Part shown: positions 1-64,000 of the stretch, piece by piece
How positions within the stretch are numbered: position 1 is the stretch's first letter
How the letters are laid out: each line of letters begins with the position of its first letter
Assembly (NCBI RefSeq): GCF_022045235.1
Contig: NW_027266319.1
Span: forward strand, 27,590,001-27,654,000
Length of the DNA stretch: 64,000 nucleotides
Direction of reading: 5' to 3'
Source: Haliotis cracherodii
Taxonomy: Eukaryota
Notes under the pieces: generated by a model
What the model was told of the DNA's origin: nothing
What the model saw: only the letters and a program-made list of their open reading frames with translations
Databases searched by the model: none
Translations under genes and position numbers: made by a program

Positions 1-13055: not shown

Positions 13056-13140
13056 CTTGTTGACATTCATAGCTTCCGTCCCTGTCTCTACATGTTTCGT
13101 CCACACCGCACGGCCTGGACGCACAAATACCAACAAGTCT
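13056..13140 (-). CDS. Internal exon 2 of paralog B: 4-Cys EGF-like module (RLVGICASRPCGVDETCRDRDGSYECQQ)
   Basis: Acceptor TCTTCTTTTCAG (AG at 13141-13142) and donor AAG|GTGATG. Length 85 nt, phase 0 to phase 1, which exactly bridges the PAN exon (phase 0) and the kringle exon (phase 1). Spacing C-x4-C-x5-C-x8-C. Not in the ORF track. Confidence 0.8.
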
Positions 13141-13714
13141 CTGAAAAGAAGACCAACATTTATAGGCTTTGTCGTAGCATGGTTTCTGGGCCGTTGGTAG
13201 ATGTCAATTTTTTTCTCTCAAGACAGTGTCAATAGTATCGGTTGTATCAGATTCAATTTAGTGAAACAGGCGTAACGTGAAGAGATTAAAGTCTCCACCC
13301 GAAAATGTCATCCACATAAACGAATTCTGTTCCTGTGAATTTCCTAACCATGTAATACAAACATGTTGCCTCAGTGTCCCATGTGATTCAATGAAATATG
13401 TTTAGGGGTCCATATTGGAACAGGGTAAGTTTCACTCGTTCACGTGAGTATCACATCATACAGCCCAATCTAGCGGCTTAAATAGTTTTTTTCTTGAGAT
13501 CAGACTGTTCATATAATTTCTATTAACCGTAAACAAAATGGATCGTCATGTTGTACGAACTACAAGCGGCGGTATCGGACGTTACACGGACAACGTGGAT
13601 ACCATGCAATATCTCTACTCCTTTATGTAGGCATCATGTAAGTAAAGGGAACGGAATTGGCCGTTTAGTCATTCATAGGAAAACAAGGTCCATTCTGGCG
13701 ATGATATGCCAGTT

Positions 13715-13932
13715 CGTTTGTTGTTCATCGCTGCACTCAGATATAGACAAGCTTCATGACAGCGGTCTGTACACATGCGAGTCTGGTCCAGACAATCCAG
13801 TGATTGACATTATGAGCATTGATCCTTCGCAGATGACATGCATCAACCAAATTAGCGAGCCTGACCACCTGATCCCGTTTGTCGCCATGTATGGGTTGCT
13901 GAAGACACATTGTACACCGGACCTTCACGGGT
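13715..13932 (-). mobile_element. SINE-like repeat family C
   Basis: Matches family C core GAGTCTGGTCCAGACAATCCAGTGATTGACAT. Confidence 0.85.
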
Positions 13933-14163
13933 GTATTTGGCAGTAGAAGCCATACCGAGACATCCGTCCCTTACCGACCAGGATCCGCTTGAGAGATCTG
14001 CCTTGGTCTGGCCACATACCCGTGCTCGCGAAATTAAGCTGACATATACGATTTGAAAATAAGTAAAGAGCCATACATTATTCAGTTATGCCATGGTTAT
14101 AGTAATATGAAAGAAAAGGGTGGTTATAAACGTTTTACGTATTTAATAACGCCATTACACAAC

Positions 14164-14671
14164 TATCTTCCCGGGGCAAGAGAGTTAACTGACCATAAAA
14201 GTCCAGTTTCAACCCTTGCCGAACTAGGCTGGAATTCCAGTGGCTATTATGAGTTATGTCCCTTCTAAGCCTCTCCTATAAACCAATCAGATTCCACCTC
14301 TCGTATCACTTGCATTTGCTTCAAACAAAAGAGCGGCGCTCAGTCAAGACGATGTGATCGATAATCAAGGTCTGTATTGTGATAAAACGGGTCTTACATC
14401 GCGAAATGCATCAAATCACGTGATCACCTTGATTAAAAACATGAAACGATTTGGAAATATCGGTTGACAACGTGCACATGCTTTGCAAATTCCGCAATCG
14501 ACCGAAAACTGCACGACAGTTTTCGAACCGGATTTCGGTTTCTTTGCGCGATTTTGATTGAACTATGCGTAGACTCGTTAGTCAAAATATAACTCCACAA
14601 TACCAGCCTAGTTCGGCAAGGGTGGAAACTGGACTTTTATAGTCAGTTAACTCTCTTGTCTCGGGACGATA
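14164..14671. mobile_element. Non-autonomous DNA transposon/MITE with ~70-bp TIRs
   Basis: 14164-14232 and 14603-14671 are inverted repeats (…GAGTTAACTGAC.ATAAAAGTCCAGTTTC.ACCCTTGCCGAACTAGGCTGG). Second copy at 48478-48930. Confidence 0.88.
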
Positions 14672-14899
14672 TTTCACAACTAAACATACCCGGTGCGTTT
14701 TGATTCTTCACTACGGATCAGGCCGCCATTGTTCCATCAAACATCATCACTAGTAAATATGCAAATGGACGGTCTCTGAGTTAAAAGCTTGCATTGATAA
14801 CCTTCCTATTCGCAAGGCCAACCCTATTTCAAGTAATGCAATAAGTTTATGTTTTATTCATACCGAAAGTATACGGTCTATTACACATTTTAAAAAAGA

Positions 14900-15125
14900 C
14901 CGGTGAAGATCTGGGGTAGAATAGGTCTTCATAAACCCATTCTAACCGGAACGTGTGGTCAAGCTCGCTGATTTTATTGCTTCATGTGATCGTATCCCAT
15001 TTGCGTATATCGAGGCTCTATGTGTCAATAACTGGATTGTCTGGTCCAGACTTGATTATTTACAGACCGCCGTCATAGCTGGAATATTGCTGAGTGCGGC
15101 GTTAAACAACAAACAAACAAAACAA
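14900..15125 (+). mobile_element. SINE-like repeat family C
   Basis: GTGAAGATCTGGGGTAGAATAGGTCTTC head; GCTGGAATATTGCTGAGTGCGGCGTTAAAC plus (AAAC)n tail. Confidence 0.85.
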
Positions 15126-15212
15126 ATCCAGATAGTTAACAAAGGGGTAAGTTCCTCCTTGGGTTGGATGGGGGCCAAACCGATATGGCTGCCAACGGAT
15201 TACACGTGTACG

Positions 15213-15496
15213 AGTGAGTGAGTGAGTGAGTTGGGTTTAACGCCGCTTTTAACAGTATCCCAGTTTTATCACGGCGTGTCAGCTTAATGTGTGAGGAAAG
15301 CCCCAAGTGAAGCAGGTCTCATATGTTTACCACTTCGGTGAAACCCACGAGCACGGTTATGGTGCTGACAAACCTAGAAACATAATCGGGCAAACCGGGA
15401 TTCGAACCCACAATCATAGGTTTCTGGCGTGCCCAAGGGACTCAACTCTGCACAGCGAATCGCAGCGCCTTAGACGACTGGGCCACCCGTGCCCCC
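15213..15496 (-). mobile_element. tRNA-derived SINE family A, full length
   Basis: Reverse complement of 45944-46224. Confidence 0.92.
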
Positions 15497-16515
15497 ACAT
15501 GTACGTGTGACTTTCAGAGGATCTTACTATCCAGAATTCAAAGTTATTCAAAAAGGAATATATTAAAGAGTATGACTACGTTAATGCTTAAGTAAATAGT
15601 GTACCAAGTAGTGTTTATGTTAGATGTTTCACTACAATAAGATACGACGTAGACCGCGGCTAAGATCGACGGATGTGAGGTCCGGAACTTGCCTACATTT
15701 TCCGGCTGCATAGTCACGTGACACAGCATGTAGCGAATTTGATTGCAACATATTTACAATGGTTGCTTTTAAACAATATTTCTGCATTTGGAAAACAAAA
15801 CATATCATTGATTTTGACGCAATGCCAATACCTAACCTCACTACTTTTTCTGTAGTTTTGTGTGACACATGGGGAATTTAACTGATGCGAGTTGGCAACG
15901 AAAACCATCTTGTGTGGTGTTAAGAAGGTCGGTATGCAGTCCGTGTGTTGTTGCTTGTTGCTAGAAACTGCTAAGGTAAAACAATCGATTATTTGTTCAA
16001 GATTCGAGAGATTTTAAGACTTTGTATAAGAAAAAAAGATAGTGTAGTTTACAAAATAATTAGATACAGCATGTCCCAAATAAGGATTTTCTGTCGTTAA
16101 AAAAATTAAATTCATAAATCTTTTAAAAGATTAAATGTCAACACGATTACTAAATCTTAAGTAAATATGTTTTAAAATGAGCTATACGAGGAGCTTTGGG
16201 GAATAAAACACTTATTTTTAAAGGGAGAGGTATCATATGTGGAAATAATAAGATGTCACTTTATGAGTCGACAGTGCCTTTAAGAAAGTGGTCAAATGTA
16301 ACATCTGTTATATTTAGGAGAATACTTTCTTAGTAAATTACAAACTATAGAACTGTTTCGGGTTGGGTTGTGTGACTGATTAAAACCCACACTCTCAGAG
16401 TGAAACACCTAATCGCCAGCACTCAAAGTACAGCGATCTATCCCACTCAGCTACCGAGGCTGGAAGTCCGACAGGTGGTAGTCTGGATCACGTACTGTGT
16501 GTACCCCTCTGATTT

Positions 16516-16680
16516 AGTGAGTGAGTAAGTGAGTGTGATTTTAGGCCGCTTTTAGCAACATTCCAGCAATATCACGGCGGGGGACACCAGAAATGGGGTT
16601 CACACATTGTACCCGTGTCGGGAATCGACTCTGGGTCTTCGGCGTGACGAGCGAACGCTTTAACCACTAGGCTTCCCGAC
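16516..16680 (-). mobile_element. tRNA-derived SINE family B
   Basis: Matches 11511-11685. Confidence 0.9.
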
Positions 16681-16869
16681 TAAATTTCTGTTCAAAATGT
16701 CACAAACAATTAGAATACATTCTGCTACACCTTCATTAACATTATCAGATAGACCGTAGATAACCACATTATTTTCCCCTGCTATATTGTTCCTGATTTT
16801 ATTTCAATTCCATTCTCAGTCTATTCTAATCTGTCCTCAAGTTTCTTCAAACCCGTTTCGTCACCTGGT

Positions 16870-17352
16870 CATACTGGTGACATGTGACTCTCTACCGTAC
16901 CTTGGTGGCATGTGGATCTGTACCATACTGGTGGCATGTGGATCTGTACCATACTGGTGACATGTGGATCTGTACCATACTGGTGACATGTGGATCTGTA
17001 CCATACTGGTGGCATGTGGATCTGTACCATACTGGTGACATGTGGATCTGTACCATACTAGTGGCATGTGGATCTGTACCATACTGGTGACATGTGGATC
17101 TGTACGATACTGGTGGCATGTGGATCTGTACGATACAGGTGGCATGTGGATCTGTACCATACTGGTGACATGAGACTCTCTACCGTACCTTGGTGGCATG
17201 TGGATATGTACCATACTGGTGACATGTGGATCTGTACGATACTGGTGGCATGTGGATCTGTACCATACTGGTGACATGTGGATCTGTACCATACTGGTGA
17301 CATGTGACTCTCTACCGTACCTTGGTGGCATGTGGATCTGTACCATACTGGG
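16870..17352. repeat. 26-bp minisatellite array (~18 units), same family as 1-1455, in intron 1 of paralog B
   Basis: Same consensus unit. An array-specific 28-bp variant (…GACTCTCTACCGTACCTTGGTGG) occurs at ~16886, 17174 and 17306. Confidence 0.96.
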
Positions 17353-17850
17353 GACACAGTCGGATAGTGTAATGTTAGTGACCAAGTTAGGAGCTACCCC
17401 GTTGGGTTTAACGTCATTTTGAACAGTATGTTCACGATACATGAATATGACGACGTCTTAGCTTAATGTGGGAGAAAAGTTCGACGTGATGCAGATATTT
17501 GCCACTTTGGTGAAACCCAGGACCACGGGTGTGATGCTTACAGACCGCGGTTACATCTGGTAGGTTAACTAGTGACTGGGATCAATGAGTGTCCCATCTC
17601 CAAGTAGTGAATGGGTACCCGGTAGGATTAGGTGACATGTGATTGCTAGCATCCGACATACACTTGAGTTCTCTCCATGGAGATAAAAAATGTCAGTGCA
17701 CATGGATTAATGGTCATTAATTATGGTCCGACACTGACACACCCCTGGAACTCGACCTTGCAAGAGTTGACGCTTAATGACACTGCTTACTTTTATTATT
17801 ATCATGATTGTCATTTGTATCATTATATTTGTATAATTATTATTACCTAC

Positions 17851-18180
17851 CGATGGCATATACGACGCGCTTGCATGGTTCCAGCCAGAGGCAGACATCA
17901 TTCCAGAAGGAGCCGTTGTCGAGTTGTCGTAGTTGAGCTCGCATTGTCCCGCTTTGAAGTTCAAGCTGACGCAGCGAGACTGCTGCAAACATGACGTCAC
18001 ACAGTCCTGTAGGGTGAGGGTCTGAAGCACGAGGTAGACTGACCCCACGAGTCTACTGCCAGCCAGGAGCCCGGGGGTGTTAACCTCTCGACTGCATGTC
18101 CCCGTGACTTGACTCCCCGTGACCTGACCACACCCTGTCATCAGCTCCACAAGCAACATTGTTGTCAGAAAGGTTTTCAT
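17851..18180 (-). CDS. Exon 1 of secreted PAN-EGF-like-kringle protein, paralog B (gene model join 18180-17851, 13140-13056, 10748-10498; 221 aa)
   Basis: Signal-like MKTFLTTMLLVELMTGCG followed by a PAN domain. Phase-0 donor TCG|GTAGGT at 17850. The three exons sum to 666 nt with an open frame. Confidence 0.85.
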
Positions 18181-21100
18181 TTTATATCTTCTTCAGATTA
18201 ATGTTCACACATTTGTCTTGAAAGCTGAGTCTGAAACCCGTTCTTGTTACCTTCCATTCACTTGTAGATATTACAACATCACTATGTTGTGACAATGATT
18301 AGTTTGAAAATATATCATTGAAGGAAAATATCACTCCAAACACTCTGTGTCCGTGTTGCCTTCAAGGCTCTGCATGTTTGAAATAGGGCGCTGAGTTGGT
18401 CTGCCTCTTACCATGCGCAGAGAACCCGTCATTGATCGTCGTTTTCTGATCCACCTAGAACATCGTTGCACGCATCCAAGACTGACTTTTAATAAATAGG
18501 TAAAATATATAAAGTTTAATTCCTTGTGGAGAACATTGGTAAACTAGACGGCATCAATAGCAGAAAGACAACGAACGTGACTATCAGTTCACGCCACAAT
18601 ATAACAGGTCCGTGAAATGACACAAGGCTTGATTGATTTCTGACTTCATGCAACAGTTACTCAGCTTCCAATGATTGATTGTTTTCTCTATACGCCCTGA
18701 CCTCAAGGTATTACTTTCCATGATCACAACATCTTCCAACTACCCATTTCGTTTCAATGACATACCACAAGCCAGAACCCTTAGCAAGTGCACCTGCGGC
18801 AAACAGTGCTGTTGGTAAGGGAGAGTAGTAAGCGCTCAACAGGCATATACAGAATGGAATATTTCGTGAACCTTCACAACCTGTTACCATTCAGACAAGA
18901 CAGAACCATATCCTTGAACGTGTTATAGTATAAAGCATGGCAAAAGTAAGTACTCGAAAGAGGCAGATTCACTTTCTTCATCCGTGACACAGCGGTTCAG
19001 TTTCAATCTCCCTCAGAGCTTGTATCTTCGAGCAAACATGGGAAAGAAAGTCGAATTGCCGCACAGGAGATAGCCATCTCATGAACAGCCGCATATTTTA
19101 TGAAACAATCACCGTGTTGGTCCAAGAATTAACATGGTCCCCATTGAAAGTATAACGATTCCGTCACCGTCCGACGTCGTTGTTTTCTACGTCAGGATGA
19201 AACGTTATCTCGCTTTTAAACACTAGACAATAATCTATGAAACTTCCTACAGGAATAAAGACGCAGTTCCAGTCTTAAACAAACTGACGCCAGGAAGCCA
19301 GCTTGTTTGTCAGGTTATCGGTTGGCTCTAGGTGCTGAGACACTATTGACCAATGAGCGTGAGGTTGCCAACGCGCATGTGACGTTACTAATTAAACTAA
19401 TACCGTTAACAAACATGCCTATTGTTATCCAGCGCTACCCGTGAGATCTGGAATACATCGGTAATCTAATCTATGGCAAATGAAGGACTTCCCACACTTC
19501 AAGATCGATAAACAATAAATTGAAGAAAGGACACGATATTTCGGATGTAGCGTTTAGCTTTTCTAGCTGAGATTTCACCTGTACAAAAGTCCCCTAACAA
19601 TATGGTTTATTTTAATGAGATCTTGTTGTCGTTGCTCAATGACATTCGTATGAGAATTTTTTTGGACATACTTTACACATGTTAATTTTATTAGGGGGGA
19701 AATTCTTCATACTTGTGACTAAGAGACATAGTGAGTTTTCATGGAGGGTTCAATGGGTCTTTCTTCGACGACCTAAATGTATAGCAGTATGCTATTGGTA
19801 TACATACTTTTGTTTCTCATACTGTTCGCGGAGGACATGTTTTATGCTGAGTCAGCTGCAAAAGATATGTTTGGGCGGAGACTTTAAAACTGCGCTCAAC
19901 TGTGTTGCAAAACGAATATTCCTTAACGTTTTTCTTTACTTATAAATATCTGAAATATCTGAACTTGTACACAGCAGACGTAATTCAAATTAAACTTACC
20001 ATTTTTATTTTGTTTCAACAAAATTAGTAATGGTACTCCCGTGTCACTGGATTTTCTGGGTCATCGATCACTTGATTGTCTGGTTTGTTTATAGGCTAAC
20101 GTCGCAAAGCAGGAGTACTGCTGTGCCGCGTCAGGCAAAAAATATTTGTTTATGCAAATTGTATGAATGGCGGGGGCTACCGCTAGGGCAGGACATGTTT
20201 TCCTTTTTCGAACACCTGGTGCCATCACTGATTTTCAGTGGTCCATTCATATAATTTCCACTGCTATTTGCCCTTTAAGCCAAGTGGAAACTGTTTCGGT
20301 TGAAAATCTAGGCTGGTTATTCTCTTGCATTGACAATTTATATTTGTTGTCCGAAACACATATTGGATTGCAGAGCTTCGTTAATACTTTATATGATTAC
20401 GACTGGGGACTCGATGTCAAACAATAATTATGGTTTTCCGCAATGGGGGAAAACTGAGATCGAACGAAGAATGGCATTAAGGAAATCATGAACTTGAAGT
20501 TGTAGATAGTTTTAACTATTTATGAAATGGTCTAACATTTAACGAATCATGACACAGAAAACATTAGCAGGAAAGGGATAAAATGTATGAATATATACCC
20601 AAACGAACTATGAGTGTGAGATATGGGTCTTTGCCAACTGTTTTGGTATGGACAGGATTCATCTGAAATTTTGTAAACGAATATGTTAATAAAAAAAAGT
20701 AGTTCTGTATGAATTTTGGGGAACTTAACAGATGCCTTTGCATATAAACATTTATGTTCCTATATTGGTTTAAACTTCTAGTTAACTGTATATTACAAAC
20801 AATGTATACAATTTCACTTACATCTTGTACAGAAAATGTACTTCTTGGGCTTAAAATATGTTATATGTGCATGGGTTTGGTAGTTCCTGGGAGTATCCCA
20901 CGTATGTAAATAGTAGGTACATACGTGGGATTTCCAGGTACTTTTGTAAAGATTGGTTGATGTATTTATGCAGAAACGACAAGAAGATATGAGCAGCAAT
21001 GAAAATCAGTTAGTTGTTGAAGACGAATATCATGATATCCTTATCTGTCCCAAATATGTAAATGAACGTAAACTATATATTAAAATGTATTAATGGGTAG

Positions 21101-21667
21101 ATCTTAGATCTCTGTTTATAAGATTGTACTGTACAGTTATTTATGTGTAAAAGCAATAAAACCATTCACGCTTTATGATTTCACCATGCCCTATATATAT
21201 GCATATGTATATTTTGGACGTGGACACAGTTGGTTCAAGAATAAAGTTTCTGTTCTGTTCTGTTCTATCCTGTTCTGTTCTGTTCTGTTCTGTTCTATAA
21301 ATCAGCCTCCTGTGAGATCACGTGAATTACCGCATCATCAACTGATTACATTTTCCCTTTCCAAAAAAGGGTTTTACCAAGATATTTGATAGAAAAAATA
21401 TTACACGCTCCCATGGTAACATACTTTAAAGATCAAATCCCTTTTGTGTATTTTATTGAACGTGATAATTGTTTTCAATACAAGTCGCAGACATTCGCTC
21501 AGACACTACATTATAACTGATGCACGCATTTTCAAGAATAATCGACCTATGATCTGTTGACAAGAAGTTTTAAAAGGTTATGCAGGCAATATATACCTTC
21601 GGGCGGCGTTGTCTGCAAATTATAGACCAGAACAGGTTTTTAGATTAAGTGTGAATAAAAGTATACG

Positions 21668-21917
21668 TGAGTGAGTTGGATTTTGCCCCGCTTTTAGCAA
21701 TAAGATATGGGTGGGGGTGGGGGTGGGGGTGGGGGTGGGGGTGGGGGTGAATCATCTGGTCTTCCTTCGGCATCGTGAACGTATCACTCAGCCTGTACTC
21801 AGCATCATCACGGCGGGGGGACGCCAGAAATGGGCTTCACGCGTTGCACCCATGTGGGGAATCGAACCTAGTTCTTCGGCGTGGCGAGCGAACGCTTTAA
21901 CCACAAGGCTACCCGCC
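21668..21917 (-). mobile_element. SINE family B interrupted by a ~100-bp insert containing (GGGGGT)n
   Basis: Tail at 21668-21702 and body at ~21800-21917 match family B. The middle part is non-SINE sequence. Confidence 0.75.
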
Positions 21918-22587
21918 ATTGCTACCCGAAATATTTGAACGTAAGCAAATGTTTAACCTCAGCCGATGTTCTTTGGAGAGGTAGCTAAAGACAATACAAA
22001 CGTATTGAGAAAAAAATAATCACTTTGTCGGACTCATATTTTGATTTTCTTCTGAAGTTGAAAATTCGTCCTTTTGCTGTAATTTTAGCCACTTGATGCC
22101 ATAATGAACATACTTCCATACCATTGTACACAGTTTTCCGTCCGTTTTCCGCCCAGCGGTTCCATAGATTCCATTATCCTTCCTCGTTCTCGATGGGGAA
22201 ACGGACAACGCCAACATGCGTGTATTACTTACAAAGGGCTAAAACATAGTACTAACGTACTACAGCTTTTGCAGTGAACAGAACAAAACAGAATGAGAAA
22301 GATCGCTTGACAGATTATAAACGATTTTACACATACACGTCAATAACGTATTGAAAACAAACACGACCATCCCACAATAATAAATATACTATTATTTGCA
22401 TCAACGGTGTATACTATCATGGTTATATGTTGGCCATCGTAGGTGTTCGATTTGGTTATCATTTTCGATAACAGTGTTTTTAGGTCAAATACGTTTATCA
22501 TTTGTTCAAATGTTTAAATGCCGAACTGTAAGTTGTTTTCCTAAACAATGCCATCGCCCTTCAAATATTTGAAGAATGTGAGTCGGA

Positions 22588-22755
22588 TGAGTGAGTGAGT
22601 GAGTATGGTTTTACGCCGCCTTTAGCAATACTCCAGCAATATCACGGCGGGGGGACACCAGAAATGGGCTTCACACATTGTACCCATGTCGGGAATCGAA
22701 CCCGGGTCTTCGGCATGACGAGCTAACGCTTTAACCACTAGGCTACCCGACCACC
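22588..22755 (-). mobile_element. tRNA-derived SINE family B
   Basis: Full match to the family; TSD TGAGTCGGATGAGT. Confidence 0.9.
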
Positions 22756-23933
22756 TTTGAGTCGGATGAGTACGGTGCCTGTGGGGTTAACGTACGTGTT
22801 TCAGGTGTATTATTTATTTGAAGATAGCTTACCCGTGAAAACAGGAAAATCGAAATGTAAAGGTAATGTACCCATTGAGTGTGATAAAGATCAAACTTTG
22901 GAAAATTCTATTCAAGTACCAGGGCTTTGTCGGAACTACGTGTAATTGATCACACGCCATGTTATTAATGTCACGGTCGCGAGGGATGTTGTTCCAAGGA
23001 ATTTCACTATCATGCGAATTGGGAAAATGTCACGCCCCTGCGATTGAACACTTTTGGAACACACACGTAGACGTTGCTATATAAGTGCAATAATCTTGAG
23101 CGATGTGTTTAATCCCATTTCACCTCACCACTATATTGAGAAAAATACTGAGGGAAATTGTGGTTGAAAACAACATCAGTACTTGACAACCACACACGCT
23201 CGCACAACCAGTGTTATAATATCAGTGTCACCAAGTAATAACAGAAAGTACAGAACTCCGACTACTGACTTTTGACCTATCATGTCCAGTGGAAATAAGA
23301 CAAACTCTTCACTTAGACCGGCTGTCATGGATTAAACTTGGATACGTTGTGTGGGTGAGTGAGTGAGTCATATTTCACACCACCTTGCACACTATTTAGG
23401 TTATATCACGGCGTGGCAAGTTATTATAGGAGAAAAACCTGACATGATGCAGTTTTCTAGACGCTTGCCAGAAATCTGTAACTGGTGCTGACAAACCAAG
23501 GATCATAATCAGGGCGAATGTGGGATTCATACCCACGGTTATCGGAACCTGGCATATCTGCGGCATATATCTCTGTACAGCGAATTGCGGCGCCTTGCAC
23601 GACTTTGATATAGAAGTGTTGGAGTTGTATCAATGGTAGTCCAATAGCCTGTTGTGGTTAAAACGTTTGCTCGTTCAATTCCCAACACAGGTGCAATGTA
23701 CGTGTGCAGCCCATTCCTGTCATGTCTGTCCTCCACGTCATACCAAAATATATTAAAATATGGTACTTGTTGTTGCCCTGCCTGTGGCGCTCGGCATTGA
23801 GGGACCAAACAAGGCCTGGTCGGGTCAGAGACAGTATACAGCTTGAGTGGCTTTGTATATCAGGTTGCTAGCACTTTATAACTAGTATAAGCAACCTCTC
23901 CTTCTCAGAGCTGTGCATATGGTGACGTAGTCT

Positions 23934-24075
23934 NNNNNNNNNNNNNNNNNNNNNNNNNNNNNNNNNNNNNNNNNNNNNNNNNNNNNNNNNNNNNNNNNNN
24001 NNNNNNNNNNNNNNNNNNNNNNNNNNNNNNNNNNNNNNNNNNNNNNNNNNNNNNNNNNNNNNNNNNNNNNNNNNN
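23934..24075. other. Assembly gap (142 N), within a degenerate family D SINE
   Basis: N run with SINE-D body before it and a (CACCT) tail after it. Confidence 0.97.
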
Positions 24076-24672
24076 GTGCAATAGTCTTGACCGCGTCGTT
24101 ATTCCCATTTCACCTCATAAGTTTCAATACGTTTGTTAAATCTTTATGCGGTGTTTTCTATTTCCCTCTTTTTCATTTTCAAATGGAACATACATTTTCT
24201 CAGATCTAGGATTCGAGTTATATACTAAATAGCAGCTAAGTTTATATAAATAATACGACCGGTCATTTCCCCAACTGTGTATAAAAAGGGCACTTTCATG
24301 AAAAAAATTAATTCTCTTTTAAAATGCTTTACAATTGGAACCGAAAACGACCAAAATTGATGAGAGCTCATAAGTAAACTAATATATGTATTTGTTTTTG
24401 AGTTTTGAAATATCAATAGTAAATACCGGTTCACATAAAAAAAAAGATCAACGGGGGAATGTAGAAGCCCTGTGTTCGGGCCACCCTGAGGTCAAGTCGC
24501 TTGGGGGCAAGGGCGATGCTAGCACATATGTCTTATATTGGTGGGGGTTGTGCCATCCATAGACCGCCCTGTGTTGATACATTTGCCAGATATACCACCA
24601 ACAGGGTAACCACATTTCTTGATAGGCAGTTGTTTTCCATATGTGTTTGTATTTGATCACGTTGTAGTTCAA

Positions 24673-24839
24673 GGGGCGGTCGGGTAGCCTAGTGCTTAAA
24701 GCGTTCGCTCGTAACGCCGATGACCCGGGTTCGATTCCCAACATGGGTACAATGTGTGAAGCCCATTTCTGGTGTCCCCCGCCGTGATATTGCTGGAATA
24801 TTGTTAAAAGCGGCGTAAAACCCCACTCACTCACTCACT
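24673..24839 (+). mobile_element. tRNA-derived SINE family B, full length
   Basis: A box TAGCCTAGTGC, B box GGTTCGATTCC, tail GGAATATTGTTAAAAGCGGCGTAAAAC plus (ACTC)n; TSD TGTAGTT.AA. Confidence 0.92.
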
Positions 24840-25199
24840 GTAGTTTAAATTAAGGATTCTCTGAACATTGCAAAAAAGATGTCAACAGGAGATAGGACAC
24901 ATGGAATAAAATCTTGACGAAGTCTCCTAGGACATGTAGTGTGTTGCAGACTTAAACAATGTATATACATGTATTATCATGGATTGTTAAAGGTTTGTTA
25001 TAACTCTATGTGTATTTCTAATTGGGTATTTTACTTATTTGTTTTTTAATCATTTTAGTTGATGAAATGCATGTGTTCTTGGCACATGGTGGTAATAAAA
25101 AAAATTCAATCATATTGATTGATTGATTTCGTATCTCCAAAGATATGCACATAGAAGTTTCTATTCTTTATCATATTTCATATAATAAGCCCTAAACAA

Positions 25200-25452
25200 G
25201 AGTGGTTGTGTGAGTTTGACACCGCAAGGAACACTATTCCAGTTAAATCACGCCGTGTCATCTTAATATTGTAGGAAAGCGCAAAGTGATGCAGGGTTCA
25301 GACGTTTACCACTTCGGAGAAGCACACGGGCACGGGTCCGATGCTGACAAAAAACATCATTTTGGCGAACCGGGATTCGAACCCATGATCATTGCGTGCC
25401 CAAGGGACACAACTCTGCTCAGCGTTTTAGATGAGTGGACCACCCGTGCCCC
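25200..25452 (-). mobile_element. SINE family A (degenerate)
   Basis: Reverse complement match to family A; flanked by CCCTAAACAAGA direct repeats. Confidence 0.82.
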
Positions 25453-26329
25453 TCACCCCTAAACAAGAACCTACATTATTAGTAATAGGTTTAATGTGGC
25501 TGATAAAGTCTCGAATATGCAAAGGTTATACACACACCCCTAGTTGTTGTGGACTAGAACAAATGATGTAAGGGTAGAGAAGAACTCTGGCTATATTTTA
25601 TTGTCTCATGAAATATATTGCACTTTGACCACAACACATATATTTGGAGTTGTGATTCATTAATGCATCACTGTCACCAAACATTGTTACAAAGCATGAA
25701 GAGGTGCTGGCATCTTTACTGGTATCACTCTTCAAAGTTTGAAGCAAGACTGAGAGTAATCGGCTTTTCATCTTTCTTTTAAAAGCCAAAAGAATATGAT
25801 TCATATGTTTCATTATTACTTCATGGTATGTTTCAGAAAGAACGAAGCCACAAAGTCATTAATACTTCTCGCTGAAGTCCTAAAAAATGAAGTTCAAGGT
25901 CATCCAATCGTCCACAAACACGCCCCACGGTCCCTGAATTTAAGTCCACTTCCAAATGGGTAACCGGGTGCCCGCAAGTCTCGTACACATAGGTCAAGTT
26001 ACCGTAAACATGTAATAGACATGTGAAACATCGTATGTAAATCATATGACGCCTACCGATTCTCTGGTTACATTGCACACCGTGTCTGGCCTTGCCCCCT
26101 GGTGAGGTGAATGTTTGTTTAAGGGGGTACGCTGACAACCCTACCCCCGAACACCCCCCCCCCCCTCCCCACCTCTCACCCACACACACACACAATACAC
26201 ACAACCCCCACACACCCAACGTCCACACGCACTCACACCATTATATATTATATAACACAGCAACCCGGTCTGCTGTATGTTATATATGTTATTATTAATA
26301 TATGATATACTATACACTGGAGTAAAACA

Positions 26330-26790
26330 AGCAATATCTCTCAGTTGATTTTATGTCATCTTTTATTTTAAATAGAAAATATCTTACGTTAGTGATATTA
26401 TATCCAAAACATGAACTGTACTGGGTGTTAGTCAGCACTCAAAGAAAACTTCCACATGGATCTTTTTTTTAAAAATAAAATTTGATTCTTGATATTATTT
26501 GCATAATATACAACTGCTGATGGGTATCTTAGACATTTTATCTTTGAAAAATCAATATATTTGTTTTTGGGGGTACAGATTTACATTATTACAAACAGGG
26601 CAGGGATGTATCTTCATTTCTTACCCCAGTCTTCATTGAAGCAATATATCTGTATACAAAATTACCCTGCCACAGATTACTTTTTATAAACTGTTGCAGG
26701 AAAGAGTGATGATTAGGTTCATATAACAACCATTCTAAGTGGACATAATCAAATTTAACTACAGTTTTTTCAATTACATAAAATTCAAAA
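26330..26790 (+). repeat. Unclassified ~450-bp dispersed repeat, second copy at ~39700-40130
   Basis: Shared blocks AGTCAGCACTCAAAGAA, CTTACCCCAG.CTTCATTGAA and AAAATTACCCTGCCACAGATTAC in the same order. Confidence 0.75.
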
Positions 26791-27227
26791 TCGGTATACT
26801 ATCTGTTATAGACATGTTGAAAGTATGTATTATAGGTATTGACGTCTTACTTATACCCATGCATATGAAAGAAAACAATTGTTGTACAATAAGTATGACC
26901 GTAAAACCATATGTTGAATCAATATCAATCCGCGGTATCACGACGTTCAAAGAAATCATAATTAGAAATGAAGTATTTCACGACTGCTTCAAACGTTATT
27001 CGCGTGCATTTGTCATACTGCAGTTGTATCATATCACAATTAATCTGGAACCACACTTGTTCATATACATGATTATACCCTGAGAATATACTTAGTATAT
27101 ACTACAGCGTTGATGTGTTATTTAAAACAATTTTTATTTTAAAGTTAGCAATGGACTGACTAAGGCTATTTAGTCTATTTTTAGACGGTTTATACTTGAA
27201 TATTTTACAGGAGACCCTAACAATTAC

Positions 27228-27470
27228 CCCGTGAAGATCCGGGGTAGAATAGGTCTTCAGCAACCCGTGCTTGCCGTAAAAGGCACTACAAGTGATAGAG
27301 ATGACTAACGGGATCGGGTGGTCAGACTCGCTGACTTAGTTAATGAATGTCATCGTATCCCAGTTGATCGATACTCATTCACTGGATTGTCTGGTCCAGA
27401 CTCGATTATTTATATACCGCCGTCATACAGCTGGAATATTGCTGAGTGTGCATACAAACAAACGGACAGA
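27228..27470 (+). mobile_element. SINE-like repeat family C
   Basis: CCCGTGAAGATCCGGGGTAGAATAGGTCTTCAGCAACCC head plus family core. Confidence 0.87.
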
Positions 27471-28058
27471 CAAAAAAAGTATATATATTTATCAGTATGC
27501 TAGACAGACATCGACCCCTAGTGATCGCACTCGCTAATAACACAGGTTCCAGTCACGAAATATCATTTGACATTTTGACATATTTAATACTGATACTCAA
27601 ACACTACAAACTATAATAAGTAAAGGATTCATGATTATGCAAAATACGCCACGATGAAATATATCACTGTCTGTCCGAGGACGTGTTGGAGTTCCGTCAT
27701 TATTTGTGTTCATTACAGAAAACTAATATGTACAGACCTGTGAACAAATATTTACAGTAAACATTCCCCTTCCCACGTGGCGGCGATGGCATTACAGTGA
27801 TGGGAGCCGTACATTCTCTGATGCAATTCCAAATAATTCCAACTTACAACTCCACTCGTCATGTGACGTTGTTGTTAAAACATGCAGGCAAGTTCAATCA
27901 AAAGCATTACCGTGACCTTCCAGTGGATGCGATTTCAGCTAACTGTTGCATAACGCTTACTCAAGATGGGCCGCCCGTCGGTCCAGATGGCCTGCCCTGG
28001 TACCGCAACACGCTCACCCCTCCACGGGGGGTCAGGATGTTGGGGTCAGATTCTTGTG

Positions 28059-28100
28059 TATTTATAACTGGCTGACACTGATGGACAATCATATTCAGCT
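28059..28100 (+). promoter_or_regulatory. Putative TATA box + initiator of tropomyosin copy 1
   Basis: TATTTATAA at 28059-28067, then CATATTCAGCTT about 30 nt later. This parallels TATAAAA...CATATTCACTT upstream of copies 2 and 3. Confidence 0.45.
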
Positions 28101-28239
28101 TCTGCCTCCAACAGACAGGTCTATTGCAGCCTCAGTGATTTGTAGCATCGTTATCCTGTGTTGTTTGAGCGTTCTCGACAACTGTAAAACTTTTACTTAC
28201 TATCCCTAGTCTTAGGTTTTTAAAAACTTCCTAGTAGCC

Positions 28240-29094
28240 ATGGACGCCATCAAGAAGAAGATGCTCTCCATGAAGTCCGACAAGGACAACGCACTTGAAA
28301 AATCCGAGATGTTGGAACAGCAACTTAAAGACATTGAGGAACAGAAGGCTAAAGTTGAGGAGGACCTCCACGATCTCCAGAAGAAATTCTCCAATCTCGA
28401 GGTAGAATTTGACAACGTCAACGAGCAGCACCAGGAGGCAAATGCCAAGTTGGAGACATCTACCAAGAGAGTCACCGAGATGGAACAAGAGGTCAGTAGT
28501 ACGTCCTCCAGGGCTACCATGTTAGAGGAAGATCTGGAGAGGTGCGAGGAGAAACTGCAGACAGCCACTATCAAGCTGGAGGAGGCATCCAAGGCTCAGG
28601 ATGAGACGGAGAGGTCACGCAAAGTTCTGGAGAATAAGAGCAGTGCTGACGATGAGCGCATCGATCAGCTAGAAACTCAACTGAAGGACGCTAAGTATAT
28701 CGCCGAGGAAGCTGAAAGAAAGTATGACGAAACTGCCCGTAAGTTAGCCATGACAGATTCCGATCTGGAGCGAGCTGTCACCCGTTTTGAGGCTGCTGAA
28801 ACCAAATCCATTGAACTGGATGAAGAATTGAAGGTCGTTGGAAACAACATGAAGTCCCTTCAGATCAGCGAGCAGGAGGCTTGCCAAAGAGAGGAGACTT
28901 TCGAGGAGACCGTCAAAGACCTGACCCACAAGCTCAAGGAGTCGGAGCACCGCGCTGCGGAGGCTGAGAGGACAGTGTCCAAACTCCAGAAGGACATCGA
29001 CCGCCTGGACGATGAGCTACTTACAGAGAAGGAGAAGAACAAGGCCATCCATGACGAGTTGGACCAGACATTCGCCGAGCTCGCCGGATACTAA
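28240..29094 (+). CDS. Tropomyosin, intronless copy 1 (284 aa)
   Basis: Canonical 284-aa length, MDAIKKKM N-terminus, [22 protein letters not shown]-terminus, continuous heptad repeat, single uninterrupted ORF. Confidence 0.97.
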
Positions 29095-29485
29095 CTGTGA
29101 ATGTGTACTACAGACAGGAAACATACCAGTGTTCTTCAAATCTCCAGTGGATATTTTCTAATGCTGTGACATTGATCTATAAGACCCTGTGCTCAAAAGG
29201 TTAACACTTTTTGTCTACTTTGTGTGATGCTTGTAATTGTCATCTCATGAGTCAGTGATGCCAGTGAAGACTTACTCGGATACAATGGATACCACTGGAG
29301 GCCTGGTTGAACACTCAAGTTTATACTTGAAACTTTGAATCTCACATGAACAATATTAAGCTTTCTTTGATTTTAAATGTACCCAACCACTGCTGAATGT
29401 TGTATATAGCCAAAATTGTATCAACTCATTACAACTATTTATTATTTATACAGTAAGTCTACAGACATTCAACTGTTCATTTGTG

Positions 29486-29491
29486 AATAAA
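29486..29491 (+). terminator. Polyadenylation signal AATAAA of tropomyosin copy 1
   Basis: About 390 nt after the stop. Conserved at the equivalent position in copy 3 (41955-41960, minus strand). Flank homology ends shortly afterwards. Confidence 0.65.
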
Positions 29492-31914
29492 ACCTGGAAG
29501 TCCATAATACAAGTTGTTCATATTTTAAATACGACCTGCCACCCAGTGTGACACCATTACTGTTCACAGCACCTTGTACACACACGTGGCTTTTGTAGTT
29601 TCCAGGAAGTACTAACGGAAATCAATTTCTCGTCAGTGAGTGCATATTGTCTGCCCTTGTCAGCAACTTTACTGCAATATACTGGATGTTATCCCCATCA
29701 GGTGAACCAGCGTGTAAGTTATTTCTTGGTAGGTAAATAAATTATTCATTGTTATATTTTAATTGCTGTTTTAAGAAATCATGTCAATGTTGCTGTTGTT
29801 TCTATTACTTAACTATACTACTTTATATCTTTCCTGAATACAAGTTTTTTAAATCTTATCTAGAAACAAACTGGTCACTATTTTATAGGAACACAGTTTT
29901 TAAGGAACACTCTTGTGGTCTAGAAACTTCACTTTGTGTTGTGGTTTGAGTAATTTAAAAAACATATTTAATATTTGACTTCAAAAACCAGGAACCACAA
30001 CATAAAGTATGTCATAACAGGGCATATCTACAAACTATATCTGTCTGACAAGCACGTGTGGACACATGTACGTGACTTCAGAACACCCGATTGTGATCAC
30101 AGTGCATTAGTATTCCAATGATTATTATTGAGATTATAACTGGGATGTTTCAATGCAGTTTATAAGAAAAATGGGGGCATGGAAATCTAAGTATAATGAA
30201 CATATAATATTACAGAGCGTACTTCCTGTTATCAACGACTTCAATGAAGGGAACGCCCACATTCATCTTCCCAGCCTGTTCAAGGGCTCAGTAGAGCTTT
30301 CAAAATGTGTTATAGTGGACATGGTGGGCGTTTCCAAATTTAAGGCTTCAGTGACAAAATGAAAAGTCTGATGCAATTCCTTAATATTTTAAATTTTACC
30401 AGGCTCCCTTGTTTTGCAGGTCAACAATTTACTTGCCTTTGCATGTTTTTTTGACGGGTGCCACCTGTGCGGCAGAATACGCTTATCTTTTCGCGAACAC
30501 AGGGGAACATCACTATTTGATAGTCATACAAAAAACATTTTTATGATATTGTCGGAATCATACAATGCAGATTTTTTCTGATTATGGAAAGGGTTTTGTC
30601 GCTGTCATTGAACATGTGGGTATTTATGCATTTCATGGCGCGCACGGAATATGCCTCCCTGCCAACGCTTAGAGTACCCACCTTCAATAGAAACACACAT
30701 AGAATTGAAAAAAGAGTATTCTTGTGATATAAAGTTATGCATTAGGTTAAAGATATATATAATCCAAATGAAGCCCAGAAAAAATGCTTAATTTGAGGGC
30801 TGAGCTGAGGCAATCTAGACTTGCCAAATCATTCTAGGTTCGAGTTGGATTCAATTTGTTCTCTTATGTCTGTGAGACAGACTAGAAGACCTATGACAAA
30901 CATGTTATGCATCTGTGAGTTTGGGGCGACAACTACTTGGCAACAGAGGACAACTGGAAGACCCCTTACATCCCTTATACCTGGTAGCAATGACCCACTA
31001 TACAAACCAACGGTACCTCTATTTCCAGAGATAAGTCACAGCATCTTACGTTTATCGGTGATAAATCCAAATACCACGAACCATTTGCGGCAATCCAGGA
31101 GTCTGAACAATGCTAGCATTACTCTTGAATCACACATGTAGGTGCCTATGTATAATGACACTGTGTGAATATTCCTACACGTGTAACAGGACTGGTTATT
31201 AAAGTGATGGTCCTCTGTAATCTTTGCTGCAACTGTTTGTCTGTGTTACAAAATCCGTTTTTTTGTTGTTCCTTCCAGTCTTCGTTTGTTACATAAGGGG
31301 CCGGCAATTTGGTATTCTGTACGGAATCAGCTACAGCTGCAAAACCAGATATTTCAGCTGACACTTTGAGTCTATATATTTCTTTTGAACAAAAAAACTT
31401 GCAACAATGTATTTTGTCAAGCATTTTCTTGGCCAATAATTTCGTCGATAAAATCCCAGATCCCCTCCCCCAGAATATCAAATGACCGGTCCCTAAGTAA
31501 GTGGGGGTGGGGGCAGGGGGTAGTAGCGGGTGGAAAGGGTGGGGGTGATGGTTTATAACCAGCAAACCAGTAGTAGTGCAACCCACACACGTGCTCTGCA
31601 GGGAAGACTGAAGCTTCCACTTGTGTCGTGCTAAATCATGAAGGGACATGAGAAGTAGTCCAAGTGGGTTGTAAACCAGCCGACTTCACCTACTTTAAGA
31701 ATACTCTTGATATTGTGGTGTAAACTATGTGTCTTGCCAAGGATAGCCCAATGTTGTATATCGAATAAACATAAAACGTCAACGACAGAGAATAACACAT
31801 CTCCATTAACTGCCGACTCAGTTCTCCGAAAATCAGTGAGGACACCAGGTCAGCCCTTTATGTACTGATTATTTATCCATAATGACATCTAAGATAGGTG
31901 TCTGGGAATGTGAG

Positions 31915-32094
31915 TATGTGTGTGCGCGTGCGTGCGTGCGTGCGTGCGTGTGTGCGTGCGTGCGTGCGTGCGTGCGTGCGTGTGTAAATAACGCATCAGT
32001 TGCAGTTTGGAATTCGTTTATTTGACTGATATGTTCTATGTAATGAACACTGACACACCACACATACACACACACACACACACGCACGCACACG

Positions 32095-32135
<41 letters not shown>

Positions 32136-32379
32136 ACGTAAAAGGCAAAATAGCGGTGAAAAGTATAATTATGAATTATATGAAAATTATAAGTATATTA
32201 TATAATTAATTTCCTTTAGGATCAAAATTATACATAATTTGAATTGAAATATCAGCAAGCATAAACCATTATGTATATACACACAAACAAAATTTAATTA
32301 AAGAATAACATTTTAAATGTATGTAAGTGGATATGTTCGTTAGTAGGAAAGGGAATGATATCTCAGTGTGAAATATGCA

Positions 32380-32447
<68 letters not shown>
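31915..32447. repeat. Microsatellite cluster: (GCGT)n, (CA)n, (CA)n
   Basis: Directly visible at ~31915-31985, 32055-32137 and 32378-32447. Confidence 0.95.
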
Positions 32448-32449
<2 letters not shown>

Positions 32450-34379
32450 GTCTGATTATTGACATTTTGATGCGTCCCTTTCTTTTTGACCCCAATATGC
32501 ATTGACACGGCACCAAGCTAAGCCAAGATAATTATTTGGTACAATGTAGTCTGTCATGTAGATCATGAAATAAATATATCCATACATCTGTAAAACATAT
32601 CTCAAAATTGTCGAAATGAGTTTACACAAATATGTCTGTCACCAACATCATAACAAAGGTTACTCGTGAAGAGCAAATTCCGAACATGAAATGCCTAGAT
32701 ATATCTATACCATCCATCTTCACGAGAAGGCAATAACATTACTACGTGTACAAGAATATATCAAGTCTGTTGTAAACATGCATAAGATGTTAGCGGGGGC
32801 GGGGTGGGGTGTTGAATGGGTGGGCGGGGAAGTAGGAGGGAGAGGTTCGAGTGGGGGCTGAAGTAAGACGATAAGTGAAGAAGACCCTCTACCCCCTGGA
32901 ATTTTCAGCTGCAGGTGGTATGCACATGTGTTTGTGGGTGATGCATTAAGGTAATGAATTCTTTACGGTTCAAGAGAATCGAGGATTTTGCTTACTCGCG
33001 GTAATGATTATTGCAGCACCGATTGCATAAGATGAGTTAGCTTCTCCTTGTTAATGCCCACATCTGACCGCCGCGTGGGGTGTTGTACGACCGGCGTGCG
33101 GGGTGTTGTATGACCCGCCGTGTTTGCAGGGTGGTGCGCAGCATCAGTGTCAATCCACAATCATAAACTTCAGATTTATGTGTTGGTGATGGGCGTGTTA
33201 GTCGTGCATGGATACTGATTGGCAAAGAGATGCATGTGTTTATTGCCATTGGTTTAGGCAATCTAGATTCCTAAGAATGTTTAAAGAAATGTGCAGTCTT
33301 GCAGTCCCTGAACCATAATATTTACTGTAGTGCCACAGCCCCAAATGAAGCAAGCCTAGATATTTGTCCACAGGTTCAGATATCTCCCATCTCACTGGGG
33401 CTCCTTTTCAATTTGAATGTAGTTGGTTGTTTCTATCAAAATTATATTTTTTCAGTGACTAAGCGTTTGTCTATTCACATTATATCAACATGCATTTATC
33501 ATCTTTCTTCATCGAAATACGTTCTAGATCCGTAAAGATCTACCTCAATATATGTATATGCAATAACGTCATTTAGTACATCCGGATCCTACACGAGTAG
33601 TCATAAAAAAGACAGCAACGCCATCCAGATAACTAATAACGTTAACTTAGACAAATAAAATCGACAAAACCCTTTCCATATACATAAAATAATCTCTGCA
33701 AAAAGCAGAGTTGATTGTACGATTCCGACTATATCACGAGCATGCGTTATGAATCATCATCAAGCAGTGATGATACCACCCTTCCAAAGTAAAACACATG
33801 CTTAAACAACACAAATGGCAAGCCTGGTATTGAAAATACCCCTGTCAAATACACCACAGCAAAGGGCAACATCGTCACAAACGAAACATATGAAACAAAA
33901 TGGTTTATTTCAAAAATTATACTTCAGCACATCGGTCAGATCATTAAAAGTTGCTACGTACATGGTTGAAAGAGCGGTAGTGATGTTTCACATACAGTCA
34001 CGTTAGCTTTGACAATATATCAACACAAGTACTTCATGTATGGTGGCAGCATATGGAGAGTAGTCACTGACATCCCTCGGAGTCAGTAACGAGCACATAT
34101 TGTCCTGGTAGAAACGCCGCTCGGAGCATAGCCTTATGTCACCTGTTGACAAGCACTATTGTAAAGCACATTGTTAGTTCAACCATTTGGGGTTTATGTG
34201 TGTATAGTTGGCAAATGGAAATTGAAATAAATATAAGCATAAATTAACATAAATAAGTGACAAATTTCCTATTCACCGTTATGTCCAAATCTAGTATCCG
34301 ACGAGTACCAGTACAGAAAATATTCATTAGAGGTGTGTAGAACACTGACATCTTTCATGGATGGAATACACATTCACAG

Positions 34380-35234
34380 TTAGTATCCGGCGAGCTCGGC
34401 GAATGTCTGGTCCAACTCGTCATGGATGGCCTTGTTCTTCTCCTTCTCTGTAAGTAGCTCATCGTCCAGACGGTCGATGTCCTTCTGGAGTTTGGACACT
34501 GTCCTCTCAGCCTCCGCAGCGCGGTGCTCCGACTCCTTGAGCTTGTGGGTCAGGTCTTTGACGGTCTCCTCGAAAGTCTCCTCTCTTTGGCAAGCTTCCT
34601 GCTCGCTGATCTGAAGGGATTTCATATTGTTTCCAACGACCTTCAATTCTTCATCCAGTTCAATGGATTTGGTTTCAGCAGCCTCAAAACGGGTGACAGC
34701 TCGCTCCAGATCGGAATCTGTCATGGCTAACTTACGGGCAGTTTCGTCATACTTTCTTTCAGCTTCCTCGGCGATATACTTAGCGTCCTTCAGTTGAGTT
34801 TCTAGCTGATCGATGCGCTCATCGTCAGCACTGCTCTTATTCTCCAGAACTTTGCGTGACCTCTCCGTCTCATCCTGAGCCTTGGATGCCTCCTCCAGCT
34901 TGATAGTGGCTGTCTGCAGTTTCTCCTCGCACCTCTCCAGATCTTCCTCCAACATAGTAGCCCTGGAGGACGTACTACTGACCTCTTGTTCCATCTCGGT
35001 GACTCTCTTGGTAGACGTCTCCAACTTGGCATTTGCCTCCTGGTGCTGCTCGTTGACGTTGTCAAATTCTACCTCGAGATTGGAGAATTTCTTCTGGAGA
35101 TCGTGGAGGTCCTCCTCAACCTTAGCCTTCTGTTCCTCAATGTCTTTAAGTTGCTGTTCAAACATCTCGGATTTTTCAAGTGCATTGTCCTTGTCGGACT
35201 TCATGGAGAGCATCTTCTTCTTGATGGCGTCCAT
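34380..35234 (-). CDS. Tropomyosin, intronless copy 2 (284 aa)
   Basis: Intact ORF that differs from copy 1 by one amino acid (L25F). Confidence 0.97.
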
Positions 35235-35344
35235 GGTTACTTGGTTGGTGGTGAGTCGTAAAACTAAACGGAAAGTACTTTATACTACAAAGTTGTAGAG
35301 ATAATCTCAAGGAGCAGACTGTTGGTTGTTGACGGCGGAAGGCG

Positions 35345-35540
35345 AAAAGTGAATATGCCCTCTCGTTCAATATCGGTCTGTTTTATACCACTGACTTACC
35401 CCCATGTGGTATTATAGACAGGGGTGGTAACCGCCATCTTTGAAACGACCCCCTGCCACGGCGCCAGTGTACCTCTCCCTGTACCGGCGGGGGGTGCATC
35501 TGTTTGAGCATGTGCTCTGCCCGTGTACATCGTCTTATGT
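35345..35540 (-). promoter_or_regulatory. Putative promoter of tropomyosin copy 2 (TATAAAA 35381-35387, YY1-like AAGATGGCGG, E-box CAGATG)
   Basis: Block strongly conserved with 43348-43540 upstream of copy 3. Confidence 0.55.
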
Positions 35541-35544
35541 CAGA

Positions 35545-38170
35545 AGGTATTTTGATGTAAATAATTAAATACTCAAAACTTGGCCACATAATCCTTGGAG
35601 GGGATATCAGTGTCCTCTCAGTATCTGATGATGGATGCATAGATAATAGTAATATTATCCACTTGCCTGATTTTCCTACTGACATAGGGTCCATCATTCA
35701 AACACCAGTGGGCACTAAATAATTTGTTGAACACCAAATGACAGTGCTTCTTGTGAAGCACACATTGATGCCTTCTATGCCGGTATATTATCTCCATTAA
35801 TATAGTGTCAACAGAAGCAGACCTGTATATAAACTGCCTAAAACCCTTGGCATGATAAAGAGGTTTGAACATTATGAAATAAACTTTGGTTATCTAAAAA
35901 ATATAAAAGGTGCAGCCAGTACAAGGGATCTCTTAATCAGGATTTCTTAATCCAGAAAATAATGACCCCATTCAAAACTGTAATGCTATTTTAACTCCTC
36001 AATCAATGCTGAAAGGGTCGTGGAATGTGTTTGATAATTAAAAACAAATAAATCTAATTACAGAGGCATAGCTGCACGCAGTTGTATGGGAAGTTATTAG
36101 TTAGATTATTAATGGAAGAAATGCCAAACACATGGACAATAACTGTATGCATGACATTTCACAGTCTGGATTTAGAAAATGATATCGAGATCTCTGATAT
36201 CAGATTTGTACTCGGAACCCCAATTGTCTCAGCAAAATCGCTATGTTTTGTTAATTTAGAAAAGGCATTTGACACAATAGATAGATCACGTTTGCCTTCT
36301 AAACTTTTATCAGTTGGTGTTTCCAGGAAGGCAATTCATATTAAATATTCGCTTCATGCTGATATTTCATATAGAGTAAATACCAGTAAGGGAGTGTCAC
36401 AAACATTCCTATCTGATATTGGATGAGACAGGGATGTATCTTGTTTCCCACTCTTTTCAACATATTAATACACGATCTTCAGCAACACCTTAATTCTAAG
36501 CAAAATAGTGTAACTCTACATGATCTCAACATTGTCACTGCTTGCGGGTGAGTTTCTATTATTCGTAGACAGCCCACCCAATCTTGATACTCTTCGGGGG
36601 CACGGGTGGCTCAGTCGTCTAAGGCGCCGCGATTCGCTGTGCAGAGTTGAGGCCCTTGGGCATGCCAGAAACCTATGGTTGTGGGTTCGAATCCCGGTTC
36701 GCCCCGATTATGTTTCTAGGTTTGTCAGCACCATACCCGTGCTCGTGTGTTTCACCGAAGTAGTAAACGTCTGAGACCTGCATCACTTCGGCCTTTCCTC
36801 CCACATTAAGCTGACACGCCGTGATCTAACTGGAATACTGTTAAAAGCGGCGTTAAACCCAACTCACTCACTCAATCACTCACTCACTCTCAAAATAGTC
36901 ACTGCTTACGGGTGATTTTCTATTATTCGTAGACAGCCCACCCAATCTTGATACTCCTCGTGTCTTCTGCATTAATAAAAAATAAATGGAGATAAATATA
37001 AAGTTATTATAATTTGCATATTCAGTAATTTGAATGCAAAATATTAACGGTAAAACATTGTGTGATACAAATCATTATAATTATTTTGGAATAATGTTTG
37101 ATCTATCTGAAAGGTTCATCTGGAAAACGCTACATTATTGTTTAAAGAAGGATTGGGAGCATACCACGAACTCCAAACTACCATTTTCAATCAAGATATT
37201 CCAGTACATCAAGCATAAAAACTATTCAAATCATTAACAGAACCTATCATTTAATACCATTTGGGACATTAGTTCAATTCTATGAAACAGATTAACCTAT
37301 ATACTCGTGAAAAACTTAAACTTCTATTCTGCAAATTCAGTGTTTGGGGCCAGTAGAACTACACATAACTGGTCATGCAGAGCAGGGTAAGGTTAATATC
37401 CTCTTCTATATAGTACAATAGCTAAAATGGTAAATTTAACACCTCAAACAATATCATTCTCCGAAACGCTTTTGCTAAGAGTAAATCCCGAATCCTTAGA
37501 AGAATTGTTTATTTGCTGATGGACAAACGCTAAATTAAACACTCAGCATCAACGTCATTATCTGTAGTTGATACCATCCAACAGAAATTCCAAACCCTTA
37601 ATATACATTCTCTTTCAGATGCAGAATCTATGGCTACTGGCGCAGGAGAAAAATAAGAACATGTAGAATAGTAAAAAATGATATTAAGTTAAGACCTCTT
37701 TAAGAATATCTCAAGAAAATATCGTGTTAAGTTGATACTTAGTGACCATTAACTTAAAAGTGAGCTTGGTACACGCACAGCACCGCCTACACCAATCCAT
37801 CAAAGACTCAACTGCTCAAGTGCACATCAGTAGTAGATGATCTAATTCACTGTATAAAACATAGCCAAGATTGAATAGTATTATATAATATTATTAGCTA
37901 ACGAAGTTTCCAAAATAATATACTTACATGAAGATGGCCTGTTCCAACATGCCCTCAATCAATACAATTTGTTAACATGTTTATAATTTCAACCAATAAA
38001 TCCTAATACATCAACATAACCATCTGTAAAATATTTTGTTTTATTCTTGTGTTTTATAAACGCATATTTCATGAGTTTGTGTAAATGTAAATTGTAGCTG
38101 TTTACATTTGCATCTTTTATTTAAGAAATGTATTGCAATATAAATTACCTTATCGTAATTTATCTGAAGA
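35545..38170 (+). mobile_element. ~2.6-kb insertion containing a decayed non-LTR retrotransposon (RT fragment) and a nested SINE
   Basis: RT motifs CFVNLEKAFDTIDR and *RQGCILFPTLFNI at ~36240-36470. Absent from the homologous upstream region of copy 3, which joins the flanks directly (43530-43570). Confidence 0.75.
36596..36888 (+). mobile_element. SINE family A with a 73-bp flanking direct repeat
   Basis: Full-length element. Flanks 36524-36596 and 36888-36960 differ at 5 of 73 positions. Confidence 0.92.
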
Positions 38171-38838
38171 CGGAACTTTCTTACGGAGAAAGTATACATC
38201 AAACGTTGCGCCATTAATGGAGATTATCATAGAGCTATTAAGTAATTACCATCTCATCTTGTGAACATGCGAAGATAAGGTAGCATCTTGCGACATCTGG
38301 GTTACATGACTGTGCACTTTCACCTTCATGGTGGGGGGTGGGAGTGGGGGTGGGTCGTTGGGGAAGGGTTTGCGTGCACCCCCGTGTTTCACACTGAAAC
38401 GGGAGAAGCTTGCAATGTTAACACGTTTCATATGCATATATTCATCAGTAATCAGTTTAGGTTTTTGTATTCGTGGGGTTGTACATGTTTGAAGTACAAT
38501 AGATCTTCTTCCAACATTACAAAGAGCGCCATACAACTCTTGCTCAGAAGTTGTTTGATCAAGGTTACAACTATCATGGCCTCAGTAAACTAGATTTATG
38601 TCAGACATGTGGAGGACATTTCCATGCAATTCCCTATTTTGACTTGTACCATATGCTCCCGGTTGTTTTTAGGTGAACAATTGACTTGTCTTTGCATGTG
38701 TTTGTGGCGGGTGCCAATGTTGGGCAGCATGCGCTCACCTTTTCCCGAACACCTGGTATCATCATATTTGATAGCGATTCATAAACACATGCTAATGATA
38801 CAGTCGGAGTCATATAATCGAATATTTCTTATGACTAC

Positions 38839-39018
38839 GGTTCGCCCGATTATGTTTCTAGGTTTGTCAGCACCATACCCGTGCTCGTGGGTTTCACCGA
38901 AGTGGTAAACGTCTGAGACCTGCATCACTTCGGGCTTTCCTCGGACATTAAGCTGACACGCCGCCATATAACTGGAATACTGTTAAAAGCGGCGTTAAAC
39001 CCAACTCACTCACTCACT
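38839..39018 (+). mobile_element. SINE family A, 5'-truncated
   Basis: 3' half of family A; TSD TCTTATGACTA.GG. Confidence 0.9.
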
Positions 39019-39289
39019 CTTATGACTATGGAAAAGGTTTTGTCTGTTCTGTTTTATTACTTTGCCTGTGGAATGTGATGTTGATGCATCTGGTATACAA
39101 CTTCCAATCAGAATGTGATTCCTTCTAATTGAATGAATCTTTAATTCCCAGACATTCAGAAATAATGTATGTGATTAACAGCTCACACTATTCCTTTTAC
39201 ACGACTATGCCATCTTCCTGGACAGCGGGTCGGTGGAAATCTGAAACTATTACTGATGATGGAATATAGAGCTGATAGTAAAGGATTGA

Positions 39290-41130
39290 AGTCTGACAAA
39301 GCACCCGATATAGATGCTGTTCCTCATGATTTTTATGAAAATACCATGGACATGTAACCGTATTTAACCATATATTTGATCTTGGTGAATTTCCAGAAGA
39401 TGTTGATCCCGCTGTAAAACGAGGTGATGTTGAAAACGTCAACAATTATATTGTACTTTTACTATTAAATAATTTTGGTAAAATTTTCACATCAATTCTG
39501 GAACTTAGACAAAGAACTTTAGTTGAAGTCAACGATACGGTGGCTTAGGAAATAATTACTCTACAACTGATCAAAGTTTCGTTCTCTTTGTTAGAAATCT
39601 CTTAGAAAACCAAACCATATGTTCTAACATTGTATTATTGATTATAAAATAAACGTTGCATCATATGACAGAAATAAGTTATAACTGAGAAGAAAAGGAA
39701 ACTATACCTCACAGTTGATTTGATCATATGTTTGATTTTCATTTTAAAATATCTTAAGTTAGCGAAACATATAGTCAGCACTCAAAGAATATTTCTACAT
39801 GGTTTCATTTATTAAAATAAATTTTCTAAAAAAAAACTTTTTAAAATAGCAAAAATTTGCATTATACACAATGGCTAATATGTACCTTACCCGTTATATC
39901 TGTGACAATTCATAAATTTGCTGCTTGGGGAACAAATTTACAACATTTCAGACAGGGTGGGGTTCATGTGGTTGCAAATTAATAATTATTTCTTACCCCA
40001 GACTTCATTGAACCAGTTAATGTTTACACAAAATTACCCTGCCACAGATTACAATGTACAAACTGTTGCTGGGTGATGGTTAATCGTCTGCAACAATTCT
40101 TTCAATTTTCTATTACATAAAAAACAAAAGAGGTTACATCTTTACGCCTCAGTTTACGTCCTAGTCGACAGGGGCATTCATGGGATAATGTTTATTATAC
40201 TTTAGAATATGTATGAAATTAACAAAACCTGTGCGAGGGTGGGACATGTGAAAACATAAATTTAAAAAACCAACACAGGTGTTATACAAGGTTGCATGTT
40301 TAGTCCAGTTCATTATATTTTTTTGTTATGAAGGGACATGGATTAAGGGGTAATTTTGTAAAAAAAACCAACAACATTTATTTATTTTTGTTGATGATGT
40401 AACTCTTGTTGATGATAGTATAACTGGACGACATAATAAAATAGATGTTTCAGAATCGTATTGCCAACCATTGGGACTAGAGGTTTAATTTCGACCAAAA
40501 TAGTAGTTTTAGAAATAGTGGTTACTTAAAAATTATGTAGCAACGGTTTAATAAAGGTTCTCAAGTTAAAGTAGCACCATGCTCTAAATATCTTGGCATA
40601 TTATTTTCTTGAAGACCTGTCTGGACTAAACCTTGTGATACTCTATCTCTTCAAGCAAGGAAAGCATCTATCCCAGCCTTCATCAGGTTGAAACATACTC
40701 TCTACCAATATAACTGCTGCTAAAATATTTGAAGCAATGCTGCTCCTGTTATTTTTGCTATGTTTCAGAAATCTGGGTATACAACTAGAGAAGAAATATT
40801 GAAAAGGTTCACCTCAAGTCCTTTAAAAGGTATATTTCTGTTGCAAAAAGAAGCTCCACAAATGCTATTTGGGTGAACTTGGAAGAACTCCCTTATGTGT
40901 AAATTATTATAGTCGTTCTGTTACATATCGGTGTAGATTCAGTGAAAATAGATATCCTGGAAGCTTTTGACGACAATGGTAAAACAAATAAGATTACCAT
41001 TATTTCAACTGGGTTTTCATGTGTATACATTTCTCAAAACTGTGGCGATTTAAATTGTATCAATGCTTTTTTTTAACAACGATAAAACGATTTCAAAACT
41101 GTCATTAATTGTTACAAATTCGTCTCTTGC
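39290..41130 (+). mobile_element. Heavily decayed LINE ORF2 (RT) remnant, interrupted by a dispersed repeat at ~39700-40130
   Basis: Fragments FNHIFDLGEFPE, LLNNFGKIFTSIL, TGVIQGCMFSP, FFVDDVTLV and KYLGI in RT order, with many stops and frameshifts. Confidence 0.75.
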
Positions 41131-41522
41131 ATGTATATTCGTCTCATAAAACGCCACTCGTACCATAGAGACCTGTCTATTTAGCCCCGGAAAGAGATCT
41201 CCGAACAACTTCATGTTGATTTGTCCATTTAAGAAACAAAGAGAGAAAGCAGAGAAATTATATGAATGAATCACTGTCAATCAGTGTTGACACCAGGTGT
41301 TCATTGAAAGGGTAAGCATGGCCTGTCCTACCAGTAGCGCCCGTCATGTCTTTGTACTCATGGGTGCTGTTAACCGTTAGAATCCAGTGGTGGTATAACT
41401 GTTGCTACTGGTAGGGCAGGACATGCTTACCATTTCCGCGGACACCTGGTGTCATCACCTATTTTCAGTGATCCATTCATATAGTTTTTACCGCTATTTT
41501 TCCTTTTACACTCAATGGAATC

Positions 41523-41830
41523 GACCGCCTCCGTGGTCTAGTGGTAGAGCGTCCGCCCGGAGAGCGGAAGGTCCGGGGTTCGATCCCCGACTGCGTCATA
41601 CCAAAAGACGTTAAAAGATTGTACTTATTGTTACCCTGTCTGGCGCTCGGCATTAAGGGGCTAAAGCAAGGACTGGTCGGCTCGGAGTCAGTATACTGTG
41701 TCTGAGTTATGCTAGCTGCATAAATCGGCATCAGTCCGGACTAGTACAAGCAGCCACACATACACGTCGCTATATAAGTGCAATAATCTTGGACGCGACG
41801 TTAAACCCAATTTCACCTCACCTCACCTCA
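41523..41830 (+). mobile_element. tRNA-derived SINE family D, full length
   Basis: A box TGGTCTAGTGG, B box GGTTCGATCCC, central GTCATACCAAAAGACGTTAAAAGAT.GTACT...GGCGCTCGGCATTAAGGG, (CACCT)n tail, TSD CTCAAT.GAATC. Confidence 0.92.
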
Positions 41831-41954
41831 ATAGAATCTGTTTCGTCGGCTAATCGAGACTGGTTATTCTCTGGTGTTGACGTTGTATATTTATACACCT
41901 GAGTGCCAGGTGGAATGCCAAATTATGAACAACTTGGTTTATGGACGTGCAGGT

Positions 41955-41960
41955 TTTATT
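41955..41960 (-). terminator. Polyadenylation signal AATAAA of tropomyosin copy 3
   Basis: Positional homolog of 29486-29491. Confidence 0.65.
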
Positions 41961-42351
41961 CACAAATGAACAAACGCATGTCTATTGACACACTGAATAA
42001 ATAATAAATAGTTGTAATGAGTTGATACAATTTTGGCTATTTACAACATTCAGCAGTGGATGGGTACATTTAAAATCAAAGAAAGCTTTATATTGTTCAT
42101 GTGAGATTCAAAGTTTCAAGTATAAACTTGAGTGTTCAACCAGGCCTCCAGTGGTATCCATTGTATCCGAGCAAGTAATCACTGGCATCACTGACTCATG
42201 AGATGACAATTACAAGCATCACACAAAGTAGACAAAAAGTGTTAACCTTTTGAGCACAGGGTCTTATAGATCAATGTCACAGCATTAGAAAATATCCACT
42301 GGAGATTTGAAGAACACTGGCATGTTTCCTGTCTGTAGTACACATTCACAG

Positions 42352-43206
42352 TTAGTATCCGGCGAGCTCGGCAAATGTCTGGTCCAACTCGTCATGGATG
42401 GCCTTGTTCTTCTCCTTCTCTGTAAGTAGCTCATCGTCCAGGCGGTCGATGTCCTTCTGGTGTTTGGACACTGTCATCTCGGCCTCCGCTGCGCGGTGCT
42501 CCGACTCCTTGAGCCTTTGAGTCAAGTCTGCGATGGTCTCCTCAAACGTCCCTTCTCTCTGGCAAGCCTCCTGCTCGCTGATCTGAAGGGACTTCATGTT
42601 GTTTCCAACGACCTTCAATTCTTCATCCAGTTCAATGGTTTTGGTTTCAGCAGCCTCAAAACGGGTGACAGCTCGCTCCAAATCGGAATCTGTCAGGGCT
42701 AACTTACGGGCAGTTTCGTCGTACTTACTTTCAGCTTCCTCGGCGATATGTTGAGCATCCTTCAGTTGATTTTCTAGCTGATCAATGCGCTCATCGTCAG
42801 CAATGTTCTTGTTTTCCAGAACTTTGCGTGACCTCTCCGTCTCATCCTGAGCCTTGGATGCCTCATCCAGCTTGATAGTGGCTGTCTGCAGTTTCTCCTC
42901 GCACCTCTCCAGATCTTCCTCCAATGTGGTAGCCCTGGAGGACGTACTACTGACCTCTTGTTCCATCTCGGTGACTTTCTTGGTCGACGTCTCCAACTTG
43001 GCATTGACCTCCTGGTGCTGCTCGTTAACGTTGTCAAATTCTACCTCGAGGTTGGAAAATTTCTTCTGGAGAGCATGGAGGTCCTCCTCAACCTTAGCCT
43101 TCTGTTCCTCGATGTCTCTAAGTTGCTGTTCCAACATCTCGGCATTTTCAAGCGCGCTGTCCTTGTCGGACTTCATGGAGAGCATCTGCTTCTTGATGGC
43201 GTCCAT
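42352..43206 (-). CDS. Tropomyosin, intronless copy 3 (284 aa, ~91% aa identical to copy 1)
   Basis: Intact ORF with 25 aa differences from copy 1 by manual alignment. Confidence 0.96.
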
Positions 43207-43347
43207 GGCTAGTTTGAAGGTGTTGTGGCGTAAAATGAAACGGAGAGTAGTTTAGATTACAAAGTTGTAGAGATAATCTTAACAACCGAGCGACGTATTG
43301 CTTATTCAGGTCAGAACTGAGAGCGGACTGTTGGTTGTTGACGGCGG

Positions 43348-43540
43348 AAAGTGAATATGGCCTCTCGTTTATATCGGTCTGTTTTATACTACAGACTGAA
43401 CCGCATGTGGTATTACAGACAGAGATGGTCAGCGCCATCTTTGAAACGACCCCCTGCCACTGCGCCAGTGTACCTCTCCCTGTACCGGCGGGGGGTGCAT
43501 CTGTTAGACCATGTGCTCTACCCGAGTACATCGTCTTCTT
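43348..43540 (-). promoter_or_regulatory. Putative promoter of tropomyosin copy 3 (TATAAAA 43382-43388)
   Basis: Conserved with 35345-35540. Confidence 0.55.
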
Positions 43541-44393
43541 ATATCATTACATGGATATTTCTTACGGAGAAAGTATACATCAAACGTTGCACCATTAATG
43601 GAGAATATCACAGCGCTATTAAGTAATTATCATCTCCACCTGTGTACATACGAGGATTGGGTAGCACCCATGCGACATCTGGATTACGGAGCGGCTGTTG
43701 GGTCCCCGGGGCGGGTTGGGTCCCCGTGGTTCACACTGAAACGGGAGATGTCTGTAATAGTATATGTTTTCTTTTTCATATATTCAGTAGGTTTCTGTTT
43801 TCGTAGGTTTTGTGCATGTTGTATGTGAAGGTGTATCTTTGTTGTTTGTTGTTTAACGCCGCACTCAGAAATATTCAAGCTATATGACGGCGGTTTATAA
43901 ATAATCGAGTCTGGACCAGACATCCCAGTGAGTGTGATCACGAGCATCGATCTACGCAATTGGAGTTGGTGTATGTGGTGTACCACTTCCATGCTTCTAA
44001 TCCAGTAAATCTTCTTTAATTCCCACTCATTCAGAAAAATACATTTGATTCACAACTGAGAATATTCCTTTTACACGACTATATATCTTTAAGACTGCCC
44101 CCTTGGTCTGGGGGATAGAGCCTCTGACGTCTGGCCGGATAAAGGAAGGTCACTGGAGACTTTTAACCCCAGTTCACCTCACCTCACCTATACGTTCAGA
44201 AAAGAAAAGCACTTCAAAGTCGAAAACAAACAAAATATACAAGCAAACTCGAAAAGTAAAAACTGACATCTGTTTTATAGAACAAAAAACATATATTTAA
44301 CTTAAATTTATTCTATTTATACTATGTTATACACCACAGTATAATCATTTCAGCATGAAAAACCCAGTTTTTTTCTTTGCCGTAGATTTAGAA

Positions 44394-44558
44394 AGTGAGT
44401 GAGTATGGTTTCACGCCGCTTTTAGCAACATCCCGGCAATATCACGGCGGGGGACACCAGAAATGGGCTTCACACATTGTACCAATGTCGGGAATCAAAC
44501 CCCTGTCTTCGTCATGACGAGAGCGAACGCTTTAACCACTAGGCTACCCGACCGACCC
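44394..44558 (-). mobile_element. tRNA-derived SINE family B
   Basis: Family match; TSD AGATTTAGA. Confidence 0.9.
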
Positions 44559-45040
44559 AGATTTAGACAGAATCAACTGTTTTAAACGTTACATAAACAT
44601 GTTAAGTTTATTTATTTTTATTTTTCATTGACATGGCCAATCCTTTAATGAATCATTTACAAAACATATATTTTAGAACAAATGCATAATTTTGACATAA
44701 CTTTACAAGGTAGTTCTATCTTAGTAGTAAGGAAAAGAAATAACTTCGAGGAAATTGAAACAAAATGCATTTCTTAATTAAATGAAATTCCTTTTCTTTT
44801 ATCGCGTGTTGACGTCATATAAAGTGCTGGGTAGAAGAAAGTACACACCCCTGTTTGATGGTGGCTAAAAATAAAACAAACAAGACATTGTTAATCGAGG
44901 TTGATGAATTTGATACGGGTATCATAGTTGTGTTTATGGACCTTCCGTTTGCAGTGTTTCGGGCTACTGTTTTCAGCCTAGTAACTTCTTTCAGTGGCAT
45001 TTAGAACTTGGTGTGAAGTGAATATCACAAGAAGGATTTA

Positions 45041-45560
45041 TAAGCCCATTAACAGGAATGTAGTCATAAGATCGATACGGATAGTTTCCAAGTTTGAAGG
45101 TCACATAATTATGAAAGTACGCTTGATTTATATTTTGGTATGCAATGTTTGTAATTAGTTGTAAACAAACATTATGGTGTTGTGATACTCTGTGTGGGAT
45201 AACTTAATCATGTGAAATTGAAATCAAACCTGAGATTCATAAGCTCATTCACGGGAATGTAGTCATAAGATCGATACGGATAGTTTCCAAGTTTGAAAGT
45301 CTTTTTCACGCATAATTATGAAAGTACACTTGATATATATTTTGGTATGCAATGTTTGTAATTAGTTGTAAACAAACATTATGGTGTTGTAAACCTCTGT
45401 TATACATGGCTTATGTAATACTCTGTGTAGGATAACTTAATCATGAAATCGTGAAATTGATATCAAAACTGAGATTCATAAGCTCATTCACAGGAATGTA
45501 GACATAAGATCGATACGGACTGTTTCTAAATTTCTTTTTCACGCACAATTAAGAAAGCGC
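45041..45560. repeat. Imperfect tandem repeat, ~200-240-bp unit x ~2.3
   Basis: TAAGC.CATT.AC.GGAATGTAG.CATAAGATCGATACGGA at 45041, 45240 and 45479. Confidence 0.9.
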
Positions 45561-45943
45561 ACCAATATCATTAAAATCAGACCTTAGTTCTCGCTCCCGC
45601 TAAACAAAGCTTTGTTTAGCGGGACTAAGAGAACTAAGATCAGATTTGAATGAGCTTGGAAAGCGCTCTTGGTTGAAATTCTGGCATAGACGTTTTGCTT
45701 TTGTTACAAATATTTCTTCTATATTCGAGTATTACTAAGACTCGTAGAAGAATGCTGGTGGTGGTTAGATTAATAAATATAATGTTTACACCATTTTGTA
45801 GTGCTACAGCATATAGGAATGCATGAATTATAGAAAAAAAATTCAAGATGATGAAACGACAGTGTATAAAGAAATAGGTTGAACGTATACCGGGTTAAAC
45901 AATGTTCGTGTTCATATGTTCGAAAACGATCTCTATGACATAA

Positions 45944-46224
45944 GGGGGCACGGGTGGCCCAGTCGTCTAAGGCGCCGCGATTCGCTGTGCAGAGTCGCGT
46001 CCCTTAGGCACGCCTGAAACCTATGAGTGTGGGTTCGAATCCCGGTTCGCCCCGATTATGTTTCTAGGTTTGTCAGCACCATACCCGTGCTCCTGGGTTT
46101 CACCGAAGTGGTAAACGTCTGAGACCTGCATCACTTCGGCCTTTCCTCCCACATTAAGCTGACACGCCGTGATATGACTGGAATACTGTTAAAAGCGGCG
46201 TTAAACCAGACTCACTCACTCACT
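45944..46224 (+). mobile_element. tRNA-derived SINE family A, full length
   Basis: A box TGGCCCAGTCG, B box GGTTCGAATCC, V-domain-like CTTTCCTCCCACA, (ACTC)n tail, TSD CT.TATGACAT. Confidence 0.92.
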
Positions 46225-46879
46225 GTATGACATGATTGCACCACGGCGGTATATTTGTTCCTCTTTGTCGCCGTGAAAATAACTGAAATACTTCCCAAAG
46301 AGACTTTAAAACCATACAAGATTCCATAGCGCATAAAAGGCAAACTAGCGATGAAAATAATTCGAATGGATCACTGAAAATCAGTGATGACGCCAGGTGT
46401 TCGCGAAAGGGATAGCATGTTGTGCACTCCCAGTCGAACCCACCACTCACACAATTTCCATAAAATAGGGAGTGTTTGTTTGTTGTCAGACAACGGACAG
46501 CAACACTCAAGCCATACTGTTGTGGCATATACAATCGAGTCTTACCAGACAATCACGTGATAGATCAGACTGTCCTACACACGATAGCGCATTTACTGAT
46601 TTTGTTGAAACTAAAACGATTATGTTAATTTTGAATAACGTCTGCTCCAAACACACCTGCAAATTTACAGTAATGCTTTATGATATGTTAGGATAATTTT
46701 TATTTGAGAAATCTTTTACATATGCAATGCGAAAATAAAAATATTTGTATTGATATTTTGTTGTTGTTGTTGTTTTTATGTATTTGTATGTTGTTAGTCT
46801 AGTCCACTTGGGAATAAGGGGAACAGGTAGGGGATTATCTGCCCACTGGACCATGAACTTTGTTGTTTTCAACTATTAC

Positions 46880-47090
46880 TGTTGTTTGTTTAAAGCCGCA
46901 CTCAGCAATATTCCAGCTGTATGACGGCGGTCTGTAAATAATCGAGTCTGCACCAGACAATCCAGTGATTGACATCAACAGCATCGATCTACGGACTTGT
47001 GATACGACGACATGCATCAACCATGTCGGCGAGCCTGGCCACCCGATTTCGTTAGTCGCCTCTTACAAGCATAGTCGCCTTTTACGGCAA
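46880..47090 (-). mobile_element. SINE-like repeat family C
   Basis: Reverse complement of the family core and tail. Confidence 0.87.
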
Positions 47091-47440
47091 GTTTAAAACT
47101 GTACAGTGGTGATTTTGGGAGGATGTCGTTTTTTTCCGGCTTGTTTGTAGTATGGTCATAGTCATTGTGATTGTGTATTCGCGATGTGATGCTGATTGTT
47201 GACAGACTGTAATTATGGCACAACGGGGTATCTTTTCAATACATTAGTCAGGACTCAGGAGTGCACCGAGAGTTATTGCTTTATCTTATGTAATAAGCTA
47301 TGGCGGTTTGCCCTACACGTGCCGAATGCTACCGTGTGTATCAAGTTACGACATTTCTCGCGCACTTGCCATGTCTGAGATCACAGGGCATATGTGCTGC
47401 ATTTCGTGTATAGAGTGAAATAGCAGATCTTCAATAGTTT

Positions 47441-47650
47441 GTTAGAAATACACTGAAATACACAATGCCATTTAGAAAGTGGTCAAACGTAACAAATCTT
47501 ATTTTGGGATAACACTTTCTTAGTGAAGTACAAATTCTCGTACTTTTTAGGGATGAGTCCTTGGACTGATCCCCAAAAAGTACGAGAATCTGTACTTTAC
47601 TGAGAAAGTGTTATCCCAAATATAACATTTGTTACGTTAGAAATACACTG
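47441..47650. repeat. ~153-bp palindrome (47486-47638) bracketed by 15-bp direct repeats
   Basis: Arms pair around a TT loop at 47561-47562. GTTAGAAATACACTG occurs at 47441-47455 and 47636-47650. Confidence 0.9.
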
Positions 47651-48477
47651 GTAACTAAACTGATGAAACCGGTTTGCATTTGAGCAAAATCATACGGCCT
47701 CCTATATTCAAAGAGTTGACCATGGCTACCCACATTGTGTGAATGCATGAAAAATAAACATGATGTCAAGAAACAGGGTTTTATGGAAATCACACTCCTT
47801 AATTCCTTGTTCCCGAAAACTAGTTCCGCAATCCGTTTTAACGGTGGTTTCACTTTTGTAAGAACTCATATTTGTAACTCACTAACGAAAGAGTTCTAAA
47901 TTCGTCTGCAAGCAGGTGCGTTGTCTCACGATGCTGATAAAAGTAAGAATTGTCAAAGTCATGACGTAATTAAAGTTGATAACACCTTGCTACTAAACAT
48001 ATATCGAGACAATTTCAGTGTAAACACCTGTGATCTTGGAGGCCATTTAGAAAGGTTTGTAAACAACCGTGGGAACTTTTCAGACGTGCTTACTTCACTG
48101 GTTTACAAACCGATTTCGAGAGTGTCAAAGTCATACGAAGAAACAGAGACCATTTCTCCAGAAGAAAGTACCTGATTTTGAAGTAAATCTAGCTCACTAG
48201 ATGCTACACAGGGCAGCTGGCCAAGGACTTCTTGAAGGAGATATGTGGAGCTTTGTCATTTTGATTATAACAATGTTATGTAAATGTTTCATTTACAAAA
48301 TTGTGTCGATCTACACTACATTTACAGAAATGTTCTTAAATGTATCTATTTGCATTTGTTATCGAAGCCATTTCATAAAATGTTACCCCCATGTCAGTTC
48401 CGTGTCATAATTCTTTGTTCTGGTCACAAGACACGACTAAATGGATCGGGTGCAATACTCCCTACTTAGATCCAAGT

Positions 48478-48930
48478 CTAACGAGTCTATGCATAGTCCA
48501 ATCATAATCACATAATGATATCAACATCCGGTTCGTAAACTGCCGTGCAGATTTCGGTCGATTGCAGGATTTGCAAAGCATGTGTTCCGTCAACTTAGAG
48601 TCAACCGATATTTTCCCAATCTTTTCATGTTTTTAAAATAATCAAGGTGATCAAGTGATTTGATGCACTTGGCGAAGTAAGATCCATTGTATTACAATAT
48701 AGATCTTGATTGTCGATCAGATCATCTTCACTGGGCGCCGTCGTTTTGTTTGAAGCAAAGCTAGTGATATGAGAGATGGAATCTGATTGGTCAATATGAG
48801 GGACATAGAAGGGACATAACCCGTAATAGCCATTGGTGGCGCTATGATCGTGCCCAGAAATTCCAGCTTAGTTCGTCAAGGGTGGAAACTGGACTTATAC
48901 AGTCAGTTAACTCCATTGTCTCGGGAAGAT
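48478..48930 (-). mobile_element. Second, one-end-truncated copy of the 14164-14671 MITE
   Basis: Colinear reverse complement of ~14165-14582, with only one TIR present. Confidence 0.85.
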
Positions 48931-50007
48931 GCAGTAGAACTGTTTAGTTTCACTCGCGTATTCGGTGACTAGAACTGTATCCTTTCATGAATTGAATTTA
49001 TTTATCGTGGTCACTAGATTCGAGTATTTACAAAACAAAATGAAAAGAGATTTTTTAACTTGAAGTTGTCCCTTATTTATAAAAAGCAAGATATGCAAAA
49101 TGGAATATATACAAGCCATGCAGTAGTACGTTGTTTGGGTCATCTACAACTCCAGTTCAGTCAAACGGCTGATTGTCCATAATGCTCATGACTTATTTGG
49201 ACCCCAAAGGTAGCGTTGTGGCGAGGGATCACTGGTTGTTTTTTTGCAACCATGGTTGTGCAGTCATGTGCATTTACATACCATGTACCTGGACAAAATA
49301 CATAAGAACTTATTATATGCCTACGTAGATTTCTTCAAAGACATCACTCTTATATGTTTAATTTGACAGCAATGTGGTCATTGGATATTGTCGCCCTTGA
49401 ACAGATACTAGTACCTGATACGTGCAGTATATAAATGTATGATATTATAATAATAATTTACACTGTCAACATAGTCAAACCATGTAAAATAATTTATTTT
49501 GTTATTGTTTCACTGAATATAATAAATAATACATCAACTGCTGGCTTGTTATTGTATTTGTATATAAATATTCATAATCGTTACCCTATATTCGGGATAC
49601 GTATCGTATTCGCCTCATAGTGTATTTGTTGCAGCCCTAATTCTCAGTGAGATGTGATGTTCACACCAATGTATATTTTACGAGTGAAGAATAAGGCATT
49701 CCAACAATAAAATCCCATGTCACTGGTTGTCTTTTCACATTCTTTACAGCTGTAACTTTTTCCTACATTTTACTGAGCGCATTCAAAAACAAAACCCTTC
49801 ATACACAGACGGGTAGTTTGATATGGAGAGACAAACAAGATGCAATCTAGTCTGGGATTTCACTTATTAGAAATAATGATATATTACACATTAAAACATG
49901 TTAAGAGAATTGTTATACAACCAAAAATTAAGAATATTTGATCCAGTTCAAAGGGTATCATTCGTGATGTTTTTGTAATCATAATTTTGTGATTGGTATT
50001 TTCACAG

Positions 50008-50106
50008 GTTCACTGAATCCACAATTGATGTCTCACAGTTTAAAACAAACTACATGTACTGGATTATCATGCAGAATTTGGACCCAGACACATTGATATA
50101 GTCATG
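50008..50106 (+). CDS. IMMP2L: IMMP2L 5' exon: mostly UTR, ending in the start ATG (50104-50106)
   Basis: Acceptor ATTTTCACAG and donor ATG|GTAAGT. All three frames are closed before the terminal ATG, which supplies the Met missing from the next phase-0 exon. Confidence 0.65.
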
Positions 50107-50156
50107 GTAAGTATGACCGTTACTTTCTGTTAGTTTGCCCACTTCATTCTCATATC

Positions 50157-50435
50157 AGGGGCACGGGTGGCCAAGTCGTCTAAGGCGCTCCGAATTGCTG
50201 TGCAGAGTTGCATCCCTTGGTCATGCCAGAAACCTATGATTGTGGGTTCGAATCCTGGTTCAACACGATTATGTTTCTAGGTTTGTCAGCACCATACCCG
50301 TGCTCGTGGGTTTCACCGAGAGTGATAACGTCTGAGACCTGCATCACTTCGGGCTTTCCTCCCACATTAAGCTGACACGCCGTGATATAAATGGAATACT
50401 GTTAAAAGCGGCGTTAAACCCAAGTCACTCACTCA
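50157..50435 (+). mobile_element. tRNA-derived SINE family A (intronic)
   Basis: Full match to the family. Confidence 0.9.
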
Positions 50436-51065
50436 GTAATGGTATATTCTTCAGGGATGCAACTTAACCTTGGTGATAACATATGGGAATCACACCCAAA
50501 AGCTTCAGGCCACACATTTTTTATTTTCGTTTCACTTTCCCGCAACCCCTACTGAAAAGCAGCCGGTCTAAGAAATAAATTAAGTATAAAAGTATTTATT
50601 TTTATTATGTGTCCCGCTGGTAATATAGACCCTCTTATGTACAATGCAAAGTGTTATTCATAAATTCATGTCTACATCACTATCAGTGATTCAAGAGGCC
50701 ACCTGCAGTTTTAAATCCATGGCAGAATGACTTTCATTTAAATAAATAAATAAATAAATGATTGAATTTTGTTATTTCTATTTTGACTGACCTTGTGTGG
50801 AAAAGCTGGAATGTGAAACATAAAATTAAAAAAGTGTGGCCTTAAATTCTAATTGATCCTTGTATAGGATACCTTTAGACAAATTGATTCACACGGATAC
50901 CCCACTGAGACTCAGTATACTGACTCCACATGAACCAGTCCTTGTTTTATCCCCTTAATGCCAAGTGCCAAGCAGGGTAACAACAAGTACCATCTTTTAA
51001 TATCCTTTGGCATGACGTGGTCGGAGATCAATCCCTAGTCTCATCTAAATCTCATCTTAGTGCTT

Positions 51066-51405
51066 GCTACCGCTTAACAAAGATCTGAGGACACCCCATA
51101 ACAGGTCATGTCAGAACGACCTTTCTGAACTTTGACTGACCAATGCAATGACTAACAAGAAGTCGACATTGTCAAACAGAAAGCAACTTTCTCGTGGTAT
51201 AGGTGATGAATTTGGCAGATTCAGTCTTAAAGCCCAGAACTGTTGTTCGGAATAGCCCATGTTAACCTTTTCCAAGGTTGCATGATTACAAAACACATTG
51301 CGACTGTCACTTTTCTGTTCTGGTAAGAAACGCCTTGGTTGGATGAAAGGTCGGTCTCTATGTGAGCCTTAATGGGATGTCCTCAGACCTTTATTTAGCG
51401 GTAGC
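51066..51405. mobile_element. MITE-like element with ~55-bp imperfect TIRs
   Basis: GCTACCGCT..AAAG.TCTGAGGACA.CCCAT...CGACCTTTC pairs with GAAAGGTCG...ATGGGATGTCCTCAGACCTTT..AGCGGTAGC. Confidence 0.7.
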
Positions 51406-51904
51406 GATTACTTAGATCTGATTTTATCAAATTGATCGATCCCCATCCACTAGACCAAGGTGAAGGCCTCTGATTTGTTTTGGTCTTGTTAACCTCTCTG
51501 ATGAAAGTCCTTATTTTAACCCTTTTATCTACCTGTTATGCTTGTTGCAAGAGGCAACTAACTTGATCGGGTGGTCAGGCTCGCTGACTTGGTTGATGCA
51601 TGTCATCGTATCTTGCGTAGATCAATGCTCATGATGTCAATCACTGGATTGTCTGGCCACGACTCGATTATTTACAGACTGCTGTCATATAGCAGGAATA
51701 TGGCTGAGTGCAGCGTTATAAACAACAAACAAATGATTGCAGGTCTGCATATTCGGCAGTGAGACGTTGCTCATGGTTTGATATCTAGCACTAGTTTGTC
51801 TGGTCTACGTATACGATGGTTACCTGCACCATTACATCTTTTGGCTGACAACCAGCAGCATCGTTTTTCATACATCAAAATATATGATTGTTATATTCTT
51901 CCAG

Positions 51905-52027
51905 ATCAGACCATTAAGAAATCTGCGAAGACTGCTGCTTGGCACTGTGACGTTTGTTGTTCCGGTCACAGTCACATTCATAGACCTCGTCGGATGTGTG
52001 GTAAAAGTCGAGGGAATTTCAATGCAG
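51905..52027 (+). CDS. IMMP2L: Mitochondrial inner membrane protease subunit 2, coding exon (TM segment + catalytic Ser box)
   Basis: IRPLRNLRRLLLGTVTFVVPVTVTFIDLVGCVVKVEGISMQ resembles vertebrate IMMP2L VPVAVTFLDRVACVARVEGASMQ (recalled). Acceptor TTCTTCCAG, donor CAG|GTAAGC. Confidence 0.92.
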
Positions 52028-52069
52028 GTAAGCAGATTGTATAACAAACATCTGAGTCGCATACTTTTT

Positions 52070-52310
52070 AAATAGGTCTTTAGCAACCCATGTTTGCCGT
52101 AAAAGGCGTTTTCGCTTGTCATAAGAGGCGACGTACGGGATCGGATGGTCAAGCTTGCTGACTTGGTCGATGCATGTCATCTTATCCCAATTGCCTGGAT
52201 TGATGCTCATGGTGTCAATCACTGGATTGTCTGGTCCAGACTCGATTATTTACAGACCGCCATCATATAGCTGGAATATTGCTGAGGGTGGCGTTAAACA
52301 ACAAACAAAC
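52070..52310 (+). mobile_element. SINE-like repeat family C (intronic); another copy at 51537-51732
   Basis: Family core and (AAAC)n tail. Confidence 0.88.
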
Positions 52311-52386
52311 TGATTGTATATGACTACATGACTGCAACAAATCGACTGGATGGCCCAGACTAACTCTGTTTGACCTGTTCCTGCAG

Positions 52387-52496
52387 CCGGCCCTGAATCC
52401 ACTAGGGGATGGCAGATCGGCAGTAGATTATGTGTTCCTCAACCGTTGGGCAGCAAGTGCATATCACTTTCAAAGAGGAGAAATTGTGTCACTAAG
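52387..52496 (+). CDS. IMMP2L: IMMP2L next coding exon
   Basis: PALNPLGDGRSAVDYVFLNRWAASAYHFQRGEIVSL resembles vertebrate PSLNP...DVVLLNHW...RGDIVSL (recalled). Acceptor TTCCTGCAG, phase-2 donor AG|GTAAGT. Confidence 0.92.
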
Positions 52497-53709
52497 GTAA
52501 GTACTTCTGTCAAGTCTCCTAATACTCACTGATGACCTATCTTTCACAGACACCAGTCCACATGGATGGAAATTATGATTGTGTAACAGAGAGTGTAGTC
52601 ATCCCGCAGATGACATTCTTACCTTGTCAGCTTGCTGATGGGGTTAACCTCTTTGGTCAAGTGTACAAGGCGTCCAACATCGGATCAGAAGATTCATTGC
52701 TTGAATCCCATCCCATTTTGTAACCATCACAAACCTGTAGAATTGCCCAGAGGCCAATATTTGGCAACAAATCTGCCGAAATTGTCAGTAAAATTTTCAA
52801 ATGGAAATTAAAAGGTTCCTATCTCATGTAGTTATAGTTCTAACTAATGTGATTGTTTGGTGACGTTTAGTCCACCTACAAATTAACCAAATAACACTAG
52901 ACCACCCAACCAGCATTTTTTAATTTTTACTGGTCCTGAAGAAAATATGCTAGGCTGTGTTAGTGTCTCTGAATGCATGAAGATAAGGGAATGAATGTGC
53001 TGGGCTGTGTTGTAATTAGTGATGTCATATACATATATTTCTATATTTGTGTTTTACATGATAAAATATCAGTTTCATGTGTAATTTATTTGTTTTATCC
53101 TGTTCCTTTATTTTATGCCATGTCTCTGGTTTGACTGTTACTTGCAAGTGTTGTGGATATGTGAGTGACACAATCAGTGGTCCCGCTGTCTTTTGAAACT
53201 GCCAGTCCTTGTGGACTGGCAACTCTAAAAATTACAAGTCCCCCTAATTTTTGCCAGTCCCAACTTACAACAAATAAAAAGAAGTATGAAAAGTTTTTGG
53301 TTTTAATTCTTTCAACATCATGTTCAGTGCAAAGATGTCATCTCATAGGTAACTTAGTTAGATCTATATGTCATTCACACAGACTTCAGTCACAATTTTC
53401 TCGTTATTTTTTAATATTTCGAGTTTTTACAACTGGCTATTTAACCTAGAAATAGACAAAGGGAAACCCTGATGGTAAAAGACAACCTGACTTTGTTCGA
53501 AAAATGTACTTATATTAATATCCCCAATGTTTTGTTCAACAACAAAGATCTATAAGGTACTTTATTTGCCGGTCCACGGGGAATGGCAGTCACATGAATT
53601 TATTACCAGTCCAAATCTAATTTTACCTACCATTAAAAATCTGGTAATTATACGGGAACGCTGACAAATCTCCATAGTCGAGATCAGCAGGAGCTAAGAC
53701 ATGTACATA

Positions 53710-53870
53710 CAGTGTTAGAAACTGGCACTAGTTCTGTAGTCCTTGCCAAACTGGACAATAGTTAAGGTATCATAAGGACTAGTAGAAATTTGCCATTTTT
53801 ATGGGTTTAACTACGGTATATGTTATCATTAAAAGGACAAGTGGATCTAAAACGTTAGTTTCTACTGCTG
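53710..53870. mobile_element. 161-bp MITE with CAG...CTG termini and 5-bp TSD (ACATA)
   Basis: TIR CAGTGTTAGAAACT / AGTTTCTACTGCTG. Sister copy at 54558-54718 with TSD TGTAT. Confidence 0.8.
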
Positions 53871-53959
53871 ACATACCTTCTTTTATTACTCATCCATGAA
53901 GAGATCACCTATTTAATAACAATGGCTATCAATACAGATCACAGAGATTGTTAACTGAC

Positions 53960-54045
53960 CATTCATCTGATGAAGGAGTAAGCATATACTCCGAAACATT
54001 GTGTTTCGTCATAATACAGACGTTGATATCCATAAATTCTCTTCC
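53960..54045 (+). ncRNA. Minimal hammerhead-ribozyme-like motif in a Penelope-like fragment (probably decayed)
   Basis: CTGATGA(A)-GGAGTA-loop-TACTCC-GAAAC at 53967-53997. The downstream tail resembles 61493-61522. Confidence 0.5.
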
Positions 54046-54557
54046 TTAACTATTGATCAATGACCGATAAATATTGGAGAAGTTTGAGCAAAAAAGCCGT
54101 AAAGAAATCAACATATTCACCCTCTGGTGAGTGGTGGCACATTTATGCATGGATTACCATGTGGACATTTAAGATATAACATAAACAGTTGCTTTCGTTT
54201 TCGGCAATTGACATGATTAACAATAACAAGTCTGTTTTGGTAAATCTAAACTTTACTTCATCACTATAGTTAATGTAAGATATTATCGATCACACAGTTT
54301 TCATATCGATAATCGTTAATATTTCTTCCCATCAACAATTTTTCAGATAATCGATCTTTTTAGCCAGCCCTAATAATGCACCTTTAGAACATATTGTGGA
54401 ATAACATCACACATGGATGGGACTATTTGGGGCGTCAGCTAGTCATTCGAATGGGGGCATCAGGAGCACTATGCAACTGTTGCCTGCAAAGTCAACTCTA
54501 CTCCTGACGGACAATACTATTTTCCATACACCATTGATGCTAAGACACACCATGTAT

Positions 54558-54718
54558 CAGCATTAGAAATTGACACCAGTCCTGAAGTCCTTGCCAGACT
54601 GCCCAATAGTTAGGTATCATAAGGACTAGTTGAAATTTGCCATATTTAAGGGTTTTGCTATATGTTATCATTGTAAGGACTAGTGAACTAAGTCCTGGTA
54701 TGTTAGTTTCCACGACTG
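54558..54718. mobile_element. Second copy of the 161-bp CAG...CTG MITE
   Basis: Colinear with 53710-53870; TSD TGTAT. Confidence 0.8.
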
Positions 54719-55829
54719 TGTATGCATCTCAGAACTGTATTATTAACATATTTTTCTTGAGTTTGTCCAATCCATGACTTTTTGCGCTTTCCTCTGACCT
54801 ATTGCAGAACTTGCTAACAAATATGTTTGAAACAGAGTATACACCTTGCAGTAGTGCGAGTATCATGGAATTCTACAGTCAGTCCAATAACTAGCATGAT
54901 TAATGAGAATGAACATAAATGAATGAGATACATTTCCTGTCACAAGTGTTTAATGTTCAAGAAAACATTGATAGCTGTAGAAATATGCAAGGGCTTCCTC
55001 ATTCTTTGTGGGTCGAACTTTCTTGGTTGAATATATATTTTATGAGTGTTTCTCAGTCACTTTACAGTAAGATTTGAGTAAATAGTTGTAGTTATGTAAT
55101 TTTTTTTATATATTTTCATTGTTGTCAAAGATAGTTATATAAAATTATAATGGAAAAATTAAGTCCAGCAGCATGATGTTTGCCTTAAAACTAATCAACT
55201 GATAAAAAAGTAGTTGACATCCCTAGCTTGTTGTAATGCTCTCATACAGGAGTTATTTCCCTTGCATTGAGATGTGTCATGGTGTGTGCCACCTCGATCA
55301 TATTACTATACTAAATCGGTTTAATTAATAGTTTTATGTTTGTAAAATGGAGTTATTTATGTGATATGAATTGATATAAATAAATATAATTTTTATTACA
55401 GCATGCTAAAACCTTTAACAATATTATTCTTGCCAAGTTGAAGTTTTATATCTTTTCAAAACATGACACAACACACATTAGAAAAGTCGGTCAGCAACAT
55501 CACTGACCAAGGATCATAAACAGTTGTTAACTAATTATCATACCTAAATGAGACAAGACGCTCAGGTCCGCTGATCATTAATATATATATGTTAAAAAGT
55601 CTTTTTACCAAAAGGACTCAAAACCTATTAAGAATGGATGCCAATTATATTGACTGTGAGCTCCACTGGATGCAAAGGATTAATGACGTTGGATTGACAC
55701 GATAATAATTAACTTGATGTATATATTTTAGATTTATCTGGTATTTCTGACAAATACAATGATGACAATAAACGTTCGAACAACCCAGGTCAGATTTTTT
55801 AACTTAATCACTAAATTTTGATTCAAACA

Positions 55830-56760
55830 AGGAAATCCCCATCCATGTTTTTAACAGTCCCTCAAATTGGTTGATGTCTTTGGCACTTTTGTTGTTGACG
55901 GGAATGTTGTTCGAAAGCTTTGGACTGGCCTTTGCAAAGCATTGGTCACCAAGTGACATAGTTCTGGTTGGGGACACTAACAGGAGCTGACTGTTACCAG
56001 ACCTGGGTGATCTTCTATGTCATGAAGTGATTTGTATACCAACACAAGTATTTTGAGTTTGATGCGCTTTGCGATCGGGAGCCAGTGTAGTTGCAATAGT
56101 ACAGGTGTAATATGTTCACTTTCTAGCATGGGTTACCACTCTGGCAGCTGCGTTTTGAACACGTTGAATCTTTGTGATCTGGTATTTAAGCAACCCATAC
56201 AGAAGAGCACTGCAATAGTCCAGTCGAGATGTAACGAAAGCCTGAATGAGAGCTACATGTAGATTGATGTGTTTCCTCAAGAGACTAATATTTCTGATAT
56301 TGTAGTATGCCAGTATGCAGATGTTTCTGATGTGATCATTGAGGCTTAAACTGGAGTCCTGTATAACCCCAAGATTGCTGCCTGTGTGCTTGTCTCTATG
56401 ACACTGTCACCAATTTTAAATGGTGGTGATGACAGGCTGCGCAGTCTCGATTTGGAAAATAAAATAAAGTGGCTCAGTCATGTCGTTGAGTTTTAAGTAG
56501 TGAGTGGCCATCCATTCTCTGATCTGAGCAACTCTCTTTGAGGCAGTCGCAAAAGAATGTCCTACTGATGTTCTGCAGAGAGGTTTGAATGCCATGTATA
56601 GCTGTGTGTCATCTGCGTAAAGATGAAACTGTAGATTCAATCTTCTGACAATGTCCCCCAGGGGTGATGTGTAGATAGTGAACAGGATCAGTCCGAATAA
56701 ATTTCTGTTGTGTTTTCTGCACAAAATGATTTGCCATACATACTGAATATCGAAGCTGCG
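55830..56760 (-). mobile_element. Decayed L2/CR1-type LINE, RT C-terminal half
   Basis: ILFTIYTSPLGDIVRRLNLQFHLYADDTQLYMAFKP contains the YADD catalytic motif, followed by frameshifted downstream motifs. A further L2-like C-terminal fragment (FKHLLKTHLFR) lies at ~58040-58130. Confidence 0.9.
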
Positions 56761-58348
56761 AATTCGGTTCCAAATTCAAATTAGTGCTGTTAAATCTACA
56801 GGTAACCTAGCTCTACATTGCAAACACAGCATATTTATCTCCTGAGTACATACAGTGGTTGTTAAACAAGGGGGGTAACTCTGCTTGGCTAATTTGTCTA
56901 CCAGGCCTCCTGTTGTCTGAGGAATGCTTTCAGTCTCACAGTATTTTCCCAGGCTGTTTGTCTCTTCAGATCCACAACCTTTTTTCAAACATCCAATTTG
57001 TCACAATTTATGCCTGTGGCATTTACCATGTTTGTTAAAGAAAAGTGTTTGAGATTTTTGTCCATGTTGGCAAGTAGCACAGTGATGGCAGCAGCCTGGT
57101 TGCTGATAAGAGCATGCAAACACAAGCACCTGTCAAGATTAGACTATGTCGCCGTTTCCAGAGAAAGACACCTTTTGTCTCTGTGACTGTAACAGACTGT
57201 AACATTAGTATGTGAGATTTGACTGATATCAGCCTGTAATATGTACTCCCCTTTGTAGCACCCTTGTATGATCATACTTTGGATGGAATCTTTAATGACC
57301 GTATTTCCTCTAAAAAGAACATGCTGTGTAATAGGTGCCAGCCTCCAAAAAGTGCAGGGTATGAAGCAGTGTACAACACGATAGTATGCCAGGTATGTTA
57401 GATTGATGTTATGTCTCTCTCTGTGGAAAAAATAAAAGCTTAGAAAAGGTCTTTAGCACCGCATGGCAAGAGTCTTTGGTTAAAGCTCCATTGTGTTTTT
57501 GTTGCAATTTCATATTACATCCAGTATGTTCATGTTCACTCTCTATCTTGAAATGATTTGAAGAATATCAAATTCTATTGAATGTCAATTTATTAGTAAC
57601 TACAGCTTATCGAACACTATAGATAATATATTAAGCGCTGGGTCTATAATTGCCACTGGGTCTTCATTACACACCAGGTTTTGAAGCTTGCTCAGTGTGT
57701 AAGTACTGGGAGGAGATACAGTGTGTGGAATTTACTTTTCTGGGAGCGTTCAAGACCCATGCAACTGACATGCTCTTTAGGCAGGATGGAGCTGCTAGGT
57801 GTGCACTGATGCTATCGTGAGTGAGTGAGTGAGTGTGGTTCTATGCCGCTTTTACCTATATTCCACCAATATCAGGGAGGGAATACCAGAAATGGGCTTC
57901 ATACATTGTACCCTTGTTGGGAACATTATAATAATAAAGATGATCAGGATAACATGATGATGATGATGATGATGATGCTTGTACCATACAACATATGCTC
58001 CAATAGCAACGAATAAAAACATGGACAGACTTTGGTCAAAACACCTGAAGAGGTGAGTTTTCAAGAGATGCTTGAACTGAAATAATGAAGCAGCAGATTT
58101 CAGATCCGTTGACAGGGAATCCGTAGATTGGCAGAGAAATGAGCAAATATCCGAGATCAGAATGCCGGTTGTAATTGCTTTGTTTATGATATTGCTAACT
58201 ACAGTGTTTATCAAGTGTTTGCAAAGCATGTCAATCAGGAATGTAACTTGCAATCTGTCAGCCTTTCAGCTTGGTGCCAGTGAAACCCAGTCTCTAGACT
58301 ACCAAGTAACAGCGTTATGAAGGTTTGAGGTACAGTTCGTTGTTGGGG

Positions 58349-58610
58349 ACCGTGAAGATCCGGGGTAGAAAAAGACTTCAGCAACCCATGCTTGCCGTAA
58401 AAGGCGACTATGCTTGTCTTAAGGGTGACTAACGGGATTGGGTGGTCAGGCTCACTGACTTGGTTGATACATGTCATCGTATCCCAATTGTGTGGATCGA
58501 TGCTCATGATGTCAATCACTGGATTGTCTGGTCCAGACTGGATAATTTACAGACCACTGTCATATATTCCTGAGTGCGGTGTTAAACAACAAATAAACAA
58601 ACAAACAAAC
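58349..58610 (+). mobile_element. SINE-like repeat family C, near full length
   Basis: ACCGTGAAGATCCGGGGTAGAA head through the (AAAC)n tail. Ten or more copies occur in the window. Confidence 0.9.
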
Positions 58611-59320
58611 TTGTGTTGGGGATTTGTTCTTAATTTTGTTTGCTGTGAATTATGTGGTGTTGTCAAAAATACAACCACTATATTTCAACCCTTTAAACTA
58701 CTAAATTAATTTCAAGGTTTGAAAAAGTAAACTGCAGTATTTTGGAAAATGAAGTTCTCATACAAATTGCATTGTTTACCCATTTAACCACCACCCACAG
58801 AATCTCAATTTTATAAAAAAAAAAACCATTTTCATCCCTGAATTTAATGTATGATCTGTTAAACCTCTGGTCACACTAAAAATTGTTTAAAAAAGTAGAT
58901 CGGAACAGGATTTTTTGTATTGAATGATTTATGAATAATATGGAAGTAAAAATGCCTTGTCATAGTTGGTGCACAGTTGCAGTCTGGTAACATGTTGTCA
59001 GTTGGTATGATATTCATGTATTCATCTGGGGACCACCCAGTTGCACCTGTGACCCTCTCCGATGCCACTTGTCGCAGACACCTGTCTTGTTCCATGACAT
59101 ATGGTTGTCTTCGACACAATCATGTTCCGTAGTCAGGGTCAGATGTATTTCACACTTCCTGATATTGGATATTCCGACTATAACGCCATGGTAACAGGTG
59201 TGTGTTCCGTGTGTTGATTCCGGGGTTTGAATAGGTCCCAGGAACCTTTGGTGGTCGTAAGATGCGACCAAGTGGATTGGGTTGTCGGCTCAGTGATTTG
59301 ATAGCTTGAGTGTCATTGTG

Positions 59321-59476
59321 NNNNNNNNNNNNNNNNNNNNNNNNNNNNNNNNNNNNNNNNNNNNNNNNNNNNNNNNNNNNNNNNNNNNNNNNNNNNNNNN
59401 NNNNNNNNNNNNNNNNNNNNNNNNNNNNNNNNNNNNNNNNNNNNNNNNNNNNNNNNNNNNNNNNNNNNNNNNNNNN
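59321..59476. other. Assembly gap (156 N)
   Basis: N run. Confidence 0.98.
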
Positions 59477-61317
59477 ATTTCTTCACATCCTTTATTGCAC
59501 ATTCAGTATAAAAAAATTAATTTGATTTCATACAATTCAGTATTTTGATTTATGTATTTCATTAAAACCATAACAAGAGGGTAGCTAGCCGATAATGCTA
59601 CCATATAATGTTGTTTTCCATGCACAACCAAACATCACTAAATCGCAAAATGAACACATGACATTTACAAAGCATGTCGAAATTACTGAAAATGTACATA
59701 TTAATTGTAAATTACCATATTTGTCTTTTTTTAAATAACCAATATTAGTATTTTCATTGCCCACAATATCTGTTAAATAATTACATGTGACATTTTTTGA
59801 ATTCTCGTTTCTAAACGTTTTTCTGGTGATTTCTTTCTGTTAAATTGAATGAAGTATTTTGGTGGTTTGCACAAGGTGAAAAAGCAAATATCAGGCAAAA
59901 GTATGATAATGTCTGTTTTTTGGTTTTTTTTCTATGTAGCACGTCTTCATGCAGTATATGGTTTCATAGAATTTCTCTGCATGCTTAGAATATTATATTT
60001 ATTCTAATTATTTGTGAAGCTATTGATTTGTAATACGATAAGAACAATTACTGTACAAATAAGGGTACAAAACTTAACTTGGCAGTGTTGAAAATAGGGA
60101 TAAATATACTTGTAATCTATGGCACTGATAAACATTCAAATAACAACTTCCACATAAAATGTACCAAGCATCACTCTAATGAAGCTCAAGAGGACATATA
60201 ATCACGTCTAAGTAGTCATCACATATATGTATTTCATGTTTCAAATTATGCTGAAGAACATTGTGTATGTACGGTAGCAAAGACATTTTTATACAAGATT
60301 TCTTTTGTCAGGCTGAATCAATGAATCCATAGGCCTTATATTTTTTAGTTGGTTTACAAGATTGACCAACATAAACAAAATCTGAAATTTGAAGAAGAAA
60401 AAATATGACTCTTGATGGAAAAAGTTTTGGCCAACTCTGTTTTGCAATTAGGTGAAATGAAAAAAACCCATAGATTTTATCACTGCTATTCGTAAGGGGA
60501 ATAATGGGTATAAAAATCTATATTCTAACAAAAAACAATTAAATATCTTTCAGTATGTTGCCATGTTAGAACTTGTTTGTTTTTCCCCTTGCATCAGTAC
60601 TAAACTGGAAGTTGAAATTATAGATATATATATCTTATATTTTCTTACTACTTTTATTGACTTTTGGACCAGTTTTATTTGTAAACCAACAAATAAACAA
60701 TACAAGGCCTAAATACTGAATATCACTGATTATGCATATCCCATATAACATTTAAATAATTTATGTCTAATTACATACATTAGATATGGACAAAACCAGT
60801 ATGAAATGAAACTGCTTAAGAAAACTGCCCTAATTTGAATGATTCTACTCATAATTCATTTCAATTATTCATGATTTCTACATATTGATGACATTTTCTG
60901 GAAGCTGTCAAGCATTGTCTTTTGATTATATTCCGATATGTATGCTAATCAACAATGATAATGATAATGAACAACAAACTTGCACCGTGAAACAATATAA
61001 ACAACAATATAATTCCATCTGTAACAAATCAGATATATACAGGTACATGCTGCAAGTATACAATGGACCTTCGCATGACAGGCGTTATGAAAATAGGCAA
61101 TAATACACAAGACTGAAATGCAGTGTGTCTGGAACAACTTGTCACTGTTAAGTCGGAAATCAAATCAGAGCTTGTTGAAATCTAATCCAGGCCACGTTCC
61201 ACAAGCAGTTCTAGCAATGTACACAAAATAGGGATGTCATTGATTGGAAATTTTAGTATCGATATATAAACTCAAAAGTATGATAATATATTGGTATAAA
61301 ATGAATTATTAGGTATT

Positions 61318-61546
61318 TATGAACATAACTTCTTTGAGTGGCATTTAGAAGTTGGAGTGATGAAGTAAGACGAGTTCTATGGATGAACAACTTCTTTATT
61401 ACAATTAGTGCGACGTTTCAGTGTAGTTCCTAACACCTTATCACTTGCTTGATAAAGGTGTTAGGATCTTCACCGAAATGTCGCACATATTGTAATAAAG
61501 AAGTTGTTCATCCATAGAACTCGTCTTACTTCATGTATGAACATAA
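61318..61546. mobile_element. Penelope-like remnant forming a ~175-bp palindrome (61360-61534) with 11-bp flanking direct repeats
   Basis: Arms pair almost perfectly. Each arm has TGATAA..GGTG/stem/CAC.GAAA.GTCGCA followed by AATAAA. TATGAACATAA occurs at 61318-61328 and 61536-61546. Confidence 0.7.
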
Positions 61547-64000
61547 TTACCGATGTAGACCTGCAATTGAATTTTCTGCTTACTTACCGTCCATCTTAAC
61601 CATGATTATCATTATCAATGTAAACTTTTCTGTGGACTTAATTTGGTATCGATATTCACAAATTTGTATCGGTACTGCATCAATGTTACAAATCTACTGA
61701 GGCATAGGTTAGCGCTATACAATAACATCCGTATCCGACATGGTAGTGTTATACCTTGTCTTCAATGAACAGAGCCCAGGAAGCAGAGAAAAGCATATTA
61801 CCACAACAACTTTTGTGATGATGTATAAAGGCTCCATACCTCAACACAGTCTGAAAGTTATGTCTGTGTAATTAGTCTCTGTTTAGCTGCCTAGCAACTG
61901 GAACTTAGACCGTTTTGTGGAAGACTGCTCTGACTTGACTTATTGGGTATTTGTGTGCATGTTTGGGGTTGTACTTACAGGCAGAGCCAGTTCTCAGCCA
62001 TCGTGTAAGTGATTTTTGACATGATAATAATAGCTTTAACTAGCTTTTTCTCAAAACTTCCACTAAGAAACAAGACCTCATTTAAGAATGCATCCATCCA
62101 TCCCCTTTTTGAAGCATACTATCCTAGTAATCATAACTGTAACTAAATCATTTGGTGACAAAATAACATATAACTAACTAAATGTATACTAACAAATGCA
62201 GATTTCTCAGATTTTGAGCTAGCATGTTTGTATTTTAAGCGCACTCCCCTTCTTAAAAAAGCTGTGCAACCCCTTTTCTAAAAAGCAGTGCCCTCTCCTT
62301 CTTCAAAATGCTGTGTTCACCCATTTCCCCCGTATGCAAAATATGCTTGCAAATTTTTCACTGTACATTGCAAAAGCCCGTTAAATTCCCAATTAACTGA
62401 CTAACCTAACCCTTTCTCAAAATGCTATGTCCCTGCCTGAAATGAATCCTACTTTTTGTTTTGTATTCCATACCATAATTATTATTCTGCCATAACACAT
62501 ATGAAATATGAACATTGATAGGAATAGCCTTGTGAAGATAAAGCTTTTATCATCACAGAAATCTAAATCAAAATAGGATCATGAAAGTGACAAAATATCA
62601 TATTTTGTTCCTGAAGCCAAATGGATATCTAGCCTGATAATGGGATATGGCTCTCGTGAGTCCAGAGTAATAACGCAGTAGTGAATGTTGCTTCATCATT
62701 TCATTGGTCTGCTATAGTATCATTACATTGGCACAGGCAGTACATATTCACAATAGCTACATTGTTACTGTATCTGAGTGTACTAGGTGCACTCTATGAA
62801 TTATACACAGTTGAATAAAACCTATTATTATTTCTTCTACAAAGTGGATTTAGCTTGTTTAAATGATGGGCATGATACACAGATTATATAGGACACAAAG
62901 GAGTGTCTTTTCACATCGTTATACTCTAGCAAGCATCTGATACTTTAGGACTATTTACAATCCTTGCTACAATCTTTGTTGCATCGGTAGCTTGATATAG
63001 AGGGTTTTGAGATCATGCGGAAATAATGTGGCATCTGCAGTTGTGAAATGATTCAGGAAATTGCAGTTGTGAAATGATTCAGGAAATATACATCTGTACG
63101 TTGATTCTGAAATCAGTATTTCATGACATATTCATGAAGAATGTTTACTAAAATCATTTCAAATTTGTTATTTATATAAATGTTTATTATATAAAACATG
63201 ACATGAGGAAAATTTTGTATTTAAATGTCAATGTCAATGACTAATGTCTAGTCTCTGAAATGAACACATTTTACAGAAAAAAAGTTGTTAAATTATACTT
63301 ACAAAATATAATGGAAAGAAGCCCAGAGACTTTCTTCATTTTCAGAGACTAAACAAATCTGCTAACTGCAGTAATCTAGACTTGCCAAACATTATAGACT
63401 TGCATGGGCTGTATTGGATATATTTGTTTCAGTGTCTGTATGACAGACTACTCATTGACATTACTTATTTCTCGTTTCTTGTCCTGAAAGAAGAGATGTT
63501 GCTTCAACTTGTACAAAACATTTTTTGCAAGAAGTACACTTGTATATGACAGAATATACTTAATGAAGATTTTAGCTTCCGAAACAATAATCTAAGGAAC
63601 ACATTTGTCTAATCTTAGAGTCATTTTGAGTTATATGAAAAATGTCCCTTCTTCATTGCTATTATTTTTCATTTATGTTGATAATAATCCTTTGTATCAA
63701 GAAAATAGTTGTTGCTATCAAAAAAGAAACAAAAACAACAGTTAATTTGTTTTCTTTAAATGTGAATATTTAAATTTATCTCTTTTTCTAAATAATGGAA
63801 TCTTTGACTAAACTTTACACATGTTGGTTGGTAGGTAGGTGTAACATGTAAGATAAAAAGGTCATATTCGGAGGTTGCATTATGAAAACAGTTTACTATT
63901 TTAAAAAGCAGAAACAAACGTACAATTGAAATGCCAAATGATCTATTATTACCTATTTGCAAAGTAAAAAGTGACACTGAAAGTGGCATGTCATTGAAAT

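Follow-up and report, generated by a model that had tools for sequence, protein, structure and literature searches.

Three closely spaced tropomyosin genes at a Haliotis locus raise the question of how so small a gene set came to pair its promoters, coding regions, and 3'UTRs differently among its copies. Within the window, the whole 64-kb stretch of DNA that we analysed, the ORF list contained three intact tropomyosin genes, each encoding 284 aa in a coding region of 284 codons that no intron interrupts: copy 1 (c1; 28240..29094, + strand), copy 2 (c2; 34380..35234, − strand), and copy 3 (c3; 42352..43206, − strand). As the sequence-only reading of this DNA had it, c1 is inverted relative to c2 and c3, and it lies tail-to-tail with c2 with 5,285 nt from stop to stop. 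Pfam Tropomyosin (PF00261) scores were 231-255 bits in 4/4 proteins (c1, 254.4) against a gathering cut-off of 38.6, and residues 1-280 matched PDB tropomyosins (E 9e-62), as in the long 284-aa form. A tblastn search of the whole window found no fourth copy. The c1 and c2 coding regions differed by 10 nt and 1 aa (L25F), c1 and c3 by 54 nt and 25 aa, and c2 and c3 by 58 nt and 26 aa, in agreement with the earlier description of two nearly identical proteins and a distant third. GC3 was flat among the copies (0.65-0.66), a comparison that gave no signal of GC-biased conversion. The c3 protein (identical to P0001) was present in the protein collection searched and those of c1 and c2 were absent. 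No description of this cluster appeared among the literature listings searched, and it is apparently a small, extra, and seemingly undescribed tropomyosin set in abalone; a study of tropomyosin paralogy by Irimia et al. (2010) may treat intron-less lophotrochozoan copies.

Tropomyosin genes of bilaterians are generally known to be multi-exon. The three uninterrupted ORFs thus have the retrogene character of a CDS without introns in a normally intron-bearing family, the multi-exon structure also being given in the excerpted text of PMC3342872. No A-run was visible 3' of the c1 poly(A) signal. An ancestral intron-less tropomyosin gene was probably retroposed, and because homology among the copies passes beyond the poly(A) signal and 5' of the TATA box, the present copies must have arisen from one another at the DNA level.

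The three-way mosaic is real. Sites grouping c1 with c2, c1 with c3, and c2 with c3 numbered 6/7/62 in the 5' flank, 53/8/4 from the CDS to +13 past the stop, and 0/13/1 over +14..+65 (chi-square 154), and the best fragment of each of the three pairs was equalled in 0/10,000 permutations. The claim that a different pair is grouped in each region therefore held. Gene conversion is marked by sharp-edged tracts of excess identity and by region-specific grouping of pairs beyond chance, and both were found here. Two tracts stand out, and ectopic conversion involving the inverted c1 is a well-supported explanation of each from the aligned copies.

The c1/c2 tract forms a homogenised inverted repeat (c1 arm 28230..29107, + strand; c2 arm 34367..35244, − strand, aligned pairwise with the c1 arm) that extends from -10 to +13. 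Its arms were 98.6% identical over 878 nt (12/878 nt differed; dS 0.054), with a longest exact run of 323 nt. Near-identical inverted arms around a segment are the substrate of inverted-repeat inversion, and here they flank a 5.3-kb stop-to-stop spacer (29095..34379) that the flank-divergence tiers described below make a candidate inverted segment.

The c1/c3 tract was described in the sequence-only reading as a near-identical 3'UTR. That near-identity was borne out (7/355 nt differed, 2.0%), with the correction that the shared tract starts not at the stop but within the CDS at nt 747, running to UTR +355 (28986..29449, + strand, at c1; 41997..42460, − strand, at c3, by pairwise alignment with the c1 side). 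Differences numbered 8/464 inside the tract compared with 53/746 upstream and 20/97 downstream, and the maximum chi-square at the edge was equalled in 40/10,000 permutations. UTR divergence was lower than dN of the same pair (0.046) and far lower than third-position divergence (29/249, Fisher P=9e-7), and the block ended sharply at +355 (20/109 beyond, P=1e-8). The CDS part taken at third positions only was not significant (1/35 vs 29/249, P=0.15), and a CDS-only breakpoint at third positions was equalled by maximum chi-square in 5,342/10,000 permutations. The tract appears young because 7/355 sits near the differences within runs of organism A, the best-matching organism (53/6684 in 7/8 listed X4 pieces and 56/2625 in 6/8 listed X5 pieces). 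Six UTR sites varied among runs. Contigs placed on the c1 UTR carried c3-type letters at 6/6 listed sites in X1, 4/6 in X4, 5/6 in X5, and 0/2 covered sites in X8, a pattern that collapse of both UTRs during contig building could also give. Three consecutive sites grouping c1 with c3 at CDS 569-647 were considered as a second tract and set aside as marginal (1,050/20,000 permutations). The end of the tract at L249H was likewise rejected as a signal of selection, the edge being defined by the last difference.

Beyond +355, c1/c3 homology continued at ~80% to +452 in a distal 3' block (29450..29546, + strand, 20/97 nt different; 41899..41996, − strand, at c3) with AATAAA at +392 in c1. Its divergence was at the level of the c2/c3 duplication, including 9/47 differences downstream of the poly(A) signal. 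The block includes the poly(A) signal, and selection or an older, longer tract could have held it. No c1/c3 homology was found past +452, and at c3 it gave way to a dispersed repeat (at and below 41894). Colinearity via 31765-31825/41894-41833 and via 32138-32187/41509-41461 was rejected, as both also had matches to a dispersed repeat at ~20.2-20.4 kb and 46.3-46.4 kb. The c2 3'UTR matched the other copies to +13 and then departed, as previously reported, with 13/52 nt different from c3 over a residual homology at +14..+65 (34315..34366, − strand). Beyond +65 the c2 sequence was unrelated, with AATAAA at +471, and homology there was not detectable (209 and 200 of 300 shuffles scored equally high).

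In the 5' flanks the closest pair was c2 and c3, and c1 was faint, as the earlier reading had stated. The proximal promoters and 5'UTRs of c2 (35245..35536, − strand) and c3 (43217..43537, − strand) differed at 31/284 aligned nt, with TATA-like boxes by motif scan at -153 and -182, respectively. Distal upstream block 1 of c2 (38146..38489, − strand) had its sole match in the window at c3 (43527-43820; 60/291 nt different) and is separated from the c2 proximal promoter by ~2.6 kb missing at c3; block 2 (39080..39208, − strand) is partnered by 43965-44082 (20/115 different). Identity across the c2/c3 promoter blocks was 79-89%, and the distal blocks were 17-21% diverged at a c2/c3 dS of 0.22. 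Because these are direct repeats whose divergence equals the synonymous level, tandem duplication is enough to explain the promoter match. The earlier proposal of conversion between inverted paralogs accordingly stands for the c1/c2 CDS and for the c1/c3 CDS end with its 3'UTR, and is not needed for the promoter pairing. The c1 promoter/5'UTR (28050..28229, + strand) had an old, weak homology to the other copies (50/163 nt different from c3, with 15 gaps) that was real for c3 (0/300 shuffles) and marginal for c2 (10/300 shuffles). A far-upstream c1/c3 match (score 131) and a match of 26321-26736 to 39691-40100 were rejected as repeats by window copy count and high depth.

Divergence from c3 thus falls into two tiers. 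The duplication tier comprises the c2 distal 5' blocks, the c1 distal 3' block, and the coding regions (dS 0.20-0.22 for c1/c3 and c2/c3 over codons 1-249), and the c1 3' block and c2 5' blocks were equally diverged in local-alignment counts (Fisher P=1.0). The older tier comprises the c1 promoter and the c2 UTR, in which homology then disappears. A single crossover between inverted arms predicts that c2 carries the 5' half of c3's twin and c1 the 3' half, and two tiers of this kind would place them there. Because the c2 5' flank and the c1 distal 3' flank are each ~20% from c3, it is likely, at about even probability, that c3's tandem twin was split by inversion through crossing over inside the c1/c2 coding regions. 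The pattern of exchanged flanks relative to c3 fits an inversion, yet the UTR tiers overlap (13/52 vs 20/109, Fisher P=0.40).

We propose, with roughly equal chances of its being right or wrong as a whole, a history of tandem duplication, a c1/c2 inversion that swapped 3' flanks, and conversion between c1 and c2 and between c1 and c3. An intron-less, probably retroposed gene would have given an inverted tail-to-tail pair by duplication, and remnants of its old flanks may persist in the c1 promoter and c2 3'UTR (25-31% diverged and short). One member of the pair would then have duplicated in tandem into c3 and its twin, now at ~20% neutral divergence. Conversion may have held the facing coding regions near-identical with the twin's sequence winning (c1/c2 dS 0.05; both ~0.2 from c3), and a crossover within the 878-nt inverted arms would have flipped the 5.3-kb spacer, leaving c2 with the twin's promoter and c1 with the twin's 3' flank. 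A younger 464-nt conversion would have made c1 and c3 alike over their final 35 codons and 3'UTR, and the first 249 codons of c3 would meanwhile have retained a distinct, faster-changing protein. The sequence-only reading had invoked repeated conversion that reshuffled promoter, protein, and 3'UTR modules independently, which exceeds what is needed, as one flank swap and two conversion tracts give the whole pattern.

The spacer orientation is that of a single assembled haplotype, and the same tract statistics would follow from conversion without inversion, which we regard as possible though doubtful. There, c1 would be the oldest copy and c2 and c3 tandem twins, the c2 UTR past +65 would have been deleted or replaced, the c1/c2 CDSs and, repeatedly, the c1/c3 3' ends would have been homogenised, and the ~80% c1/c3 block would derive from an older long tract or from selection. 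Conversion with loss of the c2 UTR takes as many events as the inversion model. The statistically indistinct UTR tiers suit such a history, and the excerpted account of Stratiomys hsp70 provides a precedent in conversions that cover 300 bp or more of 3'UTR and in a deletion that took out most of a 3'UTR from ~47 bp past the stop (PMC3071340). However, it needs a separate cause for the equal divergence of the c1 distal 3' block and the c2 distal promoter, including the part past the poly(A) signal, and in its version with an insertion at c2 the expected displaced remnant of c3-type UTR was not found in the window. A single tree with uneven rates and no exchange is very improbable. This would combine a recent CDS-only c1/c2 duplication, strong purifying selection on the shared 3'UTR, and replacement of the c1 promoter and c2 UTR. 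The C-terminal 35 residues do not differ among the three copies and H. rufescens and show conservation in outgroups, and the CDS-only break is insignificant at third positions, both of which it accommodates; it nevertheless requires a UTR constrained more tightly than amino-acid sites, although that UTR varies among runs and the block has a sharp edge at +355, and it requires a c1 promoter weakly homologous to that of c3 by descent despite a recent c1.

Assembly error would leave the copies and tracts real with the 5.3-kb spacer flipped or the consensus blended; both flanks of c2 would then match c3 as those of a complete tandem twin, and the third pairing would be an artefact. The long, near-identical arms and a flank pattern equal to that of a mis-join make such an error conceivable, as do the c1 and c2 proteins missing from a collection that holds c3, and the short-read contigs of several runs are interrupted at the CDS that the copies share, which makes promoter-to-UTR phasing with contigs impossible. 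We consider it improbable. The locus is part of a 70.4-Mb sequence; assemblies on that scale usually draw on long reads, which would presumably span 0.9 kb easily, and 28,000-44,500 contains zero N. Contigs also branch at the assembled tract edges. In X4, contigs from the c1 promoter end at 28267 and contigs from the c2 promoter at 35207, in each case CDS nt 28, where a 30-mer common to c1 and c2 and missing from c3 finishes. Contigs of the c1 3' flank begin at 29078 in X1 and X5, and the point of divergence of the c1 and c2 UTRs, 29107 (+13), is the end of an X5 CDS contig. The X8 c2-promoter contig (organism B) ends 110 nt from site 35316, by that distance apparently at the same node. X1 is possibly the source sample itself and, in that case, not independent. 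Because contigs of several runs branch at the same edges, the mosaic is unlikely to be a consensus of collapsed copies, the outcome that would have undone the earlier claim. Contig depth per bin was swamped by repeats, gave no copy number, and was not used as evidence.

Amino-acid change was asymmetric, with c3 holding 14/16 polarised changes, 13 of them common to H. rufescens. The H. rufescens tropomyosin-like protein XP_046359425.2 (P0121), known here from protein alone, is an orthologue of c3 with 278/284 residues the same (6 aa away) and is 27 aa from c1; outside the c1/c3 tract, c3 grouped with it. These distances indicate that the c3 CDS has escaped conversion since before the H. rufescens split. 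In two protein searches, a c1/c2 orthologue was not among the matches listed (the top 120 out of 288 and out of 361), nor was any named full-length 284-aa mollusc tropomyosin, so this negative carries little weight. Divergence of c3 was spread over 249 codons (dS 0.2, dN/dS 0.23) with no narrow peak, and passive escape from conversion is therefore as plausible as selection. In an unlikely extension of the inversion history, the c1-c2 spacer would be a still-active flip/flop inversion with breakpoints inside two intact tropomyosin CDSs, re-pairing two promoters with two 3'UTRs on an unchanged protein, selection would keep conversion out of the derived c3 isoform (e.g., R160S, R244M, and L249H, at sites conserved elsewhere) as far as its last diagnostic codon, and a natural regulatory switch would segregate in abalone.

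The inversion and conversion history makes this locus a clean, compact molluscan example of sequence exchange between inverted paralogues, and it cautions that region-wise discordance can stem from one inversion rather than several independent conversions. Should the inversion prove polymorphic, promoter and 3'UTR effects on an unchanged protein could be compared directly at this locus. The extra tropomyosins, two of them outside the protein collection searched and the third asymmetrically diverged, bear on muscle isoform diversity. Because the main allergens of shellfish belong to the tropomyosin family, the extra abalone copies also matter to isoform inventories.

Clusters of hsp70, the Capitella Dlx genes, and a yeast flip/flop region already exemplify the mechanism, and this locus is a new instance. 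The hsp70 clusters of the dipteran Stratiomys singularior, as far as the excerpted account goes (PMC3071340), likewise combine a tight inverted pair with tandem copies, homogenised CDSs, tracts of 300 bp or more shared by the 3'UTRs of particular copies, discordant CDS and UTR trees, and rearranged clusters. In contrast to our locus, where the c3 protein is distinct and one assembled haplotype is phased, nearly all CDSs there are homogenised and alleles were sampled. In the lophotrochozoan Capitella teleta, the portion of PMC3199776 on Dlxa/Dlxb describes paralogues that lie tail-to-tail and carry a mosaic conversion tract, as here, although that tract is 150 bp in otherwise divergent genes without a third copy or flank swap; the same portion lists Hsp70, amylase, trypsin, and Y palindromes as precedents for inverted pairs. 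Exon 5 of the red/green opsins, in the excerpt of PMC3924837, resembles c3 in that one paralogue retains derived residues beside homogenised sequence, but it has a narrow divergence peak that is missing here, where 249 codons are diverged. The Saccharomyces chromosome XIV flip/flop region, by the excerpted report (PMC9731477), shares homogenised inverted-repeat genes that are a substrate for inverting the intervening segment. Its arms of 4 kb flank a 24-kb segment found in both orientations in many strains, whereas ours are 0.88 kb around 5.3 kb with a putative inversion, and unlike in yeast, promoters would gain new UTR partners through breakpoints that fall within the CDS.

The window contained three tropomyosin copies with intron-free coding sequences (CDS), each an uninterrupted ORF of 284 codons: copy 1 at 28240-29094 on the forward strand, and copies 2 (34380-35234) and 3 (42352-43206) on the reverse strand, the inverted orientation of copy 1 that the sequence-only reading had described. 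Copies 1 and 2 formed a tail-to-tail pair whose stops lay 5,285 nt apart, and copies 2 and 3 were direct repeats 7,117 nt apart. Pfam Tropomyosin scores were 254, 255, and 231 bits for copies 1, 2, and 3, respectively (cut-off 38.6), and residues 1-280 of copy 1 were alignable to solved alpha-tropomyosins. No further tropomyosin copy or remnant was found by tblastn across the whole window. The 298 N letters in the window fell in two runs, both outside the tropomyosin locus. The copy 3 protein was identical to database protein P0001, whose sole cluster mate was a tropomyosin-like protein of Haliotis rufescens (XP_046359425.2) with 6 residues different, suggesting that the window comes from an abalone closely related to H. 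rufescens, the red abalone. The collection of 15 billion proteins that included copy 3 lacked the exact proteins of copies 1 and 2, both with intact ORFs, possibly reflecting an annotation gap or a haplotype difference.

Each region of the genes grouped a different pair of copies, as previously proposed. We counted informative sites in a three-way alignment from 200 nt before the start to 65 nt after the stop (-200 to +65). In the 5' flank, 62 sites paired copies 2 and 3, with 6 pairing copies 1 and 2 and 7 pairing copies 1 and 3. Between -10 and +13 past the stop the corresponding counts were 4, 53, and 8, and over +14 to +65 they were 1, 0, and 13 (chi-square 154 for site pattern by region). 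None of 10,000 permutations matched the Sawyer-type best-fragment score of any of the three pairs. The CDS of copies 1 and 2 differed at 10 nt and 1 amino acid, compared with 54 nt and 25 amino acids between copies 1 and 3 and 58 nt and 26 amino acids between copies 2 and 3, in agreement with the amino acid counts read initially. The tract shared by copies 1 and 2 (-10 to +13) differed at 12/878 nt, and their 3'UTRs parted at +13, close to the ~15 nt first estimated. The reported near-identity of the copy 1 and copy 3 3'UTRs also held, but their tract began earlier, inside the CDS, running from CDS nt 747 to UTR +355 with 8/464 differences, bordered by 53/746 before and 20/97 after. A max-chi-square scan that allowed for breakpoint choice placed the breakpoint at nt 746 (reached in 40/10,000 permutations); third positions alone were not significant for the coding part of this tract (1/35 vs 29/249, P=0.15). 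There were hints of a small additional copy 3-to-copy 1 tract at CDS 569-647, with marginal permutation support.

We compared contigs from 4 of the 21 listed public DNA runs over 26500-44500: X1, X4, and X5 from organism A, the best match, and X8 from organism B. X1 is possibly the source sample, X4 shares its study, and X5 comes from a different study. The evidence consists of contig ends in a repeat-heavy region, among the 8 pieces listed per run and the 40 variant rows listed. X4 contigs from the copy 1 and copy 2 promoters ended at 28267 and 35207, both CDS nt 28, which is the end of the 30 letters (-2 to +28) common to copies 1 and 2 and not copy 3. X1 and X5 contigs of the copy 1 3' flank started at 29078, and an X5 CDS contig ended at 29107 (+13), where the copy 1 and copy 2 UTRs separate. 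Contig from_end values suggest the same branch node for the X8 copy 2 promoter and the X4 copy 2 UTR. A contig graph of 31-letter words would branch in this way if two promoters entered, and two UTRs left, one CDS. The concern that the mosaic is a consensus of collapsed copies was disfavoured, as contig ends in X1, X4, and X5 fit the tract edges, and this branching makes a blended consensus unlikely. At position 28878 (CDS nt 639 of copy 1), copies 1 and 3 had G and copy 2 had A; the organism B contig had A at full depth, and this site is what hints at the marginal tract at CDS 569-647.

Divergence relative to copy 3 fell into young, middle, and old tiers. The young tier was the copy 1/copy 3 UTR (2.0% different), close to the level at which organism A runs differed from the window and below that of organism B. 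Among the listed contig pieces, which are the longest and hence biased, these were 53/6684 for X4 (7 of 8 pieces) and 56/2625 for X5 (6 of 8), both mostly unique flanks with UTR and CDS pieces omitted, and 120/2881 for X8 (7 of 8, one repeat piece omitted). The dS between copies 1 and 2 was 0.054. The middle tier comprised two distal upstream blocks of copy 2 (60/291 and 20/115 different, both unique in the window), the coding sequence of copy 1 or 2 over codons 1-249 (dS of 0.20 and 0.22 against copy 3), and the distal 3' block of copy 1 (20/97, including 9/47 past AATAAA). The old tier comprised the copy 2 UTR (13/52 different, no homology further on) and the copy 1 promoter (50/163 different with 15 gaps), whose similarity to copy 3 was real (0/300 shuffles as high) and to copy 2 marginal (10/300). 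The proximal promoters of copies 2 and 3 were nearer than the middle tier (31/284 different). Such closeness is expected of a constrained core promoter, and earlier conversion there is possible. The early description of these two as similar and copy 1 as faintly related was accurate.

Gene conversion of some form at the locus is highly probable, and a history with no exchange among the copies is very improbable. The middle tier would date a tandem duplication. Middle-tier divergence was located in the copy 2 5' flank, the copy 1/copy 2 coding sequence, and the copy 1 3' flank, as if the twin of copy 3, its tandem sister, had been split, with its 5' half now at copy 2 and its 3' half at copy 1; the two old halves, the copy 1 promoter and the copy 2 UTR, would likewise be complementary. 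We infer that a single crossover within homogenised 878-nt inverted arms would flip the 5.3-kb spacer between the copy 1 and copy 2 stops and yield exactly this flank arrangement. Conversion would be needed twice, equalising the copy 1/copy 2 coding sequence and the copy 1/copy 3 3' end. Both conversion tracts include the inverted copy 1, and no young tract was seen between the direct-repeat pair. We favor, with moderate confidence, tandem duplication, an inversion swapping the 3' flanks of copies 1 and 2, and conversion with copy 1 as the best explanation. The chief alternative, conversion with loss of the copy 2 UTR by deletion and no inversion, requires an equal number of events, and the UTR tiers overlap (P=0.40); we regard it as less likely. 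Since short contigs cannot tell which promoter belongs with which UTR, there is also a small chance that the assembler flipped the spacer. The mosaic itself is confirmed. Its original interpretation, repeated conversion between inverted paralogs reshuffling modules, is partly supported: two tracts, both with copy 1, agree with it, but the copy 2/copy 3 promoter match needs no conversion.

Contigs placed on the copy 1 UTR carried copy 3-type letters at 6/6 (X1), 4/6 (X4), and 5/6 (X5) listed sites, and at 0/2 covered sites in X8. As a possible hint of ongoing exchange, this resembles shared polymorphism, and merging of the two near-identical UTRs as contigs are built would resemble it equally. 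The boldest reading, a polymorphic flip/flop that re-pairs promoter with 3'UTR while leaving the protein unchanged, seems unlikely.

Thirteen outgroup proteins, a redundant set with six Mytilus isoforms and most spanning only residues 82-284, polarised 16 of the 25 differences between copies 1 and 3. Fourteen changes were derived in copy 3 and two in copies 1/2 (binomial P=0.004), and H. rufescens had 13 of the 14. About half were at well-conserved columns (134, 152, 153, 160, 219, 244, 249); several others were weak calls. L249H and A67V fell at heptad d positions in the conventional register with M1 as a. With dN/dS at 0.23, copy 3 is under purifying selection, though relaxed or redirected. 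Either selection or divergence alone (longest exact run 79 nt) may have kept codons 1-249 free of conversion.

Around the genes, a stretch of ~2.6 kb upstream of copy 2 (35537-38145) was missing at copy 3; it contained a high-copy repeat (36596-36881) with a 73-nt direct repeat on either side (36524-36596, 36888-36960; 93%). A palindromic MITE-like element (41250-41894), within which another repeat was nested (41514-41831), lay at the end of copy 3's 3' homology to copy 1; related elements occurred at about 20.2-20.4 kb and about 46.3-46.6 kb. Longer 3' colinearity between copies 1 and 3 was rejected, the apparent extension being dispersed repeats. Short interspersed repeats of three or more families, all at very high copy number, occurred window-wide (e.g., 27229-27494, 36596-36881, 43842-43963, 44394-44557), with contig depths summing to as much as 10^6, and were also present in organism B. 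Tandem arrays were found at 5446-5974 (136 nt x 3.9, 97%) and 12353-12694 (170 nt x 2, 97%), with a looser array of ~200-nt units at 45013-45659. Two related PAN-domain ORFs on the reverse strand (1669-2040 and 17707-18180; PAN_1 24.7 and 25.4 bits, cut-off 21.4) each lay beside an array whose 26-nt unit was common to both (1-1458, 56 copies; 16870-17356, 18.5 copies), constituting a duplicated gene segment ~16 kb apart and ~90% identical.

We found no published description of this cluster in a search of titles and abstract beginnings that covered few subscription papers, so intron-less tropomyosins of molluscs may already have been mentioned. Exon duplication is noted as a route of tropomyosin diversification (PMC3342872). 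Mosaic conversion in clustered inverted and tandem paralogues is already established. In Stratiomys hsp70 clusters, 3'UTR tracts are 300 bp or longer and the CDS tree disagrees with the UTR tree (PMC3071340), a tail-to-tail Dlx pair in Capitella has a 150-bp conversion tract (PMC3199776), divergence held against conversion is reviewed (PMC3924837), and in Saccharomyces inverted gene repeats that have been homogenised cause inversions to recur (PMC9731477).

Follow-up and report, generated by a model that had tools for sequence, protein, structure and literature searches.

Three intact, intronless tropomyosin genes

The window, that is, the whole 64-kb stretch of Haliotis cracherodii DNA analysed here, contains exactly three ATG-to-stop tropomyosin reading frames of 284 amino acids according to the ORF listing, each with 284 codons plus a stop: copy 1 at 28240-29094 on the forward strand (no intron; ORF listing, Pfam and alignment), copy 2 at 34380-35234 on the reverse strand (no intron; ORF listing and Pfam), and copy 3 at 42352-43206, also on the reverse strand (ORF listing, Pfam and an NCBI protein match). 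All three matched the Pfam family Tropomyosin (PF00261; cut-off 38.6 bits) over residues about 45-283, with E values of 1e-69 to 1e-76 and 231-255 bits. An earlier note on this DNA had described three full-length, intact, single-ORF tropomyosins of this length, which the ORF listing matches exactly, and had put copies 1 and 2 at about 10 nt apart with one nonsynonymous change; the alignment gives 10 differences in 855 nt, nine synonymous plus L25F. Copy 3 differs from copies 1 and 2 at 54-58 nt, and pairwise identity among the three proteins is 91-99.6%. A search of the whole genome found no fourth intronless copy. The exact copy 3 protein is present in NCBI, and the exact copy 1 and copy 2 proteins were not found in the protein collection searched. 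An assembly artefact is ruled out, since the copies have distinct flanks and differ in orientation, both flank junctions of copy 1 are spanned by DNA contigs of a related abalone, and the copy 3 ortholog of H. rufescens is annotated separately; that is, the copies are real, as the earlier note had supposed. As a side observation concerning IMMP2L, which the earlier note had placed beside the cluster, a single Peptidase_S26-like exon was located about 115 kb past the end of the window.

Each copy carries a TATA-like box 153-182 nt 5' of its ATG, an initiator-like motif common to all three (CATATTCA, 123-153 nt 5' of the ATG), as had been suspected from the first reading, and an AATAAA 392-471 nt 3' of its stop. 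The putative core promoter of copy 1 (28061..28097, forward strand) has TTTATAA at 28061 and CATATTCA at 28090, 179 and 150 nt before the ATG, respectively, and the promoter/5'UTR region is colinear with that of copy 3 (149 columns, 69% identity, z 4.5, better than 300 of 300 shuffles). The copy 1 3'UTR (29095..29500, forward strand) has its AATAAA at 29486, and transcript-like contigs end at 29496-29500. For copy 3, the 5'UTR and putative promoter (43207..44082, reverse strand; TATAAA at 43388 and 43373, CATATTCA at 43359) are accompanied in the same segment by further upstream DNA common to copies 2 and 3, and the 3'UTR (41899..42351, reverse strand; AATAAA at 41960) is 93% identical to that of copy 1. 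The 5'UTR and putative promoter of copy 2 (35235..35536, reverse strand; TATAAA at 35387, CATATTCA at 35357) are 86% identical to those of copy 3. Its 3' region (33909..34379, reverse strand; AATAAA at 33909) is homologous to the other copies only for the first 65 nt past the stop, beyond which the comparison with copies 1 and 3 gives z about 0. Upstream of copy 2 lies an insertion of about 2.6 kb relative to copy 3 (35537..38176), which holds dispersed repeat copies and beyond which the likeness to the copy 3 upstream DNA restarts (38177-38305, 38380-38444 and 39122-39208).

DNA duplication and gene conversion among the copies

The most similar pair of copies changes along the unit: copies 2 and 3 upstream (86% identity vs. 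69% for copies 1 and 3), copies 1 and 2 in the coding region (98.8%), and copies 1 and 3 in the 3'UTR (93%, with copy 2 unrelated). The homology between copies 1 and 2 is limited to -10..+65, and the boundaries of the conversion tracts are abrupt (-10/-13 and +65). These comparisons show that the whole unit (promoter, 5'UTR, coding region and 3'UTR) was duplicated at the DNA level, which gave three linked copies, and that the coding regions were repeatedly homogenised by gene conversion, with the mosaic as the outcome. Separate retroposition of each copy is rejected because promoter and upstream DNA are common to copies and the UTRs lie outside the homology between copies 1 and 2. The local amplification proposed earlier took place by duplication of DNA, promoter included, with conversion afterwards, and not by repeated retroposition. 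We also considered whether copies 1 and 2 could be the two halves of an inverted duplication that has since decayed, and rejected this, as their 3' flanks are without similarity.

Disagreement between segments about the closest pair and abrupt tract boundaries are features shared with families under concerted evolution; this family differs in that it has only three members, two of them inverted, and the split between copy 3 and copies 1/2 survives. The H. rufescens protein XP_046359425.2, which carries the automatic name 'tropomyosin-like' only, is the copy 3 ortholog (6 of 284 residues different) and agrees with copy 3 at 23 of the 25 diagnostic sites, and sequences of either type (copy-1/2 and copy-3) occur among the DNA contigs of a relative. 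The split between the two types is the older one; it is common to red abalone and was not erased by conversion. In the literature searched, we found no account of XP_046359425.2 that covers its lack of introns, its origin, its copy number or its expression.

A parent gene with nine coding exons

The earlier note had called for an intron-containing parent elsewhere in the genome, and a whole-genome search returned one other tropomyosin locus only, a gene with nine coding exons and GT-AG introns at G000:C1:39291139-39322008 (the three intronless copies are on contig C56). Its introns occupy the conserved bilaterian positions, it has mutually exclusive exons (4a/4b/4c, 5a/5b, 6a/6b and 9a/9b), and many isoforms of it are annotated in three abalone species. 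The intronless coding regions align to this gene without a gap across 284 codons, with 8 of 8 coding introns absent, and in every alternative set the best match is the muscle-type exon: 4b (82% identity, vs. 67% for 4c and 51% for 4a), 5b (67%), 6b (84% vs. 48% for 6a, by tblastn) and 9b (89% vs. 42% for 9a, with 24 of 27 residues identical in the 9b region). Parent exons were compared singly and the counts summed, without a joined spliced model. That is, the coding region represents a single spliced set of muscle-type exons, in line with the earlier proposal of a spliced muscle-type mRNA as the source. Nucleotide similarity between copies and parent ends at the exon 3 boundaries. Exon 2 of the copies is 71-76% identical to the exon on C1, and this likeness may be unique to abalone.

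Around the three copies, neither poly(A) remnants nor target-site duplications were seen, the UTRs of copies and parent show no significant homology (best z 3.4, short of the maximum reached by shuffles), and no promoter similarity to the parent survives. With A-tail, target-site duplication and UTR homology all absent, we infer the retroposition event from gene structure. The absence of the first two is neutral on retroposition, since saturated synonymous divergence together with later DNA duplication and conversion would be expected to erase both. Taken together, we consider it likely that the intronless family consists of functional retrogenes derived from a spliced muscle mRNA in the abalone lineage, which were later amplified as DNA and converted.

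Alternatively, the canonical gene might have been duplicated as DNA onto another chromosome, and the duplicate might later have been stripped of all eight coding introns, e.g. through recombination with a cDNA, without a retrocopy ever having been inserted. The failure to find an A-tail or target-site duplication would fit such a history, as would the proper TATA/initiator promoter, which a fresh retrocopy would not have. However, the eight introns and the non-muscle alternative exons are all gone together with no remnant, similarity to the parent promoter and UTRs is gone as well, the contig is a different one, and a single retroposition is simpler than the removal of eight introns and of five or more alternative exons. 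We regard this route as unlikely.

The retrogene reading also agrees with what is known of functional animal retrogenes, which are likewise intronless with a parent on another chromosome, represent one splice isoform, are transcribed (as the copies here appear to be), and have proteins that evolve faster at first and then come under purifying selection; a TSSK1-like retrogene has reportedly been described in Pacific abalone (PMC6905558). Unlike typical retrogenes, the copies described here are too old for A-tails or target-site duplications and were amplified as DNA to three with a common promoter.

Age and distribution of the family

Between copies and parent, synonymous sites are saturated (pS 0.83) and dN is 0.17-0.19, and the intronless protein is about 72-75% identical to that of the parent. 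The split from the parent is old, given the saturated synonymous sites, a dN of about 0.18 and the disappearance of poly(A) and target-site duplications. The abalone-specific residues MEQEVS.T (exon 3) and IDQLE (exon 4b) are present in the intronless copies, and copy 1 is identical to abalone at 154 of 203 residues, vs. at most 144 for 12 other lophotrochozoans. In a tree built from exons found in real database isoforms (P0342 and others), the intronless clade has support of 100/100 and a stem of 0.28, about ten times longer than that of canonical tropomyosin, and is sister to abalone canonical tropomyosin (77/79, 115 columns). Together, the exon 3 residues specific to abalone and this tree, with its weak support, put the origin in the abalone lineage. 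Long-branch effects are possible for the position beside abalone canonical tropomyosin.

Members outside Haliotis were found neither by an exhaustive search of 1.84 billion representatives nor by a search of 5.8 billion proteins. No H. asinina ortholog of the family was returned, although canonical H. asinina isoforms were present. The protein homology search returned no canonical 284-aa muscle isoform of any mollusc, and with residues 1-80 as the query, matches were confined to the family's own cluster.

These data bear on a further possibility, that the family is an ancient, independently intronless paralog, older than the mollusc classes and kept only in abalones. The saturated synonymous sites point in that direction, and so does an identity to the parent of only about 72-75%, against 90-100% between mollusc classes in the canonical C-terminal exons. 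On the other hand, the divergence is compatible with a tenfold acceleration of rate, the copies carry the abalone-specific exon 3 residues and are closer to the abalone gene than to that of any other sampled lineage, the tree position is beside abalone canonical tropomyosin, and both large searches ended within Haliotis. Such a paralog is, in our view, even less probable than the loss of introns.

Selection and transcription

The dN/dS values between copies are 0.03, 0.22 and 0.20, of the 11 variants with the best support in relatives 10 leave the protein unchanged, and the three reading frames are unbroken over 855 nt despite saturated synonymous divergence from the parent. The copies are under purifying selection, as the earlier note had suggested. 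In two sequencing runs from related organisms, not H. cracherodii (X1 and X4, whose RNA type is a guess), coverage is confined to 28208-29500, with a word depth of 140-1900, and for the unique flanks this depth is 0 (X1) or no more than 2.4 (X4). The covered stretch corresponds to the coding region plus the 3'UTR, and the contigs stop 10-14 nt past AATAAA. These contigs are without the predicted 5'UTR of copy 1 (28090-28207), and they break at 28208-28233, close to an indel in a relative's DNA. With this transcript-shaped coverage, the intronless copies look transcribed.

A reading of the copies as processed pseudogenes without function, or as duplicates created in assembly, with frames open by chance could appeal to the indirect nature of the RNA evidence and to the lack of exact copies 1 and 2 among the annotated proteins searched. 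It is already largely refuted and very improbable given three intact frames set against saturated divergence, the low dN/dS and mostly synonymous interspecies variants, the coverage in two runs, the distinct flanks, opposite orientations and junctions seen in another abalone's DNA contigs, and the conserved H. rufescens ortholog.

A divergent tropomyosin protein

The copies resemble canonical mollusc muscle tropomyosin in length (284 aa), gapless alignment, both ends, muscle exon set and PF00261 match, and are unlike it in having no introns, a promoter of their own and a different chromosomal location. The N-terminal MDAIKKKM and the 13-residue C-terminal end are the same as in the canonical protein, so that the overlap sequences for head-to-tail polymerisation are kept. 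The heptad pattern runs without a break through all 284 residues, and its a/d core is mostly apolar: apolar residues occupy 61 of 82 a/d heptad positions, vs. 65 of 82 in the parent, and unusual or extra polar residues occur in the core (H64, C102, Q120, S/T190 and N267, as well as H249 in copy 3). Relative to the parent, 26-29% of surface b/c/f positions and 22% of core positions are changed; such near-equal substitution would also fit partly relaxed constraint. Because the three proteins are 91-99.6% identical, they amount to one divergent protein type added, and not to a repertoire.

A more specific reading, which we offer tentatively and consider rather doubtful, is a neofunctionalised, abalone-specific tropomyosin with a remodelled actin/partner surface and a slightly destabilised core, used in one tissue or stage, whose three copies are selected for dosage. 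Gonad or sperm, larva and specialised muscle are examples of such a tissue or stage. The Pacific abalone tropomyosin that is enriched in heart and muscle (PMC9858658) is the canonical one and not a member of the intronless family. Equally tentatively, at only about 73% identity to the canonical allergen, the family might represent a variant of the abalone allergen that has so far gone unrecognised.

A model for the origin of the family and its implications

Under the retrogene model that we favor, the fully spliced muscle-isoform mRNA of the C1 gene (exons 1-2-3-4b-5b-6b-7-8-9b) would have been reverse-transcribed long ago, and the retrocopy would have inserted on another chromosome (contig C56) and come under a TATA/initiator promoter. 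The retrogene protein may then have evolved about tenfold faster than the nearly frozen parent, with the 284-residue heptads and both ends kept. The unit of promoter, 5'UTR, coding region and 3'UTR was later copied as DNA to give three linked genes, with gene conversion then homogenising the coding regions repeatedly. The copies probably give rise to a transcript of about 1.4 kb. Their product would most likely be a coiled-coil dimer that binds actin filaments and has a changed surface, presumably used in one particular tissue or stage or with particular partners.

Tropomyosin isoforms are a textbook case of diversity created by alternative splicing. The claim in the earlier note that in this case diversity comes from gene copies instead of splicing could draw on the existence of three extra genes, but fails, and is highly unlikely, because the parent keeps its 4a/4b/4c, 5a/5b, 6a/6b and 9a/9b exons and many isoforms in three abalone species, and the intronless proteins share 91-99.6% identity with one another. 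The birth of these intronless genes is real and yet of a commonplace kind, alternative splicing is not replaced, and the splicing-based picture of tropomyosin diversity is not overturned. As a practical point, the finding is relevant to the annotation of abalone genomes, since two of the three copies are missing from the protein collection, and it affects work on muscle and in proteomics in which tropomyosin is taken to be encoded by one gene, and perhaps allergen diagnostics. More broadly, one spliced isoform would have escaped, as a retrogene, the constraint that keeps muscle tropomyosin almost invariant across molluscs; triplicated and kept under selection after apparently evolving about tenfold faster, it may serve as a natural experiment that shows which residues of tropomyosin tolerate change.

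Three intronless tropomyosin genes and their parent

The window holds exactly three 284-codon open reading frames (ORFs), and each is a complete tropomyosin coding sequence in a single frame: copy 1 at 28240-29094 on the forward strand, and copies 2 and 3 at 34380-35234 and 42352-43206, respectively, on the reverse strand (Pfam Tropomyosin matches in all three, E values of 1e-69 to 1e-76). All copies carry a TATA-like box 153-182 nt and the initiator-like motif CATATTCA 123-153 nt upstream of the ATG, as well as an AATAAA 392-471 nt downstream of the stop codon. Ten nucleotides distinguish copy 1 from copy 2; nine of these changes are synonymous and the other gives L25F. The earlier note, which reported three single-ORF genes with TATA/initiator elements and about 10 nt between the first two copies, was correct in every detail checked. 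As to the surroundings, runs of N occupy 23934-24075 and 59321-59476; an ORF of 167 aa that lies between the first two copies (31146-31649, reverse strand) matches no Pfam family and is unlikely to be a gene; and two reverse-strand ORFs at 1672-2040 and 17710-18180 match the PAN/apple domain (E about 1e-5). A single Peptidase_S26-like exon (26.8 bits) lies about 115 kb past the window end, at G000:C56:27769590-27769694 of the same contig, and is possibly the IMMP2L-like gene of the earlier note, with none confirmed within the window.

A six-frame search of the whole genome returned one other tropomyosin locus, on another contig (G000:C1:39291139-39322008), which is the intron-containing parent that the earlier note had supposed to exist. 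Read exon by exon, this gene has nine coding exons (residues 1-38, 39-80, 81-125, 126-164, 165-188, 189-213, 214-234, 235-257 and 258-284) separated by GT-AG introns, with three alternatives for exon 4 and two each for exons 5, 6 and 9 (G000:C1:39306950-39308124, 39310226-39310431, 39314523-39314773 and 39319353-39322008). Its exons recur letter for letter in "tropomyosin isoform X7 [Haliotis cracherodii]", which equals H. rufescens isoform X8. Exon 4b shares 90% identity with oyster and exon 4c 87% with octopus, and hence the alternative exons of the parent are ancient.

Probable origin from a mature muscle-type mRNA

The intronless coding sequence aligns to the parent exons without gaps, and its best match is the muscle-type exon at every alternative set: 4b (82% vs. 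67% for 4c and 51% for 4a), 5b (67%), 6b (84% vs. 48% for 6a, by tblastn) and 9b (89% vs. 42% for 9a). All eight coding introns and all non-muscle alternative exons are missing together, and DNA-level BLAST similarity to the parent is confined to exon 3, ending at the exon edges. Together with the location on a different contig, these features are characteristic of a retrocopy made from a single mature mRNA; that is, the gene structure points to retroposition of a spliced tropomyosin message, although the event itself is not directly visible. The structural part of the retrotransposition proposed in the earlier note (no introns, muscle exons, parent elsewhere) therefore stands, while the A-tail and target-site duplication that we looked for around the copies were not found, nor was any significant UTR similarity to the parent. 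These absences are expected given the age of the event: with counts summed exon by exon over the muscle combination, synonymous divergence has reached saturation (pS 0.83), with dN at 0.17-0.19, which indicates that the event is old. Protein identity to the parent is 211/283 for copy 1 and 205/283 for copy 3.

Amplification by DNA duplication, followed by gene conversion

The three copies are related differently in each segment. In the coding sequence, copies 1 and 2 are 98.8% identical, vs. 93.7% for copies 1 and 3 and 93.2% for copies 2 and 3 (10, 54 and 58 differences per 855 nt, respectively), with the homology between copies 1 and 2 confined to positions -10 to +65 (the latter counted from the stop codon). 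Upstream, copies 2 and 3 are the closest pair (86%, with homology reaching at least 880 bp before the ATG and broken by a 2.6-kb insertion on the copy 2 side, at 35537-38176), copies 1 and 3 share 69% over 149 colinear columns (z 4.5, exceeding all shuffles), and copies 1 and 2 are not significant on their own (z 2.4). In the 3'UTR, copies 1 and 3 are 93% identical to about 60 nt beyond the AATAAA, whereas copy 2 has no homology to either past +65 (z about 0). The comparison shows that all copies derive from one unit that already carried its promoter, amplified by DNA duplication as opposed to separate retrocopying, and the three incompatible relationships with sharp boundaries are characteristic of gene conversion. 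The local amplification claimed previously is thus retained, with its mode now specified: one promoter-bearing unit was duplicated to three copies, which gene conversion then turned into a mosaic.

Several repeats are present in the same region. A dispersed repeat of ~190-280 bp occurs in four copies 74-94% identical (25211-25452, 36596-36877, 38838-39026 and 45944-46222), two of which were reported within the insertion upstream of copy 2. The intervals 27170-27503 and 30343-30843 are very high-copy dispersed repeats, probably SINE-like (summed word depth 1e5-1e7 in all four runs, with many joints and loose ends), and a 73-bp piece of the former (27376-27448) is found again at 43862-43934, upstream of copy 3. 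The microsatellites (GCGT)14, (AC)43 and (CA)33, located at 31926-32447 between the convergent copies 1 and 2, account for the self-similar matches in that interval.

Age and distribution in abalones

Canonical exons 4b, 6b, 7, 8 and 9b are 90-100% identical among abalone, oyster, mussel and octopus, and the intronless proteins are far more divergent than entire mollusc classes are from one another. Even so, they share MEQEVS.T at the start of exon 3 with abalone, where all other molluscs sampled differ, and IDQLE in exon 4b with abalone and Patella only; copy 1 matches the abalone's own gene at 154/203 comparable residues (144 for the best of 12 other lophotrochozoans). In a maximum-likelihood (ML) tree of 115 columns (exons 3, 7, 8 and 9b, from real database isoforms), support is 100/100 for the intronless clade, which is sister to abalone canonical tropomyosin at only 77/79. 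The family was hence probably born within the abalone (vetigastropod) lineage, a moderately supported placement. Its stem measures 0.28 substitutions per site, vs. 0.02-0.05 for most canonical branches of molluscs (with longer ones in Mytilus, 0.15, and Octopus, 0.25), which we read as roughly tenfold faster protein evolution after the origin.

No close relatives beyond the family itself emerged when 1.84 billion cluster representatives were searched exhaustively with HMMER, or in a second search of 5.8 billion proteins. A word-indexed protein search returned longer, N-terminally extended isoforms and never the mollusc canonical 284-aa muscle tropomyosin, so its blanks are weak for tropomyosin. 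The exact copy 3 protein is present in NCBI, and its 90% cluster has one further member, XP_046359425.2 ("tropomyosin-like [Haliotis rufescens]"), which shows 6 residue differences from copy 3, has the copy 3 state at 23 of the 25 sites separating copies 1 and 3, and clusters with copy 3 in the ML tree (91/92). The split between the copy 3 and copy 1/2 types is therefore older than the H. cracherodii-H. rufescens divergence. No H. asinina member was returned from the protein collection, although its canonical isoforms are included; such absence from annotation proves little, since copies 1 and 2 have no exact sequence there either.

Selection, expression and protein properties

The purifying selection postulated earlier is borne out by dN/dS values of 0.03 (copies 1-2), 0.22 (1-3) and 0.20 (2-3), and by 10 of the 11 best-supported coding variants in related-abalone contigs being synonymous. 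In sequencing runs X10 and X11, both from organism C, the behaviour is that of genomic DNA: the entire 5-kb stretch is covered evenly, at 94-98% identity, and contigs span both flank junctions of copy 1. Their coding contigs are of two types, one near-identical and the other 8% different, which fits organism C carrying both the copy 1/2 and copy 3 types. Coverage in runs X1 and X4 (organisms A and B) is restricted to ~28208-29500, i.e., coding sequence plus 3'UTR, at a word depth of 140-1900, vs. 0 (X1) and at most 2.4 (X4) in the unique flanks, two high-copy repeats excepted. These contigs end at 29496-29500, 10-14 nt past the AATAAA at 29486, and break 5' at 28208-28233, beside an indel in the relative's DNA. 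This transcript-shaped coverage is good but indirect evidence that the family is expressed in relatives, the RNA type of the runs being a guess. In the 5'UTR of copy 1, DNA contigs of a related abalone have a small insertion at 28205-28207, where the transcript-like contigs cease aligning.

Substitutions relative to the parent are spread nearly evenly over heptad positions (a/d core 22%, e/g 28-30%, b/c/f 26-29%). Apolar residues occupy 61/82 core positions vs. 65/82 in the parent, with H64, C102, Q120, S/T190, S235 and N267 as new polar or unusual core residues (H249 also in copy 3), and both ends of the head-to-tail overlap are conserved. The predicted product is most likely a coiled-coil dimer that has a changed surface but still forms polymers along actin.

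Significance

The proposal that gene copies took over from splicing in generating isoform diversity does not hold: the parent keeps its full alternative exon set, its annotated isoforms are numerous in three abalone species, and the three intronless proteins share 91-99.6% identity with one another. In the literature searched, no account of a tropomyosin without introns in abalone came to light; the one abalone tropomyosin paper that we found deals with the canonical gene, enriched in heart and muscle (PMC9858658). One copy already carries the machine annotation "tropomyosin-like", and the processes involved (functional retrogenes, tandem amplification, gene conversion) are all familiar ones. 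While the family will not surprise specialists, it is a clean case with good support that can help annotation and offers a natural experiment on the constraints acting on tropomyosin.
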